Part shown: piece by piece, positions 1-64,000 of the stretch
Layout of the letters: the number at the start of each line of letters is the position of its first letter
Numbering within the stretch: position 1 is the stretch's first letter
Source: Balneolales bacterium
GTDB lineage: Bacteria; Bacteroidota; Rhodothermia; Balneolales; Natronogracilivirgulaceae
Length of the DNA: 64,000 nucleotides
NCBI GenBank assembly: GCA_007132975.1
Contig: SLNO01000016.1
Coordinates: 1,600-65,599, forward strand
Reading direction: 5' to 3'
Made by a program: the position numbers and the translations under genes
The notes under the pieces: model-generated
What the model was told of the DNA's origin: nothing
The model's database searches: none
What the model saw: only the letters and a program-made list of their open reading frames with translations

Positions 1-21
1 GGTCTTTTTGTGAGTTTCTCA

Positions 22-639
22 TTAATCATTGAGCAACTCCCTGACGGCTTCCTTCATTTGGCCATATTCGAGATAACCGGGCGCATAGAACCGGATATTG
101 CGTTCACGGTCGAGGAAGTAGGTGGTCGGTATGACACTGAGCGGACCGTAATTCTCCTGGACACGGCCGTCATCGACAGGCGTCGGGAAATTCACACCGA
201 ACGACTCCGCAAATTCAGCGACTTTGCGACGGGCCCCGTTCTCGTCCAGCGACACCCCGATGACCTGCAAACCGCGCTCGCCGAACTCCTCCTGGAGCCG
301 GATCAGCGCAGGCACCTCGTCGCGGCATGGCGGACACCAGGTGGCCCACAGATTCAGCAAAACGATCTGTCCATCGAAATCACTCAGACGGATGGATTCG
401 CCCGTGATGTCCTCCAGCTCAAAATCCGGACCCTGGTAGGCAATTGTGGCCGGAAACAGCTCTGCCGGACGCCAGGTGGGGGCATCGGCCATCCTGTAAT
501 CTTCAGGGTCATCCCGCAACGATTCCGCCGGAGTCGCCATCCACCAGAAAACCAGCACAGCGGCGGCCAGCACGGCTGCGGCCATCCAAATCGCTCTTTT
601 TTTGTCCATAATAGCGCGTATTTTACGTCGGCGCGGCAA
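22..639 (-). CDS. TlpA/ResA-family thiol:disulfide oxidoreductase (thioredoxin fold) with N-terminal membrane anchor
   Basis: 205-aa ORF. Hydrophobic anchor AIWMAAAVLAAAVLVFWW is followed by the thioredoxin-fold CxxC motif in LLNLWATWCPPCRDEVPAL. Confidence 0.85.
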   Translation of the reverse strand: MPRRRKIRAIMDKKRAIWMAAAVLAAAVLVFWWMATPAESLRDDPEDYRMADAPTWRPAELFPATIAYQGPDFELEDITGESIRLSDFDGQIVLLNLWATWCPPCRDEVPALIRLQEEFGERGLQVIGVSLDENGARRKVAEFAESFGVNFPTPVDDGRVQENYGPLSVIPTTYFLDRERNIRFYAPGYLEYGQMKEAVRELLND

Positions 640-755
640 GTGTGCGCAAGCTCATCCGCGCCAATACAAGTATTTCAGGGCGGATGGGTACGGCGGCACT
701 GACCGCTCATCCGTCAGCCCCATTTCCATGATACAAATACCCGTAAACAATCGGT

Positions 756-1406
756 ATGCTTGAAGTCCGGGATCTTGTCAGGTTCATCGAGGGCCGGTCC
801 ATCTGGCCGGACCTCTCCTTCTCGCTGCGGCCGGGCGAGCGGGTGGCGTTGCGCGGACCGTCGGGGTCCGGCAAAACGCTGCTCATGCGTGCTCTTGTGG
901 GGCTGGATGCGGTTGACGGCGGCGATATCCGGTTCCGTGACCGCGCACTGGCCGACTGGGACATCCCCGAATACCGGCGGCTGGTGCGGTACATCCCCCA
1001 GGATGCCGCCTTCCTCTCCGGCACCGTGCGGCAGAGCATCGAGCTGTTTTTCTCGTTCCGCGCCAATCGCGATCTGCAGCCGGACAATCGCGAACTTGCG
1101 CGCTTCCTGGATATCCTGCGCCTGCCGGAGACATTTCTCGACAAGACCGCCGATTTCCTGTCAGGCGGGGAAAAGCAGATGGTGGCGGTGATGCGGTCGC
1201 TGCTGCTCAAGCCGGAGATCCTGCTGCTGGACGAGCCCACATCCAACCTCGACGAAGCAATGGTCGGGCGGGTGGAATCGCTCATTGAGGACTGGATGGA
1301 TGGGGACCGGCAGCGGTGTTTCGTCTGGACCAGCCACGATTCCCGTCAGCTTGACCGGCTCACCGAGCGGTCGATCGAGCTGCGGCCGCATCCAACAGAA
1401 GTGTGA
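756..1406 (+). CDS. fetA: ABC transporter ATP-binding protein, FetA/YbbL-like
   Basis: 216 aa with Walker A GPSGSGKT, ABC signature LSGGEKQ and Walker B LLLDEPT. A UPF0014/FetB-type permease follows directly. Confidence 0.8.
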   Translation: MLEVRDLVRFIEGRSIWPDLSFSLRPGERVALRGPSGSGKTLLMRALVGLDAVDGGDIRFRDRALADWDIPEYRRLVRYIPQDAAFLSGTVRQSIELFFSFRANRDLQPDNRELARFLDILRLPETFLDKTADFLSGGEKQMVAVMRSLLLKPEILLLDEPTSNLDEAMVGRVESLIEDWMDGDRQRCFVWTSHDSRQLDRLTERSIELRPHPTEV

Positions 1407-1499
1407 ATGACATTGCAGGCATATCGACCAGAACGCAAAGCAATTTGACCAACTGTATCCACCAGTAACAAATTACCCGAAATAGCACCTTATAAAACC

Positions 1500-2303
1500 T
1501 TGGAAAACGCCTCCTATATCGTGATCGGAAACTGGCAGCTTGTGCTGGCCGCGATGCTGCTGCTGGTGAACATTGCGCTGTCGGTGGTGCTGCGCCTCGG
1601 GCTGGGCCGCGACCTGGTCGTTGGGGCGGTGCGCATGACGGTGCAGCTGGCGCTGGTGGGGCTGGTGCTGGAGTGGATCTTCCAGACGCGGCAGCCGGTG
1701 CTGATCGTGCTGATGGCCCTGCTGATGGCCGGACTGGCGGGTGTGGCGGCCGTGCAGCGCACAAAACGGCGGTTCCCGGGCGTGTACTGGAACAGCCTGG
1801 TCACGATCAGCGCGAGCGCGTTCCTGGTGACCGGGGCGGCGGTGACGGGCATCCTGCAGGTGGATCCGTGGTACGATCCGCAGTACCTGATCCCGCTGCT
1901 CGGCATGGTGCTGGGCAATGCGCTGACGGGTATCTCGCTGGGGCTGGATCGGATGATGGAGGGGTGTGTGCGCAACCGCAACTGGATCGAGACGATGCTC
2001 TCGCACGGGGCCAGCCGCTGGGAGGCGGCGCATGAGGAGATCCGCCAGGCCCTGCGCACCGGGATGATCCCGACCGTGAACGCCATGATGATCATGGGGA
2101 TCGTGAGTCTGCCGGGCATGATGACCGGGCAGATCCTGGCCGGCGCGGCGCCGCTGGATGCGGTGCGGTACCAGATGGTGATCATGTTCATGATCGCCGC
2201 CTGCACGGCGCTGGCGACGCTGGGGGTGGTGGTGCTGGCCTACCGGATGCTGTTTTCGCCGGACCACCGGCTCATGAGTTCGCGCATCCGGGAGAAGAGA
2301 TGA
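1500..2303 (+). CDS. fetB: ABC transporter permease, FetB/YbbM (UPF0014) family
   Basis: 267-aa polytopic membrane ORF. Size and N-terminal pattern (WQLVLAAMLLLVNIALSVVLRLGLGRDL) fit YbbM/FetB-type permeases, and it is paired with the upstream ATPase. The track start is non-ATG, so the exact start is uncertain. Confidence 0.7.
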   Translation: MENASYIVIGNWQLVLAAMLLLVNIALSVVLRLGLGRDLVVGAVRMTVQLALVGLVLEWIFQTRQPVLIVLMALLMAGLAGVAAVQRTKRRFPGVYWNSLVTISASAFLVTGAAVTGILQVDPWYDPQYLIPLLGMVLGNALTGISLGLDRMMEGCVRNRNWIETMLSHGASRWEAAHEEIRQALRTGMIPTVNAMMIMGIVSLPGMMTGQILAGAAPLDAVRYQMVIMFMIAACTALATLGVVVLAYRMLFSPDHRLMSSRIREKR

Positions 2304-2401
2304 CCCTGACGGGCAATGGACGCTTCCCGGCTGCCAGGGATTAACTGCTCATACCGTGCGTATCGGGCAGATGCCCCATCCACCCGTATCACCTTTCAGA
2401 T

Positions 2402-3304
2402 TCACTCCCTGGGCACATCCAGCTCGTGGACCAGTTCGTCGCATTCGCGCTCCACTTTGGCGATACGGGCATCGGAGAGTCCGAGTTCACGGAGCAGCGC
2501 CACCTGTTCGGGGACCGAGCGGCAGAGCACGATCCCCTTTTCGAGCAGGAATTCCTTCTCTTTGCGGTTCAGGCTGCTCAGGCAGGTGACCGGATGCAGC
2601 CCGGCCAGGCCAATCCGGTGCCTCAACCCGTTTTTAGCGGGATAATCCCACCCCAGCATAACCAGCCCGGAGCAGGTGCCGTAGCTGATGGCATCGTCGG
2701 TGAAGCGCGTGTTGGTGACGATCCAGCCTTCATATTCGGTGAAATGGTTGCTGTTGAGGAGCTGGTGGAGGTTCTCCAGGCTGGCTGGGGCGCTCTCATC
2801 TGAATTGCGCGTCATCACCACATCCCGGAAGCGCGAGTGGATGTAGAGCGGCACTTTTACGTCACATTTGACACCGGGTCGGTTGTGGAATTTGCACTCC
2901 ACCAGGATCAGTTTGCTGTTCTTGACGGCAAGCACGTCGATTTCGTGGCTCACGCACTTTCCCTCCACCTGCACCCCGACCTCCGACCGGAACCCCTGCT
3001 GCTCCAGGATGGCGCCCACGAAACGCTCGAAGGGGTAGCCAGACGGACCCAGTTCCATGATCGCTTTTTTGAGCTTGTAGCGGGCGGCCTTGGACCGGGA
3101 CCGTTTGCGCAGCATTTCATAGGCCTTGCGGTAGATCTTGCCCGTGGGGATGCCGTCGTAAAGCAGTCCGCCTACCTCATCCACCACAAAATCGATCTGC
3201 GATTCGGTGGCCCCGGAGCGTTCCAGGGACCGGCGCAGCTTATCCTCCGAAAACGGGACCTTCTCGCCGGACGCTTTTGTTATGCGTACACTTCGACGGT
3301 TCAT
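2402..3304 (-). CDS. ATP-cone domain fused to a restriction-endonuclease-like (Mrr / PD-(D/E)xK fold) domain
   Basis: 300 aa. N-terminal ATP-cone pattern: VRITKASGEKVPFSEDKLRRSLERSG...IYRKAYEML. Central nuclease-fold core: GYPFERFVGAILEQQGF...HEIDVLAV...LILVECKF. Confidence 0.7.
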   Translation of the reverse strand: MNRRSVRITKASGEKVPFSEDKLRRSLERSGATESQIDFVVDEVGGLLYDGIPTGKIYRKAYEMLRKRSRSKAARYKLKKAIMELGPSGYPFERFVGAILEQQGFRSEVGVQVEGKCVSHEIDVLAVKNSKLILVECKFHNRPGVKCDVKVPLYIHSRFRDVVMTRNSDESAPASLENLHQLLNSNHFTEYEGWIVTNTRFTDDAISYGTCSGLVMLGWDYPAKNGLRHRIGLAGLHPVTCLSSLNRKEKEFLLEKGIVLCRSVPEQVALLRELGLSDARIAKVERECDELVHELDVPRE

Positions 3305-3464
3305 ATACCATCCTGATTATTTTTTATCCTATATTCGGGCATGCCTTCGTACTTCTGACCGCAATTTAGGGCAACGGGCCCATCCAGCCAAATACGATAT
3401 TGGCCGGATCAGGGGCAGGCGGGGCAAACGAACCGGAACATGAACCCAGGCACGATCTACATCC

Positions 3465-3824
3465 ATGGCAAAAGACACCCGAACATCGCTGACCGTTACG
3501 GTCTTCATCCTGCTGTTCATCCTGAATGTGCTGCTGCAGATGCTCCTTTCGGGCGAACCGCTCGGGCGGCTGCTGGCGGAGGTGTTCACGACGCCCCTGG
3601 GGCTGTTCAACCTGATATCCGCCACTGTGCTCTGGTTCATCAACTATTTTTTCACCCCGCTGGCATTCTACCTGCTGGGGATCATCATAGCCCTTGAGTT
3701 CCTGGTGCTGCCGCTGATGGTGCGCTACCGGTACATATCCTTCAAACCGAACCTGTTCGTGTCGGTGTTGGGAGCGTTTTATATCTGGCTGGTGTTCCGA
3801 ATAATGGGAGAGATTTTCGGGTAA
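3465..3824 (+). CDS. small integral membrane protein, unknown function
   Basis: 119 aa with several hydrophobic helices and no recognisable motif. Confidence 0.5.
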   Translation: MAKDTRTSLTVTVFILLFILNVLLQMLLSGEPLGRLLAEVFTTPLGLFNLISATVLWFINYFFTPLAFYLLGIIIALEFLVLPLMVRYRYISFKPNLFVSVLGAFYIWLVFRIMGEIFG

Positions 3825-3879
3825 GGCCCAATCTCACGCCTCATGGAATTTTGCCCCGGTTCGTCAGCGTTACGACCAT

Positions 3880-4926
3880 ATGGCACAACAGATCTGGAAT
3901 ATCCTATCCCGTCCTCCGCACGACTTTTTCCTCTGTCTGGATGTTGATTCGTACTTTGATTTTGAACACAATCCGGAACAGATTTTTGAAAAAGGGTTCA
4001 CCCGGCCGGTGCCGTTGCGCAGCCGAGATGTACTGGTAACTGTATTCTTTAACGGGGATGCGGAATCGCCCGAGTTCACGGTGAAGGCACATGAGTCGCT
4101 GTCGGAATCTGAGCAGGCCGAGGCGGATGCGGTGCTGAGGCGGATCCTGGGGACCGACCTGGATCTGGCCCCCTTTTACGACCAGGCCGCCGACGATCCG
4201 GTTTTGTCCTCTATTTTTTCTGAGCTGTATGGACTCAAGCGAATGAGCCGTAGTAATTTCTTTGAGGATGCGGTGAACCGGATCATACAGACACAGATCA
4301 AGCACAAACCGACGGCACGCAAGATGGTCTATGATGTGCGGAGTGCGTACGGGACCCGGCTTGAGTCCGGTGACGGTGTGGTTCCCGCCTGGCCGCGCCC
4401 GGAGCGTCTGGTGACGGCCGATCCGGTGTCCATGAAGCGCCACGGATTGTCGCTGCGAAAGGGCGAATATCTGGTTGGATTGGCAGAAGAATTGCTTCAC
4501 GGGAATCTGGCTGCGTTTACTGAGCAGGCATCCGGCCCCCAAGATGTGCATGAAGGCGGATTTGAGGCTGGTTTGGAGCCGGACGTCAACCGGACGCTGC
4601 AAATTCTCGAATCACTGCCGCCACAGGAATTGTACGAGCTGCTGGTGTCGGTCCGCGGTATCGGTCCCACCACAGCGCAGGACCTGATCCTGTTCCGCAA
4701 CCGGACCGACGGATGGTTTGCCAGCCACATCGAACGCGGACGCGAAAAAGCTGTCCGACGCTGGATCATCTACTCCTACGGCGGGTATCCCGACCACACC
4801 AGCGAGGAGGATTTCCAGGATTTGATCCGGCACTGGAAAGGATACGAGGCCGCGGCGCTGGAGTTCCTGTATGTGAACTGGATCCTTGCGGAAAAGCGTC
4901 AGGGCAAGGCGAACCCTTCCGGGTAA
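3880..4926 (+). CDS. HhH-GPD superfamily DNA glycosylase (AlkA / 3-methyladenine glycosylase II-like)
   Basis: 348 aa. Helix-hairpin-helix element LLVSVRGIGPTTAQDLILF, with NRIIQTQIKHKPTARKM upstream, as in AlkA/Ogg-type glycosylases. Confidence 0.65.
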   Translation: MAQQIWNILSRPPHDFFLCLDVDSYFDFEHNPEQIFEKGFTRPVPLRSRDVLVTVFFNGDAESPEFTVKAHESLSESEQAEADAVLRRILGTDLDLAPFYDQAADDPVLSSIFSELYGLKRMSRSNFFEDAVNRIIQTQIKHKPTARKMVYDVRSAYGTRLESGDGVVPAWPRPERLVTADPVSMKRHGLSLRKGEYLVGLAEELLHGNLAAFTEQASGPQDVHEGGFEAGLEPDVNRTLQILESLPPQELYELLVSVRGIGPTTAQDLILFRNRTDGWFASHIERGREKAVRRWIIYSYGGYPDHTSEEDFQDLIRHWKGYEAAALEFLYVNWILAEKRQGKANPSG

Positions 4927-5068
4927 AACCAACGAGAAGTACCTGGTGCCGGCTTTTTAAAATCCTGTCTGTTTTTCAGATTCTAAATAACAGCGCTCGA
5001 CCCGATCCTTCCCGCATCGGAATTTGTCGATATGCCACCTGATACTTGATTGGCACCCTGTCACTTAA

Positions 5069-8000
5069 TCAACGCTGGAATCTTGGTGTTGTGCGCTGAC
5101 GCTCGTTCGGGAAGAGCTCATTCAGGCTGCTATCCCATGCCCGGCCGTTCTTGACCACCATAAAGACATTTTCCGAGTTGCGGATGTCCTCCAGCGGATT
5201 CAGGTTCAGTACCACGAAATCAGCCAGTTTACCGGGTTCGATGGAACCCAGGTCCTGACCCAGTCCGATGTAATCCGCTCCATGAATGGTTGCAGCGCGT
5301 ATGGCCTCCAGCTCGGTCATACCGCCCTGGACAAACATCCACAATTCCCAGTGCGCGGCCAGTCCCTGAAGCTGTCCATGCGATCCCAGCTGTACACGTC
5401 CGCCTGCCCTGACTACCTGCCTGGCCGACCGGGCCAGTTCAAAGTGGTGGAATTCCTCATCTGGAACCATGAGCCTCCTGCGCGCGCGGGCATCTACAAC
5501 GTGGCGTGGGACGAATTGCAGAAGCCGCAGATCCTCAAAGATATTATAGTTCTGGTACCAGTAGTTCTCGCCCCAAATGCCTCCATAGCCAACAACAAGC
5601 GTTGGTGTGTAGCCTACGTTGGAGACGCCCAGCAGTGCCAGCATGTCGTTGCGCAGCGGCGCCACGGGAATGGCGTGCTCGATGCCCGTGTGCCCGTCCA
5701 GGATCATGGTGATATTGTGCTGTAGCATGGAACCGCCTTCGGGATAGACGTTGAGACCGACTTCACGGGCCGCTTCCAGCACCCACTGCCGCTGATCGCG
5801 GCGCGGCTGGTTGTAGCTTTTGACCGATGTAGCCCCCACCGCCTTGTGGCGCAGCAGATGGAAGCGCGCATCGTCCAGACTTTCGATTTCCGCCTTGTTC
5901 GGGTTTTCCGCCCCGTAAAGGACAAAGCCGGTGGAATAGATGCGCGGGCCGATCATACGTCCGGCAAGAACCTGCTCGGCCAGGGCAAACACCGACTGCG
6001 TGCTGGCCGAGGGATCAAGCGTGGTTGTGACGCCGTAGGCCAGATTGGCTTCGTATTCCCACAGCCGGTTCGGTGTGATATCCAGCACCGAATAACCCAT
6101 GTGTGCATGTGCATCCACAATACCCGGCATGACCGTCTTGCCGTAAAGGTCAAAAACGCGGGCGCCCTCCGGGATTCGGATATCCTCGACCGGACCAACC
6201 TCCACGATCCTGTTATTGCGCACCACGATGGAGCCGTTTTCAATCACCTCGTCGTTGTTCATGGTGATGATGCGGGCGTTACTGTACACCGCCACTCCTT
6301 CCGGTCGGTCGGCCCTGAGCTGCAAACGCACCGGTATTATTTGTGGATTGTAAACGGCATTTCCAACTTTCCAGTCGTTTTTGTCCTCAGGCTGTATCTC
6401 TCGGTCTTCGCCCATCCGGAAAAGCGGACGCACCTCCTGTTTGTAGACGGCGTTGCCAAGGACAAAGACCAGATGGCGCGCGTCGGCCGACCAGCTGATC
6501 CAGTCGCCGCCGTAACGGGTCAATTGCCGGACCGGCAGTGATGTGCTTGAAGCGGAGATTTCCAGCGGATCACCGCCTGCGCGCGGCAGGGGTGTTACAT
6601 AGATGTTGTGCCGATCCTTGAAGGCCAGAAACCGGAAGTCGGGTGAGATCAGCAGTTCCTCGGCCGTCTCACTGACAACATGGTGCATGTAGTCCGATCC
6701 GTCGGGTTTGATGCTCGAGAGCTTTGTCTTGCCGTCCACAGTTTCAAAATAGAAGAGCCGCGACCCGTCGAAACTCCATTTCATCCTGGGCATGCGCCTG
6801 TTGGCGCCGCGGTTGGCCGTCTCGGTGACGTGGGTTACCTCACCGCTGCCGAGGTCCCTGATCTTGATGTTGAAAAAGAACTCCGCTCCGTGGTTTTTGC
6901 CACGGTTGACGATCCCGCTTCCCTGCAGATACGCGACCTTGCTTCCGTCCGGCGAAATGACAGGGCTTGCGTACTGATCGGCCCGGGTGGTGATCTGACG
7001 AACATCGCCCCTTCGACCAATACGCACCTTCTTGATATGGCCGCCTTTTTCGTCATCCCATGTAGCGTAAACCACAAACCTGCCGTCGCGCGAGACCGAT
7101 GGGGCGTACTCCAGATGCTCCCTGGTCTCGGTCAGGCGCTCGGGTGTGCCGTCCGGCAGCGACATGCGGTAGATGTAGCCAGCCGCCTGGAATATGAGAT
7201 GCTGCTTGTCGGGCGTCAAAACCGGCCATCGGATGACCCTTGCGTCAAAGCGCTCATCCGGCACCGGAAAGTCAAACAACACCGCATCCGCGATATTCTT
7301 ATTTATCGTGGCATTGAAAGGGATATTTGTGACATTTCCATCCTCAAGCGAGATGCGATGAAGCTTTCCGTCAAAACTTATTACAATTTGCAGGTTATCA
7401 GGGGTCCATGCGAAAGCTGGATAAACACCGTGGATGGCCCAGGTCTCTTGCTGGTCAAGATCCAGTCCGTCAAACAGCACGCGCTCGCGGCCATTCTCAA
7501 GATCGCGGACCATTAGCACAGATTGGGTACCGATACGGCGCACGAAGGCAAGCTTGCGTCCGTCATGGGACGGGGTCGGACGCACCCCTCCGCCGGACGC
7601 CCGGGTAACCGGTTCAATGCGTCCGGTCTGCCGGTCAAAACGGTTGATCTGGAATATTCCCTGATGGACGTTCTTGTTGTAGTCGAACGGACCTGAGAAA
7701 CTGTAGTAGACCCAGCGTCCGTCCGAAGAAACGGAAGGCTCGTTCTGGTCGGAGGTCCAGGTCTGTTTTTCCGTAAGCTGCAGCCCGGTCCCCCCTTTCA
7801 CATGATAGAGCCAAATCTCACCGGCACCCAGTGACCGTGTACCGGTGAAATGTTTGCGGGCAACAAGGTACTCGCCGTCGGGCGTCCAGTACGGCGAACT
7901 GAGCAGCCGGAACGTCTCGTTTGTCACCGCACGGCGATTGGAACCGTCCGCATCCATCAGCCAGATATTGTCACCGCCGCCACGGTCGCTGGTGAAGGCG

Positions 8001-8350
8001 ATGGTCTTGCCATCGGGGCTGTACCGGGGTTGCATGTCGAAAGCCGGTCCACCCGAAAGCAGTTCCGCCTCGCCACCGTTGATCGAAACCCGGTATATAT
8101 CCCCGAGAAGGTCGAAAACGACATACCGTCCATCCGGACTCACATCAAGATTCATCCACGTTCCCTCGTCTGTCTCAAAACGGATGTCACGGGTTGGCCA
8201 CCTGTCCCACTGGCTCCCTTCAACTTCCCATACCTTATCGACATTACCGGCCCCGCCTTGTGAGCCCGGCTCAGTGTCGATTTGAGAAGCCGCTGCTTCA
8301 AGTCCGCCGCCAAGAGAAATCACCAAGAAAATCGTAAGCAGTGCATTCAT
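5069..8350 (-). CDS. secreted TolB-like beta-propeller (PD40 repeats) fused to a C-terminal metal-dependent amidohydrolase
   Basis: Signal peptide MNALLTIFLVISLGG. Repeated PD40-type motifs: SPDGRYVVF, YSPDGKTIAFTSDR, SHDGRKLAFV, ISPDGSKVAYL. Amidohydrolase HxH motif GIVDAHAHMG in the C-terminal third. The track ORF begins at a TTG (8359); I prefer the ATG at 8350. Confidence 0.85.
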   Translation of the reverse strand: MNALLTIFLVISLGGGLEAAASQIDTEPGSQGGAGNVDKVWEVEGSQWDRWPTRDIRFETDEGTWMNLDVSPDGRYVVFDLLGDIYRVSINGGEAELLSGGPAFDMQPRYSPDGKTIAFTSDRGGGDNIWLMDADGSNRRAVTNETFRLLSSPYWTPDGEYLVARKHFTGTRSLGAGEIWLYHVKGGTGLQLTEKQTWTSDQNEPSVSSDGRWVYYSFSGPFDYNKNVHQGIFQINRFDRQTGRIEPVTRASGGGVRPTPSHDGRKLAFVRRIGTQSVLMVRDLENGRERVLFDGLDLDQQETWAIHGVYPAFAWTPDNLQIVISFDGKLHRISLEDGNVTNIPFNATINKNIADAVLFDFPVPDERFDARVIRWPVLTPDKQHLIFQAAGYIYRMSLPDGTPERLTETREHLEYAPSVSRDGRFVVYATWDDEKGGHIKKVRIGRRGDVRQITTRADQYASPVISPDGSKVAYLQGSGIVNRGKNHGAEFFFNIKIRDLGSGEVTHVTETANRGANRRMPRMKWSFDGSRLFYFETVDGKTKLSSIKPDGSDYMHHVVSETAEELLISPDFRFLAFKDRHNIYVTPLPRAGGDPLEISASSTSLPVRQLTRYGGDWISWSADARHLVFVLGNAVYKQEVRPLFRMGEDREIQPEDKNDWKVGNAVYNPQIIPVRLQLRADRPEGVAVYSNARIITMNNDEVIENGSIVVRNNRIVEVGPVEDIRIPEGARVFDLYGKTVMPGIVDAHAHMGYSVLDITPNRLWEYEANLAYGVTTTLDPSASTQSVFALAEQVLAGRMIGPRIYSTGFVLYGAENPNKAEIESLDDARFHLLRHKAVGATSVKSYNQPRRDQRQWVLEAAREVGLNVYPEGGSMLQHNITMILDGHTGIEHAIPVAPLRNDMLALLGVSNVGYTPTLVVGYGGIWGENYWYQNYNIFEDLRLLQFVPRHVVDARARRRLMVPDEEFHHFELARSARQVVRAGGRVQLGSHGQLQGLAAHWELWMFVQGGMTELEAIRAATIHGADYIGLGQDLGSIEPGKLADFVVLNLNPLEDIRNSENVFMVVKNGRAWDSSLNELFPNERQRTTPRFQR

Positions 8351-8455
8351 CTGTTTCAATCAATTAAATTTATAAAGACAGAATGATCTCACATGTCAGA
8401 ATCCTATCATACAGCTGTGTGCCAATCGCGGGCTGCCATGTTCGATTCATATCTG
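8348..8455. repeat. copy D (most divergent) of a ~100-nt intergenic repeat family
   Basis: CATCTGTTTCAATCAATTAAATTT..AGAATG..CATGTC..ATCAT..CTGTGTG..CATG..ATATCT aligns colinearly with the copies at 13369, 26751 and 26871. Its first 3 nt are the reverse complement of the ATG of the 5069-8350 gene. Confidence 0.5.
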
Positions 8456-8647
8456 AATTATTTAGATCCTGTTACAGGGCAATAATGGTATTCGGGCAAG
8501 ATACAAAAAAATGACAGCTTGCCTAAGCATCGTGACCCGGACCGGCTTTCTTGATGTTTTGCGCATTCCGTTTCAGGTCGTATTTTTAGCGAAATGCGGC
8601 GCCCGGCCAATACCGGCCAGTCCGAACCAAACAAATCCTCCCTCCAC

Positions 8648-10216
8648 ATGCTCGAAATCCAAAAACGACTCAGCAACAGTTTCTACGCGCTGCTGGCCCT
8701 GCCGGCCACGGCCATGGGATTCGGTCTCTCCATCCAGATTGCGGCGCTCAGCTGGCTGCTCACCTACCGCTACGGGCTGGAAATATCGGATATCGGTCTG
8801 GTCTGGGCCACCGGGCCTATCGCCGGCATCCTGGGGCAGGTGATCATCGGCATCATCAGCGACAAGGTCTGGATATGGAATGGCCGCCGCCGCGCCTTCA
8901 TCATCATAGGCGGGGTGCTGGCATCTCTGATGATCCTCGCGCTCCCGAACATCGGCGTGATCCAGGCGGGACTCGGGCTGGAAGGCGTCCTCGGCATCGC
9001 CATCCTCATATCAATGATCCTGGACCTCTCCATCAACGTCTCATTCAATCCCACCCGGTCCATTATTGCGGATGTCACGCCGGAGGGACGCGAACGCACC
9101 AAGGGCTACACGTGGATGCAGACCGTATCCGGTACTTTCGGCGTACTCTCCTACGCCATCGGCGCCATTTTCGGCAACATCGTCCTGCTTTATTTCGGTG
9201 TCTTCCTGGTCTTCTTCTTCTCGGTGATCCCGCCGTTTTTCATCAAGGAACCCAAATACCTTGGCCGTTACGGGGAGGATGAGGACGCCATTGCACGGGA
9301 GCTGTCCGGGAAGGACGACATGCCGCAGAGTGTAAACGACGCTTCGCTCATCCGCATCCTGATCAGTATCCGTCCGCTTTGGGGATTCCTGATGTACGGC
9401 ATCTACGCCATCATCAAGCGACTGAGCGGATTTGAATTCCCGGGCTACTATTTCGAGATATTCGCGCTCATTGTGACCGTTTACCTGGTGGCCGAGACGC
9501 TGTTCAAGTCCGAGGAGGGGAAATCCCGGGAAGAGGCCGGCAAGATCGGCTTTCAGAAAGTGCTGGCCGCACACTCCTTTTCCTGGGTCGGGGTACAGAG
9601 CATGTTCATCTATTTCTTCGCTTTTGTCTCATACCGGATGCCGGATCTCACCGCCGAGGGCGTGGGCAGCGTGGTGAACTGGAGCTTTTTCTCGCTGAAC
9701 CTGGTGGCCGCCATCATCCCCGTGCTGGCCCTGGCACCGCTTGCCAACCGGTTCGGACGCGTCCGGACCCACGCCACCGCCCTGGTGATCATGGTGATCG
9801 GCTATTCGCTTATCATTTTCTTTGGACATTTCGGAATTGGTATTTATGATTTTAGATCATCTGAAACATTTTACATACCTATTTCGCTTTACCTCTTAAT
9901 GTTTGTTGTTGGCATCGGATGGGCCTCGATCATCAGCCTTCCGTTCGCGATCATGTCCCAGAAAATCGCCCAGAACCAGATGGGACTCTACATGGGCCTG
10001 TTCAACCTGTCGGTGGTCCTCCCGCAGCTGGTGTCCAGTTTTGCTGTTGGGGATATCGTCCAGGCTGTGGACAACAAGACCATCCTGCTGGTCATCTGTG
10101 CGGTGACCGTGGCCATGTCGGCCGTCTCCTGGTTCCTGGTCTCCGAGCCGAAGGATGAAATGACCGAAAACCCGGCGCTGCTCGACGAGAAAATCGAGAA
10201 GAAGCTGGAAGAGTGA
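8648..10216 (+). CDS. MFS transporter (GPH / SLC45 sucrose-symporter-like)
   Basis: About 12 hydrophobic segments with a long charged central loop. The N-terminal pattern SFYALLALPATAMGFGLSIQIAALSWLL resembles GPH/SLC45-type carriers. An alternative upstream ATG lies at 8594. Confidence 0.75.
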   Translation: MLEIQKRLSNSFYALLALPATAMGFGLSIQIAALSWLLTYRYGLEISDIGLVWATGPIAGILGQVIIGIISDKVWIWNGRRRAFIIIGGVLASLMILALPNIGVIQAGLGLEGVLGIAILISMILDLSINVSFNPTRSIIADVTPEGRERTKGYTWMQTVSGTFGVLSYAIGAIFGNIVLLYFGVFLVFFFSVIPPFFIKEPKYLGRYGEDEDAIARELSGKDDMPQSVNDASLIRILISIRPLWGFLMYGIYAIIKRLSGFEFPGYYFEIFALIVTVYLVAETLFKSEEGKSREEAGKIGFQKVLAAHSFSWVGVQSMFIYFFAFVSYRMPDLTAEGVGSVVNWSFFSLNLVAAIIPVLALAPLANRFGRVRTHATALVIMVIGYSLIIFFGHFGIGIYDFRSSETFYIPISLYLLMFVVGIGWASIISLPFAIMSQKIAQNQMGLYMGLFNLSVVLPQLVSSFAVGDIVQAVDNKTILLVICAVTVAMSAVSWFLVSEPKDEMTENPALLDEKIEKKLEE

Positions 10217-10241
10217 CCGGCAACACCGGACACATCCCACA

Positions 10242-10284
10242 AAAAAACCCGATACCCCGAAACGTTTCGGGATACCGGGTTTTG
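10242..10284. terminator. bidirectional intrinsic terminator between the MFS gene and groEL
   Basis: A7 run, then the near-perfect hairpin CCCGATACCCCGAAACG / CGTTTCGGGATACCGGG, then TTTT. It lies between two convergent genes. Confidence 0.7.
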
Positions 10285-10330
10285 CATTTCGGCTTTCAGG
10301 CGATGCTGAAAGACGGGCTGGCGGACGGAC

Positions 10331-11980
<1,650 letters not shown>

Positions 11981-12026
11981 AGGTCACAATTCTTTTAAAT
12001 GGTTAACAGGTTCGTTTGAAAAAACG

Positions 12027-12314
12027 TCAGGAAAGTACGCCGAGGATGTCGTTCTCGCGCATGATCATCAGCTCTTCGCCGTCGATCTCCACTTCGGTGC
12101 CGGCATACTTCCCGTACAGCACCTTGTCTCCCTCCTTGACCGACATCTCGATCTTCTTGCCGTCTTCCACACGGCCTTCACCGACCGCGACAACGGTTCC
12201 GCGCTGCGGTTTCTCTTTGGCGGAATCGGGGATGATGATCCCGGAGCTGGTTGTCTCTTCAGCCGAATCCGGGCGAACCAGTACTCTGTCTCCAAGAGGT
12301 TTTATGCTTGCCAT
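12027..12314 (-). CDS. groS: co-chaperonin GroES
   Basis: 95 aa. [12 protein letters not shown]...[22 protein letters not shown] is canonical GroES. It lies directly upstream of groEL. Confidence 0.98.
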
Positions 12315-12353
12315 AATATTTCTCAGTTTACGTTTTTTGTTGATTGTAGATTA

Positions 12354-12380
12354 TTAGCACTCGCAGCTTTCGAGTGCCAG
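12354..12380 (-). promoter_or_regulatory. CIRCE operator (HrcA-type) in the groES 5' UTR
   Basis: The coding strand reads CTGGCACTC-N9-GAGTGCTAA. The consensus is TTAGCACTC-N9-GAGTGCTAA, so the right arm is perfect and the left arm matches 7/9. It sits 40 nt upstream of the groES ATG. Confidence 0.8.
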
Positions 12381-12442
12381 ATTTTCGTCCGTGCCAATAA
12401 TAAGAAATGCCCTGCTTGAGCGCAAGAGACATTTTTTACATT

Positions 12443-12479
12443 TTAGCACTCTTATATATCCGAATGCCAACAGTGCTAA
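12443..12479 (-). promoter_or_regulatory. CIRCE-like inverted repeat with 19-nt spacer enclosing a promoter-like TTAGCA-17-TATAAG
   Basis: The coding strand reads TTAGCACTG-N19-GAGTGCTAA. The left arm plus spacer contain TTAGCA(12479-12474)-17 nt-TATAAG(12456-12451). Confidence 0.45.
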
Positions 12480-12556
12480 AACAACGCGGCTCATCCAGGC
12501 GTTCTGCTGTCCAAAAATTTATTCGTGCCTGCGTCAGGACCGCGATGCTACGGCGA

Positions 12557-13351
12557 CTAATATCCTGTTTTTTGCTCAAGCCATTCGGCAAGCCTCACAA
12601 ACTCCTCCGGTTTCAGCTCCTCAGCCCTTCGCGAGGTATCAAAACCGTCAGGAAATGTGTCGCCGAACAGTCCCTTGAGGGCATTGGACAGGCGCTTTCT
12701 GCGCTGCTGGAAGGCACTTCGCACGACCAGCTTGAAGCGATCCAGTGGAACGGGCAGGTCGTCCGCCGACCCCGGGAAACGCTCATTGCCCGGACGGTAG
12801 GAGATGACCGCGCTCTCCACCTTAGGCGGTGGATGGAACACATGGCGGAAAACCGGGAACAGCAGCTCCACCCTGCCCAGCACCTGCGCCTGCACGCTCA
12901 GGATACCGTACTCCTTGGTACGCGGCCGCGCGACCAGCCGCTGGGCCACCTCCTTCTGGATCATCAGCACGGCCTGGGAAAAAAGCGCCCCCTGATCCAT
13001 GATATGGAACAGAATGGGGCTGGTGAGGAAGTAAGGAAGATTGCCGATTACGAACAGCCTGCCCCCGGCCTCACTGCTGAGAGCGGCCAGGTCCGCATCC
13101 AGAAAACTTTTCGGGTGGATGACAACCCCGGGACAGCGCTGCGCAATGACCTCAACAGCCCGCTGGTCTACTTCAAAGACATGCAGGTCCGGGTACTTGC
13201 CGGCCAGGGGCACGGTCAGGGCTCCTGTGCCGGGACCGATCTCCACAACCCTGTGCTCACTGCCGGCATCCAGGCTTTCCACAATCCGCCTGATGATGTT
13301 GCCATCCTTGAGGAAATGCTGGCCAAGGGATTTTTTCGGTTTTATGCACAT
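12557..13351 (-). CDS. rsmA: 16S rRNA (adenine1518-N6/adenine1519-N6)-dimethyltransferase RsmA/KsgA
   Basis: PKKSLGQHFLKDGNIIRRIV, SAM-binding VVEIGPGTGALT and GNLPYFLTSPILF are typical KsgA motifs. I placed the start at MCIKPKK (13351). The track ORF extends to 13417 through the repeat element. Confidence 0.9.
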   Translation of the reverse strand: MCIKPKKSLGQHFLKDGNIIRRIVESLDAGSEHRVVEIGPGTGALTVPLAGKYPDLHVFEVDQRAVEVIAQRCPGVVIHPKSFLDADLAALSSEAGGRLFVIGNLPYFLTSPILFHIMDQGALFSQAVLMIQKEVAQRLVARPRTKEYGILSVQAQVLGRVELLFPVFRHVFHPPPKVESAVISYRPGNERFPGSADDLPVPLDRFKLVVRSAFQQRRKRLSNALKGLFGDTFPDGFDTSRRAEELKPEEFVRLAEWLEQKTGY

Positions 13352-13368
13352 GGAATCATCACCCGCTT

Positions 13369-13472
13369 CATCTGTATAAATCAAGTATGGATTTACAATG
13401 TAAGAGTGAATATACATGGCAGGATGAGATCATGCCCCTGTGTGTCAGTTCCGCGGTCATGAATATTTCATC
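13369..13472. repeat. copy A of the ~100-nt intergenic repeat family
   Basis: CATCTGTATAAATCAAGTATGGATTT...CTGTGTGTCAGTTCCGCGGTCATGAATATTTCAT. The last 34 nt are 31/34 identical to the copy at 26871-26972. Confidence 0.7.
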
Positions 13473-13616
13473 ATTTTTTTTCATAATTTGTCAGTTTGAT
13501 CCCACCAAAATTACTTCGGTACCTACATGGAAATAATGAATCCTTACCAGGTGGCGCACCAGTTCGGGTTGAAGACGCTGGAAAAGACCGAGGCGTACAG
13601 CGGCTCCCGCGTCAGC

Positions 13617-14747
13617 ATGAAAATAGGATTACCGAGGGAACGTTCCAAAGATGAGCGAAGGATGGCGGTCACGCCCGGCGGGGTATCGGACCTCAAGGCC
13701 AACGGTCACGAGATCTATGTGGAGGCCCGTGCCGGTGAAGACGCCCGTTTTACCGACCAGGAGTATTCGGAAGCCGGTGCTGAAATCGTCTGGTCCACCG
13801 AGGAGCTGTACCGAAAGTCCGAGATCATACTCAAGGTAGCCCCGCCTGACGAAAGCGAGCACGAACTGCTGCAACCCGACCAGACCGTTATCTCCGCGCT
13901 CCATCTAGGCAACACGACCGAGGGGTACCTCAAGGAGCTGATACGCAAGAATATCACCGGAATCGGTTTCGAGTTCATAAAATCGCCGGACAACAGCTTT
14001 CCCATCGTGCGCATGATGCACGAGATCACCGGTTCCATGTCGGTCCAGATCGCCGCGCACTATCTTGAAAACAACCAGCAGGGCCAGGGTATCCTTTTCG
14101 GGGGAATCTCGGGCGTACCGCCGGCCACAGTGGTGATCCTGGGCGCAGGCATCATTGCCGAGTACGCCGCACGCACCGCCCTGGGCTACGGCGCTCAGGT
14201 CTTTGTCATGGATAACGACCTTGCCCAGCTGCGCCACCTCGAAAACTCCCTCGACCGGCGTATCATCACGGCCATGGCCACCAACCAGTTCATCTCCTCT
14301 GCCCTGAAAGTGGCAGACGTGGTAATCGGCGCCGCCCTGGTGGAGGGCCACCGCTCCCCCTGCTGGGTCACGCGTCCCATGGTAGAGTCCATGAAAGAAG
14401 GCAGCGTGATTGTGGATGCGGTCATCGACCAGGGTGGATGCATCGAGACCAGCCGCACAACCTCGCACTCTGATCCAGTGTATGTGGAGCACGGCGTGGT
14501 GCACTACTGCGTGCCGAACATCCCCTCCAACGTGGCGCGGTCTGCGACCATCGCCCTTAACAATCTGCTGGTACCATTCCTTCTGGATATAGGGGACGCC
14601 GGCGGGCTGCGCGAGGCCCTGTGGACCAACGTGAGCCTTCGCAACGGCACCTATGTCTACAAAAACCAGCTTACCAAGAAGTCGCTTGCCCAGCTGTTCG
14701 ACATGCCTTACCGCGATATTGAAATGCTGATCGCCAGCCGCATCTGA
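13617..14747 (+). CDS. ald: alanine dehydrogenase family protein
   Basis: MKIGLPRERSKDERRMAVTPGGVSDL...EIYVEARAG matches the Ald/PNT-alpha N-terminus. Rossmann motif VVILGAGIIAEYAA. The track ORF starts 30 codons earlier (13527). Confidence 0.8.
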   Translation: MKIGLPRERSKDERRMAVTPGGVSDLKANGHEIYVEARAGEDARFTDQEYSEAGAEIVWSTEELYRKSEIILKVAPPDESEHELLQPDQTVISALHLGNTTEGYLKELIRKNITGIGFEFIKSPDNSFPIVRMMHEITGSMSVQIAAHYLENNQQGQGILFGGISGVPPATVVILGAGIIAEYAARTALGYGAQVFVMDNDLAQLRHLENSLDRRIITAMATNQFISSALKVADVVIGAALVEGHRSPCWVTRPMVESMKEGSVIVDAVIDQGGCIETSRTTSHSDPVYVEHGVVHYCVPNIPSNVARSATIALNNLLVPFLLDIGDAGGLREALWTNVSLRNGTYVYKNQLTKKSLAQLFDMPYRDIEMLIASRI

Positions 14748-14798
14748 TCTTTCCCAAACCAAATCAGAACACTGAAATAACAATAGAAACAAGAACAA

Positions 14799-16454
14799 AT
14801 GAAGAAAAAGTATTTCACCCCATTCGCCATCGCAATGCTGCTCACAACATACGCTTGCGGCCCCACCCATGACTGCGGCGTGCTGCCTGGCCCGCTCAGC
14901 GAACAGGACATCATGAAGCATGTGGAAGTCCTGGCAGCGGATGAATTCGGAGGCCGCACACCCGGCACCGTATATGAAGAGATGACCGTTGCCTATGTTA
15001 TCGATCAATTTGAACAGCTCGGAGTACAGCCCGGCATGCCCGACGGCTCCTTTACCCAGGATGTGCCACTGAAAGGTCAGGCGACGCACAACGTTACCGT
15101 CTCGCTCAGCTCCGGCGAACAGCGCGTTTCCCTGGCTTATCTCGACGATGCCATGGCCTGGCCTGCGCATAATCAGCGCTCTGTTGACGTGCGCGATGCC
15201 GAAATGGTCTACGTCGGGTACGGCATCGTTGCCCCCGAGGAGGACTGGGACGACTTCAAGGGCGTGGATGTGTCCGGCAAGGTTCTTGTTTTCAAAAACT
15301 TCAACCCGGTAACTTTTGAAGATCGCTTTGACGGTGGCAACCGCCTCTACTATGGCCGATGGACCTACAAGTTCGAGCAGGCCATTGAACAGGGCGCGCT
15401 CGGCGCGCTGATCATCCACACCGACGAGACCGCCGGCTACGGTTGGGACGTTGTGCGAAACAGCTGGAGCCGGGAGCGGCTTTTCGTTTTTGAGGATGAG
15501 GAGCCCCCGACCAGGTTCAACGGCTGGCTGACCCATGACCGCAGCCGCCAGCTTTTTGAAATGGCCGGACTCAACCTGCAGGATATGCTGGATGCGGCCG
15601 AAAGTCCCTACTTCGAGCCGATACCCCTGACCGGCGTACGCATCAACACCAGCATGGATGCCGTTTACCGGAACATCGCCGGGCAAAATGTGGTCGGCAA
15701 GATTCCGGGGACGGATCCAGACCTGGCCAGTGAGGCGGTTGTCTTCTCCGCCCACCACGATCACCTTGGCATCGGCAACCCCGTGGATGGCGACTCCATC
15801 TTCAACGGCGCATGGGACAATGCCAGCGGAGTCAGCCTCATGCTCAATCTTGCCCGCCTCTACCAGATGGAGCCTGAGCCGATCCGCCGCACGCTCTACT
15901 TCGCCTCTGTGACCGCCGAGGAGTCAGGGCTTCTGGGCTCACACTATTTTGCCGAAAACCCGCCGATCCATGCCGGAAAGATATCGGCCAACATCAACCT
16001 TGACGCCACCAACATATTTGGGGAAACAAAAGATTTTGTCGCCATCGGATATGGACGCTCGGATATTGACGAGTTGCTTGCCGAAGAAGCTGAGCGGCTC
16101 GGACGCATCGTGAAACCCGATCCGCGTCCGGAGCAGGGCATCTACTACCGCTCCGACCACTTCTCCTTTGCCCGGGTCGGCATCCCGGCCCTGTATCCCA
16201 ACCCCGGTACCATGTTTGTGGACAAACCGGACGATTTCAATGATCAGGTAGCCGAATACCGGAACAAGATCTACCATACGGTCCATGACCGCATCCACGA
16301 CTGGTGGGATCTTTCCGGCGCCGTTGAGGACCTTAAACTGATCTACCGTGTGGCACTGCGCATCGCCAACGCCGACGAAATGCGCCAGTGGACGCCTGGC
16401 GACGAGTTTGAGGAGGCTCGCAAACGTGCCCTTGAGGAGGCATCGGAACTCTGA
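14799..16454 (+). CDS. M28-family aminopeptidase with PA domain (lipoprotein signal)
   Basis: Signal/lipobox AMLLTTYAC. Zinc-site region FSAHHDHLGIG, GAWDNASGVS, SVTAEESGLLGSHYF. Confidence 0.85.
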   Translation: MKKKYFTPFAIAMLLTTYACGPTHDCGVLPGPLSEQDIMKHVEVLAADEFGGRTPGTVYEEMTVAYVIDQFEQLGVQPGMPDGSFTQDVPLKGQATHNVTVSLSSGEQRVSLAYLDDAMAWPAHNQRSVDVRDAEMVYVGYGIVAPEEDWDDFKGVDVSGKVLVFKNFNPVTFEDRFDGGNRLYYGRWTYKFEQAIEQGALGALIIHTDETAGYGWDVVRNSWSRERLFVFEDEEPPTRFNGWLTHDRSRQLFEMAGLNLQDMLDAAESPYFEPIPLTGVRINTSMDAVYRNIAGQNVVGKIPGTDPDLASEAVVFSAHHDHLGIGNPVDGDSIFNGAWDNASGVSLMLNLARLYQMEPEPIRRTLYFASVTAEESGLLGSHYFAENPPIHAGKISANINLDATNIFGETKDFVAIGYGRSDIDELLAEEAERLGRIVKPDPRPEQGIYYRSDHFSFARVGIPALYPNPGTMFVDKPDDFNDQVAEYRNKIYHTVHDRIHDWWDLSGAVEDLKLIYRVALRIANADEMRQWTPGDEFEEARKRALEEASEL

Positions 16455-16473
16455 AAAGCCGAACAGCACTGAA

Positions 16474-16842
16474 ATGGCAGGCAACAGAGAACTGAGCGAG
16501 CAGAATTTCAGGAGGATCAGCTGGATCAACATCCTGCTGACTCCTCCCCTCCTTATACTTTTCTCCTGGCCTTATGCCGTCATCGGTCTGTGGTTTGATT
16601 TTTACGAAATGTGGTTATACGCGGGAACCTTCCTTTTTGCCTTCCCGTTGACTTTGACGATACTGCACGGCCATATAACGATAGCATTGGGTGCTTTGCA
16701 ACGGTCACACTATCACGAATGGCTGGTGCGCCGAAAGTGGGGATACGGATTTTGGATCCGGCCCTTCTTTTTCAGTACCCGTTTCCGATTGATTCTTTTA
16801 ATTATTAGCTTGGTAATGTTGATTACAGGCATATTTTTTTGA
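16474..16842 (+). CDS. small membrane protein, unknown function
   Basis: 122 aa counted from MAGNRELSEQ, with 3-4 hydrophobic helices. The upstream part of the track ORF (16348-) overlaps the M28 gene and was trimmed. Confidence 0.45.
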   Translation: MAGNRELSEQNFRRISWINILLTPPLLILFSWPYAVIGLWFDFYEMWLYAGTFLFAFPLTLTILHGHITIALGALQRSHYHEWLVRRKWGYGFWIRPFFFSTRFRLILLIISLVMLITGIFF

Positions 16843-16887
16843 TTCATCCCGCTGTACACGACGATAACCCAAAATTTACAGGTACTT

Positions 16888-17229
16888 ATGAACCAAGACA
16901 ATTCAATCAGCAGAAAAGCCTTTTTAGGCAAAATCTCCATGCTCGGTCTTGCCGGGGCTGGAGCAGGTGTATTTTTGAAAGGATGCGGCAACGGAGAAGA
17001 GGCTGCAGAGGCTGATCCCTGTGCCGATCTTTCCGGTCTCAGTGAAAGTGACATCCAGCTTCGCGAAACCCTTCAATACGTTGCTGAAACACCGAACCCG
17101 CAGGAGCGTTGTGACAATTGCGAATACTGGATTGACGACCAGCACGGTCCTCAATGCGGCGGTTGCACTTTGTTTGCCGGCCCGGTTCATCCGGCTGGAT
17201 GGTGCGTATCATGGGTTCCGCAATCCTGA
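16888..17229 (+). CDS. high-potential iron-sulfur protein (HiPIP) with Tat-like signal
   Basis: 113 aa. The signal SRKAFLGKISMLGLAGAGAG is followed by the HiPIP cysteine pattern CDNCEYW...CGGCTLF...GWCVSW. Confidence 0.85.
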   Translation: MNQDNSISRKAFLGKISMLGLAGAGAGVFLKGCGNGEEAAEADPCADLSGLSESDIQLRETLQYVAETPNPQERCDNCEYWIDDQHGPQCGGCTLFAGPVHPAGWCVSWVPQS

Positions 17230-17300
17230 TACGCTGCAATTCGAATTCGAGACTGTATGACCTTTGATACAAAAGGGTCGCAGTCCCAGCTTCATTCCAG

Positions 17301-17339
17301 GCCTGTTTTCGCCTTTCCGGCGATTACAGGCTTTTTTTT
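17301..17339 (+). terminator. intrinsic terminator after the HiPIP gene
   Basis: Stem GCCTGT...ACAGGC with nested CGCC/GGCG, followed by T8. Confidence 0.5.
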
Positions 17340-17353
17340 CGGTATTTCCAGAG

Positions 17354-19159
17354 CTATTTGCTGGATATGAATCGAGCCCGCTTCATGGATTTCTGCATTC
17401 GTTTGCTGAAGAACTTCCTGCGTCCCTCGGACGGCCGCCCGTTGTTATAGAGCTTCCAGAACCTTTTCTCTGACTCAAGCGTGCCTATCAGGATGATTTT
17501 TTGCACTTTCTTAAGCACAAGATCGGGGTCCGGCTGCAGCATTATCTCACCGTCCCTCTCCACACCGACAATGGTACATCCGGTCTTGTCACGGATTTCA
17601 AGATCACTGATCCTCTTTTCGCACATTTTTTCGGGCATATCCACCTTGAAGATATTCAGGCCTTCCGCCAGCATGACCATCTCTCCGCTCTGAAGATAGT
17701 TGAATATGGCATTGGCCCCCATGGTGGAGTACGACAGACTGAAGTCGGCGCCGGCGCGGCGAAGGGTGTGCAGGTTCCGGTCCAGGGTGGCCCGAGAGAT
17801 GATCTGGATCTCAGGCCGCAGTTTCCTGCAATAGAGTGTCAGGTAAATGTTGGTATCGTCCTCATTCGGAGTGATGATAACAGTGTGTGCATCATCCAGT
17901 CCCGCCTCTTTGAGGACAGCAAAATCAGCCGCATCTCCAACGATGTGATGTTCCGGGTAGACATCCAGTCCCTCCCTGCGTTCCACGATTTTAAAAGCTA
18001 TCTGTCGCTCCTCAAGAGCCTTTGCCACAACAGCCCCCACCTTTCCCCCACCAAGTACGATCACCGGGGCATCGGTGGCATGATAGATGCCCATGAGCTC
18101 GTCATACTTGCGCAGATTGGCCACAGTACCTACGAGAACAAGGATGCTGTTTTCACGGATTACTGTGTCCGATGATGCAATCTGGTACTGCCCACGCTCC
18201 CAGATGCCCACGATATTGACACCGGTCAGCTCCCTCATGCGTGTTTCCGTAAGCGTTTTGCCCACAAGAGGCGTCTCCATGGCCGGTGCTTCCGCCACAA
18301 CCAGTTCCTGGAATCGTCCTATGACGTGGACACGCGCACTTCCGCTCACCACCCGACGAACCAGCGCCTGTCCCATCATCTCGGAAAGGTTCAGGACCAG
18401 GTTGCTCCCTGCCAGCTTCAGGATATCCACCGCATCTTCGGTATTTGTAAACGAAATCACCGGCACAGAGTCGCTTAGCTCCCGGATCGTGAATGTGACG
18501 TTGGTGTTGACACGCTCATCGTCGTTGGCCACAACAAGTGCGGCCTGGTCTACCTGGAGACCCTTCCAGGTATCGGGATCGTCCACATTTCCATGAATCA
18601 CATTATAGCCCAGGTCACTGATTTCCAGTGCCTCCGAAAGGTCCGGTATAACGACCCGGTAATCATACTGAAACGCCCTTAGCTTCTCGATCAGTGCAAT
18701 AGCCACACTGTTGAATTTTGTGATGAGGATATGGTTTTTCGTTTCCAGCGGCAGTTTGCGTGGCGCCCGCGCCTGGGCCTGCGCCTCAAGCCAGGGGGCA
18801 TAGAAAAACTGGATAAAGGTGAACGGAAGCATCACCAGAAGGAACACAACACCCGTGAGCAATACGACCGTCGAAAAAATCCTCCCCAGATCGGAATGAA
18901 AGATAATGTCGCCAAACCCGAGCGTTGACATGGTCACCATTGTCCAGTAAAAACCCGAAACCCAACTATGTTCCTGCCCTTCATACCGGCTTATCACCTG
19001 GAACAAAAATGTAAAAAGGAAAATAACTCCCAGGAGCACCAGCACAAAAAGGATCAGGCGCTTGAGATTAACCCGGGTGGATTTCTTCTGGAAAAGAAAA
19101 TTGAATTCCGATGGAATGAATTTCATGGTGTGGATGCCATATCTGTCTGCCTGCAACAC
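17354..19159 (-). CDS. potassium channel with tandem RCK (TrkA-N/TrkA-C) domains
   Basis: Pore helix with selectivity filter TMSTLGFGD. A Rossmann motif VLGGGKVGAVVAKAL lies in the second RCK domain. A possible alternative start is MKFIPSEF at 19126. Confidence 0.9.
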   Translation of the reverse strand: MLQADRYGIHTMKFIPSEFNFLFQKKSTRVNLKRLILFVLVLLGVIFLFTFLFQVISRYEGQEHSWVSGFYWTMVTMSTLGFGDIIFHSDLGRIFSTVVLLTGVVFLLVMLPFTFIQFFYAPWLEAQAQARAPRKLPLETKNHILITKFNSVAIALIEKLRAFQYDYRVVIPDLSEALEISDLGYNVIHGNVDDPDTWKGLQVDQAALVVANDDERVNTNVTFTIRELSDSVPVISFTNTEDAVDILKLAGSNLVLNLSEMMGQALVRRVVSGSARVHVIGRFQELVVAEAPAMETPLVGKTLTETRMRELTGVNIVGIWERGQYQIASSDTVIRENSILVLVGTVANLRKYDELMGIYHATDAPVIVLGGGKVGAVVAKALEERQIAFKIVERREGLDVYPEHHIVGDAADFAVLKEAGLDDAHTVIITPNEDDTNIYLTLYCRKLRPEIQIISRATLDRNLHTLRRAGADFSLSYSTMGANAIFNYLQSGEMVMLAEGLNIFKVDMPEKMCEKRISDLEIRDKTGCTIVGVERDGEIMLQPDPDLVLKKVQKIILIGTLESEKRFWKLYNNGRPSEGRRKFFSKRMQKSMKRARFISSK

Positions 19160-19443
19160 TCTTCAGGCATCTGTTTGCAGGCGGAGCTGTTGGATGCGGC
19201 CTGATTGAGACGAATGCGAATCAAATTTAAGACTTCTCCATTGAAAAAAATAACGGCAGGTTTCGAAATATTCCCCATGCATTTGTCGACAGACGCTTGT
19301 CATGTCCAGACTGAATCAGGTTTTTTTTCCGACAATCTGTTACTTTTCATACCCTTTGCATTATCATAACATTCCAATGCTGGCTATTGAATGATTGCCG
19401 GCGAAATCTGCAACATACACACTGCAACACCACACATCGCAAA

Positions 19444-20109
19444 ATGGCATCCAAAATCCCTTTTTCTCCGCTAGATTACGATAAACCTTCTGAGCAGGAA
19501 CTGCTTAAGCGCTCACGTTCCTTTCTGGAACTCATGAAAAAGCGCCGTACGGTACGGGAGTTTTCCGATGAACCCGTACCCGAGGAGGTGATCCGGCACT
19601 GCATTGAGACGGCCGGAACCGCTCCCTCTGGTGCCCACATGCAACCGTGGCACTTTGTGGTGGTCCGGGATCCTCAGATCAAAAAGCAGATCCGCCATGC
19701 CGCAGAGAAGGAAGAGCGGATCAACTACGAGATGCGCTACTCCGATGACATGAAAAAGGACATTGAAAAGCTGGAGACCAATTTTGAAAAACCATTCCTT
19801 GAGCACGCTCCGGTACTGATAGCCGTGTTCAAGGAATCCTACCGGATCGAAAACAACATCCGCCGGAAAAATTACTATGTGAATGAATCGGTCGGGATTG
19901 CCACGGGACTTCTGATCACAGCCCTGCACTATGCCGGGCTGGTGTGCCTTCCACATACCCCAAGTCCAATGCGGTTCCTTAATGAAATCCTGAAGCGGCC
20001 AGGCAATGAGTCTCCCACCGTCATCCTTCCGGTTGGATTTCCGGCGGATGATACGCGCGTGCCTGACCTGAACAGAAAACCGATGAGTCAGATCCTTTCC
20101 GAGTTCTGA
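19444..20109 (+). CDS. iodotyrosine deiodinase-like flavoprotein (nitroreductase superfamily)
   Basis: Resembles animal IYD as I recall it along its whole length: KRRTVREF, IETAGTAPSGAHMQPWHFVVVRDP, EERINYEMR, VPDLNRKP. I placed the start at MASKIPF; the track ORF starts at 19387. Confidence 0.8.
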   Translation: MASKIPFSPLDYDKPSEQELLKRSRSFLELMKKRRTVREFSDEPVPEEVIRHCIETAGTAPSGAHMQPWHFVVVRDPQIKKQIRHAAEKEERINYEMRYSDDMKKDIEKLETNFEKPFLEHAPVLIAVFKESYRIENNIRRKNYYVNESVGIATGLLITALHYAGLVCLPHTPSPMRFLNEILKRPGNESPTVILPVGFPADDTRVPDLNRKPMSQILSEF

Positions 20110-20128
20110 CAGCATATTGCACGTTGCC

Positions 20129-20452
20129 ATGGACGATTATTCCTCAGAACACGATGGCGCTGTCGAGTATCCCATTGACGGTGTGCTTGACCTGCATATT
20201 TTCCCTCCATCCGATGTCCACGACCTGGTACCTGAGTATCTGCGCGCATGCCGGGAAAAGGGTATCTATACGGTACGCATCATCCACGGCAAGGGAACCG
20301 GCACGCTCCGCCGCATTGTTCATTCGCGACTGGAATCACTTCCATGGGTAAAGAGCTACCACCTGGCAGGGCATGGCAGCGGCACCTGGGGCGCAACGAT
20401 CGCCTATCTTGATCCACCCGGACCCGCCAATGCAGACCACAAGCGGCAATAG
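20129..20452 (+). CDS. Smr domain protein
   Basis: VLDLHIF...VRIIHGKGTGTLRRIVHSRLE is the Smr/MutS2 C-terminal domain signature. Confidence 0.8.
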   Translation: MDDYSSEHDGAVEYPIDGVLDLHIFPPSDVHDLVPEYLRACREKGIYTVRIIHGKGTGTLRRIVHSRLESLPWVKSYHLAGHGSGTWGATIAYLDPPGPANADHKRQ

Positions 20453-20588
20453 CGGACAATGATGTACGATTCGGGGCCACATCAAAATTTTATTATTGGA
20501 CATTTGCCCCTAAATCATATATTATTATAATATTAGCTCCCCTGTTTGCGTTTACCTTCCTTATCGTTATTTCCCTGAGGCATCTTCC

Positions 20589-21122
20589 ATGACAGAAGAC
20601 ATGAAAAACATCAGCCGCATCGACCAGCCATCGAAGAATACGTTCGGATGGTTTGTTCGTATTCGAAGGGACGGCAAAAAGATCAGCCGCTTTTTCAGTG
20701 ACGGAAGGTACGGCGGAAAGGAAAAGGCCCTGACCTCAGCCAGGGAATTCCGAAACAGGAACATTACAGAGTGGGAGAAGTTTGCCAGGAATCCGGACCG
20801 TGCCATGCATATCGGCAAACAGAGCAACATCGGTTATCCGGGAATCAGTTACTGCGTGAAAAGCAAGAACAGGAACGGCGAGGTGTATCAGGAGCATGTC
20901 TTTCAGGTTTCCTACTCACCGGAAAAGGGCGTCCACAAGAATAAATCATTTTACATTCCCAAGGCCCGAACCAAGAGGGAGTTCAAGAAAAACTACGATG
21001 AACGACTCAAAAAGGCGATCGCATTCCGTGACGAACAGATGATGAAGATCTACGGCGTCCGGTACGTGAATTTCAAGAAGAAACACAACTCGTCTGACAG
21101 CAGCAAAAGCGGAAAGGAGTGA
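20589..21122 (+). CDS. basic protein with two AP2-like DNA-binding modules
   Basis: 177 aa and Lys/Arg-rich. GWFVRIRRDGKKISRFFSDGRYGGKEKALTSAREFRNR resembles an AP2 module (three strands plus a helix). A second, weaker module is GISYCVKSKNRNGEVYQEHVFQVSY...KAIAFRDEQM. Confidence 0.55.
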   Translation: MTEDMKNISRIDQPSKNTFGWFVRIRRDGKKISRFFSDGRYGGKEKALTSAREFRNRNITEWEKFARNPDRAMHIGKQSNIGYPGISYCVKSKNRNGEVYQEHVFQVSYSPEKGVHKNKSFYIPKARTKREFKKNYDERLKKAIAFRDEQMMKIYGVRYVNFKKKHNSSDSSKSGKE

Positions 21123-21268
21123 CGCAGGATTAAGTCAGGATTGACTGCCTGTGAAATATATGCTGTTATTTCTATATTGTTTCGTCAGTAATCTCTGGCG
21201 GAGCGGGTGCGGTGCGTTACCTGTGGCGTGCCGCCGGCTGCATGTAACCATTTGAAATCACATCCACG

Positions 21269-23182
21269 ATGCGGAAGACCCTGTCACTATTTACCAGTGT
21301 ACTGCTGGCCGTTCTGTTCCTGGCCGGCGCCTGTGGCACCCCCGAACCTGTCACAGTAACTCCAGAACCTCGTTTTTCAAAAGCCGACGCCCCCACATTC
21401 TACCGCGAGGCAACGGCGTCGGAGGGGATGGTAGTATCGGCACATCCGCTTGGCAGCGAAGCCGGAAAGAGCATGCTGGCCCTTGGCGGCAACGCGGTCG
21501 ATGCGGCTGTTGCCACCGCTTTTGCCATAGCCGTTCTGGAACCCAACATGTCCGGGCTTGGCGGAAGCGGCGCCATGACGATATGGAACCGGCTGGAAGG
21601 CCAGGCCGACTACCTGGATTTCTACGCGGCAACCGGCGCCGACCCTGATTACGAGCTGGACACCGATCCCGACTCACTGGTCACCAGGGAACGCGGCGTG
21701 GCTGTTCCCGGCATGGTGGCGGGGCTTCTTGAGGCGCTGGAGCGGTACGGCACGCTCGACCGCCAGACTGTTTTGGAACCGGCCATCCGGCTTGCGGAGG
21801 AGGGGTTCATCGTGCACCATCTGCTGGCCGATGTGATTGCCGGTTATTCCAGCCGGCTGCTCTATGACAACGACTCAGCCGCACTTTTCTACCCCGGCGG
21901 AGAGCCGCTCCGGGCCGGCGACCTGCTGATCCAGCCCGAACTCGCCGGTGTGCTGCGAAGCCTCGCCGAACAGGGCCGCGATGGCTTCTATTCCGGTGAT
22001 ATCGCCCGCCGCACAATTCAAAAACTCTCCGTGGGAAACAGCCGCCTGACGCTCACCGACTTCGAAAACTACCAGCCGACCTGGCGCGGGGCCCTCTGCC
22101 AGGAGTGGATGGGGCACCGCATCCTGAGCGCGCCGCCAAGCCTGGCCGGACACGAAGTGATCCTGGGCCTCAAGCTGATCGAACGGGGCAATATCGCCCG
22201 CCACGGACACCCCATCTCCAGCGGTGAAGCCCTGGGCGTGCTTGTGGATGCCATCCGAATTGCCCGCGCCGACCGCGGACAGTGGCAGGGCGACCCCACT
22301 TTCGTCGACCTGCCTGTTGCCGGTATGATCAGCGACGAGTATGCCTCGCTCCGTGCGGCATCCATGGGCGGCGATGTGCCCGATACGCTTCATTTCGGCA
22401 ACCCCTGGCCTGCTACACCGCGCTTCACCGCCCCTCCCGGCTGCATTGGCGATGGCTTTTTCGTCCCGCCCCTCAACATCACCGAACGCGATGCCGATGA
22501 GCTCCGGAGCCACATCCCCGCGCCACCCGTCCCTGAGGCGCCGGAAGCGGAAGCAATGGAAACGGAAGCGCCAGAAACTGAGGCCGCTCCGTCACCCGAT
22601 GCAGGCCCGGACGCCAACCCCGACATCGAGGAGCAGCACACCACGCACATATCGGTAGTGGACCGCCACGGCAACGCCGTCTCTATGACCAACACGCTGG
22701 GCCTGTATTTCGGGTCGGCCGTAATCTCCGACGGCGTCTTCTACAACTCGGCCAACCACAATTTCGGCGGCAGCTACGGCAGCATCAGAGGACCCGGACG
22801 CACGGCCCATTCAAGCACCGCCCCCACCATATTACTCAGCGGCGACCGCGTTGAACTTGTGGTAGGGTCGCCAGGCTCCGGCCGCATCCCCCCTGCCGTG
22901 ATCAGCATGATCGTCCACACCATGATCTATGATCTGCATCCTGCCGAAGCCATCCGCATGCCACGTGTATATCCCATGATCAACAATCCCGTTGTGCAGA
23001 TGGAGCGCGGTTACTCCGCCGAGGCGCTCAGAACGCTCAACGAACGCGGCTATGTCATCTCCCCATCCAACTTCCCGATGAACATGCTCTTCGGCGGCGT
23101 CCAGATGATACGGGTGCTGGATGACGGGACCATGATCGGGGTATCGGATCCCAGGCGTGACGGCGGGGCGGCCGGTCTCTGA
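21269..23182 (+). CDS. ggt: gamma-glutamyltranspeptidase
   Basis: Signal peptide. Autoprocessing/nucleophile motif TTHISVVDRHGNAVSMTNTLG. C-terminal GVSDPRRDGGAAG. Confidence 0.9.
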   Translation: MRKTLSLFTSVLLAVLFLAGACGTPEPVTVTPEPRFSKADAPTFYREATASEGMVVSAHPLGSEAGKSMLALGGNAVDAAVATAFAIAVLEPNMSGLGGSGAMTIWNRLEGQADYLDFYAATGADPDYELDTDPDSLVTRERGVAVPGMVAGLLEALERYGTLDRQTVLEPAIRLAEEGFIVHHLLADVIAGYSSRLLYDNDSAALFYPGGEPLRAGDLLIQPELAGVLRSLAEQGRDGFYSGDIARRTIQKLSVGNSRLTLTDFENYQPTWRGALCQEWMGHRILSAPPSLAGHEVILGLKLIERGNIARHGHPISSGEALGVLVDAIRIARADRGQWQGDPTFVDLPVAGMISDEYASLRAASMGGDVPDTLHFGNPWPATPRFTAPPGCIGDGFFVPPLNITERDADELRSHIPAPPVPEAPEAEAMETEAPETEAAPSPDAGPDANPDIEEQHTTHISVVDRHGNAVSMTNTLGLYFGSAVISDGVFYNSANHNFGGSYGSIRGPGRTAHSSTAPTILLSGDRVELVVGSPGSGRIPPAVISMIVHTMIYDLHPAEAIRMPRVYPMINNPVVQMERGYSAEALRTLNERGYVISPSNFPMNMLFGGVQMIRVLDDGTMIGVSDPRRDGGAAGL

Positions 23183-23212
23183 CCGCCCCTCCAGTCAGCA
23201 AAATACACTCTG

Positions 23213-23467
23213 ATGAAGCGCATTATCATCGATATCGACATCCAGAACATCATCGACATCGTTAAAAAACGAAAGGGCCGGATGTCGGCCTTTTTCGCCA
23301 AATATCTCATCAAGGAGGAGACCATACGCGAAGAGGTGGAACGCCGGGTTGTGGATGAAATCCAGAAGGGCCTTGAAACGAACCTGAAAATCCGCCTCCA
23401 TCAGGAAGGTATCAAGGCCCGTGTGGATGTGCGCCAGACCGACCCCTCTACTTCACATAACGGTTGA
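23213..23467 (+). CDS. hypothetical 84-aa protein (doubtful)
   Basis: An open frame with a charged, helix-like second half. It contains a terminator-like hairpin and overlaps the convergent S9 gene by 20 nt. Confidence 0.3.
   Translation: MKRIIIDIDIQNIIDIVKKRKGRMSAFFAKYLIKEETIREEVERRVVDEIQKGLETNLKIRLHQEGIKARVDVRQTDPSTSHNG
23263..23286. terminator. probable intrinsic terminator downstream of ggt
   Basis: AAAGGGCCG-GATGT-CGGCCTTTTT: a 6-bp GC-rich stem, 5-nt loop and T5, preceded by an A-run. Confidence 0.5.
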
Positions 23468-25439
23468 ACCAGTCCACCACGCGATCCATGAAATCCAGCC
23501 GGTGCGCACGCTCCACCAACCCGTGCGGCTGGCGCGGATACATGACCAGCCCCGTGGGAATGTCGTTGAGCTTCAGGAACTGGTAGAGCTGAATGGATTG
23601 CTCCGGGTGGACGCGGTCGTCCGCCAGGCCATGCGCCACCAGGATCGGAGTGCGGGCCCCCTGCAGATGGGCCACCGGGGAACGGTCCCAAGTCAGGCCC
23701 TGGTTCTCGAACCACCATAGGTCCCAGTGCGTAATGGACATCTCATGCGGGATGTCGGTGGTGCCCATAAAAGAGATCCAGTTGGACAGTCCCGCAAACG
23801 TGATGGCCGCTGCGAAGCGGTCGGAGTAGCGCGTACCCGCCCAGGCAGCGAAATAACCGCCATAGGAGGTGCCGGAAATGCCTACCCTGGAGGGATCCAC
23901 AAGACCCTGGTAGGCCAGATGGTCTATGCCACGGATTACATCCTCGAACTCCTTCCCGCCAAGATCACGATGGTTTGCCATGGTAAACCAGGAACCGCGT
24001 CCGCCGCTGCCCCGGTAATTCGGTTTCAGGACCACGTACCCCTCCGATGCCAGCACCTGTGCAGGGTATAGTGGATTTGTATTCCAACCGTCAATGCTTA
24101 CACCTTCCGGGCCACCGTGCGGGAGGATGGCAAGCGGATAGACCTGTCCCTCCTCATACCCGACAGGATATGTCAGCACGCCTTCGATGATCAACCCGTC
24201 CGGACCGCTCCATTCAATGGTTGTCTGACGGCCAAGTTTGAGGTCTTCCAGGAAGCGGTTATTGTTGGTCAGGCGGGTCCATCCAGGCCTGGTGACGCTG
24301 CCCATGTAGACTTCCGGCGGATGGTCCCTACGGTTGACCGCTGCGGCGAAAATCCGGCCGCCTTGCGCAAAACTTACGGAGCGGAAAATCTCCAGGTCGC
24401 CGCCTGCAAGCCGGACGGCCTCTCCGCCTGATGCCGGCATTTCGCGCAGGGCTGTGCGGGTCCCTTCCACAGCGACAAAGCGCAGCGTGTTATTGTCTTT
24501 CCACTGCAGCCACTCCGGTGTACCTTCATAGCCAAGGGGGGTGATATCGGTGGCAATGTAGTCACCAACTTCGGTGATATAGACGCGCTGGGGAAGCGGG
24601 TCGTTGATTGCCCGGGCGGCGAGAAAGGCAAACCGGTTGCCGTCGGGCGACCAACTCATCATGCCCACCTTGCCCTGGCTCTCGGCCAGAAGATCTGTGG
24701 AGCCGTCCCGGACGTTAACCACACTGATCTCGCTGAACATCATCTCATCATCCAGACCGGTGCCAAAAGTCATACGGGCTGCAATGCGGTGGTTGTCGGG
24801 TGACCACTCAAAATCCCACACGGACATGTCTTCCTGTGTCACTGGCCGGGCATCCTCACCTTCCTGCACCCAGAGCCGGACGTGGCGCTCGTCTTCACCT
24901 GAGACCTGCATGTCGAAACCCTGTTCATGGCGCCGTTGCACCTCTTCAGGCAAAGGACTGCGCATGGTGTAGGCCAGAACGGACGGATCCGAAGAAAACG
25001 CATAAGCCATCACCCCTTCCGGGGCCGATGTGTGCTTCATGAGATCGCCGCCAACCACATCGATCGAGTAGACCTGCGGCCGGGCATGATGCTCCCTGTC
25101 AACCATTCGGAAAGCAATACGGTTGGTTCCCGGTACCCATGAAAGCGCCGAAGCGCTGGCCGGCCTGGTAATCAGATGCGATACGTCACCCGTCTCAAGC
25201 TCCATGACATGAAGCTCGGAATAGTTCCCGCCCGGATCTTCGTCCGCCTGGCGTGGTACGCTCAATGTGTAAGCTACATGAGTCGCCTGCGGGTGCAGCA
25301 CAACTTGTCCAACCTGCTTTATGTTCACTACTTCTTCAGGTGAGAGCTGTGCACGCGCCGGCATGGCACATACAGCAAGGAGGAAGAGCAGCAATGCAAC
25401 CGGCTTCAAAAAACCAGCGAGGGAATATCTCGATATCAT
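23448..25439 (-). CDS. S9-family serine peptidase (prolyl oligopeptidase / acylaminoacyl peptidase type) with N-terminal beta-propeller
   Basis: Signal peptide. Catalytic GxSxGG motif in GISGTSYGGYFAAW. C-terminal HGLADDRV and PRQPHG complete an Asp/His triad pattern. Confidence 0.9.
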   Translation of the reverse strand: MISRYSLAGFLKPVALLLFLLAVCAMPARAQLSPEEVVNIKQVGQVVLHPQATHVAYTLSVPRQADEDPGGNYSELHVMELETGDVSHLITRPASASALSWVPGTNRIAFRMVDREHHARPQVYSIDVVGGDLMKHTSAPEGVMAYAFSSDPSVLAYTMRSPLPEEVQRRHEQGFDMQVSGEDERHVRLWVQEGEDARPVTQEDMSVWDFEWSPDNHRIAARMTFGTGLDDEMMFSEISVVNVRDGSTDLLAESQGKVGMMSWSPDGNRFAFLAARAINDPLPQRVYITEVGDYIATDITPLGYEGTPEWLQWKDNNTLRFVAVEGTRTALREMPASGGEAVRLAGGDLEIFRSVSFAQGGRIFAAAVNRRDHPPEVYMGSVTRPGWTRLTNNNRFLEDLKLGRQTTIEWSGPDGLIIEGVLTYPVGYEEGQVYPLAILPHGGPEGVSIDGWNTNPLYPAQVLASEGYVVLKPNYRGSGGRGSWFTMANHRDLGGKEFEDVIRGIDHLAYQGLVDPSRVGISGTSYGGYFAAWAGTRYSDRFAAAITFAGLSNWISFMGTTDIPHEMSITHWDLWWFENQGLTWDRSPVAHLQGARTPILVAHGLADDRVHPEQSIQLYQFLKLNDIPTGLVMYPRQPHGLVERAHRLDFMDRVVDWFNRYVK

Positions 25440-25586
25440 AATCGGTGGATTTGGTTTGTGGGAGGATGGCCCGGAGCAACTGCCGGAGCCGAAAACTCAA
25501 ACTGTCACAGACTTGCATCTGGATTTTGCCGTCTACCGAATATAAAAAAGAATTGCCTAATCGTACCCGTGAATCAACGCAAATGG

Positions 25587-26273
25587 TCAGGGCCGGTACT
25601 CATCCCTGAGCTTCTCTTCAAACAGGATCTTGAATTTGTCGATTTTCGGCCGGATCACAATCTGGCAGTAACCCTGGTCGGGATTGCGCTCAAAGTAGTT
25701 CTGATGGTACTCCTCCGCTTCGTAGAATGCTTCAAGCGGCGTTATTTCGGTGACTATCGGATCATCGAAAATCCCGGATTCGTCCAGTTTCTTCTTGAAA
25801 TACTCCGACCGCTCCCGCTGGTGGTCATCGTGGTAAAAGATCACCGATCGGTACTGCGGACCCACATCGGCGCCCTGGCGGTTTAACGTGGTGGGATCAT
25901 GGGTGCGCCAGAAGATTTGCAGGATCGCGTCGATTGAGATCACATCCGGATCAAAAGTGACCTGCACCACCTCTGCGTGGTTGGTTTCCCCCGTGCTGAC
26001 AATGCGGTAGGACGCTTCATCTTTTCGTCCGCCCGAATACCCGGAGACTACATTTTTCACTCCGTCGACGCGCTGGAATACCGCCTCCACGCACCAGAAA
26101 CATCCGGCGCCCAGGGTTATCTTGCTTTCATTGGCCATATCGTGTTGCTCTGATAAAATTGCATGTGGATGTTTCTGCCCGTATCGCATATTTTTCTCCA
26201 CCTCTGCGGCCCGCAGTAACCCCGGCTGGATCAGCAAGGCAAAAAGCAGTGTTATGGTGGATACGGTTCTCAT
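25587..26273 (-). CDS. msrA: peptide methionine-(S)-sulfoxide reductase MsrA, exported form
   Basis: Signal peptide followed by the catalytic motif GAGCFWCVEAVF and GYSGG. Confidence 0.92.
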   Translation of the reverse strand: MRTVSTITLLFALLIQPGLLRAAEVEKNMRYGQKHPHAILSEQHDMANESKITLGAGCFWCVEAVFQRVDGVKNVVSGYSGGRKDEASYRIVSTGETNHAEVVQVTFDPDVISIDAILQIFWRTHDPTTLNRQGADVGPQYRSVIFYHDDHQRERSEYFKKKLDESGIFDDPIVTEITPLEAFYEAEEYHQNYFERNPDQGYCQIVIRPKIDKFKILFEEKLRDEYRP

Positions 26274-26411
26274 ACGGGTTCATGATTTTGATTTTATGAT
26301 CATCTTACAGGCGCCATGGCTTCGGTCGGTGCATGACAAGTTGCGATCTGCGGATGGCATGTCTTTTATGACAGCCATTTCGCTGTCCATGCCCCGGCTA
26401 GAAGTTCCGGA

Positions 26412-26753
26412 TTACGCCTCTGGCGGCTGCTCACCCGGCTTGGAAAACTTGAACTGATTGTTGAACGCCGTTTTGAGCTCTTCCAAATCATCCTCACCTA
26501 CCAGCTCTTTCATATCGGTGACGCCAATTTTTCGGATCACATTGAAGATCATTCGGTTGAAGATCATTTGATGCGCCATGGATGTTATCTGCATCAGCTG
26601 TTCCTGTCCCAGGTGCTGGTTGGCGAGCTGCAGCTTGTTCATAAGCGGCTCAAGCAGCTCGTGCGCCATTTCGGCCAGTTGCTTTTCCAGTTCCTGTGCC
26701 TCTTCGTTCTTTTTGCTTGTTATCTCGTTGCCGTCGCGGTCTACTAATTTCAT
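26412..26753 (-). CDS. hypothetical helical protein
   Basis: 113 aa, charged and helix-like with no recognisable motif. Its ATG is the first 3 nt (reverse complement) of repeat copy C. Confidence 0.5.
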   Translation of the reverse strand: MKLVDRDGNEITSKKNEEAQELEKQLAEMAHELLEPLMNKLQLANQHLGQEQLMQITSMAHQMIFNRMIFNVIRKIGVTDMKELVGEDDLEELKTAFNNQFKFSKPGEQPPEA

Positions 26754-26854
26754 CTGTTTTAAAATGTTGGGTTTATATGGTCAGATAGAATGTCCATGAC
26801 GTTTTTAATCATGCTTCTGTGTGACCGGGCGATGTCCGGTCATGGATATTTCAC
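26751..26854. repeat. copy C of the ~100-nt intergenic repeat family
   Basis: CATCTGTTTTAAAATGTTGGGTTT..ATAGAATGTCCATGACGTTTTTAATCATGCTTCTGTGTG..CGGTCATGGATATTTCAC. Confidence 0.7.
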
Positions 26855-26870
26855 TACGTGACTTTCAGTT

Positions 26871-26972
26871 CATGTGTTCAAATCAATTTTGGATTTGTAA
26901 GGTCTTATAGAATTTTCATGACGATTTTAATCATAGGACTGTGTGTAAGTGCCACGGTCATGAATATTTCAT
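26871..26972. repeat. copy B of the ~100-nt intergenic repeat family (tandem to copy C)
   Basis: CATGTGTTCAAATCAATTTTGGATTT..ATAGAATTTTCATGACGATTTTAATCATAGGACTGTGTGTAAGTGCCACGGTCATGAATATTTCAT. It starts 120 nt after the start of copy C. Confidence 0.7.
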
Positions 26973-27046
26973 TTGTTGGTAACGAAACCAAGCGTGATTT
27001 CATTCACCCGACAGCGGGCATCCATTTGCAGCAAAGCCGCGGTGTG

Positions 27047-29752
27047 TCACTGCGACATCCGGTACTCCCTGGGCGGTTCGGCGTCCAGCAGGTGCCGCAC
27101 GAAGAAGTCGAAGGTGCGCCGCAGGTGGTAGCGCTCGTTGGCATAGCCGTGCCCCCTGTTGGGCATGACGATCAGGTCGAAATCCTTGTTCTCGCGGATC
27201 AGCTCATCGATGAGCAGCAGTGTGGTATTTGGGTGCACGTTGCTGTCCATGGTGCCATATGTGAGAAGCAGATGGTCCTGAAGCTGTCCGGCATCTTTCC
27301 AGATGGCCTGATTGGCAAAGGTGTCATGACCATCCTCAACGATACGCGGACCCTGGTACTTTTCGCCCCAGTAAAACGTGTACCCTCGGTTATCCATGTT
27401 GCCGGCACTTGCCACACCGGCCTTGAATACCCCGGGGAACCGGAGCAGCGCGCTCATGGTGGCGTAACCACCGCCGGAATGTCCGTACATGCCCGCCCGT
27501 TCGGCATCGATCCACGGGTAGCGCTCGGCCAATTGCCGCACTCCCGCAATCTGGTCCTCAATGCCGTTATCGCTCATATCGCCGTACCATGCCGTGTGGA
27601 ACGACTTGGAACGCAGCGGTGTGCCGAGGGCGTCAAGCTGCACCACTATGAAACCGAGCTCTGCCAGCGCATGGGTCTGTCCACGCCGGATCGGTGAAAA
27701 ACTACGTGTGCCCACACTTCCGATCTGCGGTCCCGGATAGATGTTGACCACCACCGGATAGCTTTTTCCGGGATCGAAATGCGACGGCTTGTAGATCAGT
27801 CCGTAGAGGTCCGTCTCGCCGTCACGCGCTTTCACTGTGAACGGCTCGGGTTTGACCCAATACGTTTCCTGCAGCGGACGGATATCCGCTTCTTCCAGCG
27901 TCATTACTTCTTCGCCGGAAGCATCGCGGAGCACGGTGACCGACGGCGTGCCGAAATCCGAGTACTCATCCACAAAGAATCTTCCGGACGGCGATACGGC
28001 CACTTCGTGGTTTGCATTTTGCGGGCTCAGGAGCACCGGCTTGTCAATCACGGGGTGTCCGTTGCCCAGTCTGATCTCGATGGTGTCGCGGACCGCAGAT
28101 GTACCGAACGTGCCGGTAATGCCCTCCGGACGCCGAATTCCATCCCGGGTATCTTCCTCGGCGCGCTCGGCAGCTCTTTCTGCGGCACGGTCCTGCTCGC
28201 GGTCACGGTCCGTCTCCCGGTCAGCACGGCCGTCGGGTTCACCGGTGGCGTCATCATCGGGTACAACCTCTTTGCCGGGTTTGCCGAAATCCACCCGGTA
28301 GAGGTGCTCAAGGTAAGGATCGCGCCCATCCTCCCTGCCGGCAGCCGTGAACCAAAGCCGGCCCTCCTGCTCATCCACGTGCAGCACATCCACCACGTTC
28401 CAGGGGCCGTAGGTGATCCGCCGAAGCAGCTGGCCGTCATCCAGCCGGTGCAGGTAGAGGTGTCCCCACTCATCCCTGCGGGTGAACCAGATGAACTCGT
28501 CGCGGTCGAAGAGCACGCGCCAGTTTGGCACTCCGCGAGAGGTCAGGTTGGATTCGAAAAACGTTGCCGCCGTCTCGCCGTAGACATGGCGCACGTCACC
28601 GGTTTCGGTGTCGGCGATGTAGAGGTTCACCTCGCGGTAGTCGCGCGATGTGGTCACAAAGGCCAGTTGCGATGCGTCAGCGCTCCATTCCATATCGGCC
28701 CACTGGTCGCCGCGCTCCAGGCCGCAGCAGTTGGATGTGCGCTGATGCGAAGGCTCGATATCAAGCCAGATTTTGGTGAGACTTTCCACATCCAGGACCA
28801 CCCGCTCATGCATCGGGACGATCGAGTCGCCGGGCAGCGCATACGGCCACGAATCCAGGATCGGCCGGTCCTGGGCCGTTTCCAGCAGGTGCAGCTCCTT
28901 GACCTCCCGCTCATCCAGCCGGTACGTGGCGATTTTGCGCGAGTCGGGCGACCAGTGAAGCACCGGGGTTGCCGACCGGAACCAGCCCTGGGAGTTGGTG
29001 GCAAAACCGTGCCGCTCGGCACCCCCGGTGGTCAGGGCAAACTCCTCTCCGCCCTCCATGTCGCGCACCCAAAGGTTGTGATCGCGTATGAACGCCGCCC
29101 ACCGGCCGTCCGGCGAAAGCACGCTGTTGGCCGGGCGCTCCGGACGCTCCGCCTCTCTGCAGGTATAATCATCCAGGTCGCACTCCCAGTTTTTCTCATG
29201 GGCGCGGAACCGGATCGCCGTTTCATCGTGTATGTAGCGGAACGTCGTAAATGGAAGGTCGTCGCCCGTGATCGTCCTGCCGGCCGCCTCGCCCAACGCA
29301 TCGGCCAGACGCTGGTGGTCGAACGCATGGCTGCGCTCTCGCGCATCCGGATCCACCCGGTAAAACCGGAATCCATTGCTGGTCCTGGTGCGGTACCAGA
29401 ACCGGTCGTCATCGATCCAGTTGGGCCGGATGTTGCTCCGCAGCACCTTGTCCTGCAGGTTCCACGAAAGCAGCGACTCGGCACGGCTGTAGTCCGCCTC
29501 GGTCACCACGATCCGGCCATCCCCCGGCGCAACCCCAGACCGGGCCGTAGACGCCGGTTCAGATGTCCCGCAGGCCACAAGCAGCAGCAACGGAATGACA
29601 AGGACGGCCGGCGAGCAGGCCGAAAAAAAACGTTGTTTCGGGTGGATGGGGTTGCTGGGCCGGATAGATGTGATGCCAGAGCCCCGCATGACTGTTTTTG
29701 ATAGCTGCATTTCCATGGTTGTTCTTTTAATCACGGTGAATAACAGGTTCAT
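27047..29752 (-). CDS. S9B-family dipeptidyl-peptidase IV-like serine peptidase (lipoprotein signal)
   Basis: Lipobox LLLLVACG, DPP-IV-type N-terminal propeller, and catalytic GMYGHSGGGYATM. It carries a charged insertion. The start is ambiguous, with several in-frame Met. Confidence 0.88.
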   Translation of the reverse strand: MNLLFTVIKRTTMEMQLSKTVMRGSGITSIRPSNPIHPKQRFFSACSPAVLVIPLLLLVACGTSEPASTARSGVAPGDGRIVVTEADYSRAESLLSWNLQDKVLRSNIRPNWIDDDRFWYRTRTSNGFRFYRVDPDARERSHAFDHQRLADALGEAAGRTITGDDLPFTTFRYIHDETAIRFRAHEKNWECDLDDYTCREAERPERPANSVLSPDGRWAAFIRDHNLWVRDMEGGEEFALTTGGAERHGFATNSQGWFRSATPVLHWSPDSRKIATYRLDEREVKELHLLETAQDRPILDSWPYALPGDSIVPMHERVVLDVESLTKIWLDIEPSHQRTSNCCGLERGDQWADMEWSADASQLAFVTTSRDYREVNLYIADTETGDVRHVYGETAATFFESNLTSRGVPNWRVLFDRDEFIWFTRRDEWGHLYLHRLDDGQLLRRITYGPWNVVDVLHVDEQEGRLWFTAAGREDGRDPYLEHLYRVDFGKPGKEVVPDDDATGEPDGRADRETDRDREQDRAAERAAERAEEDTRDGIRRPEGITGTFGTSAVRDTIEIRLGNGHPVIDKPVLLSPQNANHEVAVSPSGRFFVDEYSDFGTPSVTVLRDASGEEVMTLEEADIRPLQETYWVKPEPFTVKARDGETDLYGLIYKPSHFDPGKSYPVVVNIYPGPQIGSVGTRSFSPIRRGQTHALAELGFIVVQLDALGTPLRSKSFHTAWYGDMSDNGIEDQIAGVRQLAERYPWIDAERAGMYGHSGGGYATMSALLRFPGVFKAGVASAGNMDNRGYTFYWGEKYQGPRIVEDGHDTFANQAIWKDAGQLQDHLLLTYGTMDSNVHPNTTLLLIDELIRENKDFDLIVMPNRGHGYANERYHLRRTFDFFVRHLLDAEPPREYRMSQ

Positions 29753-29867
29753 GATGTAACGTAATCTGGTGGCTTAAAATGCAAAATATCAGATGTTTTA
29801 TTCGCTTATGCCGGATATTACCTTAATGGACAGATCTGACAACTAAAAAATGGGGGGGGGATGCGGA

Positions 29868-31301
29868 TCACTGCCCGGCCGGCAGGCGGACCAGCGGATC
29901 CGGATATTCAAAGACAAAGAGCCTTTGCAGTTCATCACTGACAAGATAGATACGGTCAAGAGAGCGAATGATCGCAATTCCTTCAAGGTCTGGCCAACCG
30001 GCGTCAAAGGCAGCTAGCGGGCGCCCGGTGCGGTCCAGCACAAAAACAGCCCGCGCCTCGTCACTGACCAGCCAAAGAATGTCGTCGATTTCATCAAAGA
30101 ACAGACCCGACAGATCAAGTCCGCGCGCATCTTCGGGGGCGCCAAGGTCCATGTACGTACGCCTTATCTCCTGCCGTTCAGATCCGCGCAGTACATCCAG
30201 CTCGAGCAGCACACGCGGGTTCTTCTCGTTGACGACGAAGATATGGTTTGTGGATGGATCGATCGTGATACCCTCCAGGCCGTCGTTCTCTCTGCGGACT
30301 TCCACATCCACCGGAAAACGGGCAATTTCATTGCCGAGTGTATCAAATTGCACGATCTGCCTGAGCTTTTCCTCCACAACGAACAGGGACAGGTTCACGG
30401 GGTGTTGCGTTATGCCTTCCATATCATCGCCGCGCACCCGCAATCTGTCAACTATCCGCCCTCGCAGGTCAATTTTGTAAATACTGCCACCGGGATCGTC
30501 ACTTATGGTCCAGAAATACCTGCCGGTGTGGTCGACAGCCAGGCCGGACGGGTCGCTTATGTTGAGCTGGTACGATTCAATGAGCGTCAGGGACTGGAGC
30601 CGACTTGGCTCTCCGGGTGTGGGTTCGTTCATCGGGACAAGAAATCCACGGTGGTCCCATCCAAAATCGTAACGACCCAGCGAGATGTCGTATGCCACAT
30701 CTTCGGAGCGGTAAGAGAGCGTATCCACAATCGGTTTGCCGGAGGCTTCAGGCCCGTACAGGCCAATTTTCCCGCCTTCTATCGGCAGCACAAACGGCAG
30801 ATGGATGGCTTCGCCGGGGTGCTGCTGTCCTCCTGCCCAGAGCAGCAGATAGCCACGCGGCGGTATGGTGGTCTGATCCGGCAGCGTGCCGAATCGCAGG
30901 TCCTGCATCGAATACTCCACGGCGGTGCTGTTGGATGCCGGCCGAAAGCCTACCACCCATCCGGAGAGGTCCACCGTGTTGTTCTCGCGGTTGTGCAGCT
31001 CAATCCACCCGCTGTAAGCGTTGAAATCAGGGTCGGCCAGGGTCTCCTGCTGACGTACCATCACCTCGCTGATGACGACATCGCGCTGCTGAAACGCTGG
31101 CTGGGACGGCGAGTCTCCACTATTACTGTCATCATCTGATCCATTCCCCTCTTCCTGGTCGTTTTCCCGGGTATCGTTGATTGCGTCAGCACTTTCAGAA
31201 TGATTGCCGTCCGGACCGGTGACAGGATCCGAACAAGCAACTAGCAGTGAAAACAAGATCAAATATATCAATGGTATGCCGGAATAGGGATTGGAAATCA
31301 T
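29868..31301 (-). CDS. lamin-tail-domain (LTD) plus SdiA-regulated/phytase-like beta-propeller protein, lipoprotein
   Basis: Lipobox LLVACS. LTD pattern VVISEVMV...SGWIELHNRENNTVDLSGWVV...PPRGYLLLWAGG. C-terminal repeats with LEGIT/MEGIT motifs, as in SdiA-regulated domains. Confidence 0.7.
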   Translation of the reverse strand: MISNPYSGIPLIYLILFSLLVACSDPVTGPDGNHSESADAINDTRENDQEEGNGSDDDSNSGDSPSQPAFQQRDVVISEVMVRQQETLADPDFNAYSGWIELHNRENNTVDLSGWVVGFRPASNSTAVEYSMQDLRFGTLPDQTTIPPRGYLLLWAGGQQHPGEAIHLPFVLPIEGGKIGLYGPEASGKPIVDTLSYRSEDVAYDISLGRYDFGWDHRGFLVPMNEPTPGEPSRLQSLTLIESYQLNISDPSGLAVDHTGRYFWTISDDPGGSIYKIDLRGRIVDRLRVRGDDMEGITQHPVNLSLFVVEEKLRQIVQFDTLGNEIARFPVDVEVRRENDGLEGITIDPSTNHIFVVNEKNPRVLLELDVLRGSERQEIRRTYMDLGAPEDARGLDLSGLFFDEIDDILWLVSDEARAVFVLDRTGRPLAAFDAGWPDLEGIAIIRSLDRIYLVSDELQRLFVFEYPDPLVRLPAGQ

Positions 31302-31429
31302 GAGTGAAATGGGAAATACAAAAAAACTACTTGATTTTAAGCAATTGTATTCTTTACATTTGCTGATTATACACTGTTATTTCGTTAGAATAACCGGACT
31401 GTAAAATACAAAATAGATAAGTATAAAGA

Positions 31430-31516
31430 ATGACGATGTTCCACCATTTCTGCATTGTAACCATGATGTGTTGTATGCCTGGCATTGCTGATGGTGGTGG
31501 TCTCTCCGTGACTTAG
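31430..31516 (+). CDS. candidate Cys/Met-rich leader peptide (28 codons) of the cysI operon
   Basis: My own translation; it falls below the ORF-track cutoff. The peptide is MTMFHHFCIVTMMCCMPGIADGGGLSVT*, with 3 Cys and 5 Met. The inverted repeat CCACCAT/ATGGTGG brackets the Cys/Met codons. Confidence 0.5.
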   Translation: MTMFHHFCIVTMMCCMPGIADGGGLSVT

Positions 31517-31544
31517 TCACACACGTTATAGTGTTTGAATTTAG

Positions 31545-31580
31545 AAGCCCGCTGCCATCCTGGTTGCGGGCTTTTTTTTT
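31545..31580 (+). terminator. intrinsic terminator (attenuator candidate) upstream of cysI
   Basis: AAGCCCGCTGCCATCCTGGTTGCGGGC followed by T9. There is no upstream plus-strand gene for it to terminate. Confidence 0.75.
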
Positions 31581-31751
31581 GTCCGCCGCCAGCCCTGAAT
31601 GCGGCACTGACAAAACCGACCCGATGAATACAACTGCAGATGGACATGGTGATATTTGAATCAGATCGGCATGCAGTTTAACGGATTACAGATATCAACG
31701 GACAACAACCAAACTGACAATAAAAAAGCAACAACCAAACAGACTACACCA

Positions 31752-33440
31752 ATGACAAAAAAAAGCAGCAAGGTGGAACTGATCAAAGAGGAGAGCGGTA
31801 ATCTCCGGGGGGATCTGGCCACGCAACTTCACAACGGTCAAAACTATTTCGACAAGAACGCAATACAGATCCTGAAATTTCATGGTATTTACCAGCAGGA
31901 TGACCGGGATCTGCGTCGTATCAAAGGTCGGGACAAAGAGTGGAGTTTCATGATACGCAGCCGCATTCCCGGCGGTGGATTAACGGCCACGCAATATCTG
32001 GCCCATGACCGGCTGGCCGATACATACGCAAATGGAACCATTCGCCTGACAACCCGCCAGACAATCCAGTTCCATGGAGTGGTCAGGGGTGACCTTTCAT
32101 CCACGCTCCGGGAACTGCATGATGAGATGATCATTGCCCTTGGCGCTTGTGGCGACATTGTCCGCAATGTGATGTGCTGCCCGGCGCCGGCTGGATCCAG
32201 GACAGACCACGTCATTCAGGAGTATGCACAAAAGCTTTCCGACCATCTGCTCCCGCGCAGCAAGGCTTATTACGAAATATGGATCGACGGGGAAAAAGCC
32301 GGGTCCAGCCAGCAGAACGACCCTGAGCATGAACCGCTGTACGGGAAAAACTACCTCCCCCGCAAATTCAAGATCGGTATTGCCTGGCCCGGTGACAACT
32401 GTGTCGACGTTTTCACGCACGATATCGGACTGGTTGCCACAATAAATGACCATGACGAACTGCAGGGCTTCACCATTCTTGTTGGCGGAGGCATGGGCAT
32501 GAACCACAAGAAGAAAGAGACCTTCCCGCGCCTGGCCGACCCCCTTGCCTGGGTGCCGCATGAGGAGGTCATCGATGTGGTGACGCACATTGTGGCGATA
32601 CAGCGGGATTACGGCGACCGGGAAAACAGGAAGCATGCCCGATTCAAATACCTGATTGATGAGTGGGGCATCCCGAAGTTCAAAAAGGAACTGGAGGATA
32701 GGCTCGGTTACCGCCTTGCACCACCTCTTGACCTCGGCGACATGCGTCCGGAACTGCACCTTGGCTGGAACCGCCAGGCTGACGGACGCTGGTATCTGGG
32801 AATATCCGTGGAAAACGGACGCATCAAGGATACGCCGGAAATCCGGCTCAAGACCGGTCTGCGGGAGATCATCAGGCGATTCGGGACGGATGTCCGGCTC
32901 ACTCCCAACCAGGACATCCTACTGACAAACATTTCAGAGGAAGATCAGCATGCCATTGAGCAGATGATCCGCGAACACAACATACCGCACGATTACACGC
33001 TCAGCAATGCCCGGAGATACTCAATGGCCTGCCCTGCCCTGCCCACTTGCGGTTTGGCAGTTGCCGAGTCGGAGCGGGTCTTTCCAGGGATCATCCGCGA
33101 ACTGGAACAGGTCCTGGAGGAGTTGGGTCTGGACAAGGAAGTCATCACATTCCGGATGACCGGCTGCCCGAACGGATGCGCGCGCCCCTACGTGGCCGAT
33201 ATCGGGTTCGTGGGACACTCCATGAATAAATATGACATTTTCATCGGCGGTGACCCTGCCGGAAGAAGGCTCAACAGCCTGTATCGCGGGCTTGTACCGC
33301 TGGAGGAACTGGTTGAAACCGTGAAAACCCTTCTGGTTCAGTATCAAAATGAAAGGTACGAAGGCGAAAAATTCGGTGACTACGTCGCCCGTGTCAACCT
33401 TGTTGACGAAACCAACCAGATTAGCGAGGCAGGCTCATGA
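31752..33440 (+). CDS. cysI: assimilatory sulfite reductase hemoprotein (CysI/Sir type)
   Basis: N-terminus MTKKSSKVELIKEESGNLRG matches the CysI start pattern as I recall it. Siroheme/4Fe-4S cysteines MACPALPTCGLA and MTGCPNGCARP. The track ORF starts at a TTG at 31656. Confidence 0.92.
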   Translation: MTKKSSKVELIKEESGNLRGDLATQLHNGQNYFDKNAIQILKFHGIYQQDDRDLRRIKGRDKEWSFMIRSRIPGGGLTATQYLAHDRLADTYANGTIRLTTRQTIQFHGVVRGDLSSTLRELHDEMIIALGACGDIVRNVMCCPAPAGSRTDHVIQEYAQKLSDHLLPRSKAYYEIWIDGEKAGSSQQNDPEHEPLYGKNYLPRKFKIGIAWPGDNCVDVFTHDIGLVATINDHDELQGFTILVGGGMGMNHKKKETFPRLADPLAWVPHEEVIDVVTHIVAIQRDYGDRENRKHARFKYLIDEWGIPKFKKELEDRLGYRLAPPLDLGDMRPELHLGWNRQADGRWYLGISVENGRIKDTPEIRLKTGLREIIRRFGTDVRLTPNQDILLTNISEEDQHAIEQMIREHNIPHDYTLSNARRYSMACPALPTCGLAVAESERVFPGIIRELEQVLEELGLDKEVITFRMTGCPNGCARPYVADIGFVGHSMNKYDIFIGGDPAGRRLNSLYRGLVPLEELVETVKTLLVQYQNERYEGEKFGDYVARVNLVDETNQISEAGS

Positions 33441-34435
33441 TCCACAAAATAGATGCTCGCACCCATCCTAATTCCGCGGACAGATCCATTGAATCGCCGG
33501 GCGGGCTGCAAACGGTCACCTTGACATTCAAAAAGAACAAACCTGCGCCGGGCACGGTATACATTGCAGGTGCAGGTCCGGGCGATCCGGAACTGATGAC
33601 GGTCAAAGCCATGCGGGTGCTGCAGTCGGCCGATGTGGTTGTTTTCGACCGGCTGGTTAATCCGTTGCTTTTGAATGAGATTCGTCCCGATGCACGGAAA
33701 ATCAGTGTCGGCAAGAAACCCGGCAGAGCCTCGGTTTCACAAACCGAGATCAACCGGATACTGGTAACGGAAGCCCGCATGGGGCAGACCGTGCTTCGGC
33801 TGAAAGGCGGCGATCCGTTTGTCTTCGGCCGGGGCGGCGAGGAGTGCCTTGAACTTGCCGCGGAGGGCATCCCATTCGAAGTAATACCAGGAATCAGCAG
33901 CGTGACGGGTGCCACCGCCTATGCCGGAATCCCCCTTACTATGCGCAACCTGGCCACCGGCTTCAGTGTAATAAGTGGCCATCTGCATCCAGACAGCCCG
34001 GAATACGACTGGCAGGCGCTCTCTCAAACCCCGACCCTGGTTATCCTGATGGGAGCTCGCAACCTGAACCTCATCATCGATCGGCTCACGATCCACGGTA
34101 AAGACGGCGATACGCCCATTGCACTGATACACGAAGGTACCACGGCTCGGCAGCAGGTTACGACCGGCAGACTGTCGGATATCCACACGAAGTGTTCTGA
34201 AGTGCGTTCCCCTGTGCTGATTGTCATCGGCGAAGTGGTCCGTTTTCGTGAAGAAATAGCCTGGTTCCAGCCGGGAACGATTACCGAAGATATCCGCGAT
34301 GCTCCGGAAGCCAGTTACCCGAAACAGGTCAAGGCCACGGTTGATGCCGCTGTTCAGGCACGGGCCGTATCCTCAGCTCAGGCGAAGTCCATCCATCCAA
34401 CTAAACACACCTCAAAAACTGCAGCATCCCCATGA
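33437..34435 (+). CDS. cobA: uroporphyrinogen-III C-methyltransferase (SUMT) with C-terminal extension
   Basis: VYIAGAGPGDPELMTVKAMRVLQSADVVVFDRLV and RLKGGDPFVFGRGGEE. Its ATG overlaps the cysI stop (ATGA at 33437-33440). Confidence 0.92.
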   Translation: MIHKIDARTHPNSADRSIESPGGLQTVTLTFKKNKPAPGTVYIAGAGPGDPELMTVKAMRVLQSADVVVFDRLVNPLLLNEIRPDARKISVGKKPGRASVSQTEINRILVTEARMGQTVLRLKGGDPFVFGRGGEECLELAAEGIPFEVIPGISSVTGATAYAGIPLTMRNLATGFSVISGHLHPDSPEYDWQALSQTPTLVILMGARNLNLIIDRLTIHGKDGDTPIALIHEGTTARQQVTTGRLSDIHTKCSEVRSPVLIVIGEVVRFREEIAWFQPGTITEDIRDAPEASYPKQVKATVDAAVQARAVSSAQAKSIHPTKHTSKTAASP

Positions 34436-34547
34436 AAAAAGTTCATGAAGTGCCACGAACACGGTCGCATCCCTCTGGCACACATGGGAATGATCACATC
34501 CTGCCAAGTGAAACCACTCTAACCAAAAAATTCAAAGTTTTAAATTC

Positions 34548-35261
34548 ATGCAATTGAACGACCGGCTGATCAGCAATCTCAACGATGAATACAAGGGCAG
34601 CGACCCGGCGCGGATCTTGGAATGGGCCGTCAAAACATTCGGTGAAGACGCGGTTTTGTCCACCGGATTCGGGGCCTCGGGCATTGTCCTGATGCACCAG
34701 CTGTCGATCGTGCGTCCGGGCGCACCGGTGTTTTATCTGGATACGGACCTCCTTTTCGACGAAACCTATGAGCTGATCGAACGGATCCGGGAGCGCCTGG
34801 ATATCCGGCTGTTCCGTGTCAGTCCAGAACACACCCTCGATCAGCAGACTGCGGAATTCGGTGAAAATCTGTGGGAAACCCGGCCCGACCAGTGCTGCCA
34901 TATCCGCAAAGTGCTGCCCTTGAAGAAGTTCCTCAGCGACCGCAAAGCGTGGATCACTGCCATCCGCAGGGACCAGTCCGCAACACGAAAAAACACCCCG
35001 ATTTTTCAACAGGATCACTGGCTGGATGTTCTCAAGGTGTGTCCGCTGGCCGGCTGGACCGAGGACAAGATATGGGACTATCTGAACGTCAACCGACTTC
35101 CTTACAACGAGCTGCACGACCGGGGCTACCCGAGCATCGGATGCCGGCCCTGTACCCGTCCGGCAGCAACCAACGGGGACCTTCGTGCCGGAAGATGGTC
35201 GGGCACGGCCAAGACAGAGTGCGGTCTTCACAATCGAATCATTCAACCCACGGATCAATGA
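34548..35261 (+). CDS. cysH: (phospho)adenylylsulfate reductase, Fe-S cluster (APS-reductase-like) type
   Basis: Contains the C-terminal catalytic KTECGLH motif. Also carries the cluster cysteines CC (PDQCCHIRKVLPL) and CxxC (SIGCRPCT). Confidence 0.9.
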   Translation: MQLNDRLISNLNDEYKGSDPARILEWAVKTFGEDAVLSTGFGASGIVLMHQLSIVRPGAPVFYLDTDLLFDETYELIERIRERLDIRLFRVSPEHTLDQQTAEFGENLWETRPDQCCHIRKVLPLKKFLSDRKAWITAIRRDQSATRKNTPIFQQDHWLDVLKVCPLAGWTEDKIWDYLNVNRLPYNELHDRGYPSIGCRPCTRPAATNGDLRAGRWSGTAKTECGLHNRIIQPTDQ

Positions 35262-35947
35262 CATTCTACCCGGTATATCTCACTCGCCTGGACCGGAAGA
35301 CAGTAGTACTCCTCGGAGGCAACCATGAAGCGGAGCGAAAAGCCGTTGAACTCCTCTCATTCGGCGCCAAAGTGCATCTCATCAGCCCGCGGATTACCCT
35401 TGCGCTCAGACAGCTCCATGAGCAGGGAAAATTCCGTTGGACTCCAAGGGAATACCGCTACGGGGATCTGGTGGATGCCGGTTTTGCCGTGGCGGCCGAC
35501 TATTCTCCGGAGACGGCGCGGGAATTTGCCAGGGAGGCGGAAGACCGCAACATTCTGGTGAACGTCATGGACAACATGCCGCTGTCCGATTCGGCCTTCG
35601 GCTCCGTTGTGCGGCAGGGCAAACTGACCGTTTCATTTTCGACCGGCGGTCTGGCACCCGCCCTGGCAGTCCGGCTGAAGGAACGGTTTGAGCGTGAGCT
35701 GGACGATGCCTACGGCCGGTTCCTGGACCTGGCCGGCATGCTGCGTCCGGCCATCATGGAGCACATCGAAGACGGGGAACTGCGTAAAAAGAAGTGGTAT
35801 GAATGGGTGGATTCCGGAACCATTTCAGCGCTTCGCGAAGGCGACGAGCAGCAGGCCATGGCTATCACTGCGGATATCTGGGGGGACGAGGTCATGCAAC
35901 GGGCAGGAATCCCGGCCGCGAAATACAGCTCCGGGCATTCCTTGTAA
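35258..35947 (+). CDS. precorrin-2 dehydrogenase / sirohydrochlorin ferrochelatase (CysG N-terminal domain / SirC-Met8 type)
   Basis: 229 aa starting MTFYPVYLTRLDRKTVVLLGGNHEAERK, with NILVNVMD and LTVSFSTGGLAPALAVRLK. Its ATG overlaps the cysH stop (ATGA at 35258-35261). The first 129 codons of the track ORF (34871-) are an out-of-frame overlap with cysH. Confidence 0.8.
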   Translation: MTFYPVYLTRLDRKTVVLLGGNHEAERKAVELLSFGAKVHLISPRITLALRQLHEQGKFRWTPREYRYGDLVDAGFAVAADYSPETAREFAREAEDRNILVNVMDNMPLSDSAFGSVVRQGKLTVSFSTGGLAPALAVRLKERFERELDDAYGRFLDLAGMLRPAIMEHIEDGELRKKKWYEWVDSGTISALREGDEQQAMAITADIWGDEVMQRAGIPAAKYSSGHSL

Positions 35948-36005
35948 CGTTGCTTGCAGCATTTCTTGTAACATTCCTTGCAGCATTCCCATCGGTCGGT
36001 TCTGG

Positions 36006-37394
36006 TCAGCGGTGCCATTTCCATCTGATGCCGGACCATACCCCAAGCACCATGGCCAGAGTGAATACCCAACCCGACAAGGCAAATGCTGAAATGCCTG
36101 ACAGTGTAGTCCCAATGGTGCATCCCAGGGAGATCATAGCCCCTAAACCCAACAGTACGCCGCCGGCAAAACCCTTCAGCGCTTTCGTGGCGGTCAGCCG
36201 ACTGAGCCTGAACCGGCCGGAAAGCAAAGCGGCAATCAGGGAGCCGGCTACCAGAGCAACTACGAATATCCCGTTGCCAGTCAGCACTTCAGGAGCTGCG
36301 GCGGTGCTGCACCCTGCAAATCCATCCAGTCCCTCCAGCCGGTCGGGCAGCAGATCGAACCGGTTGCCGAGTTGCCGGGAATAACGGCCCAGTTCGGCAG
36401 TTACACCGAGCGGTTCCACACGCAGATAGGCGATCATGGACAGCAGCCCGACCACAACCCCGCCGACCCACGTCGGCCAAAGCTCCACAAAAACCCGGCT
36501 CCACACACTGGAAAGTGACAACGTGCCACTGTCTGGCGAAACAGGCTGACCGCCCCCGGAATATGACGGGTCACTGCAATCCGCAAATGCCGATGATTTT
36601 TGAGTAGATGGATGCTCAGATTGCTTTGAAGCCAAATCCGACTGGGTGGGTGCATCGTCAAAATGGGTGGATGCGGCCGATGTCTGGCCAGTTGCCGCAG
36701 TAGCCTGCCCGAATGCCGCCGGATCACAGCCTGTATCGCCGGACGGTTTTGCTTCCGGATCCGGCCGGAACCGGATCAGAAGCCACAGCTTGAGTGATAG
36801 CAGCACTGCCAGTTGTACCAGGGTCCATACGGCATAGCCGCCATACTCCGGCAGCCATATGACCGGTGAGGTGGAAATGGTCGCGACATAGAGCCGGTTC
36901 CAGACCATGAACCCCAGAATGAAGCCGGCCGCAGACCCGGCCAGGGCAAACGGTGCAACGCTGTACCCCTCGCCAAGCCGGTAGAGGTGTGCGCTGATGC
37001 ACGATCCGGAAAGCGCCATCCCCCACCCGAACAGCAAACCGCCAAGGAGCAAATGCCAGCTTACAGGTCCAATGTGCGCATCCTGGGGCAGATATCCAGC
37101 TGACGGATCGGCAATCCAGTTTCCAAAAAGCACGACATAACCGATACTCCCAACAAGCAGTGCTGCTAACAGCCCGGCTGCCGGCCTGCCATCGCCAAAT
37201 TCAAACAGATCGCGCAACACACAAAAAAAGCAGAACCGGGATCTTTGCAGCACCAGTCCGAAAAGGGCACCCGTCACAATCAGGAACGGAGCTCTTGAGC
37301 CATGCTGCCCGCTGCTGCCGGCAAGGTACCAGAAACCGACAAGCAGCAAGAGCATGGTGGCAGCGCCGATATGGCGCCATATTGAAACATTCAT
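36006..37394 (-). CDS. fused double YeeE/YedE-family sulfur-compound (thiosulfate-type) permease
   Basis: Two YeeE/YedE halves, with GWGMALSGSCISAH in the first and GLGAMISLGCTIG in the second. They are joined by a ~110-aa low-complexity linker. Confidence 0.8.
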   Translation of the reverse strand: MNVSIWRHIGAATMLLLLVGFWYLAGSSGQHGSRAPFLIVTGALFGLVLQRSRFCFFCVLRDLFEFGDGRPAAGLLAALLVGSIGYVVLFGNWIADPSAGYLPQDAHIGPVSWHLLLGGLLFGWGMALSGSCISAHLYRLGEGYSVAPFALAGSAAGFILGFMVWNRLYVATISTSPVIWLPEYGGYAVWTLVQLAVLLSLKLWLLIRFRPDPEAKPSGDTGCDPAAFGQATAATGQTSAASTHFDDAPTQSDLASKQSEHPSTQKSSAFADCSDPSYSGGGQPVSPDSGTLSLSSVWSRVFVELWPTWVGGVVVGLLSMIAYLRVEPLGVTAELGRYSRQLGNRFDLLPDRLEGLDGFAGCSTAAAPEVLTGNGIFVVALVAGSLIAALLSGRFRLSRLTATKALKGFAGGVLLGLGAMISLGCTIGTTLSGISAFALSGWVFTLAMVLGVWSGIRWKWHR

Positions 37395-37415
37395 GAATCA
37401 GTCCGGATTTTGCGA

Positions 37416-38330
37416 TTATTTACCGGTCCAGACCGTTCCCGCGGGATTGTCGATAGGAACGCCCACTGCGTTGCCGTATTCCGTCCACGATCCGTCGTAG
37501 TTCCTTGTTTCGTATCCCAGAAGGAAGTGAAGGGCGAACCAGGTGTGGCTGGACCGCTCCCCGATCCGGCAGTAGGTAATCACCGGCTTGCTGCCGTCGA
37601 TACCCTTTTCGGCATAGATCTTCCGTATCTGCTCCCTTGGCAGGAACGTGCCATCCTGCGGATTGACGATTTCACCCCAGGGCACATTAACGGCACCGGG
37701 TATGTGACCGGCCCTGATGGCCAGCTCCTGGATCCCCTCCGGAGCAATCACACGTCCCTCGTACTCCGCTCTCGAACGGATGTCAATGAGCGCGCCGGGT
37801 TGATCCTCCTTGACCACGGCAAGCACATCCTGAAGATTGGCACGAAGATGATCGTTGATCTGTGTGACGCGGTAGTCGGTGCGGGTGTAAGACGCCGGTC
37901 GCGAACTGAGTGGCCGGCGCTCGCGCTCCCACTTATCGCGGCCTCCATCCAGGATTTTGATGTTATCATGTCCGTAGATGGTGAAGACCCAGGCACCCCA
38001 GGCAGCAAACCAGTTGTTGTGGTCGCCGTACAGGACAACGGTGGTCTCATTGGAAATGCCGCTTCCGGACAACAGTTCCGCGAATTTTTCCGGTGAAACA
38101 ATATCGCGGCGAACCGGATCCACAAGGTCCGTATGCCAGCGGAAGTTGACTGCGCCGGGAATGTGCCCGCGTTCGAACTTTCCGGGCTCCACACTTACTT
38201 CTACAAACCTGACATCCGGGTTGTTGAGGTTCTGGGCCGCCCAATCCGTGGATACGACCGGCTCTGATGGCCGGGCCTGAATGTTCACGGCAAATAGGAG
38301 AGCGATAATGAGTATGCTGTATTTTTTCAT
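37416..38330 (-). CDS. exported tandem-rhodanese thiosulfate sulfurtransferase
   Basis: Signal peptide MKKYSILIIALLFAVNIQA, two rhodanese domains, and active-site loop YCRIGERSSHTW. Confidence 0.88.
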   Translation of the reverse strand: MKKYSILIIALLFAVNIQARPSEPVVSTDWAAQNLNNPDVRFVEVSVEPGKFERGHIPGAVNFRWHTDLVDPVRRDIVSPEKFAELLSGSGISNETTVVLYGDHNNWFAAWGAWVFTIYGHDNIKILDGGRDKWERERRPLSSRPASYTRTDYRVTQINDHLRANLQDVLAVVKEDQPGALIDIRSRAEYEGRVIAPEGIQELAIRAGHIPGAVNVPWGEIVNPQDGTFLPREQIRKIYAEKGIDGSKPVITYCRIGERSSHTWFALHFLLGYETRNYDGSWTEYGNAVGVPIDNPAGTVWTGK

Positions 38331-38484
38331 CTGTTTTTTTCTGGTTGGTTGTTGTTTCTATTTGTTGATTGGTTGGTTGCTTGTGATTCTTGTTTTGTCT
38401 GATGTTGCCAAACATTTTTGTTGGCGAGTGGTTTGTTGGTGATTGATTGAAATTGTTTCAAGGAGCTGCCGATATCCTCTCCGA

Positions 38485-40428
38485 TCAGATGTTATCTTTG
38501 AAAACCCGCTTCATGATCTGCGCGACGGCCTCATCCACCCCGATCCTGTCGGTTTTGATGGACAACGTCTCCGGGCCGGACAACTCGTATTCGGCATCGT
38601 AGCCGGTCAGTGACTTTATTTTCCCCTCCCTGGCTTTGCGGTAAAGTCCCTTGGGGTCACGCTGTTGACGCGTTTCCGGATCGCAGTGCAGATGGACCTC
38701 GGTGAACGCTCCGTCCGGGAACAGCGATGCGGCACGACTCCGGTCCCTGCGGTTCGGCGAGACGAACGAGCAGATCACCACATTTCCGTGCTCGTAAAAC
38801 AGCCGGGCCACTTCCGCTGCCCTTCGAATGTTTTCGGTGCGGTCGGCAGTTGAGAAACCGAGATCGCCGTTGAGGCCGTGCCGAACCTGGTCCCCGTCCA
38901 GCAGCATGGTCTTGATGCCGGCATCCCAGAGCTTCCGCTCAAGCGCCCGTCCGATGGTCGTTTTTCCGGCGCCGGATACCCCGGTCAGCCAGATCACCCG
39001 GGCGCGATGTCCGTTCCTTTTTTCGCGCTCTTCACGCCCGATGTTCCACGGATCCCAGAAAGTATTCGGACTTTTGATTGCGGATTCCGCCGATTGCGCG
39101 CTGTCCCGCTTCGCCGCCGTTTCAGCCCGGATCATTCCCGCCGCCGCCGTCACATTGGTCTCCGGATCCACCAGGATGAAACTGCCTGTGGCGCTGTTTT
39201 TCCTGTAAGGGTCCACAAAAACGGGCCGCGCCGTCTCAATGCTGATCCGGCCGATTTCGTTGAGTGCCAGCGTGGAGGCCGGGTCGCGGCTCAGCGAATC
39301 CACATCGATGCGATGGTGGACCGCCCTGACGACTGCCGCGGTGGTGTTCGTGGTGTGCATGAGCACGTAGTTGCGGCCAATCTGCAGGGCGGTGCCGTTC
39401 ATCCAGCACAGATCGGCCTCAAACCGGGTTGTCACGGCGGGTGGATGGTGGCCGTGCACGATCATGTCGCCGCGGCTCAGATCCATCTCGTCGCCAAGGC
39501 GCAGGATCACCGAATCTCCGGTAGAAGCCTGGCCGACCGGCCCATCGGGCGTATCAATGGCTTTGATGGTGGTTTTCTGGCCCGCCGGCAGCAGCATGAC
39601 CTCATCATTCCGTTGCACGCTGCCCGATACCACCCTGCCGGCAAAACCGCGATAGTCCTGATCGGGACGTATGACATACTGCACCGGGAAACGGAATCCG
39701 CCCTGTGTTTTACGTGCATCCACCCGGACATGCTCCAGATGGTGCAGCAGCGTGGGTCCGTCGTACCACGGCATCGACTCCGAACTGTTGACGATATTGT
39801 CCCCCTTGAGAGCGGATATGGGGATGCTGGTGACTTCCTCCACATCCAGATGCTTCGAAAATGTGCGAAATTCCTCCACAATCTCTTCAAAACGATCACG
39901 GGAATAATCCACAAGGTCCATTTTGTTCACTGCAAGGACCAGCCGGGGGATTTGCAGCAGGGAGGATATGAACGCGTGACGGCGGCTTTGGGTGAGCACG
40001 CCCTTGCGCGCATCGATCAGGATGATGGCCAGATCGGCTGTGGAAGCCCCGGTGACCATGTTGCGGGTGTACTGCTCGTGGCCGGGTGTGTCGGCAATGA
40101 TGAATTTCCGCCTGGGGGTTGCGAAATAGCGGTAAGCCACGTCAATGGTAATCCCCTGCTCCCTTTCCGCCCGAAGTCCGTCGGTGAGAAGCGCCAGGTT
40201 GACCGCCTCGCCGCGATTGACGGCCGTCTGCTCAAGTGCATCCAGCTGATCCTCGAATATGGATTTACTGTCGAACAGAAGCCGGCCAATAAGGGTGCTT
40301 TTGCCGTCATCCACGCTGCCCGCCGTGGTAAAACGGAGCAGGTCCATGGTTTCGCCGGCGGTTTTCTCTTCCGGGTGGATGAGGCCGTCCTGCGGTGCCT
40401 CTGTTGTGCTGTTCTTTGTACTGCTCAC
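38485..40428 (-). CDS. cysNC: bifunctional sulfate adenylyltransferase subunit 1 / adenylylsulfate kinase (CysN-CysC fusion)
   Basis: GTPase motifs GSVDDGKST, DTPGH and NKMD. C-terminal APS kinase P-loop WLTGVSGAGKTT. The track start is a GTG. Confidence 0.93.
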   Translation of the reverse strand: MSSTKNSTTEAPQDGLIHPEEKTAGETMDLLRFTTAGSVDDGKSTLIGRLLFDSKSIFEDQLDALEQTAVNRGEAVNLALLTDGLRAEREQGITIDVAYRYFATPRRKFIIADTPGHEQYTRNMVTGASTADLAIILIDARKGVLTQSRRHAFISSLLQIPRLVLAVNKMDLVDYSRDRFEEIVEEFRTFSKHLDVEEVTSIPISALKGDNIVNSSESMPWYDGPTLLHHLEHVRVDARKTQGGFRFPVQYVIRPDQDYRGFAGRVVSGSVQRNDEVMLLPAGQKTTIKAIDTPDGPVGQASTGDSVILRLGDEMDLSRGDMIVHGHHPPAVTTRFEADLCWMNGTALQIGRNYVLMHTTNTTAAVVRAVHHRIDVDSLSRDPASTLALNEIGRISIETARPVFVDPYRKNSATGSFILVDPETNVTAAAGMIRAETAAKRDSAQSAESAIKSPNTFWDPWNIGREEREKRNGHRARVIWLTGVSGAGKTTIGRALERKLWDAGIKTMLLDGDQVRHGLNGDLGFSTADRTENIRRAAEVARLFYEHGNVVICSFVSPNRRDRSRAASLFPDGAFTEVHLHCDPETRQQRDPKGLYRKAREGKIKSLTGYDAEYELSGPETLSIKTDRIGVDEAVAQIMKRVFKDNI

Positions 40429-40508
40429 TTTTTATCTGGTGTCTTTAGTAGCTGTTTTTGTCTGGATGCCAATCGAGGTGTCTCCCCGGCTTAAAAACAG
40501 GTTCGGAT

Positions 40509-41495
40509 TCAAAAATACCCGGCCTTTTTCCGGTCTTCCATGGCCGCTTCCGATCTTTTGTCATCGTGGCGGTTGCCCCTCTCGGTCACGCGCGCAGCAG
40601 CGACTTCGGCAATGATCTCATCCAGACTGGATGCCACGGAAAGCACGGCCCCTGTGCAGGTTACGTCGCCAATGGTCCGGAAACGGACGATCTTCTCCTC
40701 AGGTTTTTCATCCGGATAGCGGTTGATGAACCCGGAGTCGTCCAGCCATGTGCCCCGCCTGTTGAAGACACGCCGCCTGTGGGAGAAGTAAAGTGATGGT
40801 ATGGGAATCCGCTCGGCGGCAATGTACTGCCAGATATCCATCTCGGTCCAGTTGCTCAGCGGGAACACACGGAAATGCTCGCCCGGGTTCTTTCGTCCGT
40901 TGAAAAGACTCCACAGTTCCGGACGCTGGTTCTTGGGATCCCACTGCCCGAAAGCGTCACGGTGCGAGAAAAAGCGTTCCTTTGCCCGGGCTTTTTCCTC
41001 GTCACGTCGCCCACCGCCCAGTGCGCAGTCCACGTTGTGCTCCTTGAGTGCGTCCAACAGGGTAACCGTCTGCAGGGCGTTGCGGCTGGCCTCCGGACCT
41101 GTCTCCTCCCGCACTTGTCCCCTGTCAATGCTCTCCTGCACGTGAGCCACAATGAGTCGGGCTCCGGTCCTTTCAGCCAGATCGTCCCGGAAGCGGATGG
41201 TTTCGGGGAAATTGTGCCCGGTATCGATGTGCAGCAGTGGAAACGGAAACGGGGCGGGACGAAATGCCTTGAGGGCCAGGTGTACCATCACGATGGAATC
41301 TTTTCCACCGGAAAATAGCAGGACGGGACGTTCAAACTGGGCAGCCACTTCACGCAGCACAAAAATGGCCTCTTCTTCAAGAATGCCAAGGTGTACCGAT
41401 TTTCCCGGGTTGCATCCATCATCCGCAATTTGAGTCGGCCCGAATTGTGTTTTGATCCGGGAAGCGTGCTCAGTCTCAAGCAGTTGCAGTGTCAT
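40509..41495 (-). CDS. cysD: sulfate adenylyltransferase subunit 2
   Basis: PP-loop LLFSGGKDSIVMVHLALKAF. IDTGHNFPE and the remaining sequence resemble CysD. Confidence 0.93.
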   Translation of the reverse strand: MTLQLLETEHASRIKTQFGPTQIADDGCNPGKSVHLGILEEEAIFVLREVAAQFERPVLLFSGGKDSIVMVHLALKAFRPAPFPFPLLHIDTGHNFPETIRFRDDLAERTGARLIVAHVQESIDRGQVREETGPEASRNALQTVTLLDALKEHNVDCALGGGRRDEEKARAKERFFSHRDAFGQWDPKNQRPELWSLFNGRKNPGEHFRVFPLSNWTEMDIWQYIAAERIPIPSLYFSHRRRVFNRRGTWLDDSGFINRYPDEKPEEKIVRFRTIGDVTCTGAVLSVASSLDEIIAEVAAARVTERGNRHDDKRSEAAMEDRKKAGYF

Positions 41496-41613
41496 GTCTG
41501 TTGGTGTTGTTGATTATTGGTGTCTGTATCTGTTATCAGTGGCCATTTCTTTGGGGATGCGTTGCAGGCATGACCCAAATGTTGGCAAACCGATTCGTTG
41601 GTTGAAATTCTGT

Positions 41614-43164
41614 TCATGTCCAGAACCACGCTGCCACGGTTACGGTTACAGTCATGAGGATCAGGGTAACCGGCAGTCCGGCTTTCAGATAGTCGGTGTA
41701 GCGGTACCCGCCGGGTTCCATGACCATCAGGTTGGTCTGATAGCCCACCGGCGACAGAAAGCTGGCCGATGCGGCTACGGCAACAGTCACCCCCACCGCG
41801 TGCGGATCCAGACCGATGGCGGTGGTCGCATGCAGCGCCACCGGCAGCATCAGCACGGCAGCGGCATTGTTTGTGATCAGCTCGGTGAGCAGGTTGGTCG
41901 CCAGGTAGAGTCCGGCCAGCACCGCCAGCACCCCCCAGCGCGACGATTGTTCAAGCAGCAGAGCAGCCGCAGCGGATGCCAGTCCGGTGTTCTCAAGTGC
42001 GGCCCCGATACCGAGCGCTGCCGCAATGACGATCAGCACAGACAAATGGATGGATGGGAGGATACGGGACAATGGCAGCATGCCGGTCGCGATCAAAATG
42101 GCGGCCGTCGCTACAACAGCCATATGGATGGGCGCAATGCCGGTTACCGATATGCCGACCATGGCAATGACCATGGTAAATGTCCATGCCCTGGCTTTTC
42201 TGCCCGGAATCCTGGCGCTGGCTTCATCCTGCACCACTGAGTGCTTTTCAATTTCTGGATTGCCGGCCTGACCGGCATTGTATCCCCCATTGTTCACCCA
42301 TGATACTGGTGGATGCAGCTCCCAGTGGTTAATCCTGCCGTAGCTGCCGGCCCCGGCATATACACCGCTGGGAAATGACGCCGAAACCCCGGGTCCCGAT
42401 CCGGCTGAGGAGTAATCGCCAGTAATTCCGGCTAATGCCAAACTTTCCGGGAGAAGGTAGACACCGGCCGGCACGGCACGCTTGCCAGAATCCGCCCGTT
42501 TTTCAGGATTCGGACCGATCGCAACTGCCGGTGCATCTCCCTTTCTGTCCGGCAACAGGCGGTGCCCGATGAGGGAAAACCAGACCACGACCAGAATGGC
42601 TGCCGGAACGCCCACAAGCGCCAGCTGGAAAAAGTGAAACGGCACATGCCCCCTGTCGGCGAGCATTTCCGATACGATCAGGTTGGTTGATGTACCAAAC
42701 AGTGTAATTACACCCCCGACAATCGCTGCATAGGAGAGTGGAATAAGCAGTTTGGAGGCGGAAATTCCATATTTTCCGGCCCATTGCTGCAACTGCGGGA
42801 ATAGGATGGCGACGATCGGGGTGTTGTTCAGGATGGACGACATGGCCGCGGTGGATCCCATCACCCGGAACAAGACCGAACCGGTTGAGGATGAACCTGG
42901 ACGGTAGAACCGATCGAGGAATGAAAGCAGTCGTACGTGCTGCACGCTTCCGGCAACCAGGAACAGCGCCCCTACCGTAATGACTACCGTGCTCGTGAAA
43001 CCGGCAGCCACATCCACCAGAGAAATGATACCCGGAACAAGCAGCAGGAACAGAGCCGAAACGAACAGCACAGCCGGTCGGGCGGCATTGCCAACCAGTG
43101 CGGCGATCAAGGCCAGGATGATTCCCAGGGCATATAAAGATTTCCAGTCCAGTATGTCGTGCAT
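41614..43164 (-). CDS. SLC13/DASS-family permease (probable sodium:sulfate symporter)
   Basis: 516-aa polytopic protein with a two-fold repeat architecture. A central low-complexity loop occupies the position where many homologues carry TrkA-C domains. It is the first gene of the cysD-cysNC operon. Confidence 0.75.
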   Translation of the reverse strand: MHDILDWKSLYALGIILALIAALVGNAARPAVLFVSALFLLLVPGIISLVDVAAGFTSTVVITVGALFLVAGSVQHVRLLSFLDRFYRPGSSSTGSVLFRVMGSTAAMSSILNNTPIVAILFPQLQQWAGKYGISASKLLIPLSYAAIVGGVITLFGTSTNLIVSEMLADRGHVPFHFFQLALVGVPAAILVVVWFSLIGHRLLPDRKGDAPAVAIGPNPEKRADSGKRAVPAGVYLLPESLALAGITGDYSSAGSGPGVSASFPSGVYAGAGSYGRINHWELHPPVSWVNNGGYNAGQAGNPEIEKHSVVQDEASARIPGRKARAWTFTMVIAMVGISVTGIAPIHMAVVATAAILIATGMLPLSRILPSIHLSVLIVIAAALGIGAALENTGLASAAAALLLEQSSRWGVLAVLAGLYLATNLLTELITNNAAAVLMLPVALHATTAIGLDPHAVGVTVAVAASASFLSPVGYQTNLMVMEPGGYRYTDYLKAGLPVTLILMTVTVTVAAWFWT

Positions 43165-43211
43165 CGCTATGCGGGGTGGTACAAGGGTTGTTACAATCGG
43201 GTGTTCAAGAC

Positions 43212-43249
43212 AAAAAAAAAGCCCGCTACCAGAACGGCAGCGGGCTTTT
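43212..43249 (-). terminator. intrinsic terminator (attenuator candidate) upstream of the SLC13-cysD-cysNC operon
   Basis: The minus strand reads AAGCCCGCTGCCGTTCTGGTAGCGGGC followed by T9. It is 33/36 identical to the terminator at 31545-31580. Confidence 0.75.
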
Positions 43250-43273
43250 ACATATAAAAGGATCTCAGACGGA

Positions 43274-43363
43274 TCAGTTCATACAACAACCACTGCCGGA
43301 CGGTACAGGCATAGCACAGCACATACAGAAATTGCAGCTATGAACGGCAGTTGTGGTTGTCAT
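43274..43363 (-). CDS. candidate Cys/Met-rich leader peptide (29 codons) of the SLC13-cysD operon
   Basis: My own translation of the minus strand gives MTTTTAVHSCNFCMCCAMPVPSGSGCCMN*, with 6 Cys and 4 Met. The inverted repeat ACAACCACAACTGCCG / CGGCAGTGGTTGTTGT (14/16 bp) brackets the Cys/Met codons. Confidence 0.5.
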   Translation of the reverse strand: MTTTTAVHSCNFCMCCAMPVPSGSGCCMN

Positions 43364-43546
43364 GAAAACGAATTAATTAAGAAAAAATCAGAAGTTTGAG
43401 CGATGCACTATCAGGCACATCTGTTCCGGTTGCCTGGCAACGGTGCTGTAGAACACGGTAACACCTGTGCGGACAAACCAACCAAGGCAAAAGTACATCC
43501 ATCCTGACCCTATGTCAAATAATAATTTTCAGATGCGCCTATTTTC

Positions 43547-45106
43547 TTATATCACCAGCTCAAAAACCCCTCCGCGACGCTCATCACCCGCACCCTGAAA
43601 ACCGTCCGGGCCGCGCATGGCCGAGTGTACACCACCGAAAAACAGGTTGGAACTGCTCCAGAGTTTGTGGTCCGGCCACTCGCTGAGCACCGGTGCCAGT
43701 GCCCCGGGATCAAAGCCACGCTCCACCGAGAGGTGCTCTTTTTCACAGTGGATGCGCGGGCTGCGCGTTGCCTCGTCCAGCGGCATGCCGTAGTCCAGCA
43801 TGTTCAGGATCACCTGGAGGATGGCGGTCCGGATCCGGTTGGATCCGCCAGAGCCGAAAGCCATGACTGCGCCGTCTTTGCGGGTAAGGATGCCGGGGGC
43901 CATCATGGAGGTGATGCGGGTGTCCTCGGGCCAGCGATGGAACCCGCCCGGATGCAGGTCCTCCTCTCCCAGCATGTTGTTGAGCATCACGCCGGTGCCG
44001 GGGATGACGTGACCGCACCCCTCTCCGTTGCTGGTTGTCAGACTGGCGGTGTTGCCACGGGCATCCATGACGCTTATATGCGTGGTGCCGCGCGTGAAGC
44101 GGGCGTAGTCGGACATCTGGCGGCGGTAGGCGGAGAGATGCTCCGGATCGAGGATATCCTCGCCAGGGACCGGCAGGTTGTTGCGCAGCAGATAGTCGAT
44201 GCGCGCCTGGTCGGTGAGCCTCTGCACTTTGGCCAGCCGCTGAAGGTGTCCGGTGGACCCAAAGGGATGCTCGGATGGATCCGCCTCTTCCATCAGTTTC
44301 AGAGCGAAAGCGATGAGGGTGCCACCGGAGCTGGGTGCTGGATTGAAAGCCAGCGAGGCCGCATCCCGATAGGTTATTTCGAGCGGTTTGCGCCGGATGA
44401 CTTCATAGTTCCGGAAGTCCTCAATCGTCAGGTGCCCGCCGGCAGTCCGGCTCATACGGTCCACCTGCTCGGCGATTTCGCCTTTGTAGAAAAGGTCTTC
44501 CCCCTCCAAGGCCAGCACTTCCAGCAAGTCAGCGAGATCTGGTTGGTGCAGCACGTCGCCATCAGCCAGCAGGCCGTTTTCCCGCTCTGGATTGCCGTAA
44601 ATATCAAGGGAAGCCCGGGTGGACCGGTAAATCGGCGAGATGATATCGAGTATGTAGGCCTGGAAATGGTTCAGGGCCACACCACTGCGGGCCAGCCCGA
44701 TCGCCGGTTCGGCCAGTTGTTTCATGGACATGCGGCACAGGTCGCGCTGGATGGCGAAAAGTCCGCGCACGGTGCCCGGAGCGCCGGCCGAACCCATGCC
44801 AATGTGGAATTCCTGAAAGGTCTCCCCAAAATCGGCCGAGATGGGATAAAATTCAACTTGGTCTGGCGGACGCCTTTTGCGCGGTGTCTGGATGAAAAAA
44901 TCGTAGAGTGTCTGGCTGGCGTCCGGGGTGCGGGCCATCAGGAATCCGCCACCGCCAGGTGAGGAGAGTACCGGCTCGGTCACGCAGGCAGCCAGATGCG
45001 CGGCTACCACAGCGTCAAATGCGTTACCGCCGCTTTTGAGGATATCGGCAGCTACACGAGCTGTCTGTTCGTGCCCCGCTGCAATAACGCCAGAATTCTG
45101 TTTCAC
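43547..45106 (-). CDS. gamma-glutamyltransferase family protein (cytoplasmic type, no signal peptide seen)
   Basis: Nucleophile motif TTHISVMDARGNTASLTTSNG. C-terminal GAGDERRGG. Confidence 0.88.
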   Translation of the reverse strand: MKQNSGVIAAGHEQTARVAADILKSGGNAFDAVVAAHLAACVTEPVLSSPGGGGFLMARTPDASQTLYDFFIQTPRKRRPPDQVEFYPISADFGETFQEFHIGMGSAGAPGTVRGLFAIQRDLCRMSMKQLAEPAIGLARSGVALNHFQAYILDIISPIYRSTRASLDIYGNPERENGLLADGDVLHQPDLADLLEVLALEGEDLFYKGEIAEQVDRMSRTAGGHLTIEDFRNYEVIRRKPLEITYRDAASLAFNPAPSSGGTLIAFALKLMEEADPSEHPFGSTGHLQRLAKVQRLTDQARIDYLLRNNLPVPGEDILDPEHLSAYRRQMSDYARFTRGTTHISVMDARGNTASLTTSNGEGCGHVIPGTGVMLNNMLGEEDLHPGGFHRWPEDTRITSMMAPGILTRKDGAVMAFGSGGSNRIRTAILQVILNMLDYGMPLDEATRSPRIHCEKEHLSVERGFDPGALAPVLSEWPDHKLWSSSNLFFGGVHSAMRGPDGFQGAGDERRGGVFELVI

Positions 45107-45255
45107 TTGGTGCTGATCCGTTGATGATACCGCTGTTTCTCCACTGCCGGTAGTCCACCTTGATTCTTTCCGGTTTCTTGCCGGCAGGCAATGCCGTCAT
45201 GATACTACCATTTTCAGAAAAATGGCAACCGGATTGAAGGCAAGGGGTTCCCTTT

Positions 45256-47817
45256 TCAAGGACGGTTCGGGACAAATGGCGGGAATGGATACACATCCGG
45301 CTGTATGACCACCCCGCTTGTGACAACGAACGGATACGCATCATCCTCCCCGTAGATGGCTTCAACCAGCCAGGCGGAAAATCCATCATCCGGCGCAGAG
45401 ATTGGAATAAACAAGGTCCCGTTATCTGGAAGGGCAATATCAACCGATGTCCATGTCTGTCCGATCACAGGCAACCTGAAATCCCGGGCGTTTGGATTGT
45501 CAGCCCGCCACAGTGTGATGGCATCCGGTGCCTGTCCCGGCTCAAAGCTGATCTCAAAACCTCCATCCACCACTTCCCAACCCAGATCTGGAACAGGTAA
45601 GTCATTGAGTATGCGATTATAGAACGCCAGCAAGCTGGAGAAGGTATTCATATTAAGTACCCCGTGGCCGGAATTAGGAATGTACCTGATCCATTTGTCG
45701 CCTTGGAGGTCGTCCCAGTAAAACTGCCAGGAGTCGGGAAGGAAATACTCATCGCTGCCGGCGTTTACGATATATTTCGGCATGTCAAGCCGGTCGAGGT
45801 AGGTGTACGGGTCAACGTGGTACGACAGCCTTTCAAGCTCTGGCGTTCCCGTCCAGTCCATTATCCCTTCATTTACGTAATCATCAATAGCCGGCGACCA
45901 GTCTCCGAGCGAACGCCAGTGATGCTCCAGACTTTCTTCAAAATTCAGCATGTCAATGACAAGCGGGGCGACGGCAACCACGCGATCGTCAAGAGCAGCA
46001 GTCAGCCATGCTGCCCAGCCTCTTTTTGAAGCACCCGTCACTACATAAGAATCCACCGTCATTCTCTGATTTTGTTCCAGAAATTCGGTTGTGGCATCCA
46101 TGGCCCGCATGGACGCCACCGTCATCGGCAATTGCGCAAGCCATTCCACATCTTCGTCCCTAGCTCCATCCTCCAGGAAAACTCTCCAGCCGTAAGCGAT
46201 CAGGGCATCCTCCCTGAGTTGCCGGGGCCCCTCGTCGGTCGCAAAAACTATTGGCTGGAACGGTACATTGTGCACCTCCACGATCACAGACTGACTTTCA
46301 ACAGCGAATAGAACAAGCTCGGAGTTTACGGACCGCGGTTGACCTGTTGTTCTGCTGCCCGCATCAATGACCAGCATGCCGGTGGTATGCTGCAACTGAT
46401 CCGGCACCACTATGGTAACCCAGTGCCACCACTCTGTCTCATCCACAACGGATTCGTTGAGCCATTCCTGGGAATACATCCGCAATATAAATGCCGTATA
46501 TCCACTGCCTGATGTGGTACTGACAAGTTCGTAGCGGAAATCGGGGTATATTTGAGCGATATATGCCTCAAACGGAGAAATCGTCTGGAAGGTGACCGGA
46601 CTTCCAAAAACCGTGTCCACACTGCTGATGGCATAGGCCCTCGCACTGTATGAGGTCTCCGACTCCAAACCGGTCAGGGAAACCGAGAACGGCCCTGTAC
46701 CGGTTTCTGTGTCGGGAATGCAGGACTCATCGTGATCCGCATCCTCTGCGCTTGCAAAACATACACCTCTCTCCGTAACCGGCATGCCGCCTTCGTCAAC
46801 AACCTCCGCGAGGATGGTGGCAGAGTTGTCCAGTATGTCTGTCGCCTCGATGGTGACAACTTCTGCTGGAAGCGGCAGGAAAAACGCGGTTACTTCTTTG
46901 GGATTTTCAATGGACAGGATCTGCGGATTTTCAGTCCCCTTCAGATCACCGGCCCACTCGCTGAATTCCCAGCCTTCCGATGGGACGGCCGTCAGTTGCA
47001 GCATCGTGCCGAACTCGTAGTTTTTCAAGAACACTTCCTCTTTTTCAACCAAGCCTTCCCCTTCTATCGTAACCTCGAGCGGAAATTCCTTGAATACAAG
47101 TTCAATTATGCCGACATCAACATCACGCAGGGAAGGAACCAAAATATCATTTCTCAGGAACGCATCAGTCTCCTCCACGACTATCCGAAACGTTTCGGAA
47201 TCAATTTGCAACAAACTCTGCCGGGTACTTACTTGAGCATTTGCACCCGAGCGCAGACTTATGCCCGGATTGCCACTGCCTATACCCGCACTGACGAATG
47301 TCATCGGCTGCGTCTGAGAAAATCCGTCCCCCTGAATTCGCAACAAATAGGTGCCCTGAGACATATTTCCCCCGAGATTGACGACGATCTCATTGCTTCC
47401 ACGACTGACCTCTTTGCGACTCTGGATTACTTTTTGACCAAGTATGTTAAACACGGAGATGTCAGCAATTGTGTTTTCGGGCGCTTCAAACGGAAAAGTA
47501 GTGCGCGGATTGAACGGGTTTGGATAGGAGGCGCCGAGCTTGAATGATTCCGGAGCCTGGATATCTGAACCGGGCTCTGCCGAGACGGTCTCCACTTCAT
47601 ATAACAGTGTGAAAAATCCGTTTTCGTCGGTCATATCGGATGCCATCAGCTGATCGATGTAATCAAGGAGCAGGACTTCCTGACCGGCGACAGGCATTTC
47701 GTTTATGTTCACTATGGTGCCGGTGACCCGGTAAGTGATCGTATTGCCTGTCAGAAAAAAGGCGAGCATAACGAGCATGATCAATTGCGCCCAAACAGTT
47801 GAAATAACAGTTTTCAT
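45256..47817 (-). CDS. multidomain secreted protein with C-terminal PhoPQ-activated pathogenicity-related (PqaA-type) alpha/beta-hydrolase-like domain
   Basis: In order: signal peptide; CarboxypepD_reg-like module (YRVTGTIV...DENGFF); T9SS-CTD-like module (YPNPFNPRTTF...GTYLLRIQ); InlB-B-repeat-like module (TAVPSEGWEFSEWAGDL); then the PqaA-type region (VVTGASKRGWAAWLTAALDDRVVAVAPLVIDMLN). I took the ATG at 47817; the track ORF starts at a TTG at 47886. Confidence 0.75.
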   Translation of the reverse strand: MKTVISTVWAQLIMLVMLAFFLTGNTITYRVTGTIVNINEMPVAGQEVLLLDYIDQLMASDMTDENGFFTLLYEVETVSAEPGSDIQAPESFKLGASYPNPFNPRTTFPFEAPENTIADISVFNILGQKVIQSRKEVSRGSNEIVVNLGGNMSQGTYLLRIQGDGFSQTQPMTFVSAGIGSGNPGISLRSGANAQVSTRQSLLQIDSETFRIVVEETDAFLRNDILVPSLRDVDVGIIELVFKEFPLEVTIEGEGLVEKEEVFLKNYEFGTMLQLTAVPSEGWEFSEWAGDLKGTENPQILSIENPKEVTAFFLPLPAEVVTIEATDILDNSATILAEVVDEGGMPVTERGVCFASAEDADHDESCIPDTETGTGPFSVSLTGLESETSYSARAYAISSVDTVFGSPVTFQTISPFEAYIAQIYPDFRYELVSTTSGSGYTAFILRMYSQEWLNESVVDETEWWHWVTIVVPDQLQHTTGMLVIDAGSRTTGQPRSVNSELVLFAVESQSVIVEVHNVPFQPIVFATDEGPRQLREDALIAYGWRVFLEDGARDEDVEWLAQLPMTVASMRAMDATTEFLEQNQRMTVDSYVVTGASKRGWAAWLTAALDDRVVAVAPLVIDMLNFEESLEHHWRSLGDWSPAIDDYVNEGIMDWTGTPELERLSYHVDPYTYLDRLDMPKYIVNAGSDEYFLPDSWQFYWDDLQGDKWIRYIPNSGHGVLNMNTFSSLLAFYNRILNDLPVPDLGWEVVDGGFEISFEPGQAPDAITLWRADNPNARDFRLPVIGQTWTSVDIALPDNGTLFIPISAPDDGFSAWLVEAIYGEDDAYPFVVTSGVVIQPDVYPFPPFVPNRP

Positions 47818-48088
47818 ATGACCGGTTTCTCTAAGAGTAATGTCGAAAAGGAGTTGGTATGCATAGTATTGCAGTATCGGAAACAAATTTTACCAAAAAC
47901 CGTTCGCTCGTCAGTTGTGCATGTGAGAAACGGTATGCCAAAACAGATTGTCAGGATGCTGTTCAAGAACGTTACACCTTATTCTTCATACCGTGATATC
48001 CATGATGCTCCTTGAAATACCCCTGTGCGAATAGGTTCTTTGGGAACAAGGTAATCATTTGTTCAGAAAAAAAAATCCGGAGTGGCTA

Positions 48089-49144
48089 TCACCCTGTAAA
48101 GCATGATTTAAGCCAGGGATCATTCCGCATCAGATGCTCAGCTTCCGGCAGACAGTTGCGCGAGGAAAGGACGGTGTAAAAATTCTCTTTCATCCCGGGT
48201 GCAAGGCGCACAGCTTGTATCCATTCGGACAGCTTGAAGGGGTCTGAAGCTATGGCTTTCCAAAAGCCTGTCTTCTCGAATAGTCCGGCGATGGTTTCTG
48301 AATGCTTATTTTGGAGCAGGCTGACAAGATAGGCGGCAACACCGACCTGGAGACCATGCAGAGCGGGCTTGCTGCTCAATGAATCCAGTGCATGGGAGAT
48401 CAGGTGCTCGCTGCCGCTTGCGGGACGCGATGAGCCGCAAACTCCCATAGATATGCCATTGAGCATAAGTGCGGTTCCCAAAAGTCTGACTCCTTCAAGA
48501 TCACGGCGGGGACGGGCAATGAATTGAAAGACTGTTGAATCTGAAAGCAATGCAGCAAAATCGTCAACTTTTGTTCCCACAGCGTGGAATGCGAGCTTCC
48601 AGTCGGCAATGGCTGTCAGCTTGGCTACCAGATCGCCTACGCCGGAAAGCCACAGTATTTCAGGCGCTTCCAGGCAGACTTCGGTATCAATCACTACACC
48701 AAATGGCATACAGGAAGGCAGCGACTTTCGCCGACCTTCAAGGGTCAGGCTTGACTGCGGACTGCACATTCCGTCGTTGGATAGCGATGTAGGGATTGAT
48801 ATGTAGGGCAACCTGCTCAGAAAAGAGACATATTTTGCTGTATCCAGTGCCTTTCCGCCTCCATACCCCAAAATAGCCTGGGTTCCGGCAGGCAGTTTCG
48901 TAAAAAGCTCCCTGGCCTGCTCGAAGGAGGCCTCCTCAACGGCCCATTGTTGCCTGACCGAAATCTTCTCCACATCAAGTCCTTCTCGAAGGCGATGCAT
49001 GAGGTTCTCTTTCAGGCCGCTGCTGTACAGAATAACGACATCTGTAAAATCATTTCGGCGAGCATATATCCCTGCACGTCCAACAGCTCCCGCTTTGATG
49101 CGGACAAGGGTTGGTATATCAATCTGAGTGCGTTGCATATTCAC
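48089..49144 (-). CDS. egsA: sn-glycerol-1-phosphate dehydrogenase homologue (EgsA/AraM type, DHQS-like Fe/Zn-ADH superfamily)
   Basis: GYGGGKALDTAK, PTSLSNDGMCSP, GVGDLVAKLTAIADWKLA and SRPASGSEHLISHALD match the G1PDH signature regions as I recall them. Confidence 0.65.
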   Translation of the reverse strand: MNMQRTQIDIPTLVRIKAGAVGRAGIYARRNDFTDVVILYSSGLKENLMHRLREGLDVEKISVRQQWAVEEASFEQARELFTKLPAGTQAILGYGGGKALDTAKYVSFLSRLPYISIPTSLSNDGMCSPQSSLTLEGRRKSLPSCMPFGVVIDTEVCLEAPEILWLSGVGDLVAKLTAIADWKLAFHAVGTKVDDFAALLSDSTVFQFIARPRRDLEGVRLLGTALMLNGISMGVCGSSRPASGSEHLISHALDSLSSKPALHGLQVGVAAYLVSLLQNKHSETIAGLFEKTGFWKAIASDPFKLSEWIQAVRLAPGMKENFYTVLSSRNCLPEAEHLMRNDPWLKSCFTG

Positions 49145-49160
49145 TAAGCAGGAAATGGAG

Positions 49161-49823
49161 CTAATTCATATCCAGAAGAGTATCTGCAATCTGCTTGAAA
49201 TTTTCAAACAAATGGAATGGCCGGTCTTCCTTCCTGAGATGATCGGCCAGCATACCGCGGGCGAACAGTCGGTTCCCGCTGACGTGCATGGCTGCCTCAA
49301 TATCGGGCCTGCCATCACCGGCAAAGGCGGCATTCGGATCATCGGCAAGCGCTGCACGGACGATTGCCTCTTTGTCTATCCCCCTGTCGCTGCTGAAATA
49401 GCGTGAATCTGTCGGCAGAGTAAGCCTCAGGCCGTTTTCAGGAGTGAATACACCAGGGTTTGCATGCACTTCCAGCGAAAGTCCCACATTTTTCAGCAGC
49501 CGCTTGATGTACCAGCCGCAACCGGCTGAGGCTACAATGATCTTCCAGCCGGCCTCTTCCAGTCTGATAATGGAATCGAGGAGCGTTGGGTCCAGCTCCA
49601 TCCGTGCCATAACGTCATCCATGCCCTCGTAATCCGTCCTGATGGCAGCGAAAATTGACGCAAGCGCATCAAAATGAGAAATTTTCCCATCCAGGTAATC
49701 CTGCCAGTAATCATGGTCCGCAGCGGAAGGCAGATAACGGCGGGCAACCTCAAAAAAGTCGAACCTGGTCATGGTGCCGTCGAAGTCAGAAACCATGATT
49801 TTTTTTGGTTTTTCTGGAGACAT
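49161..49823 (-). CDS. HAD-superfamily (subfamily IB, MtnX/PSP-like) phosphatase
   Basis: Motif I VSDFDGTMT, motif II IVASAG, motif IV FAGDGRPD. The gene lies 16 nt upstream of the G1PDH homologue. I took the ATG at 49823; the track ORF starts at a TTG at 49880. Confidence 0.75.
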   Translation of the reverse strand: MSPEKPKKIMVSDFDGTMTRFDFFEVARRYLPSAADHDYWQDYLDGKISHFDALASIFAAIRTDYEGMDDVMARMELDPTLLDSIIRLEEAGWKIIVASAGCGWYIKRLLKNVGLSLEVHANPGVFTPENGLRLTLPTDSRYFSSDRGIDKEAIVRAALADDPNAAFAGDGRPDIEAAMHVSGNRLFARGMLADHLRKEDRPFHLFENFKQIADTLLDMN

Positions 49824-50033
49824 ACTGGTCGTGTTAAAATGGTATTCTGCTAAAATGGCGCCTTTGTCAACCGGAAACAAGACCTGTAATGAGTCAAACC
49901 ACCCATGCTGCTTCCGTTTTGCTTGTGATGCAGATCAGGACATGCGCCGCGTTGATCAGAACCGTTCTGAACTTTTTGATACCTAAACAACGAGTAGCGG
50001 AAAGATTCGGTCTGGAGTCGCATGTTCAGCCAT

Positions 50034-50067
50034 AAAAAAAGGCGAACCCGAATGAACGGATTCGCCT
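50034..50067 (-). terminator. intrinsic terminator after tRNA-Asn
   Basis: The minus strand reads AGGCGAA-TCCGTTCATTCGGG-TTCGCC followed by T7. Confidence 0.7.
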
Positions 50068-50072
50068 TCTAG

Positions 50073-50144
<72 letters not shown>

Positions 50145-50208
50145 GTGGCAGATGGAATCAATAAATGCCTCATTGACTCAGATTTTAAAGATAAAGAAGA
50201 TATGCGTA

Positions 50209-50964
50209 TCAAGTCAAGCCTAAAACGGACTCCGGATAAAAAACTTTCTCCAGGAACAGTCCGTTTGGCGGAGCAAGCGGTATGTTATCCATCTCCCGGC
50301 CGCTTTTTAACTGCTCTTCAAACCATTCGAAATCTTTCCTGTCCTGAGCCACGCTGATGAGCGCCCCGGTCAGCGCCCGCATCATCGACCGGAGAAAGCG
50401 GTTGGCTCGGATCCGCACCACTACCAGTCCGTCCGGTGTCACCTCCCGCTCTGCCAGCAGCACTGTGCACCGCGAATGGGGCAGGTCGTCGTTCTTGCGA
50501 GAAAAACCTGCAAAATCCTGTTCTCCAAAAAGAAGCTGCAGTACATCGTCGACGGTCTTCCAATCGGTCACCTCACCCGGATACCAGGCGTGTCGGCGCA
50601 GGAACGGATCCGGCTCCGTCAACAGCTGGTAGCGGTACTGTCGCCAGTGCGCGTCAAAGCGTGCATGAAAGTGCTCCGGCACCTCCCTGACTGCCTGAAC
50701 CAGTAGATCATCGGGAAGCATGCGCCGCAACCGTTCAACAAGCCAATCCGCCTCTGCCGGGATGTGTACATCGAAATGCGCGAACTGCTCTTCGGCATGG
50801 ACCCCGGTGTCGGTGCGTCCCGATCCATACAGTGCAATTTCCTCCTGAAGCATGGTCTGCAAAGCCTGCTCCAGCGTGCCCTGCACCGTCCTCGCATCCG
50901 GCTGCTTCTGCCAGCCGAAAAACTCCGTGCCGTCGTAGGCAAGCTTGATCACGTATCGAGGCAT
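50209..50964 (-). CDS. truA: tRNA pseudouridine(38-40) synthase
   Basis: KLAYDGTEFFGWQKQ and the catalytic-Asp motif GSGRTDTGVHA. Confidence 0.93.
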   Translation of the reverse strand: MPRYVIKLAYDGTEFFGWQKQPDARTVQGTLEQALQTMLQEEIALYGSGRTDTGVHAEEQFAHFDVHIPAEADWLVERLRRMLPDDLLVQAVREVPEHFHARFDAHWRQYRYQLLTEPDPFLRRHAWYPGEVTDWKTVDDVLQLLFGEQDFAGFSRKNDDLPHSRCTVLLAEREVTPDGLVVVRIRANRFLRSMMRALTGALISVAQDRKDFEWFEEQLKSGREMDNIPLAPPNGLFLEKVFYPESVLGLT

Positions 50965-51098
50965 GTCAAATGGAAACGGTTATGGGATATCAGAATTGCA
51001 ACTACTTTTGGATGGTTCAGACCCGAAGGCATGATAAAGGTCGTCAGAAAGGGGTAATGCTCAGCATTTTGGCAGTAAGATTACCAACTTGCGCACTA

Positions 51099-51917
51099 CT
51101 AAAATGTCAGTGAAAAGACCGTCCTGAAGCCCTGCCCATCCGGACCGGGAGCCAGATGGATGGATGCCTGTCCGGCCGTTACACCCCTCGCCCTACCGAA
51201 GGCACTGATGCCACTGATAAGCCGGTTGGCCACCATCAGCGCCGCCAGTGCCGGCAGCTGCTGATCCAGGTCATCCCTGCGGTTTCTCAGATCAAGGTAC
51301 TCCCTGCGCAGCGCATCGCTCTCCCACTCCCATCGGTATTGCGGTTCATCGGGGAACAGCCGGTCCAGGTTGCGGGTACGCTCCTGAAAGTCATTGTAGT
51401 CGGACAGTGATCGGTGGTTGCCCACGGCCAGCTCGAACTGGCGGTCAAGCGCGCGGATATCCGCCCCCGAAAAGGCAGCGGCATGGGTGTACATGTTCTT
51501 CTCGAGCACATAGGACTGCCGGCTGATGCCCAGATAGGATGCAATCAGCACAACCTCGGCTCCCAGGTGTATCTGTCCGCGTCGCCACCCGTCTGGATTG
51601 GCATAGTAGTGGCCCCATCCCGGCATCACAAAAGAGCGCAGCAGAGCCCCCAGCGCTGATGGGGCACGGCCCGGCTCCATGTAGCTACCCGACGACATCA
51701 CCGGCGCCGATCCCCGCAACGCATGCACTTCACGGCCAGGCGACCGGGGATTTTGCAGATCAACCTGCATGACAGGCCGCTCATATCCAGAAACGTATGA
51801 CCCTGAATAAAGGAGTCCGGTTTCACCCGTTCCGGGATTCCACGAAAATGCGATCCCGAAGGGCAGAACCACAAAGAATAAAACCAGTAATAGGTATCGT
51901 CCGAATGGATTTCGCAT
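51099..51917 (-). CDS. hypothetical exported/membrane protein
   Basis: 272 aa with an N-terminal hydrophobic segment and an internal PGWGHYY motif. I do not recognise a family. Confidence 0.5.
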   Translation of the reverse strand: MRNPFGRYLLLVLFFVVLPFGIAFSWNPGTGETGLLYSGSYVSGYERPVMQVDLQNPRSPGREVHALRGSAPVMSSGSYMEPGRAPSALGALLRSFVMPGWGHYYANPDGWRRGQIHLGAEVVLIASYLGISRQSYVLEKNMYTHAAAFSGADIRALDRQFELAVGNHRSLSDYNDFQERTRNLDRLFPDEPQYRWEWESDALRREYLDLRNRRDDLDQQLPALAALMVANRLISGISAFGRARGVTAGQASIHLAPGPDGQGFRTVFSLTF

Positions 51918-51933
51918 GCCTGCTCACTATCAA

Positions 51934-54714
51934 TTATTTCAATTCTGTTGGATGGGGACGCTGCTCTTTCTCCTGGGGATCGCCATTGGAATCCGCATGG
52001 CCGCCATCCACGGTCTCATCATCGTAATCATCGTCAGCAGCAACAGCATCATCATCCATAACGTCATCCACCCGCAGGTCTTCGTCGATCATTTCCGGAT
52101 CGCGGCCTTCTTTCTCCAGGGCTTCCCGCTTTTTCTGATCCGCCCAGCGATAGATTATGGAAACACTGAATCCAAACATAAGCAAAAAGGTGCCAAGCCA
52201 CACCACCGAGATGAGCGGTTTATGCTCTGCGGCCAGCAGGACCCACTCACGTTCCGGCTCACCCTCAACGCCACGGATCGACAGCTCAATCTCGTCAGTG
52301 TCGGGATGCACTTCCAGAAAGCGCACCGAACCGGCCGCCTGCAAGGCACCGTTGGCCTCCGGATACGTCCCGGACTGCCTGCCCGTGCCCTGATCATATT
52401 CTGTTTCATCCTCTTGTCCGGCCATTTCACCCGGAAGATTAAATGCAACAGGCGGATTGAACGCATACTGCGAACCATCGTCGGCAACCAGCGTGAAAGC
52501 CGGATGGATCTGCACCGACTCGCCGCTCTCGCGGTGCACCAGCAACAGGTCCGCCTTCACACCTATGATACTGTTGTCCGGCAGCTCGGCCTCATCCACA
52601 TATGTGAAATTATTGAAGGTGAGCGAGTATTCGCCGATCTGGACTGTCCCGCCGCGACGCACCCGGATCCTTGTCTCATCGGGATCATAGTCGGCCATCT
52701 GCGGGCCAAGCTGGTCGATGGTCTGCATGTGTCCCGGATTTTCGCGGTTCATGCGCTCGATTTCACGGTCCACAAGCGCCGAGCCGGCCACGTACATGAA
52801 AATATCGGAGAACCAGCTGGTGCGCACATCAGGGTCCACTGTCCACTCCACCGCACCAGGCGACGAGTTGGAAAGCATCGGGTAGACGGTTGGCCGCATG
52901 ACAAATGATCGGCCGGATCGCACATCCTCAAAGACAATTTCATATTCCTGCTCACCCGGACGGTTGCGCTCGGTGATGGCCCCGCTCTGATACGTGACCA
53001 TGTAGCGTCCATCGATCAATCTCGGTTTGCCCTTTTCGAGCTCTACAAATTCGATGGGCTGGTTGACGCGGAAACCGTCGTCGTCATAAACCTGTCCGGC
53101 CGCCACGGCACGGTTGTAATCGCGTGTGCGCTGGTCCACCATGGGGCGGTCGAAGCCCGAACCCAGGAAACCGATCATCAGTACAGCAAAGCCGATGTGC
53201 GTGAGCGTACCGCCGATGCGCCGGGGATTGCGGCGAAGCATCTGAATCATGACCTGCCCGTTTCCTGCCACTGCGAACACCGCGGCAAACAGGTAGACCA
53301 TCCACCAGACATTGCGCATATCGACCCAGATCACCGCCGTCAGCGTGATCACCGAGGCGATGAGCGTGGGCGTGATAAGCACGGCGGCCAGCGATTCGGC
53401 ATCGCGCCGTTTCCACCAGAGGAACTGCGTGACCACGGTCATGATGCCGATCAGCACCCCGAAAGGCAACGTCCAGTCATTGTAGAACTGCTGGTCCGGA
53501 GGCGTCGGATTGTCCACGAACAGCCGCCCCAGGATCGGGGAACTGGTCCCCAGGATGATCACCAGCCCCGACAGGAACAGCACCATGGCCCCCGAGAACA
53601 TCATGAACTCACGGCTCAGGATAGGCGACTCCTTTTTCGGCTCGGGCAGCTCGCGGTAACGGTAGGCCAGCAGGCCGAAGCCCACCCCGCCGGTGACCAA
53701 AATGAACAGCAGCAGATGGTTGTACAGCCCAAGATCCACAAAACTGTGCACCGAGGAGTCGCCCAGGATGCCCGACCGCGTCAGGAATGTCTGGTAGATG
53801 ATGGTCACGTAAGCCAAAATGGCGAAAATGATGGACGCCTTGTGCGAACTGGCGTGCTTTTTCTGGATGAGCATGGCATGGATGCCGGCCATCCCGAATA
53901 TCCACGGCACGAGCGAGGCGTTTTCCACCGGGTCCCAGGCCCAGTAGCCGCCAAACGACAGCGTCACATACGCCCAGTAACCGCCCAGGAAAATGGCCGT
54001 GAGAAGGCACAGATTGGCCCCCAGCGTCCAGGGCAAGGCGGGATGGATCCACTCGTGGTACTTGCGCTTCCAGAGCGAGGCCAGGGCAAAGGCGTAAGGC
54101 ACGGTCATCATCGCAAAACCGAGGAAGATCACAGGCGGATGGATGATGATCCAGGGGCTGCGCAGCAGGTCGTTCAGCCCGCTCCCCTCGGAAGGCACAA
54201 AATCCGGGTTGGCACGGAACACCGGCGAATCAGACATTTCCGAGGCCAGCGTGCGGAAAGGCGAGGCGCCCAGGTCCCCCCATCCGGGGATCGGAAAGCC
54301 GGAAACCATCGACAGCAGGAACACCTGCGTCAGACCCATGAACACCATCACCGGCGCGCGGTACTCGGGGGTGGTCCAGCGGATGATGGCCAGCCCGACC
54401 AGGAACGACGACAGTATCCACAAGAGCAGGCTTCCCTCCTGCCCGCTGTAAAAGGCCGCCCACAGGTAGACATTCTGAAGGTCGGAACTGGTGTAGTTGT
54501 AGACGTAGTAGTACTGGAACTGGTGCGTGAAGATCAGGTAGACCAGCAGTCCGGACGCGAAAAAGGTGAACGCTCCCTTCAGGAAAAACAGCGCATTGGC
54601 AAGCGTTTCACTCCTAACACCGCCTTTTTGTGCGGCACGGTAGTAGAACCAGGTGGAGAGAATGGCGCTGACAAAGGCGAGGGAGAGGGCGGCCTGGCCA
54701 AGGATACCGATCAT
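51934..54714 (-). CDS. ccmF: cytochrome c maturation haem lyase CcmF-like (926 aa, large periplasmic insertion and acidic tail)
   Basis: Polytopic, with the WWD-type motif WGGYWAWDPVENASLVPW. It lies directly downstream of ccmE. Confidence 0.85.
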   Translation of the reverse strand: MIGILGQAALSLAFVSAILSTWFYYRAAQKGGVRSETLANALFFLKGAFTFFASGLLVYLIFTHQFQYYYVYNYTSSDLQNVYLWAAFYSGQEGSLLLWILSSFLVGLAIIRWTTPEYRAPVMVFMGLTQVFLLSMVSGFPIPGWGDLGASPFRTLASEMSDSPVFRANPDFVPSEGSGLNDLLRSPWIIIHPPVIFLGFAMMTVPYAFALASLWKRKYHEWIHPALPWTLGANLCLLTAIFLGGYWAYVTLSFGGYWAWDPVENASLVPWIFGMAGIHAMLIQKKHASSHKASIIFAILAYVTIIYQTFLTRSGILGDSSVHSFVDLGLYNHLLLFILVTGGVGFGLLAYRYRELPEPKKESPILSREFMMFSGAMVLFLSGLVIILGTSSPILGRLFVDNPTPPDQQFYNDWTLPFGVLIGIMTVVTQFLWWKRRDAESLAAVLITPTLIASVITLTAVIWVDMRNVWWMVYLFAAVFAVAGNGQVMIQMLRRNPRRIGGTLTHIGFAVLMIGFLGSGFDRPMVDQRTRDYNRAVAAGQVYDDDGFRVNQPIEFVELEKGKPRLIDGRYMVTYQSGAITERNRPGEQEYEIVFEDVRSGRSFVMRPTVYPMLSNSSPGAVEWTVDPDVRTSWFSDIFMYVAGSALVDREIERMNRENPGHMQTIDQLGPQMADYDPDETRIRVRRGGTVQIGEYSLTFNNFTYVDEAELPDNSIIGVKADLLLVHRESGESVQIHPAFTLVADDGSQYAFNPPVAFNLPGEMAGQEDETEYDQGTGRQSGTYPEANGALQAAGSVRFLEVHPDTDEIELSIRGVEGEPEREWVLLAAEHKPLISVVWLGTFLLMFGFSVSIIYRWADQKKREALEKEGRDPEMIDEDLRVDDVMDDDAVAADDDYDDETVDGGHADSNGDPQEKEQRPHPTELK

Positions 54715-54720
54715 GGGCTT

Positions 54721-55122
54721 TTACTGCAGTTCAGATAGTTCCGGGTTAATCGCGTCGTTGTATTTGGAGGGGCATTTGACGAGCATGTCCCGCGAGACGA
54801 ACGTATCGCCGCGCATCTGCCCGATGACGACGAGCTGGTCGGCCTGCTCGAAGTTGTTCGGTTTCGGACGCGGATAGACGACCCGGCGTGTGTTTCCGTT
54901 TTCGTCGGTCATGAAGAACGTAAAGGTCATGGTCTCGGTGGAGAAGCTGGCCGGCTGGCTGCTGTCCCACGTGCCGATCACGTGCACCCGGTCGTTGTCC
55001 ATCGTGGCCGCCTCCTCAAAACAGACATAGGAAGAAATGCTCTGGCTGAAATTGAACATCACCAGGGAAGTGAAAACGACGATTCCGGCAATTCCGAATA
55101 TGAGACGTGGACGCATGTGCAA
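54721..55122 (-). CDS. ccmE: cytochrome c maturation haem chaperone CcmE, CxxxY variant
   Basis: N-terminal anchor and OB-fold-like body. The C-terminal LVKCPSKY carries Cys-x3-Tyr where the canonical His-containing motif would be. Confidence 0.8.
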   Translation of the reverse strand: MHMRPRLIFGIAGIVVFTSLVMFNFSQSISSYVCFEEAATMDNDRVHVIGTWDSSQPASFSTETMTFTFFMTDENGNTRRVVYPRPKPNNFEQADQLVVIGQMRGDTFVSRDMLVKCPSKYNDAINPELSELQ

Positions 55123-55152
55123 TACTTCTTTAGTCGTGTTTGAAAATAACCG

Positions 55153-55413
55153 TTATTCCGGGAGTTTCTGTTCCAGCCGGGAGATTTTTTTGTCCAGCCG
55201 CACCAGATAAGCGATCAGGACGAACCAGATGATCAGGCTCACGCCAAGGACCACATAGATCAGCCCCTGCGATGCCATGGCCTGCATGACCACATTGCCC
55301 TGCTCCGGACCGGACACCCCCTGCCAGAGATCGCTGTAGGCCGCCGAAAGTGTGTCCGCCGCCGAAACGGCAAGCATTGTTATGAAACTGAAAATAAAAA
55401 ACATTCCATTCAA
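55153..55413 (-). CDS. ccmD: CcmD-like small membrane protein
   Basis: 86 aa. The C-terminal TM helix is followed by RLDKKISRLEQKL, and the gene lies between ccmC and ccmE. Confidence 0.55.
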   Translation of the reverse strand: MNGMFFIFSFITMLAVSAADTLSAAYSDLWQGVSGPEQGNVVMQAMASQGLIYVVLGVSLIIWFVLIAYLVRLDKKISRLEQKLPE

Positions 55414-55471
55414 GATTTAACGTCGTTTCAAAAGGGATTATTACCTGGTGGATGGGGTTTGCGGTTCACCG

Positions 55472-56146
55472 TCAGCCGGCCTCCTTCCGCTCCAGCCGGT
55501 TTCCGAGCATCACGTATCGGTACCGGAGCTGGATGATCCACACCGCCAGGCCGATGAAGCCGATCACCGCAGGGTAGAAAACCAGCCGCAGTTCGGGGGC
55601 CGTGAGGTCGCTGAAGGCCGGGTTGCCATCCGCCCCGGGATGCAGGCTCGGGAGCTGGCGCGGGACAATGTACAGCAGGAACGGTACCGTGGTGGCGGCG
55701 AATACATTGTACACGGCGGCTACTTTGGCCCGCTTTTCCGGGTCGTCAAATGCCGAGCGCAGTATGAAATAGGCCACGTAGATCATCAACGCCATGGCCG
55801 ACAGGTTCATCTTGGGCTCGGCGAAGGTCCACCAGGTACCCCAGGTGAAGCGCGCCCAGAGCGAACCGGTCAGAAGTCCGCATAGCCCGAACAGGATGCC
55901 GATCAGGGTGGCCGACTCGGCCAGGGTATCGAAACGCATCCGATTGCTCGCCAGATAGCGGATGCTGAAGATGAGCCCGGCGGCAAAAACCACCGTCATG
56001 GTAAACCACATCGGCACGTGGAAAAACAGGTTCCGCGACGTTTCGTACAGGATCGGGATTTCGGGCACACGGATGAGAAATCCAGCCACGAGCACCGCCG
56101 TCATCCACAAAATCAACAGATACTTCCAGACAGATATTTTTGGCAT
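55472..56146 (-). CDS. ccmC: haem exporter protein CcmC
   Basis: Six hydrophobic helices and the WWD motif WARFTWGTWWTFAEPK. I placed the start at MPKISVWKY; the track ORF extends to 56197. Confidence 0.85.
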   Translation of the reverse strand: MPKISVWKYLLILWMTAVLVAGFLIRVPEIPILYETSRNLFFHVPMWFTMTVVFAAGLIFSIRYLASNRMRFDTLAESATLIGILFGLCGLLTGSLWARFTWGTWWTFAEPKMNLSAMALMIYVAYFILRSAFDDPEKRAKVAAVYNVFAATTVPFLLYIVPRQLPSLHPGADGNPAFSDLTAPELRLVFYPAVIGFIGLAVWIIQLRYRYVMLGNRLERKEAG

Positions 56147-56272
56147 GATCGTTACCGGATTTACGCGCAACAGGTTATGCGAATTCCGGCCTGACAACTG
56201 CGAATTTTGAAAATTTAATGAAGTCGCTAAATTACAAAAAAAACAGATTACAGACTACGAAAAAGCGAAATC

Positions 56273-56866
56273 ATGACGGAAAATGACCAATTGTCCATGA
56301 AACAAAAGACTGAAAACGCGACCGCTGCCAGCGACCCTGATGATCAACGCTATGAGCTGCGTCCCGACTGGCGCATCTTCCTGCCGCAATACGTGGCAGG
56401 CGTGCTGCTGGCGCCCCTGCTGCTGGGCATCTGGATCATCTACGTTTACCGGCGCAGATGGTTTGCCATGCGCCTGGTGGTAACCAACAGCCGCGTGGAA
56501 CACCATACGGAAACGCGGACCGCGAACGTAATGCTGCACGAGATCACCTCCTGCGAGGTGCGGTTCAGCGGTTTTCCGGCACGGTTCGGACTTGGGAGCA
56601 TCTTGCTGCGACACGACGGGGAAACTCTGGAACTGCCCGGCATCTCAGATCCGGAACCGGTAGCCGTGTTGATCGAGCGGGCGGCGGAATCGGAACGCGA
56701 CAGGATGAGGCTGCGCGCCTCGATCGAAAAAACCCGGCCTGCACATCCAACCGGCACGCTCGAGAGAAAAAACGAGCTGGTCGGACTCTGGCAGCAGGGG
56801 CTCATCTCCGAGGAGGACTATCAGCGTGAGCTGAAGAAATTTGAGGATGCGGATCCCGGCGGGTAA
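56273..56866 (+). CDS. membrane bPH (YdbS/YdbT-like PH) domain protein with C-terminal SHOCT domain
   Basis: Two TM helices, then the bPH-like region VVTNSRVEHHTETRTANVMLHEITSCEV...ILLRHDGETLELPGISDPE. C-terminal SHOCT-like LWQQGLISEEDYQRELKKF. Confidence 0.65.
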   Translation: MTENDQLSMKQKTENATAASDPDDQRYELRPDWRIFLPQYVAGVLLAPLLLGIWIIYVYRRRWFAMRLVVTNSRVEHHTETRTANVMLHEITSCEVRFSGFPARFGLGSILLRHDGETLELPGISDPEPVAVLIERAAESERDRMRLRASIEKTRPAHPTGTLERKNELVGLWQQGLISEEDYQRELKKFEDADPGG

Positions 56867-56970
56867 CTCCGTGTTCCACCGGAAACCCGCCTGGTCACCC
56901 CGCCAGACCCGCAGCGGCAGTGCAACTTGCTTACAACTGACGAAGTAACGGGCGGGCCCCATGCGGGAAT

Positions 56971-58644
56971 TTATGCATCGGTTACACACCCTGTGGATGC
57001 CGACGAAACACTCCGCAGATATTTGTACAATGTGCCCCTCGTTGCCTTGAATGGCGGCGCCTTCCACTCTTTACGCCTGCGGTCGATCTCCGCACCGTCC
57101 AGGTCCACATCCAGCCGGTTGGATTCGGCGTCGATGGTCACCTGGTCGCCGTCGCGGACCAGTGCGATAACCCCGCCGACCTGCGCCTCGGGCGTGATGT
57201 GCCCGACCACGAAGCCGTGTGTTCCGCCCGAAAAACGGCCGTCGGTGATCAGAGCCACCTCCTTGCCGAGCCCTGCGCCCATGATGGCCGATGTGACAGA
57301 GAGCATCTCCCGCATCCCGGGTCCGCCTTTGGGACCCTCGTAGCGGATGATCACAACATCGCCGGCCTTCACCCGGCCTTCGTTGATGCCCGTCAGGCAA
57401 TCCTCTTCTGAGTCGAAAACCCGCGCGGTGCCTTCAAAGCGCAGGCCTTCCTTGCCGGTGATCTTGGCCACAGATCCCTCCTCCGCCAGGTTGCCATATA
57501 ATATGGAGAGATGTCCCGTCTTTTTGACGGGGTTGGACAGCGGAGCGATGATGTCCTGGCCTTCTTTAAGCCCGGGCAGCTCCTCCAGGTTCTCCTCAAG
57601 CGTTTTTCCGGTGACCGTGAGGCAATCGCCGTGCAGGAAGCCTTCGCGCAGGAGCATCTTCTGGACCGCAGGCACGCCGCCGACGTCGTAGAGGTCTTCC
57701 ATCACGTACTTGCCGCTGGGCTTGAGATCGGCAAGAAATGGCGTCTTTGCGGAAATGCGCTGGAAGTCGTCGATGTTCAGGTCCACGCCGGCCGCATGCG
57801 CCATGGCGAGCAAATGCAGCACGGCATTGGTGGATCCGCCCAGGGCTATCACCACGGTTATCGCATTTTCAAAGGATTTTCGGGTGAGGATCTTATCCGG
57901 GGTGATGTCCTGCTCCAGCAGCAGCTTCATGGCCGCACCGGCCCGCAGGCACTCCTCGCGCTTGTCGTCCGAGGTGGCCGGGATCGAAGAGCTGTAAGGC
58001 AGGCTGAGACCGAGCGTCTCAATGGCCGAGGCCATGGTGTTGGCCGTGTACATGCCACCGCACGCGCCGGCGCCTGGACAGGCATTCTTCAGGACGTTGT
58101 CCAGACCCTCATCGTCGATCTGCTTGGTCACATACTGTCCCCACGCCTCAAAGGCCGAAACCACATCCAATTTCCGGTTGGACAGACTACCGGGACGGAT
58201 GGTGCCGCCGTAGACCATGATGGACGGACGGTTGAGCCGGGCCATGGCCATGACCGATCCGGGCATGTTCTTGTCGCACCCCGGCAGGGCGATCACCCCG
58301 TCGTACCATTGCGCGGCCACCACTGTTTCAATTGAGTCGGCTATGATGTCGCGCGACTGCAGCGAATATTTCATTCCGGTCGTGCCCATGGAGATGCCAT
58401 CGCTCACGCCAATCGTGTGAAATACATAACCGATCATGGACTCTTCCTTCACCCCGTCCCGGACCAATGCCGCCAGGTCGTTCAGGTGCATGTTGCACGG
58501 GTTGCCGTCCCACCCCATGCTGGCAATCCCGATCTGGGGCTTGTCGAAGTCTTCCTGTTTGAGTCCCGTGGCGTAGAGCATGGCCTGCGAGCCGACCTGC
58601 GAGCGAACCTGCGTAAGGCGGCTGCTGTATTTGTTCAATGGCAT
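56971..58644 (-). CDS. ilvD: dihydroxy-acid dehydratase
   Basis: Canonical IlvD motifs: [28 protein letters not shown] placed the start at [12 protein letters not shown]; the track ORF extends to 58731. Confidence 0.95.
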
Positions 58645-59035
58645 AATGATTGTTTTTTTGTACAGTTCCTGATCCAGCGGCCGATTGTTCTGATTTGGTA
58701 TGTAATGTTGTCCACGGCCGCACCTTGCCATGCTACCACATTCAGGGCTTTTTCACAACTCAAATTTGACTATCGGCAGACGAATTTTTGATGAATTTCT
58801 GCACGGGCTCCAATCTGCAACCTGTCTGATTTCAGAACAAACATGTACAGTCGCAAAACGGTTTTTATGAAATTTCAGCAGATTTTATACAAAAAGCGCT
58901 TCCAAAGATATGGTTATTAATACCATTCTAGTGCCATTACCTTTTATTTTTAGGCCTTTTGTAGTTTTTGACATTTTATTTTATCCACAAAATCCCCCGG
59001 TTTTCACTTTTTTTATTTTTTGGAGGTTTTAACTG

Positions 59036-59063
59036 TTGACATCCAGAATAAAATCATTAGCTT
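59036..59063 (+). promoter_or_regulatory. possible sigma-70-type promoter for the ilv leader/operon
   Basis: TTGACA (59036-59041), 16 nt, then TAGCTT (59058-59063), preceded by a ~150-nt T-rich tract. Pattern match only. Confidence 0.3.
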
Positions 59064-59101
59064 TACAAGCAGATGCATAACGCAAGTAACGAGTACACAC
59101 C

Positions 59102-59287
59102 GTGATAAATCGTAGTCAAACAGTTGCAAAGGCACTTCCCCTTCCAGGGTTTGATACCCGGGTTGCAACAATTGTAACGGCCATCACATCGGAAGTTTCT
59201 TCCGGCCTCCTTTCCTCCGTACTCCGCACATCTCTTGTCAGCGGCATCATTATTCTAATTATCGACCTACTAATTGGCAACCTATAA
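59102..59287 (+). CDS. candidate branched-chain amino acid leader ORF (Ile/Leu/Val-rich tail)
   Basis: 61 codons from a GTG with no in-frame ATG, ending ...SLVSGIIILIIDLLIGNL*. The stop codon lies inside the hairpin TGGCAA/TTGCCA, and an 11-bp inverted repeat follows. Confidence 0.35.
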   Translation: MINRSQTVAKALPLPGFDTRVATIVTAITSEVSSGLLSSVLRTSLVSGIIILIIDLLIGNL

Positions 59288-59511
59288 AAATTGCCAGAGG
59301 TCATCCTGCATCCCGTCTTTTTAGAATAAATCGCTGAATCCGGAATTAAGGTAATGACCTCTGGGAAACCGGACTGTACACCATACACCAGAAACGACAT
59401 TACCCATGAAAAATCCACACGAAAACGAACACGCATATCGCCTGGGAGCATGCTGTCGCTATTCTTGTGGATATTCCATCTGAACCTGTCCCAAAATCAC
59501 GGAATCAACAG

Positions 59512-61326
59512 ATGACACACTCAGAATCAACCTCCGCAGCAACCAGCAAAACGATCACCTCCCCTCCCGCCACCAACGGTACGGCAAAAAAAGTCTCAGA
59601 AAATACCGTTGTCACGGTAAAGAAGGAGCTTAACGGCGGCGAGATCCTTATTCAAAGCCTTCTGGATCAGGGTGTCGACACTATTTTCGGCTATCCCGGC
59701 GGTGTGGTCCTGGGCGTCTACGACACGCTTTTCAAGACCCCGAAGCTGCGCCACATCCTGGTGCGCCACGAGCAGGGCGGCACGCACATGGCCGACGGCT
59801 ACGCCCGCGCCACGGGCAAGCCCGGGGTTATCCTGGCTACTTCGGGTCCAGGCGCCACCAATACCGTCACCGGCATCACCACGGCCATGATGGACTCGAT
59901 CCCCATGGTGGTACTTACCGGACAGGTCCCATCCACCCTCATCGGCAACGACGCGTTCCAGGAAGCCGACATCATCGGCATGACGCGACCCGTTACAAAG
60001 CACAGTTTTCTTGTCAAGAAGGTGGAGGATCTGGCAGATGCCATCCGCGATGCCTTTTACATCGCCCAGTCAGGCCGTCCCGGTCCGGTTCTGATCGACC
60101 TGCCCAAAGACATGCTCTTTTCCAAGGCCGACTACGCTCCTCGCGCCCCTCAGGTTTCCATGCGCGGGTACAAGCCTCAGACCAAGGGCGACCCCGAGCA
60201 GATCCGCAAGGCCGCTGAACTGATCAACGTCGCCAGCAAACCCCTGCTCTATGTCGGCGGAGGCACGGTGATGGGTGATGCCTGCAAAGAGATCACGGAA
60301 CTGGCCCGCAAGTGCCGCATCCCGGTCACCACCACCCTCATGGGTCTTGGCGCTTTCCCTGAGAGCGACCCGCTTTCGGTCGGCATGCTCGGCATGCACG
60401 GCACATGGTACGCCAACATGGCCATCCAGAAATGCGATGTCCTGATTGCCGTCGGCGCCCGCTTCGATGACCGCGTGACCGGCCGTGTAGACGGTTTTTC
60501 GCCGCATTCGCGCAAGATCCACATCGACATCGACCCCTCCTGCATCAACAAGAACGTCACCGTGGAAGTACCGCTGGTCGGACATGTTAAGGAGATCCTC
60601 ACCGAGCTCAGCAAGCAGGTTGGTCCGGTGGATACGGCCGACTGGCTCGGCACCATCGATCAGTGGCGCCGCGAGCATCCGCTGCGCTATGAGCCGCGTG
60701 GCAACGAGATCGCCCCGCAGTTCATGATCCAGGAGATCTCCCGCGTCACCAAGGGCGAGGCAATCATCTCCACCGACGTTGGCCAGCATCAGATGTGGGC
60801 GGCCCAGTATTACCAGTACAACCATCCGAAATCGTGGCTCTCCTCCGGCGGACTCGGAACCATGGGCTTCGGCTTCCCGGCCGCCGTGGGCGCCGCTGTG
60901 GCCCGTCCCGACCGCGACGTCTGGTGCATTTCCGGCGACGGCGGTTTCCAGATGACCGCCATGGAGCTTACCACCGCCGTTGCTTACAATATCCCGGTCA
61001 AGATCGCCATCATGAACAACGGCTATCTCGGCATGGTGCGCCAGTGGCAGGAGATGTTCTACGGCGGACGCTACTCCCACTCGTTCCTTGAGGAAAGCAA
61101 CCCCGATTTCGTGAAAATGGCCGAGGCTTACGGCGCCGTAGGGCTCCGTGCCGAAACCGTGGACGAGCTCCGCGACGTACTCGAGCAGGCACACGCCATC
61201 AAGGACCGTCCGGTTGTCATGGACATCCGCGTGAGCAAGGAAGAGTGCGTCTATCCGATGATCCCCCCCGGCGCGGCCGTCGACGAGCAGATTGACTCGC
61301 CCATCCCGGTGAAACCCTCAAAATAA
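59512..61326 (+). CDS. ilvB: acetolactate synthase large subunit
   Basis: [11 protein letters not shown], the ThDP motif [16 protein letters not shown] and [10 protein letters not shown] placed the start at the ATG for MTHSES; the track ORF starts at a GTG at 59467. Confidence 0.95.
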
Positions 61327-61419
61327 CCGAACGGCTTCACAAGGAAGGCAGGCGATAACGCGCCCCTGTCCCCATCCACCAGAAACCAAATCAGTAATAA
61401 CACACCACAGCACCAAACG

Positions 61420-61932
61420 ATGTCAGCAGCAGCCAAAAAGGAACGCAAGCACACCATTTCGATGAAGGTCAACCACAACTTCAACGCCCTGGCCCGCATC
61501 GCCGGCCTGTTTACCGGGCGCGGGTTCAATATTGACAGCATCAGCATCGGTGAAGCGGAGGAACCGACCATGGCCAGCTGCACCATCACCACCCACGGCG
61601 ACGAACGCATCATCGATCAGATCATCCTTCAGCTGGACAAGCTGGTGGATGTGGTCAGCGTCGAGGACCTGACGTTCCGCCCCCATGTGGAGCGCGAGTT
61701 GGCCCTGATCAAGGTCGAATCCACCAAGGAGAAGCAGACCGAGATCATCCAGGTGGCCAACGTGTTCCGCGCCAAGGTGATCGACATCAGCACCGAAAGC
61801 CTGACCATCGAGATCACCGGCCGCAAGGACAAGGTGGATGCGGCCATAAGCATGTTCGAGCCGTTCGGGATCCGCCAGGTGGCGCGCACCGGTTCGGTGG
61901 CCATGAAACGTGAATACCAGCCCCGGGACTGA
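61420..61932 (+). CDS. ilvN: acetolactate synthase small (regulatory) subunit
   Basis: ACT-domain pattern HTISMKVNHNFNALARIAGLFTGRGFNIDSISIG and downstream ELALIKV. Confidence 0.92.
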   Translation: MSAAAKKERKHTISMKVNHNFNALARIAGLFTGRGFNIDSISIGEAEEPTMASCTITTHGDERIIDQIILQLDKLVDVVSVEDLTFRPHVERELALIKVESTKEKQTEIIQVANVFRAKVIDISTESLTIEITGRKDKVDAAISMFEPFGIRQVARTGSVAMKREYQPRD

Positions 61933-61996
61933 CCCTGGCCAACAATTTTATCCAATACCAAACACACAACCCTAACTACTACACTCTAAAAACCTG

Positions 61997-62989
61997 ATGA
62001 AATTATTTTATGACAACGATGCCGATCTCAACGTCCTGAAGGACAAAACCGTGGCCGTGCTTGGCTACGGAAGCCAGGGACACGCCCACGCGCTCAATCT
62101 CCACGAAAGCGGGGTGTCGGTCATCGTCGGTCTGCGCAGCGACAGCAGTACGCGTGACAAGGTGAAAAAAGACGGCCTGAACGTGTACGATACCGCCGAT
62201 GCGGTGAGCAAAGCCGATATCGTGATGGTGCTCCTGCCCGATGAGAAGCAGAAAGATGTCTACGAGAAGGACATCCTCCCGAACCTGCAGCCGGGCAACA
62301 TCCTGGCTTTCGCGCACGGGTTCAACATCCATTTCAACCAGATCGCACCGCCCAGGGAAATCGGCGTGTTCATGGTGGCCCCGAAAGGACCCGGACACCT
62401 GGTGCGGCGCGTCTATACACAGGGAGCCGGCGTACCGTGCCTGTTCGCCATCCACCAGGACCCAGACGGGAATCTGCGGGATGTGGCCCTGGCCTATGCC
62501 AAGGGTGTGGGCGGGACACGCGCCGGTGTGATCGAAACGACATTTGAAGAAGAGACCGAGTCTGACCTGTTCGGCGAGCAGGCCGTTTTGTGCGGCGGCG
62601 CGACCGAACTGGTGAACACCGGTTTCGAAGTGCTGGTCAACGCCGGCTACAAACCCGAGATCGCCTATTTCGAGTGCCTCCACGAGCTCAAGCTTATCGT
62701 GGACCTGATGTACGAGGGCGGCATCGCGGGTATGTACCACTCGGTGAGCGACACGGCGGAGTACGGCGGGATGACATCGGGGCCCAAAGTCATCAATGCC
62801 GACACCCGCAAGCGCATGGAAGAGATTCTGGAAAACATTCAAAACGGCAGTTTTGCCCGCGAATGGATTCTGGAGAACAAGGCAGGACGGGCTTCGCATG
62901 AGGCCTTGAGACGGAAACACAGCCGTCTCCCCATTGAAAAGATCGGTGGTGAACTGCGCAATATGATGAGCTGGATAAAAAAGGACTGA
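61997..62989 (+). CDS. ilvC: ketol-acid reductoisomerase (class I)
   Basis: [40 protein letters not shown]. Confidence 0.96.
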
Positions 62990-62996
62990 CAGATCC

Positions 62997-64000
62997 ATGG
63001 AACAACGATCGATAGACCTGTTTGACACCACGTTGCGGGACGGAACCCAGGGCGAAGGCATCTCGCTGTCGTCGGAAGACAAAATGCGGATTGCCAAGCG
63101 ACTGGACCAGACCGGCATCGACTATATCGAGGGCGGATGGCCCGGATCCAATCCGAAGGACATGGCGTTCTTCGAGCGGGCACGGTCTCACCGCTTCGAA
63201 CATGCCCGTCTGGTGGCGTTTGGCAGTACCATGAGGTACGGCAACACGCCCGAAACCGACCCAAACATCCAGGCGCTGGTCGAGGCCGGGACCCCCGCGG
63301 TCTCCATCTTCGGCAAGACCTGGCTGTTCCACGTGCACCAGGCACTTGGTATTACCGATCGCGACAACCTGGATCTGATCCGGCAGTCAGTTGCCTACAT
63401 GGCAGCGCATGACAAGGAGGTGATCTACGATGCCGAGCACTTCTTTGACGGATACAAGGACAATCCGGAATATGCGCTGCGGACCCTGGAGAATGCCGCG
63501 CAGGCCGGTGCTTCGGCACTGGTCCTGTGCGACACCAACGGGGGCACGCTTCCCCAGGAAGTTGCGGTGATAGTCCGCGAGGTGGTCTCGCGCTTTCCCG
63601 GGAAAGTGATCGGCATCCACGCGCACAACGACGGCGAACTTGCCGTAGCCAACACGCTGGTGGCGGTCGAAAACGGTTGCCGTCACGTACAGGGCACCGT
63701 CAACGGGTATGGCGAACGCTGCGGCAACGTCAACCTCTGCTCGGTCATCCCCAACCTGCAGCTGAAAATGGGTTACGACTGCATCGCTCCCGAACAGATG
63801 GAGAAGCTTGCCGCGCTCTCCAATTATGTCAGCGAAGTGGCCAATGTCATGCCTTTCGACCACCAGCCGTTCGTCGGCAAGAGCGCTTTTGCGCACAAGG
63901 GCGGCATCCACGTAAGCGCGGTCATGAAGGACCCGTCCACATATGAGCATATCAGCCCGGAAACAGTCGGCAACTATCGCCGCGTGCTGGTCTCCGACCT
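62997..64000 (+). CDS. citramalate / 2-isopropylmalate synthase family protein, 5' part (runs off the window)
   Basis: My own translation gives MEQRSIDLFDTTLRDGTQGEGISLSSEDKMRIAKRLDQTGIDYIEGGWPGSNPKD... The GGWPGSNPKD context resembles CimA-type enzymes. The frame is open to the window end. Confidence 0.85.
   Translation, partial: MEQRSIDLFDTTLRDGTQGEGISLSSEDKMRIAKRLDQTGIDYIEGGWPGSNPKDMAFFERARSHRFEHARLVAFGSTMRYGNTPETDPNIQALVEAGTPAVSIFGKTWLFHVHQALGITDRDNLDLIRQSVAYMAAHDKEVIYDAEHFFDGYKDNPEYALRTLENAAQAGASALVLCDTNGGTLPQEVAVIVREVVSRFPGKVIGIHAHNDGELAVANTLVAVENGCRHVQGTVNGYGERCGNVNLCSVIPNLQLKMGYDCIAPEQMEKLAALSNYVSEVANVMPFDHQPFVGKSAFAHKGGIHVSAVMKDPSTYEHISPETVGNYRRVLVSD

Follow-up and report, generated by a model that had tools for sequence, protein, structure and literature searches.

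The window analysed here, a 64-kb stretch of DNA from a Balneolales bacterium, carries two sulfate-assimilation operons that converge on each other, each preceded by a leader unit made up of a short open reading frame (ORF) rich in Cys and Met codons and an intrinsic terminator. The first operon (operon 1) lies on the plus strand and, as the original prediction had stated, runs cysI-cobA-cysH-sirC, starting with sulfite reductase. Its features, together with those of the leader unit before it (unit 1), are as follows:

31331-31362, plus strand: promoter-like element read from the sequence (TTGATT at 31331-31336, an 18-nt spacer and TACATTTG at 31355-31362)
31430-31516, plus strand: leader ORF 1, 28 codons, MTMFHHFCIVTMMCCMPGIADGGGLSVT, with its stop codon at 31514-31516
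31441-31448, plus strand: region 1, CCACCAUU, which pairs with region 2 in minimum-free-energy folds
31451-31453 (Cys8) and 31463-31477 (Met12-Met13-Cys14-Cys15-Met16), plus strand: proposed sensing codons of ORF 1
31490-31500, plus strand: region 2, GAUGGUGGUGG, in ORF codons 21-24 and 13 nt before the stop, which pairs with region 1 or region 3
31543-31580, plus strand: intrinsic terminator (regions 3 and 4), with an inner CCA/UGG stem extension and then nine U
31549-31559, plus strand: region 3, CCGCUGCCAUC, in the 5′ arm of the terminator and the antiterminator partner of region 2
31752-33440, plus strand: cysI, with its true ATG at 31752 (P0001, 562 aa, 100% identical)
33437-34435, plus strand: cobA, in operon 1
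34548-35261, plus strand: cysH, in operon 1
about 35261-35947, plus strand: sirC-like gene, last in operon 1 (31752-35947)

Leader ORF 1 contains three Cys and five Met codons (the start codon and four internal Met) among its 28 codons and lies exactly where it had been placed in the original prediction, as does a repeat, CCACCAT (31441-31447) and ATGGTGG (31491-31497), which corresponds to the helix formed by regions 1 and 2 (the 1:2 helix). The predicted hairpin arms, AGCCCGC (31546-31552) and GCGGGCT (31566-31572), and the run of nine T (31572-31580) also stand, but the first arm starts 29 nt past the stop codon and not 28. The folded terminator stem in fact begins at 31543. It had also been correctly noted that no plus-strand gene upstream could be served by this terminator: the gene at 29868-31301 runs on the minus strand, and no gene on the plus strand has its end there. 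From the terminator to cysI the spacer is 171 nt.

The hairpin of unit 1 folds with −21.6 kcal/mol (z = −5.1), a stability reached by none of 200 shuffles, and the whole leader folds better than shuffles (z −3.3). A consensus promoter/terminator scan of positions 31000-32000 called no promoter and missed the terminator, because its outer loop is longer than 8 nt and thus beyond the loop-length rule of the scan. The promoter-like element, which matches the consensus at 8 of 12 positions and was not called by that scan, would place the transcript start ~60 nt 5′ of the leader ATG; both of its motifs are present at equal distances in the related locus L001. The start codon of ORF 1 has no recognisable Shine-Dalgarno sequence, an absence that may be normal for this lineage, going by expectation from Bacteroidota.

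The second operon (operon 2) and the unit that precedes it (unit 2) lie on the minus strand:

43274-43363, minus strand: leader ORF 2, 29 codons, MTTTTAVHSCNFCMCCAMPVPSGSGCCMN, followed by a stop codon
43345-43361, minus strand: region 1′, ACAACCACAACUGCCG, which pairs with region 2′ in the minimum-free-energy fold (z −2.96)
43336 to 43310, minus strand: main sensing cluster of ORF 2, codons 10-18
43290-43298, minus strand: region 2′, CGGCAGUGG, from folding and the cognate-duplex test
43212-43249, minus strand: intrinsic terminator of unit 2, AAGCCCGCUGCCGUUCUGGUAGCGGGC and then nine U
43243 to 43235, minus strand: region 3′, CCGCUGCCG, in the terminator of unit 2
41614-43164, minus strand: anion permease of the DASS/CitMHS type, in operon 2 (36006-43164)
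40509-41495, minus strand: cysD, in operon 2
38485-40428, minus strand: cysN/cysC fusion, in operon 2
37416-38330, minus strand: rhodanese/3-mercaptopyruvate-sulfurtransferase-like gene, in operon 2
36006-37394, minus strand: YeeE/YedE-type sulfur transporter, in operon 2

Unit 2 (43363-43212) is a paralogue of unit 1, with a near-identical terminator. The window has exactly two occurrences of the terminator pattern where none is expected, and only three ATG-started ORFs of 8-60 aa on both strands combine a CC pair with a terminator-like site within 80 nt, two of these being units 1 and 2. No further candidate leader-peptide attenuator came out of a window-wide scan for short ORFs followed by terminators.

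Among Balneolales relatives, an in-frame, ATG-started, Cys/Met-rich leader ORF followed by a terminator was found in 11 of the 11 lineages with usable upstream sequence, which favours the original prediction on the point by which it had proposed to be judged, a conserved frame and Cys/Met enrichment in relatives. These units precede cysI or a rhodanese-cysI operon, and the gene order of operon 1 is identical in relatives. The closest relatives, L114 (with an 86% identical CysI) and L115, were left out, as only 189 and 61 nt of contig precede their cysI genes, and no leader was found at L036 (CysI 55% identical, G+C-rich contig). The leader ORFs of relatives span 15-41 codons and end 16-29 nt before a strong intrinsic terminator; two lineages have tandem units, and the unit is present in the cultured species Rhodohalobacter sp. 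SW132, Fodinibius salsisoli and Gracilimonas mengyeensis. In-frame homologues of ORF 1 itself occur in L001, L002/L116 and L117, with its M-C-C-M core kept in L001, L002 and L117. The leader ORFs are currently unannotated.

Run over 415 kb of loci, a covariance model built from 15 units recovered no additional copies; it matched only those training units and the antisense images that their terminators give. Viral contigs gave no match to the terminator pattern. A 16-aa ORF (MCSIKCCSM...) before cysI in Chitinophagaceae/Ferruginibacter was considered as a Cys leader and rejected, being an out-of-frame reading inside the 3′ end of an upstream cysJ-like gene.

Kept as an ORF and backed by a strong terminator, the leader ORF might be a free-standing gene for a Cys/Met-rich small protein—metal-binding, redox or a RiPP precursor—with a terminator of its own, and Cys-rich peptides can be functional. 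However, the leader peptides vary in length (15-41 aa) and sequence except for the C/M cluster and the stretch that region 2 codes for, where the G-G-G and G-S-G residues simply follow the RNA motif. Further points against a small protein are that in 15 of 15 units the ORF carries, at its 3′ end, a complement of the 5′ arm of the terminator, that a genome has two units ahead of two different sulfur operons, that tandem duplicates occur, and that none of eight leader peptides was present, by exact-sequence lookup, in a collection of 15 billion proteins. We regard the small-protein gene as the least probable of the readings weighed here.

Over 16 units (481 leader codons), Cys accounts for 16.4% and Met for 12.9% of codons, against 0.7% and 1.7% in the genes of the window (6149 codons), which corresponds to 23-fold and 7.7-fold enrichment, the former partly built into the choice of ORFs and the latter not, since Met played no part in ORF selection. 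Leaders use TGT over TGC (61:18), whereas the genes of the window favour TGC (33:10), and synonymous TGT/TGC exchange is seen at leader Cys positions. The ORF frame is open in every unit, while the two other frames contain 40 and 26 stops. Of 8496 short ORFs scanned in 1.73 Mb, a C/M cluster is present in 113, and a terminator follows in 28 of these; all but one of the 28 (27/28) precede sulfur-assimilation operons. The alternation of ATG and TGT is also a low-complexity pattern, and the Met codons could be internal starts or a by-product of constraint on the RNA.

The original prediction had noted that the CCACCAT/ATGGTGG repeat brackets the Cys/Met codons. The repeat is real, and the Cys/Met codons of ORF 1 sit in the loop of the resulting 1:2 helix, but the decisive antiterminator, formed by regions 2 and 3 (the 2:3 helix), had not been seen. 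None of the 15 units lacks the 2:3 helix or the terminator helix (3:4). In a MAFFT alignment made without reference to any structure, 2:3 pairing is seen in 92.5% of 120 cells, compared with 29-69% in slid controls, and nine further pair types are found across the alignment. Duplexes between region 2 and the terminator arm are more stable in cognate (−13.2 kcal/mol) than in non-cognate (−12.0 kcal/mol) combinations (permutation p = 2.5e-4). In 11 of 14 units, both units of the window among them, the 1:2 duplex outdoes its shuffles, and in the other 3/14 it does not; the helix is absent or weak in L123, L035b, L003B and L003A (absent in L003A).

An alignment of five close homologues was underpowered for covariation (69/500 shuffles, counting pairs changed on both sides) and was widened to 15 units. 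There the terminator helix covaries, with a score met by 0/500 shuffles, whereas covariation in the antiterminator is modest (one of eight pairs changed on both sides; score matched by 33/500 shuffles), this helix consisting of much conserved sequence with G-U-tolerant changes.

The geometry of the leader was compared with that expected for a translating ribosome. The last Cys codon lies 9-21 nt 5′ of region 2, which ends 7-19 nt before the stop codon, and this spacing fits a ribosome footprint as modelled. A stall model that barred pairing within the footprint was rejected as physically implausible, as the 1:2 helix stayed closed around the ribosome, and the stall folding adopted was one in which only the RNA 3′ of the ribosome is folded. 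So folded, with the ribosome placed on the Cys codons, all 15 units (15/15) are predicted to adopt the antiterminator downstream of it, with 7-17 nt of the 5′ arm of the terminator sequestered.

At gathering thresholds, Rfam 15 yielded no family match, either in the whole window or in ten related loci. At E ≤ 10, positions 31250-31800 gave sub-threshold matches only, all driven by the terminator: Trp_leader (RF00513) scored 21.8 bits, for its terminator part only, against a gathering score of 41, and Thr_leader scored 15.1 against 55. The SAM riboswitch and T-box models gave no matches over these positions even at E ≤ 10. Such results bear on the possibility that the terminator is run by an RNA switch that binds a ligand or protein (SAM, Cys, O-acetylserine or an RNA-binding protein) and that the ORF is coincidental, for which speak the mutually exclusive helices and terminator, a layout that riboswitches share, and the better-than-shuffled fold of the leader. 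Besides the lack of any Rfam family at threshold, the leader has no conserved multi-helix aptamer, the sequence between the helices being free to vary, and every unit has an ATG, an open frame and an in-frame Cys/Met cluster where the other frames are filled with stops. The synonymous exchange at Cys positions also counts against such a switch, which we consider improbable.

The terminated transcript of ~150-210 nt might also serve primarily as a trans-acting small RNA (sRNA), a reading that is compatible with an attenuator. The unit resembles an orphan promoter-like element with a terminator, there are weak, terminator-driven sub-threshold matches to sRNA models, and attenuator RNAs can moonlight as sRNAs, as does rnTrpL (PMC7298713). 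However, all Rfam matches lie far below gathering scores and the position of the unit is strictly tied to the 5′ ends of sulfur operons in every lineage, so that a primary role in trans seems very improbable.

The features of the unit instead resemble those of textbook ribosome-mediated attenuation, which is known from the trp, his, leu, thr, ilv(GMEDA) and phe(A) operons of Enterobacteria and is predicted in other phyla, and in which one leader can read two amino acids (Thr and Ile in thr) or several (Leu, Val and Ile in ilv). Shared with these systems are a short ORF whose codons favour the end products of the pathway, an intrinsic terminator that precedes the structural genes, mutually exclusive 2:3 and 3:4 helices (with a competing 1:2 helix predicted in most units), a region 2 that would be neutralised by a ribosome past the sensing codons, and a proposed multi-amino-acid readout like that of thr and ilv. 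The Balneolales unit differs in that its proposed signals, Cys and Met, lie outside the classical set, its targets are sulfate-assimilation operons and its host belongs to the Balneolota (FCB group); the proposed sensing codons occupy the loop of the 1:2 helix and not region 1, the ORF contains the whole of region 2, and there is no sequence similarity.

In the literature, we found attenuation of the trp/his type described nowhere for sulfate assimilation or for this group, in line with the novelty that the original prediction had suggested for FCB-group sulfate assimilation, but there are precedents for Cys-keyed leaders in mycobacteria and Rhodobacterales. Mycobacterial leaderless polycysteine small ORFs, predicted earlier as Cys-codon upstream ORFs (uORFs) (Seliverstov et al., 2005; PMC1262725), precede genes of Cys and sulfur metabolism and act translationally (Canestrari et al., 2020; bioRxiv 10.1101/834739). 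Consecutive Cys codons are common to both systems, with stalling at Cys as the signal in mycobacteria and as the proposed signal here; the mycobacterial ORFs, however, are leaderless, carry the Cys tract at their 3′ end and, lacking an intrinsic terminator, unmask the Shine-Dalgarno sequence of the next gene, with polarity, whereas the Balneolales unit has a strong terminator and an antiterminator, co-enrichment of Met and promoter-like motifs at least 60 nt 5′ of the ATG. Rather than a Cys tract set against a Shine-Dalgarno sequence with no terminator, we find here a region 2 that is predicted to pair with the terminator arm.

For Rhodobacterales, Brewer et al. (2021; PMC8632094) predicted a ribosome-mediated attenuator before cysS, uORFC-8-2, whose uORF has two Cys codons in tandem and whose terminator stem leads into a U-run. 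Its tandem Cys codons fall at about codons 14-15, as do those of ORF 1, a resemblance only, since uORFC-8-2 controls the Cys-tRNA synthetase gene cysS in alpha-proteobacteria and has only two Cys and no reported Met enrichment; compared by description, the Balneolales unit falls outside it in gene context and taxon, and no Rfam 15 family gave a match. S-box (SAM-I) riboswitches and Cys T-boxes of Firmicutes likewise terminate transcription early before cys or met genes in response to sulfur-amino-acid status, but they sense it through a SAM aptamer or a leader that binds uncharged tRNA, with no translated ORF.

The mycobacterial precedent raises the possibility that Cys is sensed here too but that the output is translational or Rho-dependent, the hairpin being a constitutive partial terminator or an RNA-stability element. 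The only Cys uORFs that have been studied by experiment act on translation (bioRxiv 10.1101/834739), and the spacer between terminator and cysI is long (171 nt). Yet region 2 is complementary to the 5′ arm of the terminator and not to the cysI start region, which is A/C-rich and has no pairing partner within the leader, and the strong terminator, with its U7-U9 tract, co-varies with region 2 across units. An output of this kind seems improbable.

Taken together, what is shown by computation (the features of the sequence and how far they are conserved, the competing helices, codon usage and the genes alongside) makes it quite likely that the element is a ribosome-mediated transcription attenuator of sulfate-assimilation genes that reads charged tRNA-Cys and probably elongator tRNA-Met. 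The comparative and structural evidence supports the classical layout keyed on Cys and Met codons that the original prediction had proposed. From it we infer translation of the ORF, stalling, coupling to RNA polymerase, read-through that depends on Cys and Met, and regulation in vivo.

Under this model, transcription would begin upstream of 31430 and a ribosome would translate the 28-codon leader. With plentiful Cys and Met, the ribosome would reach the stop codon at 31514, covering or passing region 2, and would then sit between regions 2 and 3; behind it, region 2 could re-pair with region 1. Region 3 would be left free for region 4, the terminator with its U9 tract would form, and RNA polymerase would halt at ~31580, before cysI, in replete cells. 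When Cys-tRNA or Met-tRNA is scarce, the ribosome would stall at Cys8 or at the MMCCM cluster (31451-31477) and keep region 1 from region 2, which, 18 nt ahead of the last Cys codon, would be free to pair with region 3 once that is made; no terminator would then form and polymerase would read through into cysI-cobA-cysH-sirC. A change of GGUGGUGG to CCUCCUCC in region 2 would, under the attenuator model, yield constitutive termination. Unit 2 would control permease-cysD-cysNC-rhodanese-yeeE likewise and, as both operons carry such a unit, both halves of the pathway would answer one signal.

Sulfur amino acids are thought to be handled by transcription factors (CysB, CymR), SAM riboswitches and T-boxes. 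We put at about even chances a broader reading, in which joint Cys/Met leader attenuation is a general and overlooked control of assimilatory sulfate reduction, with one homologous family across the Balneolales and, in other phyla, analogues of independent origin before cysI or cysH-cysI (such as those of a Pirellulaceae genome and several metagenome contigs). If true, it would add to the classical attenuators the Cys and Met types so far ‘missing’ from them and would imply tight transcription-translation coupling in these FCB-group bacteria. If the attenuator reading of the window itself is right, one codon-level sensor for both sulfur amino acids would switch both halves of the pathway through termination, in a phylum whose gene regulation has hardly been explored. 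Three cultured species would then offer a directly testable system, the signature—a C/M cluster with the 5′ arm of the terminator mirrored inside the ORF—would allow sulfur regulons to be annotated in metagenomes, and the unit would provide a natural Cys/Met-responsive part for synthetic biology.

Every element of the leader named in the original prediction was found at its place, the ORF and repeat being read directly from the sequence, and gene context bore out the neighbours:

31430 to 31516, plus strand: leader ORF 1, MTMFHHFCIVTMMCCMPGIADGGGLSVT (ATG at 31430, stop at 31514-31516)
31441-31447 and 31491-31497, plus strand: inverted repeat, CCACCAT and ATGGTGG
31546-31552 and 31566-31572, plus strand: hairpin arms AGCCCGC and GCGGGCT, then nine T to 31580
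29868-31301, minus strand: upstream neighbour, an SdiA-regulated/LTD-domain protein gene
From 31752 (true ATG), plus strand: cysI (sulfite reductase), then cobA, cysH and a sirC-like gene

With its inner CCA/UGG extension, the hairpin of terminator 1 has a folding energy of -21.6 kcal/mol (z = -5.1; 0/200 shuffles as stable) and escaped a simple terminator scan solely because of that scan's loop-length rule. The ~50 nt before the cysI start (31700-31751, and likewise 3935-3995 in relative L001 and 90-189 in L114) are ~85% A+C with very few G, consist of repeats of CAACAACC/CAGACAAC and contain no Shine-Dalgarno-like sequence; such a stretch may typify the lineage as an unstructured region for translation initiation.

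A scan of both strands (128 kb) for short ORFs that contain neighbouring Cys codons and have a terminator behind them gave three matches, two of which belong to this leader/terminator system. The second unit comprises:

43363..43274, minus strand: leader ORF 2, MTTTTAVHSCNFCMCCAMPVPSGSGCCMN
43249..43212, minus strand: terminator 2, AAGCCCGCTGCCGTTCTGGTAGCGGGC plus nine T
Downstream, minus strand: five genes, encoding a DASS/CitMHS-type anion permease, cysD, a cysN/cysC fusion, a rhodanese-type sulfurtransferase and a YeeE/YedE-type sulfur transporter

Terminator 2 is almost identical to 31545-31580, and the window contains two occurrences of the pattern where zero are expected. The two operons are convergent and together make up assimilatory sulfate reduction; unit 2 precedes the permease-cysD operon and unit 1 the cysI operon, so that each has a paralogous Cys/Met leader with its terminator at the head.

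Among CysI-centred loci drawn from genomes, metagenomes and assemblies, a short ORF with Cys/Met codons plus a terminator, whose conservation upstream of cysI the original prediction had proposed as a check, was present in every Balneolales lineage whose upstream DNA was long enough:

L001: leader peptide MTTSHLHICPAMPMCCMPGALNGGGLSVT
L002/L116: leader peptide MTTHSITQTILMCCMLCGDRGGGLFRMLS
L117-119: leader peptide MKFHTISNIMSIMSMCCMLRRDRGGGLHGMLS
L120/121: leader peptide MKDLNLKNCPECCMCINTHPGRGRVCFAM
L122: leader peptide MFNLKTTSSAALMCMCMMCMPCESKGSGPTVY
L123: leader peptide ending ALMCMCMMCMPCESCGSGRTVF
L003/L034: two units in tandem (L003 3220-3599)
L035: two units in tandem (912-1334)
L124, cultured Rhodohalobacter sp. 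SW132: leader peptide MNSQVLNLNIVMMCSPMAMMCCMCMHNDSGLK
L125, cultured Fodinibius salsisoli: leader peptide ending VMPVAMCCMCMCCCMHMPGGSGTDMRK
L126, cultured Gracilimonas mengyeensis: leader peptide MKTQNYIQTTTAATEQAMNCCCMCMCMMCNTPTVVDVMC

The tandem leader-plus-terminator pairs stand before the operon and would multiply the stringency of attenuation. The cysI operon of L035 and of the three cultured species begins with a rhodanese gene, and the unit lies ahead of that gene. Two loci were left out as their contigs end too near cysI: L115, cut 61 nt upstream, and the closest relative, L114 (CysI 86% identical), whose contig starts (positions 1-10) exactly at the nine-T run found after the window's terminator, the assembly having probably broken at the hairpin. 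No leader was found upstream of cysI in L036 (CysI 55% identical; without taxon assignment). Several Balneolaceae (L122, L123, L124, L126 and L035) share a palindrome, GGAAGCGCTTCC or AAAAGCGCTTTT, located 100-150 nt ahead of the leader ATG. It could bind a transcription factor that controls these same promoters; neither window unit has it nearby, the sole AAGCGCTT in the window being at 58894.

When the leader folds freely, regions 1 (31441-48) and 2 (31490-31500) form a helix whose loop holds the Cys/Met codons, alongside the terminator; this 1:2 helix beats shuffles in 11 of 14 units. The stalled state was modelled by folding solely the RNA from the 3' edge of a ribosome halted on the Cys codons as far as the terminator loop. 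Region 2, GAUGGUGGUGG, then pairs with region 3, CCGCUGCCAUC (31549-59), part of the terminator's 5' arm; in unit 1 this fold reaches -25.4 kcal/mol (z about -3) and sequesters 13/15 arm nucleotides. An antiterminator fold was obtained in 15/15 Balneolales units, with 7-17 arm nucleotides sequestered. On a MAFFT alignment (A4) fitted to no structure, the eight core pairs of the 2:3 helix comprise 120 cells, of which 92.5% pair, against 29-69% in slid controls. The terminator helix covaries (score reached by 0/500 shuffles); the 2:3 helix shows nine further pair types, its covariation score being reached by 33/500 shuffles. Region 3 has to be complementary to regions 2 and 4 alike; we therefore compared cognate with non-cognate region-2/arm duplexes, and cognate ones were more stable (-13.2 vs -12.0 kcal/mol, permutation p = 2.5e-4), as where GAUAGCGGG pairs with CCCGCUAUC (L124) or GGUAGUGG with CCACUGCC (L123).

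Unit geometry is compatible with a ribosome footprint: the last Cys codon lies 9-21 nt ahead of region 2, so that a stalled ribosome would leave region 2 free, and 7-19 nt separate the end of region 2 from the stop, so that a ribosome at the stop would cover it or stand between regions 2 and 3. Leader 2 carries a second Cys-Cys-Met group in codons 25-29 (43276-43290, minus strand; GCCMN, then stop) that overlaps the 3' flank of region 2, where leader 1 has Gly codons (GGU GGU GGU, against GGU UGU UGU in leader 2); a ribosome held up there in leader 2 would mask region 2, making termination more likely.

Codon usage was compared between 16 units (481 codons, start codons excluded) and twelve window genes (6149 codons). 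Cys accounts for 16.4% and Met for 12.9% of leader codons versus 0.7% and 1.7% in the genes, enrichments of 23-fold, partly due to how the ORFs were selected, and 7.7-fold, which is free of that effect; every other amino acid is at most 1.7-fold enriched. The Met codons could nevertheless act as internal starts or simply result from a TG-rich repeat, and true sensing of Met is the least certain part of our reading. Leaders use TGT and TGC (61:18; window genes favour TGC, 33:10), and Cys positions have therefore undergone synonymous change; 40 and 26 stop codons interrupt the other two frames of the leader stretches. Otherwise, the peptides vary freely in length (15-41 aa) and sequence, and recurring G-G-G / G-S-G residues merely mirror the region 2 RNA motif. 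In 1.73 Mb of fetched DNA, 113 of 8496 short ORFs contain a C/M cluster and 28 of these have a terminator within 60 nt; 27 precede sulfur-assimilation operons and the last corresponds to one of their terminators read in antisense. Eight leader peptides looked up in a 15-billion-protein collection were all absent.

No Rfam family matches the leader; Trp_leader scores 21.8 bits (gathering score 41) through the terminator part alone. Cys-codon leader peptides have been predicted for actinobacterial cys operons (PMC1262725), without the terminator present in Balneolales units, and those of Mycobacterium smegmatis act on translation rather than termination, in a report describing uORF-mediated attenuation for cysteine as previously undescribed (bioRxiv 10.1101/834739). 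A tandem-Cys uORF with a terminator has been predicted upstream of Rhodobacterales cysS (PMC8632094). Cys-codon leaders as such thus have precedents. Full-text literature, with most subscription journals outside its scope, yielded no Cys/Met leader combined with an intrinsic terminator ahead of sulfate-assimilation genes, nor any in Bacteroidota/Balneolota, an absence that is no proof of novelty.

Cys-rich short ORFs with terminators also precede cysH-cysI or cysI elsewhere (peptides include MCMCCICCCACAFACEKVTLCTCGNV and ...NCACCCCCTPP...):

L006 2911-3029 (Pirellulaceae genome) and L071 1482-1656: before cysH-cysI
L037 2147-2297, L038 2116-2295, L045 2342-2457 and L073 2247-2418 (metagenome contigs without taxon assignment): before cysI

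With a ribosome modelled as stalled, 6-12 nt of the 5' arm of the terminator are paired to upstream sequence. These units look analogous rather than homologous, since the Balneolales covariance model recognises none of them; their occurrence in Pirellulaceae and several contigs without taxon assignment suggests that the principle may be more widespread. F. salsisoli has a third kind of unit (L125 1609..1421, minus strand), which lies before a PALP-family (cysteine-synthase-like) gene (1381..434) and is oriented divergently to the rhodanese-cysI leader; its ORF ends LCKYTSCTCCCCCCS and a stop, with six Cys in a row and Met not enriched, and is followed by a weaker terminator-like hairpin (-13.6 kcal/mol), and the stalled-ribosome fold gave no clear antiterminator. 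Twelve G+C-rich metagenome contigs (L064, L081, L087, L088, L090-L093, L096, L097, L104, L107) carry a conserved ORF ~100 nt upstream of cysI ending ...LTRRRAIDYxRCASCFC[SR] and a stop (e.g. L092 2278-2367). Three of its last seven codons encode Cys, no terminator follows, and the arrangement resembles the terminator-less actinobacterial type. A 16-aa ORF, M[CY]SIKC[CW]SM..., upstream of cysI in Ferruginibacter/Chitinophagaceae (L008-L032, e.g. L017 3483-3533) was rejected as a leader, since it is the conserved 3' end (...RYEKDVY, then stop) of an upstream cysJ-like gene read in the wrong frame.

Comparative and structural evidence supports an attenuation layout keyed on Cys/Met codons, and the unit is most likely a classical ribosome-mediated transcription attenuator. 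From the sequence features, conservation, pairing potentials, codon statistics and gene context observed here, we infer that the ORF is translated, that the ribosome stalls on it and is coupled to RNA polymerase, and that there is a response in vivo. With ample Cys-tRNA and Met-tRNA, the ribosome would pass region 2 and the 3:4 terminator form; with either scarce, it would stall in the 1:2 helix loop, freeing region 2 to capture region 3, and polymerase would read into the operon. Without any translation, 1:2 and 3:4 would form, giving super-attenuation. The mechanism would thus be a known one; on sequence and modelling evidence, what appears to be new is the sensed amino-acid pair (Cys/Met), the target pathway and the phylum.

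Follow-up and report, generated by a model that had tools for sequence, protein, structure and literature searches.

The window, a stretch of 64,000 nucleotides of Balneolales DNA, contains two convergent operons for sulfate assimilation, whose genes were assigned with Pfam and NCBIfam. Operon 1 (31656..35947, + strand) comprises cysI (31656 with TTG or 31671 with ATG as start codon, to 33440), cobA (33437-34435), cysH (34548-35261) and a sirC-like gene (35258-35947). Operon 2 (36006..43164, - strand) encodes a permease of the DASS/SLC13 type (43164-41614), CysD (41495-40509), a CysN-CysC fusion (40428-38485), a tandem rhodanese (38330-37416) and a YeeE/YedE-like protein (37394-36006). The first-pass annotation had described this as a complete sulfur-assimilation locus, which goes too far: the pathway extends to sulfide, but cysJ, cysK/cysM and cysE are not among the genes identified. 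In agreement with the same annotation, the gene map places one leader module at the outer end of each operon, termed M1 for operon 1 and M2 for operon 2. A promoter read from the sequence is predicted upstream of M1 (-35 TTGATT 31331-31336, 18-nt spacer, -10 TACATT 31355-31360, + strand), and its -35/TAnnTT layout is kept upstream of orthologous M1 leaders. The predicted promoter of operon 2 (-35 TTGACA 43518-43513, 17-nt spacer, -10 TACTTT 43495-43490, - strand) is of the same kind, TTGACAT and TAnnTT at a distance of 17 nt being kept upstream of eight M2 leaders; the contig of L001 does not extend that far. The gene for gamma-glutamyltransferase, ggt (43547..45106, - strand in the window), directly precedes the M2 promoter wherever the upstream region of an M2 locus is available.

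Both modules end in an intrinsic terminator. Terminator 1 (AAGCCCGCTGCCATCCTGGTTGCGGGCTTTTTTTTT; 36-nt pattern 31545-31580, feature 31544..31580, + strand) has a 14-bp stem followed by nine U residues, and terminator 2 (AAGCCCGCTGCCGTTCTGGTAGCGGGCTTTTTTTTT; pattern 43247-43212, feature 43212..43249, - strand) has a stem of 14-15 bp, likewise followed by nine U. As reported earlier, the two 36-nt patterns are identical at 33 of 36 positions, and the distances of 28 and 24 nt originally given between stop codon and hairpin are about right (28 nt in M1; 26 nt in M2, or 24 nt with the first A of the A-tract as end point). With up to three mismatches allowed, the hairpin matches these two sites and no others in the window, with zero matches expected from shuffled sequences. 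Terminator 2 ends just 47 nt before the DASS start codon, leaving scant space for a separate promoter. The hairpin 5' arm combined with CGGGYTTTTT yielded more than 120 matches in unrelated metagenome contigs, nearly all of them ordinary gene-end terminators. The bare hairpin is thus a generic terminator shape in metagenomes and only the whole module is diagnostic and exceeds what chance would produce. The possibility considered at the outset, a generic REP or terminator sequence that occurs without the short reading frames, does not apply within the Balneolales lineage.

Upstream of each terminator lies a short open reading frame, leader ORF 1 (MTMFHHFCIVTMMCCMPGIADGGGLSVT followed by a stop codon, 28 codons, 31430-31516, + strand) and leader ORF 2 (MTTTTAVHSCNFCMCCAMPVPSGSGCCMN followed by a stop codon, 29 codons, 43363-43274, - strand), and both contain the M-C-C-(x)-M-P core noticed in the first-pass annotation. 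The putative regulatory codons are ATG ATG TGT TGT ATG (M-M-C-C-M, 31463..31477, + strand) in M1 and TGT ATG TGC TGT GCT ATG (C-M-C-C-A-M, 43310..43327, - strand) in M2, with the Cys-Cys pair at codons 14-15 (31469-31474) and 15-16 (43321-43316), respectively. Cysteine accounts for three of 28 residues in leader 1 and six of 29 in leader 2 as compared to 0.56% in 26 window proteins (binomial P = 5e-4 and 1e-8); over the leader residues as a whole, Cys reaches 19% and Met 11.8%, the latter against 2.3% in the window proteins.

Both leaders exhibit the four-segment layout of a classical ribosome-mediated transcription attenuator, in which segment 2, located inside the ORF, has two alternative pairing partners, segment 1 further upstream and the 5' arm of the terminator (segment 3). 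In M1 (+ strand), segment 1, the anti-antiterminator arm (TTCCACCATT, 31439..31448), pairs with segment 2 (GATGGTGGTGG, encoding D-G-G-G, 31490..31500) in the minimum free energy (MFE) fold, and the alternative partner of segment 2 is the terminator arm (CCGCTGCCATC, 31549-31559). In M2 (- strand), segment 1 of the MFE fold (ACAACCACAACTGCCG, encoding T-T-T-T-A, 43345..43360) pairs with the whole of segment 2 (CGGCAGTGGTTGTTGT, encoding G-S-G-C-C, 43283..43298), while the core of the latter, CGGCAGTGG, pairs with the terminator arm (CCGCTGCCG, 43243-43235). A second Cys-Cys pair is found inside segment 2 in the M2 peptides of most genomes. The MFE structure of each full leader combines the 1:2 helix with the terminator (z = -3.7 and -5.8), and upon removal of the terminator 3' arm segment 2 folds onto the terminator 5' arm. 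For M2, dG amounts to -17.7 for the 2:3 duplex and to -19.6 for the 1:2 duplex (p = 0.007 each); across the individual sequences, the energies of both duplexes are often no better than those of mononucleotide shuffles (many p 0.1-0.3). In M1, segment 2 begins 22 nt downstream of the first nucleotide of the Cys codons, and the corresponding distance falls within 22-24 nt for 12 of 14 M1/M2 modules in which it was determined.

With regard to distribution, 21 modules were found in 12 related Balneolales loci, all of them upstream of sulfate-assimilation operons (loci compared: the window and L001, L002, L006, L078, L123-L126 and L129-L132), in line with the original view of dedicated cassettes rather than chance ORFs. 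They invariably lie on the same strand as the first sulfur gene, between promoter and that gene, and occur in tandem copies in L002 and L006. Other Balneolales genomes (L001, L124, L125 and L129) already contain both types as distinct M1 and M2 forms. Across 284 kb of Balneolales DNA, the covariance model R1 gave full-length matches above 88 bits exclusively at operon starts and revealed no further full-length module; it also recognized six modules that had not been used to build it, and background loci with the same hairpin scored at most 45 bits, mostly for the terminator part only. No module is present at L127, a DASS-cysQ-cysD-cysNC locus, and attenuator control is therefore not universal in the order.

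The two modules are true paralogs, as proposed: they can be aligned over their whole length and have in common the terminator, a segment GGnrGnGG and ATGTGYTGT, which is invariant. In 14 aligned modules the Cys-Cys pair is in frame and invariant, TGT and TGC being exchanged synonymously at the third position only. The open frame, the in-frame Cys-Cys and a length of 28-29 codons are shared by leader 1 and its counterparts in L125, L001, L078 and L124, and leader 2 measures 29-30 codons in eight of nine M2 orthologs, L001_M2 being read as a longer ORF. The stop codon follows Cys-Cys by 45 nt in at least eight of the nine M2 modules and in two of the six M1 modules. The antiterminator helix 2:3 is paired in 94.4% of alignment cells as opposed to 34-73% with the partner slid, a level reached by none of 500 shuffles, and contains one covarying pair (columns 84:156, AU5/UA4/CG2/GU1); most of the modules are closely related, so that independent substitutions are few. 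Compensation is apparent at the level of the helix, since segment 2 is altered to match differing terminators: L131 combines the terminator AAGCCUUCAACGCUCUCC with a matching segment 2, GGAGAGUGU, at the same position, and in L126 GCGGUCGUG pairs with CAC-UGACCGC. In L129_M1 the motif GGCGGCGG encodes Ala-Ala-Val in place of Gly-Gly-Gly; segment 2 is thus preserved at the RNA level while its reading frame differs. The 1:2 helix appears in the RNAalifold consensus of both module types, with some compensatory changes and several broken pairs in M1 (six sequences) and with the core AACCAC:GTGGTT in M2 (eight sequences).

Based on these features, we consider each module to be a classical ribosome-mediated transcription attenuator sensing charged tRNA-Cys and possibly also tRNA-Met, with a probability of roughly 0.8. 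The alternation of 1:2, 2:3 and 3:4 pairing would supply the mechanism, which the first-pass annotation had not spelled out. Transcription would start at the sigma-70-like promoter and a ribosome would translate the short ORF. A shortage of Cys-tRNA would stall it at the Cys-Cys pair, which is in frame and occupies the 1-2 loop, so that segments 1 and 2 are held apart. Segment 2, some 15-17 nt beyond the codons of the stall, would remain available for pairing with the emerging segment 3. The terminator would then be blocked, and RNA polymerase would read through into cysI-cobA-cysH-sirC or DASS-cysD-cysNC-rhodanese-yeeE. When cysteine is plentiful, the ribosome would pass segment 2 and reach the stop codon 45 nt past Cys-Cys, segment 2 would be occluded or recaptured by segment 1, and the 3:4 terminator would form and end transcription. 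Simulated ribosome masking of nascent transcripts is consistent with this sequence of events: with the ribosome at Cys-Cys, segment 3 paired upstream with a probability of 0.55-0.85 in 13 of 15 M1/M2 modules, and shifting the ribosome to the stop codon lowered the probability (0.03-0.60) in 14 of 15. A point against the model is that the ribosome at this position covers segment 2 only in part. Under equilibrium conditions the terminator prevails in most M1/M2 modules with either mask, and the switch must consequently be kinetic, as in trp.

Other explanations were weighed against ribosome-mediated attenuation. Stalling could occur independently of tRNA-Cys charging if M-C-C-(x)-M-P acted as a nascent arrest peptide of the TnaC/SecM type that responds to cysteine, sulfide or thiol, with identical RNA switching downstream. 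Proline codons are characteristic of arrest peptides, and Pro follows Cys-Cys by one to three residues in 16 of 20 leader peptides. However, base pairing is predicted between the GCC of AUG-CCU and GGY of segment 2, and the Pro codon may thus be kept at the RNA level; the remainder of the peptide is poorly conserved (only M1, C15, C16 and G25 are invariant in alignment A4), and a biosynthetic operon needs induction at low end product, which codon starvation supplies directly. We therefore regard an arrest sensor as improbable. An untranslated element, i.e., a riboswitch or the site of a regulatory protein, in which a ligand or protein sets the choice between antiterminator and terminator and the ORF is incidental, would account for the conserved block AUGUGYUGUAUG and the alternative structures, but appears very improbable given the codon-like third-position variation, the frame that stays open despite divergent flanks and the conserved positions of ATG and stop codon. 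Besides, the 5' UTR in front of the ORF shows no conservation of length or sequence, no aptamer-like fold is conserved besides the attenuator helices, and neither leader matches an Rfam family at gathering score, the sub-threshold matches being driven by the terminator.

Open frames, conserved length and extreme Cys content would also fit independent genes for Cys-rich peptides, either metal-/thiol-binding or RiPP precursors, that have their own terminators and are merely neighbors of the sulfur genes. This is even less probable, as the peptide N- and C-termini diverge freely whereas segment 2 of L129_M1 is conserved in another frame and the alternative pairing covaries; moreover, the modules keep to the interval and strand described above, down to 47 nt from the start codon, and form tandem copies. 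Finally, chance association of a generic terminator or REP-like hairpin with random short ORFs draws on the commonness of the 5' arm and U-run motif in unrelated contigs and is effectively refuted by the two copies in the window, both at operon starts, by the uniform placement of all 21 modules, and by 733 kb of background DNA in which no Met-rich MCC-type short ORF with a terminator was detected except at the related loci L006 and L078.

With the classical leaders trpL, hisL, leuL, thrL, pheL and ivbL of enterobacterial amino-acid operons, the Balneolales modules share a short, here presumably translated ORF with tandem codons for the end product, four segments with mutually exclusive 1:2/3:4 and 2:3 pairing, and a terminator in front of the first structural gene. 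They differ in the regulatory amino acid (Cys, alone or together with Met), in the pathway (sulfate uptake, activation and reduction, and siroheme synthesis), in the phylum (FCB group) and in the position of the regulatory codons, which reside in the 1-2 loop and not inside segment 1. The thrL leader senses Thr and Ile and ilvL likewise co-senses, to which possible co-sensing of Cys and Met would be parallel. Sequence homology was found neither to Trp_leader RF00513 (21.8 and 20.5 bits vs. a gathering score of 41) nor to Thr_leader RF00506 (15-21 bits vs. 55), these scores being terminator-driven. Short ORFs with consecutive Cys codons ahead of cysteine or sulfur metabolism operons and the coordination, proposed here, of several loci by a single tRNA-Cys charging signal without a dedicated protein regulator are common ground with actinobacteria, where polycysteine leaderless short ORFs form the translational, terminator-free "Cys ribulon" of mycobacteria (Canestrari et al., 2020, bioRxiv 10.1101/834739) and Cys leader peptides have been predicted upstream of cys operons, terminator hairpins explicitly not being found (Seliverstov et al., 2005, PMC1262725). 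In contrast, the Balneolales ORFs are coupled to a strong intrinsic terminator and an antiterminator and, unlike the mycobacterial ones, follow a predicted 5' UTR of 60-120 nt. Judged by described features, the module resembles, in the position of Cys-Cys and in the terminator, the uORFC-8-2 motif found in front of cysS in Rhodobacterales (Brewer et al., 2021, PMC8632094). This motif, too, is predicted to attenuate transcription by way of the ribosome; it has a pair of adjacent Cys codons, mostly at codons 14-15, and closes with an intrinsic terminator. However, that element controls a tRNA synthetase gene in alpha-proteobacteria instead of sulfate assimilation, carries its Cys codons inside the first stem, and features neither Met enrichment nor a paralogous pair bracketing a pathway.

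The proposed mechanism is textbook trp-type attenuation in a cysteine version for which there is no curated RNA family and no description was found in the searchable literature. We infer that the leader ORFs are translated, that ribosomes stall on them and that, most likely, the leaders switch on the sulfate-assimilation operons at cysteine shortage. To judge from their sequences, M1 and M2 are ancient paralogs, which would place both halves of the pathway under a single signal.

The two hairpins recovered by a sequence pattern search, hairpin 1 at 31545-31580 on the plus strand and hairpin 2 at 43247-43212 on the minus strand, are identical at 33 of 36 positions, and no third match with up to three mismatches occurs in the window; from shuffled sequences none would be expected. 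Each hairpin follows a short open reading frame, ORF1 (31430-31516, plus strand, 28 codons, MTMFHHFCIVTMMCCMPGIADGGGLSVT) and ORF2 (43363-43274, minus strand, 29 codons, MTTTTAVHSCNFCMCCAMPVPSGSGCCMN), both of which contain a Cys-Cys pair together with one to four more cysteines. Cysteine accounts for 19% and methionine for 11.8% of the leader residues, as compared with 0.56% and 2.3%, respectively, in the 26 proteins of the window. The hairpins are terminators with stems of 14-15 bp followed by nine U residues and start approximately 25-27 nt 3' of the leader stop codon on the same strand. Predicted sigma-70-like promoters (-35 TTGACA or TTGATT, spacer of 17-18 nt, -10 TAnnTT) are conserved 5' of both leaders, at a distance from the leader ATG of about 70 nt in M1, the type of module preceding operon 1, and about 125 nt in M2, the type preceding operon 2. 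No further conserved 5' UTR element was found 5' of the leader ORFs, where the promoter alone is conserved and UTR length varies.

Operon 1 (plus strand) comprises cysI, cobA, cysH and a sirC-like gene, and operon 2 (minus strand) encodes a DASS/SLC13 permease, CysD, a CysN-CysC fusion, a tandem rhodanese and a YeeE/YedE-like protein, with a mere 47 nt between the end of terminator 2 and the DASS start codon. The contents of both operons agree with the first-pass annotation, which had overstated the case in calling the locus a complete one for sulfur assimilation: neither cysJ, cysK/M nor cysE is among the genes identified there. Close homologs all stem from Balneolales, and an identical copy of the DASS protein is encoded on contig SLBN01000070.1 of MAG GCA_007126305.1.

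Folding of the full leaders yielded a 5' helix between segments 1 and 2, small hairpins past the stop codon, and the terminator (z = -3.7 and -5.8). In folds lacking the terminator 3' arm, segment 2 switched to the terminator 5' arm (segment 3) in both modules, pairing GAUGGUGGUGG (31490-31500) with CCGCUGCCAUC (31549-31559) on the plus strand in module 1 and CGGCAGUGG (43298-43290) with CCGCUGCCG (43243-43235) on the minus strand in module 2. Segment 1 is located near the ORF start (31439-31448, plus strand, and 43360-43345, minus strand), and segment 2 lies within the ORF, 15-17 nt 3' of the Cys-Cys codons (31469-31474, plus strand, and 43321-43316, minus strand). The layout is that of trp-type attenuators, in which four segments make up an anti-antiterminator (1:2), an antiterminator (2:3) and a terminator (3:4); here, the loop that separates segments 1 and 2 contains the regulatory codons.

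Orthologous loci were gathered via homologs of CysI, which led to only two loci among the genome contigs, and of CysD and DASS, which led to the others; L006 and L078 were added from a hairpin scan, and L128, an unrelated locus in a polysaccharide-sulfation context, was discarded. With a script looking for a short ORF containing Cys-Cys and followed by a terminator, the module was detected at the start of almost all sulfate-assimilation operons examined, and an in-frame Cys-Cys is present in all 21 modules. Both modules are kept in L001, L124, L125 and L129 (Natronogracilivirga saccharolytica); elsewhere the arrangement differs: M2 occurs without M1 in L123, L130 (strain ANBcel1), L131 (strain ANBcel3) and L132, M1 without M2 in L078, a single divergent module precedes the one fused operon of a Balneolaceae MAG (L126), and the DASS-cysQ-cysD-cysNC locus L127 has none. 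Tandem units of Cys leader plus terminator are found 5' of cysI in L002 (3220-3346 and 3456-3601) and 5' of rhodanese-cysI-cobA-cysH in L006 (3986-4152 and 4212-4411); such pairs might act as serial attenuators that would sharpen the response.

An alignment of 14 modules features three invariant elements, i.e., ATGTGYTGT, a GGnrGnGG segment and the terminator, and the Cys-Cys codons in it differ at the third position only (TGTTGT in nine sequences, TGCTGT in five). Of 14 M1/M2 modules measured, 12 have segment 2 beginning 22-24 nt past Cys-Cys, and the stop codon follows Cys-Cys at a distance of 45 nt in 9/9 M2 and 2/6 M1 modules. Most M2 peptides carry a second Cys-Cys near their end (GSGCCM-x-stop; 43283-43288 on the minus strand of the window, L001, L129, L130, L131 and L132), the UGUUGU of which is part of segment 2 and pairs with ACAACC of segment 1. 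As other residues take its place in L123, L124 and L125, it is probably structural and not another sensing site.

With regard to RNA structure, the modules are closely related and independent substitutions few, which limits what can be read from the 88.8% of alignment cells that are paired in the terminator (3:4), with five pairs changed on both sides, and from the 94.4% paired in the antiterminator (2:3). The latter value compares with 34-73% when the partner was slid and was reached by none of 500 shuffles; one antiterminator pair, 84:156, covaries (AU5/UA4/CG2/GU1). These alignment pair counts are more informative than duplex energies of single sequences compared with mononucleotide shuffles, a weak test. 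The 1:2 helix is part of the RNAalifold consensus for both types, clear and with some compensatory changes in M2, weaker and with several broken pairs in M1. The compensation of whole helices provides the strongest evidence. L131 differs in its terminator, AAAAGCCUUCAACGCUCUCCGUUGAAGGC, and in an unchanged position its segment 2 reads GGAGAGUGU, which is complementary to ACGCUCUCC; in L126, where the terminator is different again, GCGGUCGUG pairs with CAC-UGACCGC. Moreover, the segment-2 motif GGCGGCGG in the M1 module of L129 translates as Ala-Ala-Val and not as Gly-Gly-Gly, so that conservation there concerns the RNA and not the peptide.

In silico masking of the ribosome on nascent transcripts gave the pattern expected of an attenuator. 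With the ribosome placed on Cys-Cys, the modeled probability that the terminator 5' arm is paired upstream was 0.55-0.85 in 13 of 15 M1/M2 modules; with the ribosome on the stop codon it was lower, 0.03-0.60, in 14 of the 15. At equilibrium the terminator forms in the full transcript of most M1/M2 modules, and the choice between the two structures must therefore be kinetic, as in trp. According to the mechanism we propose, low Cys-tRNA would stall the ribosome at Cys-Cys, and the stalled ribosome would keep segments 1 and 2 apart, such that helix 2:3 forms and transcription continues into the operon. When cysteine is ample, the ribosome would cross segment 2 and reach the stop codon, segment 2 would be occluded or recaptured by segment 1, and formation of 3:4 would lead to termination.

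A dispersed REP-like repeat or a generic terminator would be expected in numerous copies, neither enriched near sulfur genes nor accompanied by a Cys ORF. The bare hairpin fails as a diagnostic mark: its shape is that of a generic terminator common in unrelated metagenome contigs, and a scan of metagenome contigs for the hairpin alone returned more than 120 matches, of which two (L006 and L078) are related modules. For the complete module the outcome is a different one. A covariance model of the module core gave full-length matches of 88-117 bits in 284 kb of Balneolales DNA, all at the starts of sulfur operons, and in the window it matched 31460-31580 and 43330-43212 only, i.e., both hairpin copies, which argues against a dispersed repeat. 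The model also matched six modules kept out of it, namely L131 (73 bits), the two units each of L006 (54 and 38 bits) and L002 (49 and 26 bits), and L126 (39 bits); on 100 unrelated loci with the same hairpin motif it scored at most 45 bits, mostly for the terminator part alone. The module script, applied to 733 kb of unrelated metagenome DNA, returned seven weak Cys-Cys matches, none of them Met-rich or of the MCC type. The many generic hairpin matches and the low background scores of the model together indicate that the hairpin alone is generic and the module specific. The dedicated cassette envisaged by the first-pass annotation is thus supported in the Balneolales DNA scanned, where the hairpin marks sulfur operon starts together with a Cys ORF, but not for the bare motif.

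Of the features of ribosome-mediated transcription attenuators, a leader ORF with clustered end-product codons, a terminator, a 2:3 helix and a 1:2 helix are all found here; read-through would be expected to depend on leader translation and on tRNA charging. No Rfam family, with Trp_leader, Thr_leader, Phe_leader, SAM riboswitches and T-box among those considered, matches either leader at its gathering score, and a tRNA is the only element of the window that does match at this level. When both leaders were scanned by E-value, the top leader families were Trp_leader (21.8 vs. 41) and Thr_leader (20.6 vs. 55), both driven by the terminator. Cys leader peptides were predicted for Actinobacteria in 2005, without terminators (PMC1262725), and the mycobacterial polycysteine leaderless sORFs of the Cys ribulon exert translational control, in which a ribosome-binding site is unmasked, likewise without a terminator (10.1101/834739). 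Whereas transcripts of the latter begin directly at the AUG, the leaders described here have a 5' UTR, as judged from the predicted promoters, and combine a strong intrinsic terminator with an antiterminator. A terminator attenuator with Cys codons, uORFC-8-2, has been predicted 5' of cysS in Rhodobacterales (PMC8632094). By its description, it consists of two stems and carries its Cys codons in the first, unlike the modules here, where they reside in the loop between segments and which precede cysI or cobA and the DASS permease gene, in no case cysS. Full-text literature searches turned up no Cys-codon terminator attenuator described for sulfate-assimilation operons, nor any from Balneolales or Bacteroidota. 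The proposed mechanism is thus a textbook one, and its specificity, pathway and lineage are new.

Several features of the surrounding genes deserve mention. A gene for gamma-glutamyltransferase (ggt; 43547-45106, minus strand) is situated directly 5' of the M2 promoter in the window and in every M2 locus with available upstream region (L123, L124 and L129-L132); a second paralog is present at 21269-23182 (plus strand). In L125 (5116-8020), L124 (13476-18235), L129 (14643-17121) and L078, the M1 leader is located directly 5' of cobA in an operon without cysI, a gene that is present in the window, L001, L002, L006 and L126; in L078, a short piece from the 5' end of cysI seemingly persists. In L125, the closest relative (CysD 94% identical), the genes for rhodanese and YeeE are missing as well. 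The public gene call there, a 91-aa hypothetical ORF (7815-8090, plus strand), runs opposite to the M1 leader, a regulatory region that automated annotation thus appears to mis-call.

Leader-like ORFs for other amino acids were also seen. In the window, an ORF at 59102-59287 (plus strand, start GTG at 59102, no ATG) ends with SLVSGIIILIIDLLIGNL, comprises seven Ile and four Leu among its last 14 codons and resembles a branched-chain amino-acid leader peptide. It is placed in the 736-nt gap between ilvD (58731-56971, minus strand) and an ilvB-like acetolactate synthase gene (59467-61326, plus strand); neither scanning nor folding revealed an intrinsic terminator for it. On the unrelated metagenome contig SDBT01000852.1 (L070), a short ORF with three consecutive Trp codons, MKKSFQSAFNHWFWWWPRKYGSWDGAN (2405-2523, plus strand), precedes a terminator with the same 5' arm as the modules (AAGCCCGCTGCC), a unit that looks like a Trp-codon attenuator.

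The interleaving of Met and Cys codons is invariant (MMCCM, CMCCAM, CMCMCCMK), and the Met codons may add methionine sensing; as AUG has no synonym, codon-level and RNA-level conservation of these codons are inseparable in sequence data. A possible effect of the Pro codon that follows Cys-Cys-(x)-Met is slower elongation; alternatively, this codon may simply provide the GCC that pairs with GGY of segment 2. It is conceivable, though we consider the odds to be somewhat against it, that the leaders are dual sensors, with read-through responding to charged tRNA-Cys as well as to charged elongator tRNA-Met, and that together with the tandem copies in L002 and L006 they constitute a protein-free "sulfur ribulon" that in Balneolales at large would be the principal control of sulfate assimilation, in place of CysB- or CymR-type factors.

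The modules form an alignable RNA family of 21 members that could serve for curation, intergenic annotation and prediction of sulfur genes, and the predicted attenuation is directly testable in cultured carriers, i.e., Natronogracilivirga saccharolytica and strains ANBcel1 and ANBcel3. The conserved synteny with ggt ties glutathione breakdown to sulfate uptake. The proposed mechanism would extend leader-peptide transcription attenuation to cysteine and sulfate assimilation, for which the known control is otherwise by protein regulators, by S-box or T-box RNAs or, in mycobacteria, by translational polycysteine uORFs, and a little-studied phylum (Balneolales, FCB group) would thereby coordinate two operons without a dedicated regulator.

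Follow-up and report, generated by a model that had tools for sequence, protein, structure and literature searches.

A putative sulfate permease gene, the first in an operon for sulfate uptake and activation, is preceded in this Balneolales genome by a short open reading frame (sORF) crowded with Cys and Met codons and by an intrinsic terminator. Does this leader control the operon, and if so, to which signal would it respond? We examined the arrangement (module A, or winA) in the whole 64,000-nucleotide stretch of DNA analyzed here, hereafter the window, which also carries a twin on the opposite strand (module B, or winB), and among homologous loci in other genomes.

Anatomy of the two modules in the window

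Module A and its surroundings comprise the following elements:

43547-45106, minus strand: ggt, the upstream neighbor, ending at 43547
43488-43519, minus strand: promoter-like element, TTTGACA (43519-43513), a spacer and TACTTTTG (43495-43488), matching TAnnTTTG
43364-43483, minus strand: 5' untranslated leader of ~120 nt, with two hairpins and then an AU-rich unstructured stretch before the ATG
43363-43274, minus strand: leader sORF MTTTTAVHSCNFCMCCAMPVPSGSGCCMN, ATG at 43363, 29 codons, stop at 43276-43274
43345-43360, minus strand: region 1, ACAACCACAACUGCCG, the 5' arm of the anti-antiterminator in the minimum free energy (MFE) fold (arm, ACAACCACAACTGCCG)
43310-43336, minus strand: regulatory codon cluster, codons 10 to 18 (C-N-F-C-M-C-C-A-M), in the loop between regions 1 and 2
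43290-43299, minus strand: region 2, CCGGCAGUGG, also written GGCAGUGG, partner of region 1 or of the terminator 5' arm
43298-43283, minus strand: 3' arm CGGCAGTGGTTGTTGT, partner of the 5' arm in the MFE fold
43249-43212, minus strand: intrinsic terminator (regions 3:4), AAAAGCCCGCTGCC-GTTCT-GGTAGCGGGCTTTT plus a T-run, T9 at 43220-43212
43235-43243, minus strand: region 3, CCGCUGCCG, the terminator 5' arm, which pairs with region 2 when the antiterminator forms
36006-43164, minus strand: operon under module A
41614-43164, minus strand: putative sulfate permease of the SLC13/CitMHS type (Na-sulfate-symporter type)
40509-41495, minus strand: cysD
38485-40428, minus strand: cysNC
37416-38330, minus strand: rhodanese
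36006-37394, minus strand: YeeE/YedE sulfur transporter (yeeE)

The gene assignments, including ggt, come from a Pfam scan that agrees with those of the original prediction. The sORF has the start, length, stop and Cys and Met counts that had been claimed for it: its 28 residues include 6 Cys and 4 Met (the initiator and 3 internal Met), and the permease ATG lies 110 nt downstream on the same strand. At the window Cys frequency of 0.7%, the chance of at least 6 Cys in 28 residues is P ~4e-8. No Shine-Dalgarno sequence is evident before the module A ATG, so we only infer that the sORF is translated; such an absence would be usual if the lineage initiates translation like Bacteroidota.

Both arms that had been proposed to pair (43360-43345 and 43298-43283) are present and are paired in the MFE fold of the leader (z = -3.3 versus shuffles). 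Region 1 pairs in that fold with region 2 and with bases 3' of region 2, and the region 1:2 duplex has an energy of -22.6 kcal/mol (z = -3.9). The predicted terminator was likewise found, with a stem of 15 pairs (8 of them G-C), a loop of 3 nt in the terminator scan or 5 nt in the MFE fold, and a T-run that ends 47 nt before the permease ATG (43164). A complementarity between CGGCAG and CTGCCG, noted earlier as a possible antiterminator, is real and longer than stated, with CGGCAGUGG (43298-43290) and CCGCUGCCG (43243-43235) forming 9 contiguous bp.

The claimed twin at 31430 exists as well and has the same organization:

31331-31580, plus strand: module B as a whole, with promoter-like motif, sORF, regions 2 and 3 and terminator
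31331-31362, plus strand: promoter-like motif, TTGA..TACATTTG
31430-31516, plus strand: sORF MTMFHHFCIVTMMCCMPGIADGGGLSVT
31490-31500, plus strand: region 2, GAUGGUGGUGG
31549-31559, plus strand: region 3, CCGCUGCCAUC
31545-31580, plus strand: terminator with T9
31752-35261, plus strand: operon under module B
31752-33440, plus strand: sulfite reductase hemoprotein (sir), 562 aa from its true start
33437-34435, plus strand: uroporphyrinogen methylase, cobA/cysG-like
34548-35261, plus strand: PAPS/APS reductase, cysH

The two terminators are nearly identical, and the window contains two matches to the pattern common to them, against an expectation of 0 in shuffled sequence. Module B scores 76 bits against our covariance model R1, whose training set of 15 leaders includes module B itself, and has a homologue in locus L087 (MTTSHLHICPAMPMCCMPGALNGSGLSVT). 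By their sequences, modules A and B are members of one family.

A family of leaders before sulfur operons in Balneolales

Homologous Cys/Met-rich sORFs with terminators precede sulfate-assimilation operons in ~17 Balneolales genomes or contigs, and module A is therefore not a chance arrangement. The genomes span the families Cyclonatronaceae and Balneolaceae, and the operons are of the permease-cysD-cysNC, sir-cobA-cysH-sirC and rhodanese-yeeE types. Eleven modules are permease linked (winA, L001 to L004, L081, L083 to L085, L092, and L094); those before sir, cobA or rhodanese operons are winB, L085b (a second module within locus L085), L087, three in L088, L089, L090, L091, and L093. Gene order in L084 is identical to that of the module A operon, and L087 has the convergent part of it. 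Cultured carriers include Natronogracilivirga saccharolytica (L085, leader at 5719-5808), Rhodohalobacter sp. SW132 (L089, 8814-8912), Fodinibius salsisoli (L091, 8861-8977), and Gracilimonas mengyeensis. In every case the module lies directly 5' of a sulfur-assimilation operon and is co-oriented with it. The original prediction was to be given up if related genomes proved to have no conserved short ORF; the comparison gave the opposite result, with a homologous sORF and terminator at every examined Balneolales locus that has a permease operon.

Across 19 leaders, Cys makes up 17.7% and internal Met 12.8% of residues, compared with 0.7% and 1.8% in the genes of the window, a 25-fold enrichment for Cys. 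Permease-type leaders keep a core C-M-C-C-x-M-P with synonymous UGU/UGC variation, and the order of Cys and Met varies among leaders (CMCC, MMCC, CCMC, CCCMCMCMMC), while the sir- and rhodanese-type peptides show little likeness to one another beyond their Cys/Met content. To judge from these sequences, what is kept is codon identity rather than a fixed sequence, with the role of the Met codons inseparable from RNA-level constraints in such comparisons. One further candidate, L088b, a second and 72-codon Cys-rich ORF before sir in L088, was rejected as a family member (no region 2:3 complementarity, z = +0.5) and left out of the family statistics.

A scan of metagenomes with the degenerate core TGYATGTGYTGYNNNATGCC-N16-GGNTGY returned only two contigs, which belong to a single sample set (SL_3KL_010_SED...); since one of them matches L003 exactly, one new sequence was gained. 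In ~24 loci of other orders (Rhodothermales, Salinibacteraceae, Chitinophagales, and Flavobacteriia) we found no comparable sORF upstream of cysD/permease operons and no significant match to covariance model R1, and nothing was found with Rfam in the eight of these loci scanned; some of these operons may begin further upstream than the DNA compared, and the absence is thus no proof.

This distribution bears on the simplest reading of the hairpin, in which it would be the intrinsic terminator of ggt and nothing more, the sORF a chance frame, and the operon promoter situated downstream of the hairpin. It is true that ggt lacks a separate terminator ahead of the module A leader, such that read-through would either end at the hairpin or enter the operon, and that at least five genomes have ggt in front of the leader. 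The module also stands behind unrelated or divergent genes, however (winB, L087, L089, L090, L091, and L093), with a conserved sORF, 25-fold enriched in Cys, and with a region 2 that covaries with the terminator arm. Moreover, a promoter-like motif follows the ggt stop (43547) and precedes the leader, which argues that the hairpin is not merely a ggt terminator and would place the transcription start near 43483. The motif matches TAnnTTTG, the Bacteroidetes promoter consensus; it recurs at the equivalent position in L083, L084, L085, and L094 and is found at most 220 nt upstream of 12 of the 19 leaders, versus 0.018 expected. The 47 nt between the T-run and the permease ATG hold no promoter-like match. 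We give next to no credence to the ggt reading, which the original prediction had also considered weak, and continue with the module as a unit belonging to the operon downstream.

Alternative helices and a predicted attenuation mechanism

Three nested helices are kept in the family: 1:2, which encloses the Cys/Met codons, 2:3 (the antiterminator), and 3:4 (the terminator). The 2:3 duplex has energies of -15 to -25 kcal/mol; in 17 of 18 leaders its z-score, with dinucleotide-shuffled sequences as the control, is -1.8 to -4.9, and 16 of 17 leaders have it as an ungapped helix of 8 to 12 bp. A MAFFT alignment of full leaders (A2) was unusable for antiterminator pair counts, its loop gaps being misplaced and L089 shifted, and we used alignment A3, in which sequences cut just after region 3 were realigned into gap-free columns. 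In A3, 87% of antiterminator cells are paired; sliding the register lowers this to 29 to 63%. The covariation score is 0.281, versus 0.201 in shuffles; 2 of 500 shuffles reach it, a control that overstates significance since the aligned sequences are related. Covariation in this helix is modest, with most columns invariant, and one column is divided among AU (5), UA (5), and CG (4). L004 and L089 have different terminators and a region 2 changed to match. These compensatory changes, together with the conserved sORFs, support the original proposal of a Cys/Met-sensing leader with mutually exclusive helices.

The region 1:2 helix is found in all 17 leaders analyzed (-12.5 to -22.6 kcal/mol), with z-scores that are all negative and are weak in 7 of the 17 (|z| ~1.3 or less). 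Over 15 leaders, the terminator has 96.9% of cells paired and three pairs with compensatory changes, and in almost all family members the intrinsic terminator is canonical, its U-run being 6 to 10 nt long. The spacing is also compatible with a ribosome-operated switch: at least 11 nt lie between the end of the codon cluster and region 2, and the 3' end of region 2 lies 14 nt before the stop codon in 10 of 13 leaders compared, including module A. When folds were masked in imitation of a ribosome, stalling on the cluster led to the 2:3 helix and a ribosome at the stop codon led to the 3:4 helix.

The same data weigh on the possibility that the sORF and terminator make up an independent small gene, for a Cys-rich micropeptide (e.g., metal or sulfur binding) or a trans-acting small RNA, that is merely co-located with the operon. 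The peptide motif C-M-C-C-x-M-P-x5-G-C-x-M is indeed kept among permease-type leaders, the unit comes with a promoter-like motif of its own and with a strong terminator, and trans-acting attenuator RNAs and leader peptides are described for Sinorhizobium (PMC6614838, PMC7298713). The conserved G-S-G of the peptide is, however, accounted for by RNA pairing, and in L090 the region 2 motif (GGUAGUGG) stands in another reading frame, encoding TVVD rather than GSG, from which we conclude that the constraint acts on the RNA and not on the peptide. Further, sir- and rhodanese-type peptides share little beyond Cys/Met content, the module is without exception followed directly by a co-oriented sulfur-assimilation operon, and an antiterminator would be purposeless in a stand-alone gene. 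A separate small gene thus seems quite unlikely, and the leader may still have a role in trans besides the one in cis.

Based on sequence and modeled folds, we consider it likely that module A is a ribosome-mediated (leader-peptide) transcription attenuator of the sulfate operon, of the classical terminator/antiterminator type. The sensed signal would be the charging of tRNA-Cys and probably also that of tRNA-Met, and the operon would most likely be switched on only when Cys and Met run short. Transcription would start at the promoter just downstream of ggt, and a ribosome would initiate on the 29-codon sORF after ~120 nt, meeting in turn region 1, the Cys/Met cluster (C-x-x-C-M-C-C-x-M), and region 2. 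Were Cys-tRNA (and probably Met-tRNA) scarce, the ribosome would stall on the cluster and, positioned between regions 1 and 2, block their pairing, leaving region 2 (CCGGCAGUGG) free just ahead of it. Region 2 could then pair with the terminator 5' arm (CCGCUGCCG) once this was transcribed, no terminator would form, and RNA polymerase would enter permease-cysD-cysNC-rhodanese-yeeE. With ample sulfur amino acids, the ribosome would continue to the stop codon, which lies 14 nt beyond region 2, and would thereby cover region 2, allowing the 15-bp terminator with its T9 to form and transcription to end at ~43212. The anatomy of the module, its conservation, the covariation, and the confinement to sulfur operons are observed in the sequences; translation of the sORF, stalling, the efficiency of termination, and the relevance of Cys versus Met are inferred from them. 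A second Cys/Met group (CCM, codons 26 to 28) lies just 3' of region 2, and a ribosome stalled there would cover region 2 and so would favor termination.

If the sORF were not translated, regions 1 and 2 would pair first and the terminator would again form. When RNA cut before the terminator 3' arm is folded unmasked, the MFE favors 2:3 over 1:2 in winA, winB, and L004, so termination in the absence of translation would rest on the order of folding rather than on stability. Module B (31430-31580) is predicted to act on sir-cobA-cysH in the same way, in which case both halves of assimilatory sulfate reduction would answer to one signal.

An attenuator of this kind could in principle be real and still independent of translation, with a protein or ligand (a sulfur metabolite or a UGU-binding protein) stabilizing one of the helices as in a riboswitch or in PyrR/TRAP systems. 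The alternation of terminator and antiterminator does not by itself need a ribosome, a Shine-Dalgarno sequence is absent, and there is a sub-threshold match to a PyrR site (27.7 bits versus a gathering score of 54). In addition, the clade of the window has two extra conserved hairpins in the 5' leader, to which we assign no role; those of module A are kept in L083 and L084 only, where three sequences provide weak covariation evidence, and such hairpins are missing in most family members. No Rfam family matches at threshold, and the weak matches are driven by the terminator. What is conserved, by contrast, is an ORF with its start, with its stop at a fixed distance from region 2, and with codons for precisely the two sulfur-containing amino acids; these codons vary in order and change synonymously. 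We regard a translation-independent switch as unlikely and retain the stalled ribosome as the predicted sensor.

Relation to known leaders and implications for Balneolales

Leader-peptide attenuation is textbook knowledge for trp, his, leu, thr, ilv, and phe. Like the enterobacterial attenuators (trp, his, leu, thr, ilvGMEDA, and pheA), the modules described here have a short leader rich in codons for the end product; four segments with exclusive 1:2, 2:3, and 3:4 helices; a U-run terminator shortly ahead of the structural genes; and a stop codon at which a terminating ribosome would mask region 2. The thr (Thr and Ile) and ilv (Ile, Leu, and Val) leaders are multivalent, and the predicted sensing of two amino acids recalls them. 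There is no sequence relation, however, with Rfam leader models (Trp_leader, His_leader, Thr_leader, and others) scoring 15 to 22 bits versus gathering scores of 41 to 55. The Balneolales leaders differ further in that their regulatory codons are for Cys and Met and occupy the 1:2 loop, not region 1 itself; in their target, the uptake and reduction of inorganic sulfate; in their host; and in having no Shine-Dalgarno sequence and a promoter-like motif that fits TAnnTTTG.

A parallel of similar kind is the mycobacterial "Cys ribulon" (10.1101/834739), in which Cys-rich sORFs likewise precede cysteine-metabolism operons at several loci per genome and the signal is sensed through ribosomes that stall on Cys codons. 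The mycobacterial polycysteine sORFs are leaderless and translational, exposing a hidden ribosome-binding site, and have no intrinsic terminator (Canestrari et al., 10.1101/834739). The Balneolales leaders, unlike these, have a 5' leader of ~25 to 125 nt as well as a terminator of canonical form and an antiterminator that covaries, and they alone are co-enriched in Met. Module A itself does not appear to be leaderless, judging by a promoter-like motif that ends 124 nt before the ATG (26 to 124 nt in relatives that have the motif).

The mycobacterial case raises the question of whether module A might be a translational attenuator too, in which stalling exposes the permease start and the hairpin is a mere structure and no terminator. 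Action of Cys-codon sORFs on translation is established experimentally in Mycobacterium smegmatis (10.1101/834739), and within the present family the Fodinibius locus L091 has a poly-Cys sORF without a T-run terminator before a CysM/CysO-type operon. Almost all other members nevertheless have the canonical terminator and its U-run, the permease start is outside the hairpin of module A and beyond the T-run, and in module B the sir start is as far as 171 nt downstream. Translational control of this type is highly improbable for module A, for which we continue to favor attenuation of transcription.

Candidate Cys leader peptides have been reported in Actinobacteria (Seliverstov et al. 2005, PMC1262725), and uORFC-8-2, upstream of cysS in Rhodobacterales, is a predicted ribosome-mediated attenuator with tandem Cys codons in a stem and a U-run terminator (Brewer et al. 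2021, PMC8632094). The predicted mode of action, tandem Cys, and U-run terminator are shared with module A. In contrast to the Balneolales leaders, uORFC-8-2 regulates cysteinyl-tRNA synthetase, belongs to Alphaproteobacteria, has two Cys codons only, and shows no Met enrichment; no sequence similarity to it was detected (no Rfam match at threshold). Module A has tandem Cys at codons 15 and 16, and uORFC-8-2 has them near position 14-15, a likeness we take to be coincidental. From its description, we rejected an assignment of module A to uORFC-8-2, given that the genes downstream are permease-cysD-cysNC and not cysS and that the host belongs to Balneolales and not Rhodobacterales. The S-box/SAM riboswitches and the T-box of Firmicutes also bring about premature termination of Cys/Met genes through competing terminators and antiterminators; they differ in sensing SAM or uncharged tRNA by direct RNA binding, with no leader ORF, and Rfam scans gave no match to the SAM riboswitch or T-box families. 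At gathering thresholds, a scan of the whole window with Rfam 15, whose families include the Trp, His, Leu, Thr, and Phe leaders, passes only a tRNA, and permissive local scans yielded no family at threshold (best scores 20 to 28 bits versus thresholds of 41 to 59, terminator driven). Exact look-up of eight leader peptides in a collection of 15 billion proteins found none of them, and the peptides are unannotated.

Attenuation by leader peptides has hardly been described for sulfur amino acids. A 2020 mycobacterial study stated that uORF-mediated attenuation for cysteine had not previously been described (10.1101/834739), and the only terminator-type Cys leader in the literature we searched is the predicted one upstream of cysS (PMC8632094). 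The same search found no description of such an element for sulfate assimilation or for Balneolales and no earlier account of the regulation of sulfur metabolism in Balneolales. The design of the module is, as far as its sequence indicates, that of classical attenuation, for which both the pathway and the bacterial group would be new.

Tentatively, and with somewhat less than even confidence, we suggest that the sulfate pathway of Balneolales is a single multivalent "ribulon," in which two to four paralogous leaders per genome read tRNA-Cys and tRNA-Met in place of a CysB- or CymR-type factor. This would cover sulfate from its uptake and activation to its reduction, together with the supply of siroheme and the sulfur carriers rhodanese and YeeE. 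Under this reading, released leader RNAs could act on one another's nascent transcripts, since paralogous regions 2 and 3 are near-identical, and tight coupling of transcription and translation would operate in a lineage that apparently initiates without Shine-Dalgarno sequences.

If the proposed mechanism is correct, module A and its relatives would be a clear terminator-type attenuator over inorganic sulfate assimilation that responds to Cys plus Met, and a natural dual-input sensor. They would also provide a candidate entry for RNA family databases and a compact, sequence-defined motif for annotating sulfur genes, placing the SLC13/CitMHS permease, rhodanese, and YeeE in a sulfate regulon. 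For Balneolales, they would be the first regulatory handle on sulfur metabolism.

A leader ORF and terminator ahead of the permease operon

A reading of the minus strand and a terminator scan recovered both the 29-codon Cys/Met-rich sORF and the terminator with T9 that the original prediction had described, and Pfam returned the identities that had been guessed for ggt and for the operon downstream of the leader. The sORF holds 6 Cys and 4 Met (initiator counted), the terminator hairpin starts 24 nt past its stop codon, and 47 nt lie between the end of the U-run and the ATG of the permease gene. The leader fold is more stable than shuffled sequence (z = -3.3), and its MFE structure contains the terminator and a 5'-arm/3'-arm helix around the Cys/Met codons, a pairing that had also been anticipated.

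Features of the window
43363 to 43274 (-): leader sORF MTTTTAVHSCNFCMCCAMPVPSGSGCCMN, 29 codons, ATG at 43363, stop at 43276-43274
43249-43212 (-): terminator AAAAGCCCGCUGCC-GUUCU-GGUAGCGGGCUUUU + U9, 15-bp hairpin with 8 G-C pairs
43519-43488 (-): promoter-like TTTGACA-N17-TACTTTTG, between the ggt stop (43547) and the leader
43547-45106 (-): ggt, gamma-glutamyltranspeptidase (Pfam)
41614-43164 (-): CitMHS/Na-sulfate-symporter-type permease (Pfam)
40509-41495 (-): cysD (Pfam)
38485-40428 (-): cysNC (Pfam)
37416-38330 (-): two-domain rhodanese (Pfam)
36006-37394 (-): YeeE/YedE (Pfam)
34548-35261 (+): cysH, PAPS_reduct (Pfam)
31430-31516 (+): twin sORF MTMFHHFCIVTMMCCMPGIADGGGLSVT
31545-31580 (+): twin terminator AAGCCCGCUGCCAUCCUGGUUGCGGGC + U9

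Genes for sulfite reductase (true start 31752), a methylase of the cobA/cysG type and cysH follow the twin module. Its terminator is almost the same in sequence as that of the first module; a pattern common to both matches twice in the window and never in shuffles, and both leaders contain UGU..UAUGCCUG and GGUGGU. A 256-aa minus-strand ORF at 34494-35264 has no Pfam match; since the plus-strand ORF overlapping it is cysH, the sir operon (+) and the cysDN operon (-) converge at about 35.3-36.0 kb. The sole Rfam or ARAGORN match in the window is a tRNA-Asn (GTT) at 50072-50144 (-), unrelated to the attenuator.

The hairpin could be read as a mere terminator of ggt, which has no terminator of its own. 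The promoter-like motif between the ggt stop and the leader, which fits a sigma-70-like pattern as well as TAnnTTTG, the consensus of Bacteroidetes promoters, argues against this. It stands at the same place in four related loci (L083, L084, L085 and L094), and a relaxed form turns up in the 220 nt preceding 12 of the 19 leaders, where 0.018 would be expected. The upstream genes also differ widely among the modules of related loci, so that equivalent hairpins follow quite different genes. Lacking its own terminator, ggt probably also has its read-through ended at the attenuator, which is an extra use of the hairpin and not its explanation. In at least five genomes (the window, L084, L085/L086, L092 and L094) ggt is the gene immediately preceding the leader with its permease operon; GGT could supply cysteine from glutathione, and its read-through would be ended or gated by the attenuator. 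The ∼120-nt 5' UTR of this leader (43364-43483, -) carries two hairpins before the sORF that are kept in L083 and L084, and these could act in stability, pausing or as a second input; the 5' UTRs of other Balneolales leaders span only about 25-80 nt.

Distribution of the module

For both the permease and the sulfite reductase, the nearest named homologues all come from Balneolales, an order that NCBI taxonomy places in the phylum Balneolota within the Bacteroidota/Chlorobiota group. We fetched loci around homologues of both proteins and ran one metagenome pattern scan. The absence of a conserved sORF from related genomes had been named as grounds for rejecting the prediction; a homologous sORF and terminator lie directly upstream in every Balneolales locus examined where the permease opens a cysD-cysNC operon, and such modules also stand before sir-, cobA- and rhodanese-type operons.

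Leaders of related loci (L-numbers are handles of fetched homologous loci; L085b is the second module in L085)
L083, permease type: MTTSTAVHSCNFCMCCAMPVPSGSGCSMI
L084, permease type: MTTITAFYSNTFCMCCAMPVPSGSGCPMI
L001, permease type: MTTTTAIHNMLLCMCCNMPDDTGGGCPMC
L002, permease type: MNLPAITAIRYNMHTAMCMCCMMPPTEGSGCCMC
L003, permease type: ..HNMHAIICMCCLMPPPEGSGCAMC
L081, permease type: ..ICAAMCMCCMMPPPDGSGCSMC
L004, permease type: MTHPNPYIVNACFCMCCTMPLRGECGCCMC
L085 (Natronogracilivirga saccharolytica), permease type: MTTTSTSSSNCMCMCCMKPLINGSGCCMC
L092, permease type: MTTNPIHSHICLCMCCMMPRWRGSGCCML
L094, permease type: MTTTFSNTCFCQCMCCILPQWKGSGCCMR
L087, before sir operon: MTTSHLHICPAMPMCCMPGALNGSGLSVT
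L088, three modules: two before sir, one before rhodanese-YeeE
L089 (Rhodohalobacter), before rhodanese-sir operon: MNSQVLNLNIVMMCSPMAMMCCMCMHNDSGLK
L090 (Gracilimonas-like), before rhodanese-sir operon: ..AMNCCCMCMCMMCNTPTVVDVMC
L091 (Fodinibius), before rhodanese-sir operon: ..MPVAMCCMCMCCCMHMPGGSGTDMRK
L093, before a single rhodanese-sir-cobA-cysH-sirC-permease-cysD-cysNC operon: ..ACACLCFCMCPMLPAAGCGFVVER
L085b (-), before cobA-cysH-sirC: ..AKCMCCYIHLNMAAVVT

In a set of 19 leaders, 17.7% of residues are Cys and 12.8% internal Met, against 0.7% and 1.8% in the window's ordinary genes. A covariance model built from 15 of the leaders found members in Balneolales loci only and, at an E-value cut-off of 0.1, matched none of 76 permease loci of other orders and phyla; about 24 of these have cysD or cysNC beside the permease, and none has an sORF dense in Cys and Met within 400-600 nt upstream.

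Several unusual elements were seen alongside these. The L088 contig carries three or four modules (9282-9720, +, and 16571-16660, -), with a tandem pair before sir and another before rhodanese-YeeE; the second tandem ORF has 72 codons, ends in FCCPSHCCLMCCMPVSIA and comes with an atypical hairpin and no region 2:3 complementarity. A weak covariance-model match (29.8 bits) upstream of a second rhodanese gene in L091 (4309-4413, +) has a terminator (GCCCACUAUC...) and matching region 2 (GAUAGUGG) with no obvious Cys-rich ORF, and may be a decayed or translation-independent copy. In the same Fodinibius salsisoli locus, an sORF ending CTCCCCCCS (8502-8609, -), with 8 Cys but not enriched in Met, lies ahead of a PALP-JAB-ThiS-ThiF operon of the CysM/CysO type; its hairpin is followed by no U-run, and it may represent another kind of Cys attenuator, perhaps a translational one as in mycobacteria. 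Three Rhodothermales loci (L034 653-799, L044 610-744, L060 831-875) have in common a conserved stretch resembling an ORF, MTDACCPRSC..., which lies ∼300 nt upstream of cysD, matches no Rfam family and might be another type of regulatory element serving this pathway.

Alternative helices and a proposed mechanism

Three helices can be drawn, namely 1:2 around the Cys/Met codons, the antiterminator 2:3 and the terminator 3:4. The terminator is paired in 96.9% of cells across 15 leaders, with compensatory changes in three pairs. The 3' arm is indeed complementary to the left half of the terminator, as predicted, and over more than the 6 bp first proposed: CGGCAGUGG in the arm and CCGCUGCCG in the left half form 9 contiguous bp in the window leader. 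In general, the stretch just before the leader stop codon is complementary to the terminator 5' arm, often extending into its loop, with an uninterrupted helix of 8-12 bp in 16 of 17 leaders and duplex energies of -15 to -25 kcal/mol that are better than dinucleotide shuffles in 17/18 (z -1.8 to -4.9). On a gap-free alignment of leaders cut just after region 3, 87% of antiterminator cells pair, compared to 29-63% in registers shifted by 1-3 columns, and the covariation score among these related sequences is 0.281 versus 0.201 in shuffles (2/500 reach it). The first loop-proximal pair is AU (5 sequences), UA (5) or CG (4), and another column holds UG, CG and UA. Two leaders with divergent terminators, L004 (CGCUCUCC) and L089 (CCCGCUAUC), have matching regions 2 (GGAGAGUG and GAUAGCGGG, respectively), each of which pairs best with its own terminator in cross-comparison. 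With related sequences and most columns invariant, the antiterminator covariation is supportive, not overwhelming.

Region 2, together with the bases immediately 3' of it, also pairs with a segment of the first codons in all 17 leaders analyzed, leaving the Cys/Met cluster in the loop (-12.5 to -22.6 kcal/mol; all z negative, mean near -2), with arm sequences that vary by clade. The peptide motif G-S-G is the translation of region 2 (GGY AGU GG), and L090 reads the same nucleotides in another frame as T-V-V-D, so the conservation of G-S-G reflects an RNA constraint. At Cys positions the amino acid is kept while codons alternate between UGU and UGC.

The spacing of the elements fits a classical attenuator. 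Counted from the ORF start of the window leader, region 1 spans nt 4-19, the Cys/Met cluster 28-54, region 2 65-74, the stop codon 88-90 and region 3 121-129; the end of region 2 lies 14 nt from the stop codon in 10 of 13 leaders compared. We mimicked the ribosome by masking RNA stretches in folding. With a ribosome on the Cys/Met cluster, region 2 stays accessible and enters 2:3 as soon as region 3 has been transcribed; with one at the stop codon, the 3' half of region 2 is covered and 3:4 forms; full-length free RNA adopts 1:2 plus 3:4. We propose that starvation for Cys, and probably also Met, would stall the lead ribosome and cause antitermination, and that sufficient sulfur amino acids or no translation would lead to termination near 43212. 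Since Cys and Met are both made from the sulfide that this pathway yields, a two-amino-acid leader is physiologically sensible, and the multivalent thr and ilv leaders offer a parallel.

In free RNA cut before region 4, 2:3 is already favored over 1:2 in 3 of 4 leaders folded, so default termination would have to be kinetic. No Shine-Dalgarno sequence precedes the leader sORF, and its translation is therefore putative. A second group, CCM (codons 26-28, 43283-43289, -), lies just 3' of region 2, where a stalled ribosome would favor termination, opposite to the main cluster and against induction. Close relatives vary at this group (CS, CP or CA), sir-type leaders lack it, and it may arise merely from region 1:2 pairing (ACAAC with GUUGU). 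Pro often comes next after the main cluster.

Relation to known leaders

No Rfam 15 family reached threshold on the module; leader families scored 15-22 bits against thresholds of 41-55, in terminator-driven matches. Eight leader peptides looked up in a collection of 15 billion proteins were all absent. Cys-rich leader peptides were predicted in Actinobacteria (Seliverstov et al. 2005, PMC1262725), but without the terminators that the Balneolales leaders have. The mycobacterial Cys elements are leaderless and act on translation, in a study stating that uORF-mediated attenuation for cysteine was previously undescribed (Canestrari et al., 10.1101/834739), whereas the Balneolales modules are predicted to be of the terminator/antiterminator type. 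A terminator-type leader with two Cys codons was predicted upstream of cysS in Rhodobacterales (Brewer et al. 2021, PMC8632094). The full-text literature searched held no such leaders in Balneolales or Bacteroidota, or before sulfate assimilation genes.

The conserved module and covarying antiterminator support the original prediction of a Cys/Met leader attenuator of the sulfate operon. Judged from sequence, the module is quite likely a leader-peptide terminator/antiterminator attenuator, with an even chance that Met codons play a part alongside those for Cys. It forms a new family under a mechanism that is itself well known, and is distinguished by its dual Cys-plus-Met codon signal, by its host lineage, the Balneolales, and by targets that jointly make up the whole assimilatory sulfate reduction pathway, with two or more operons per genome.
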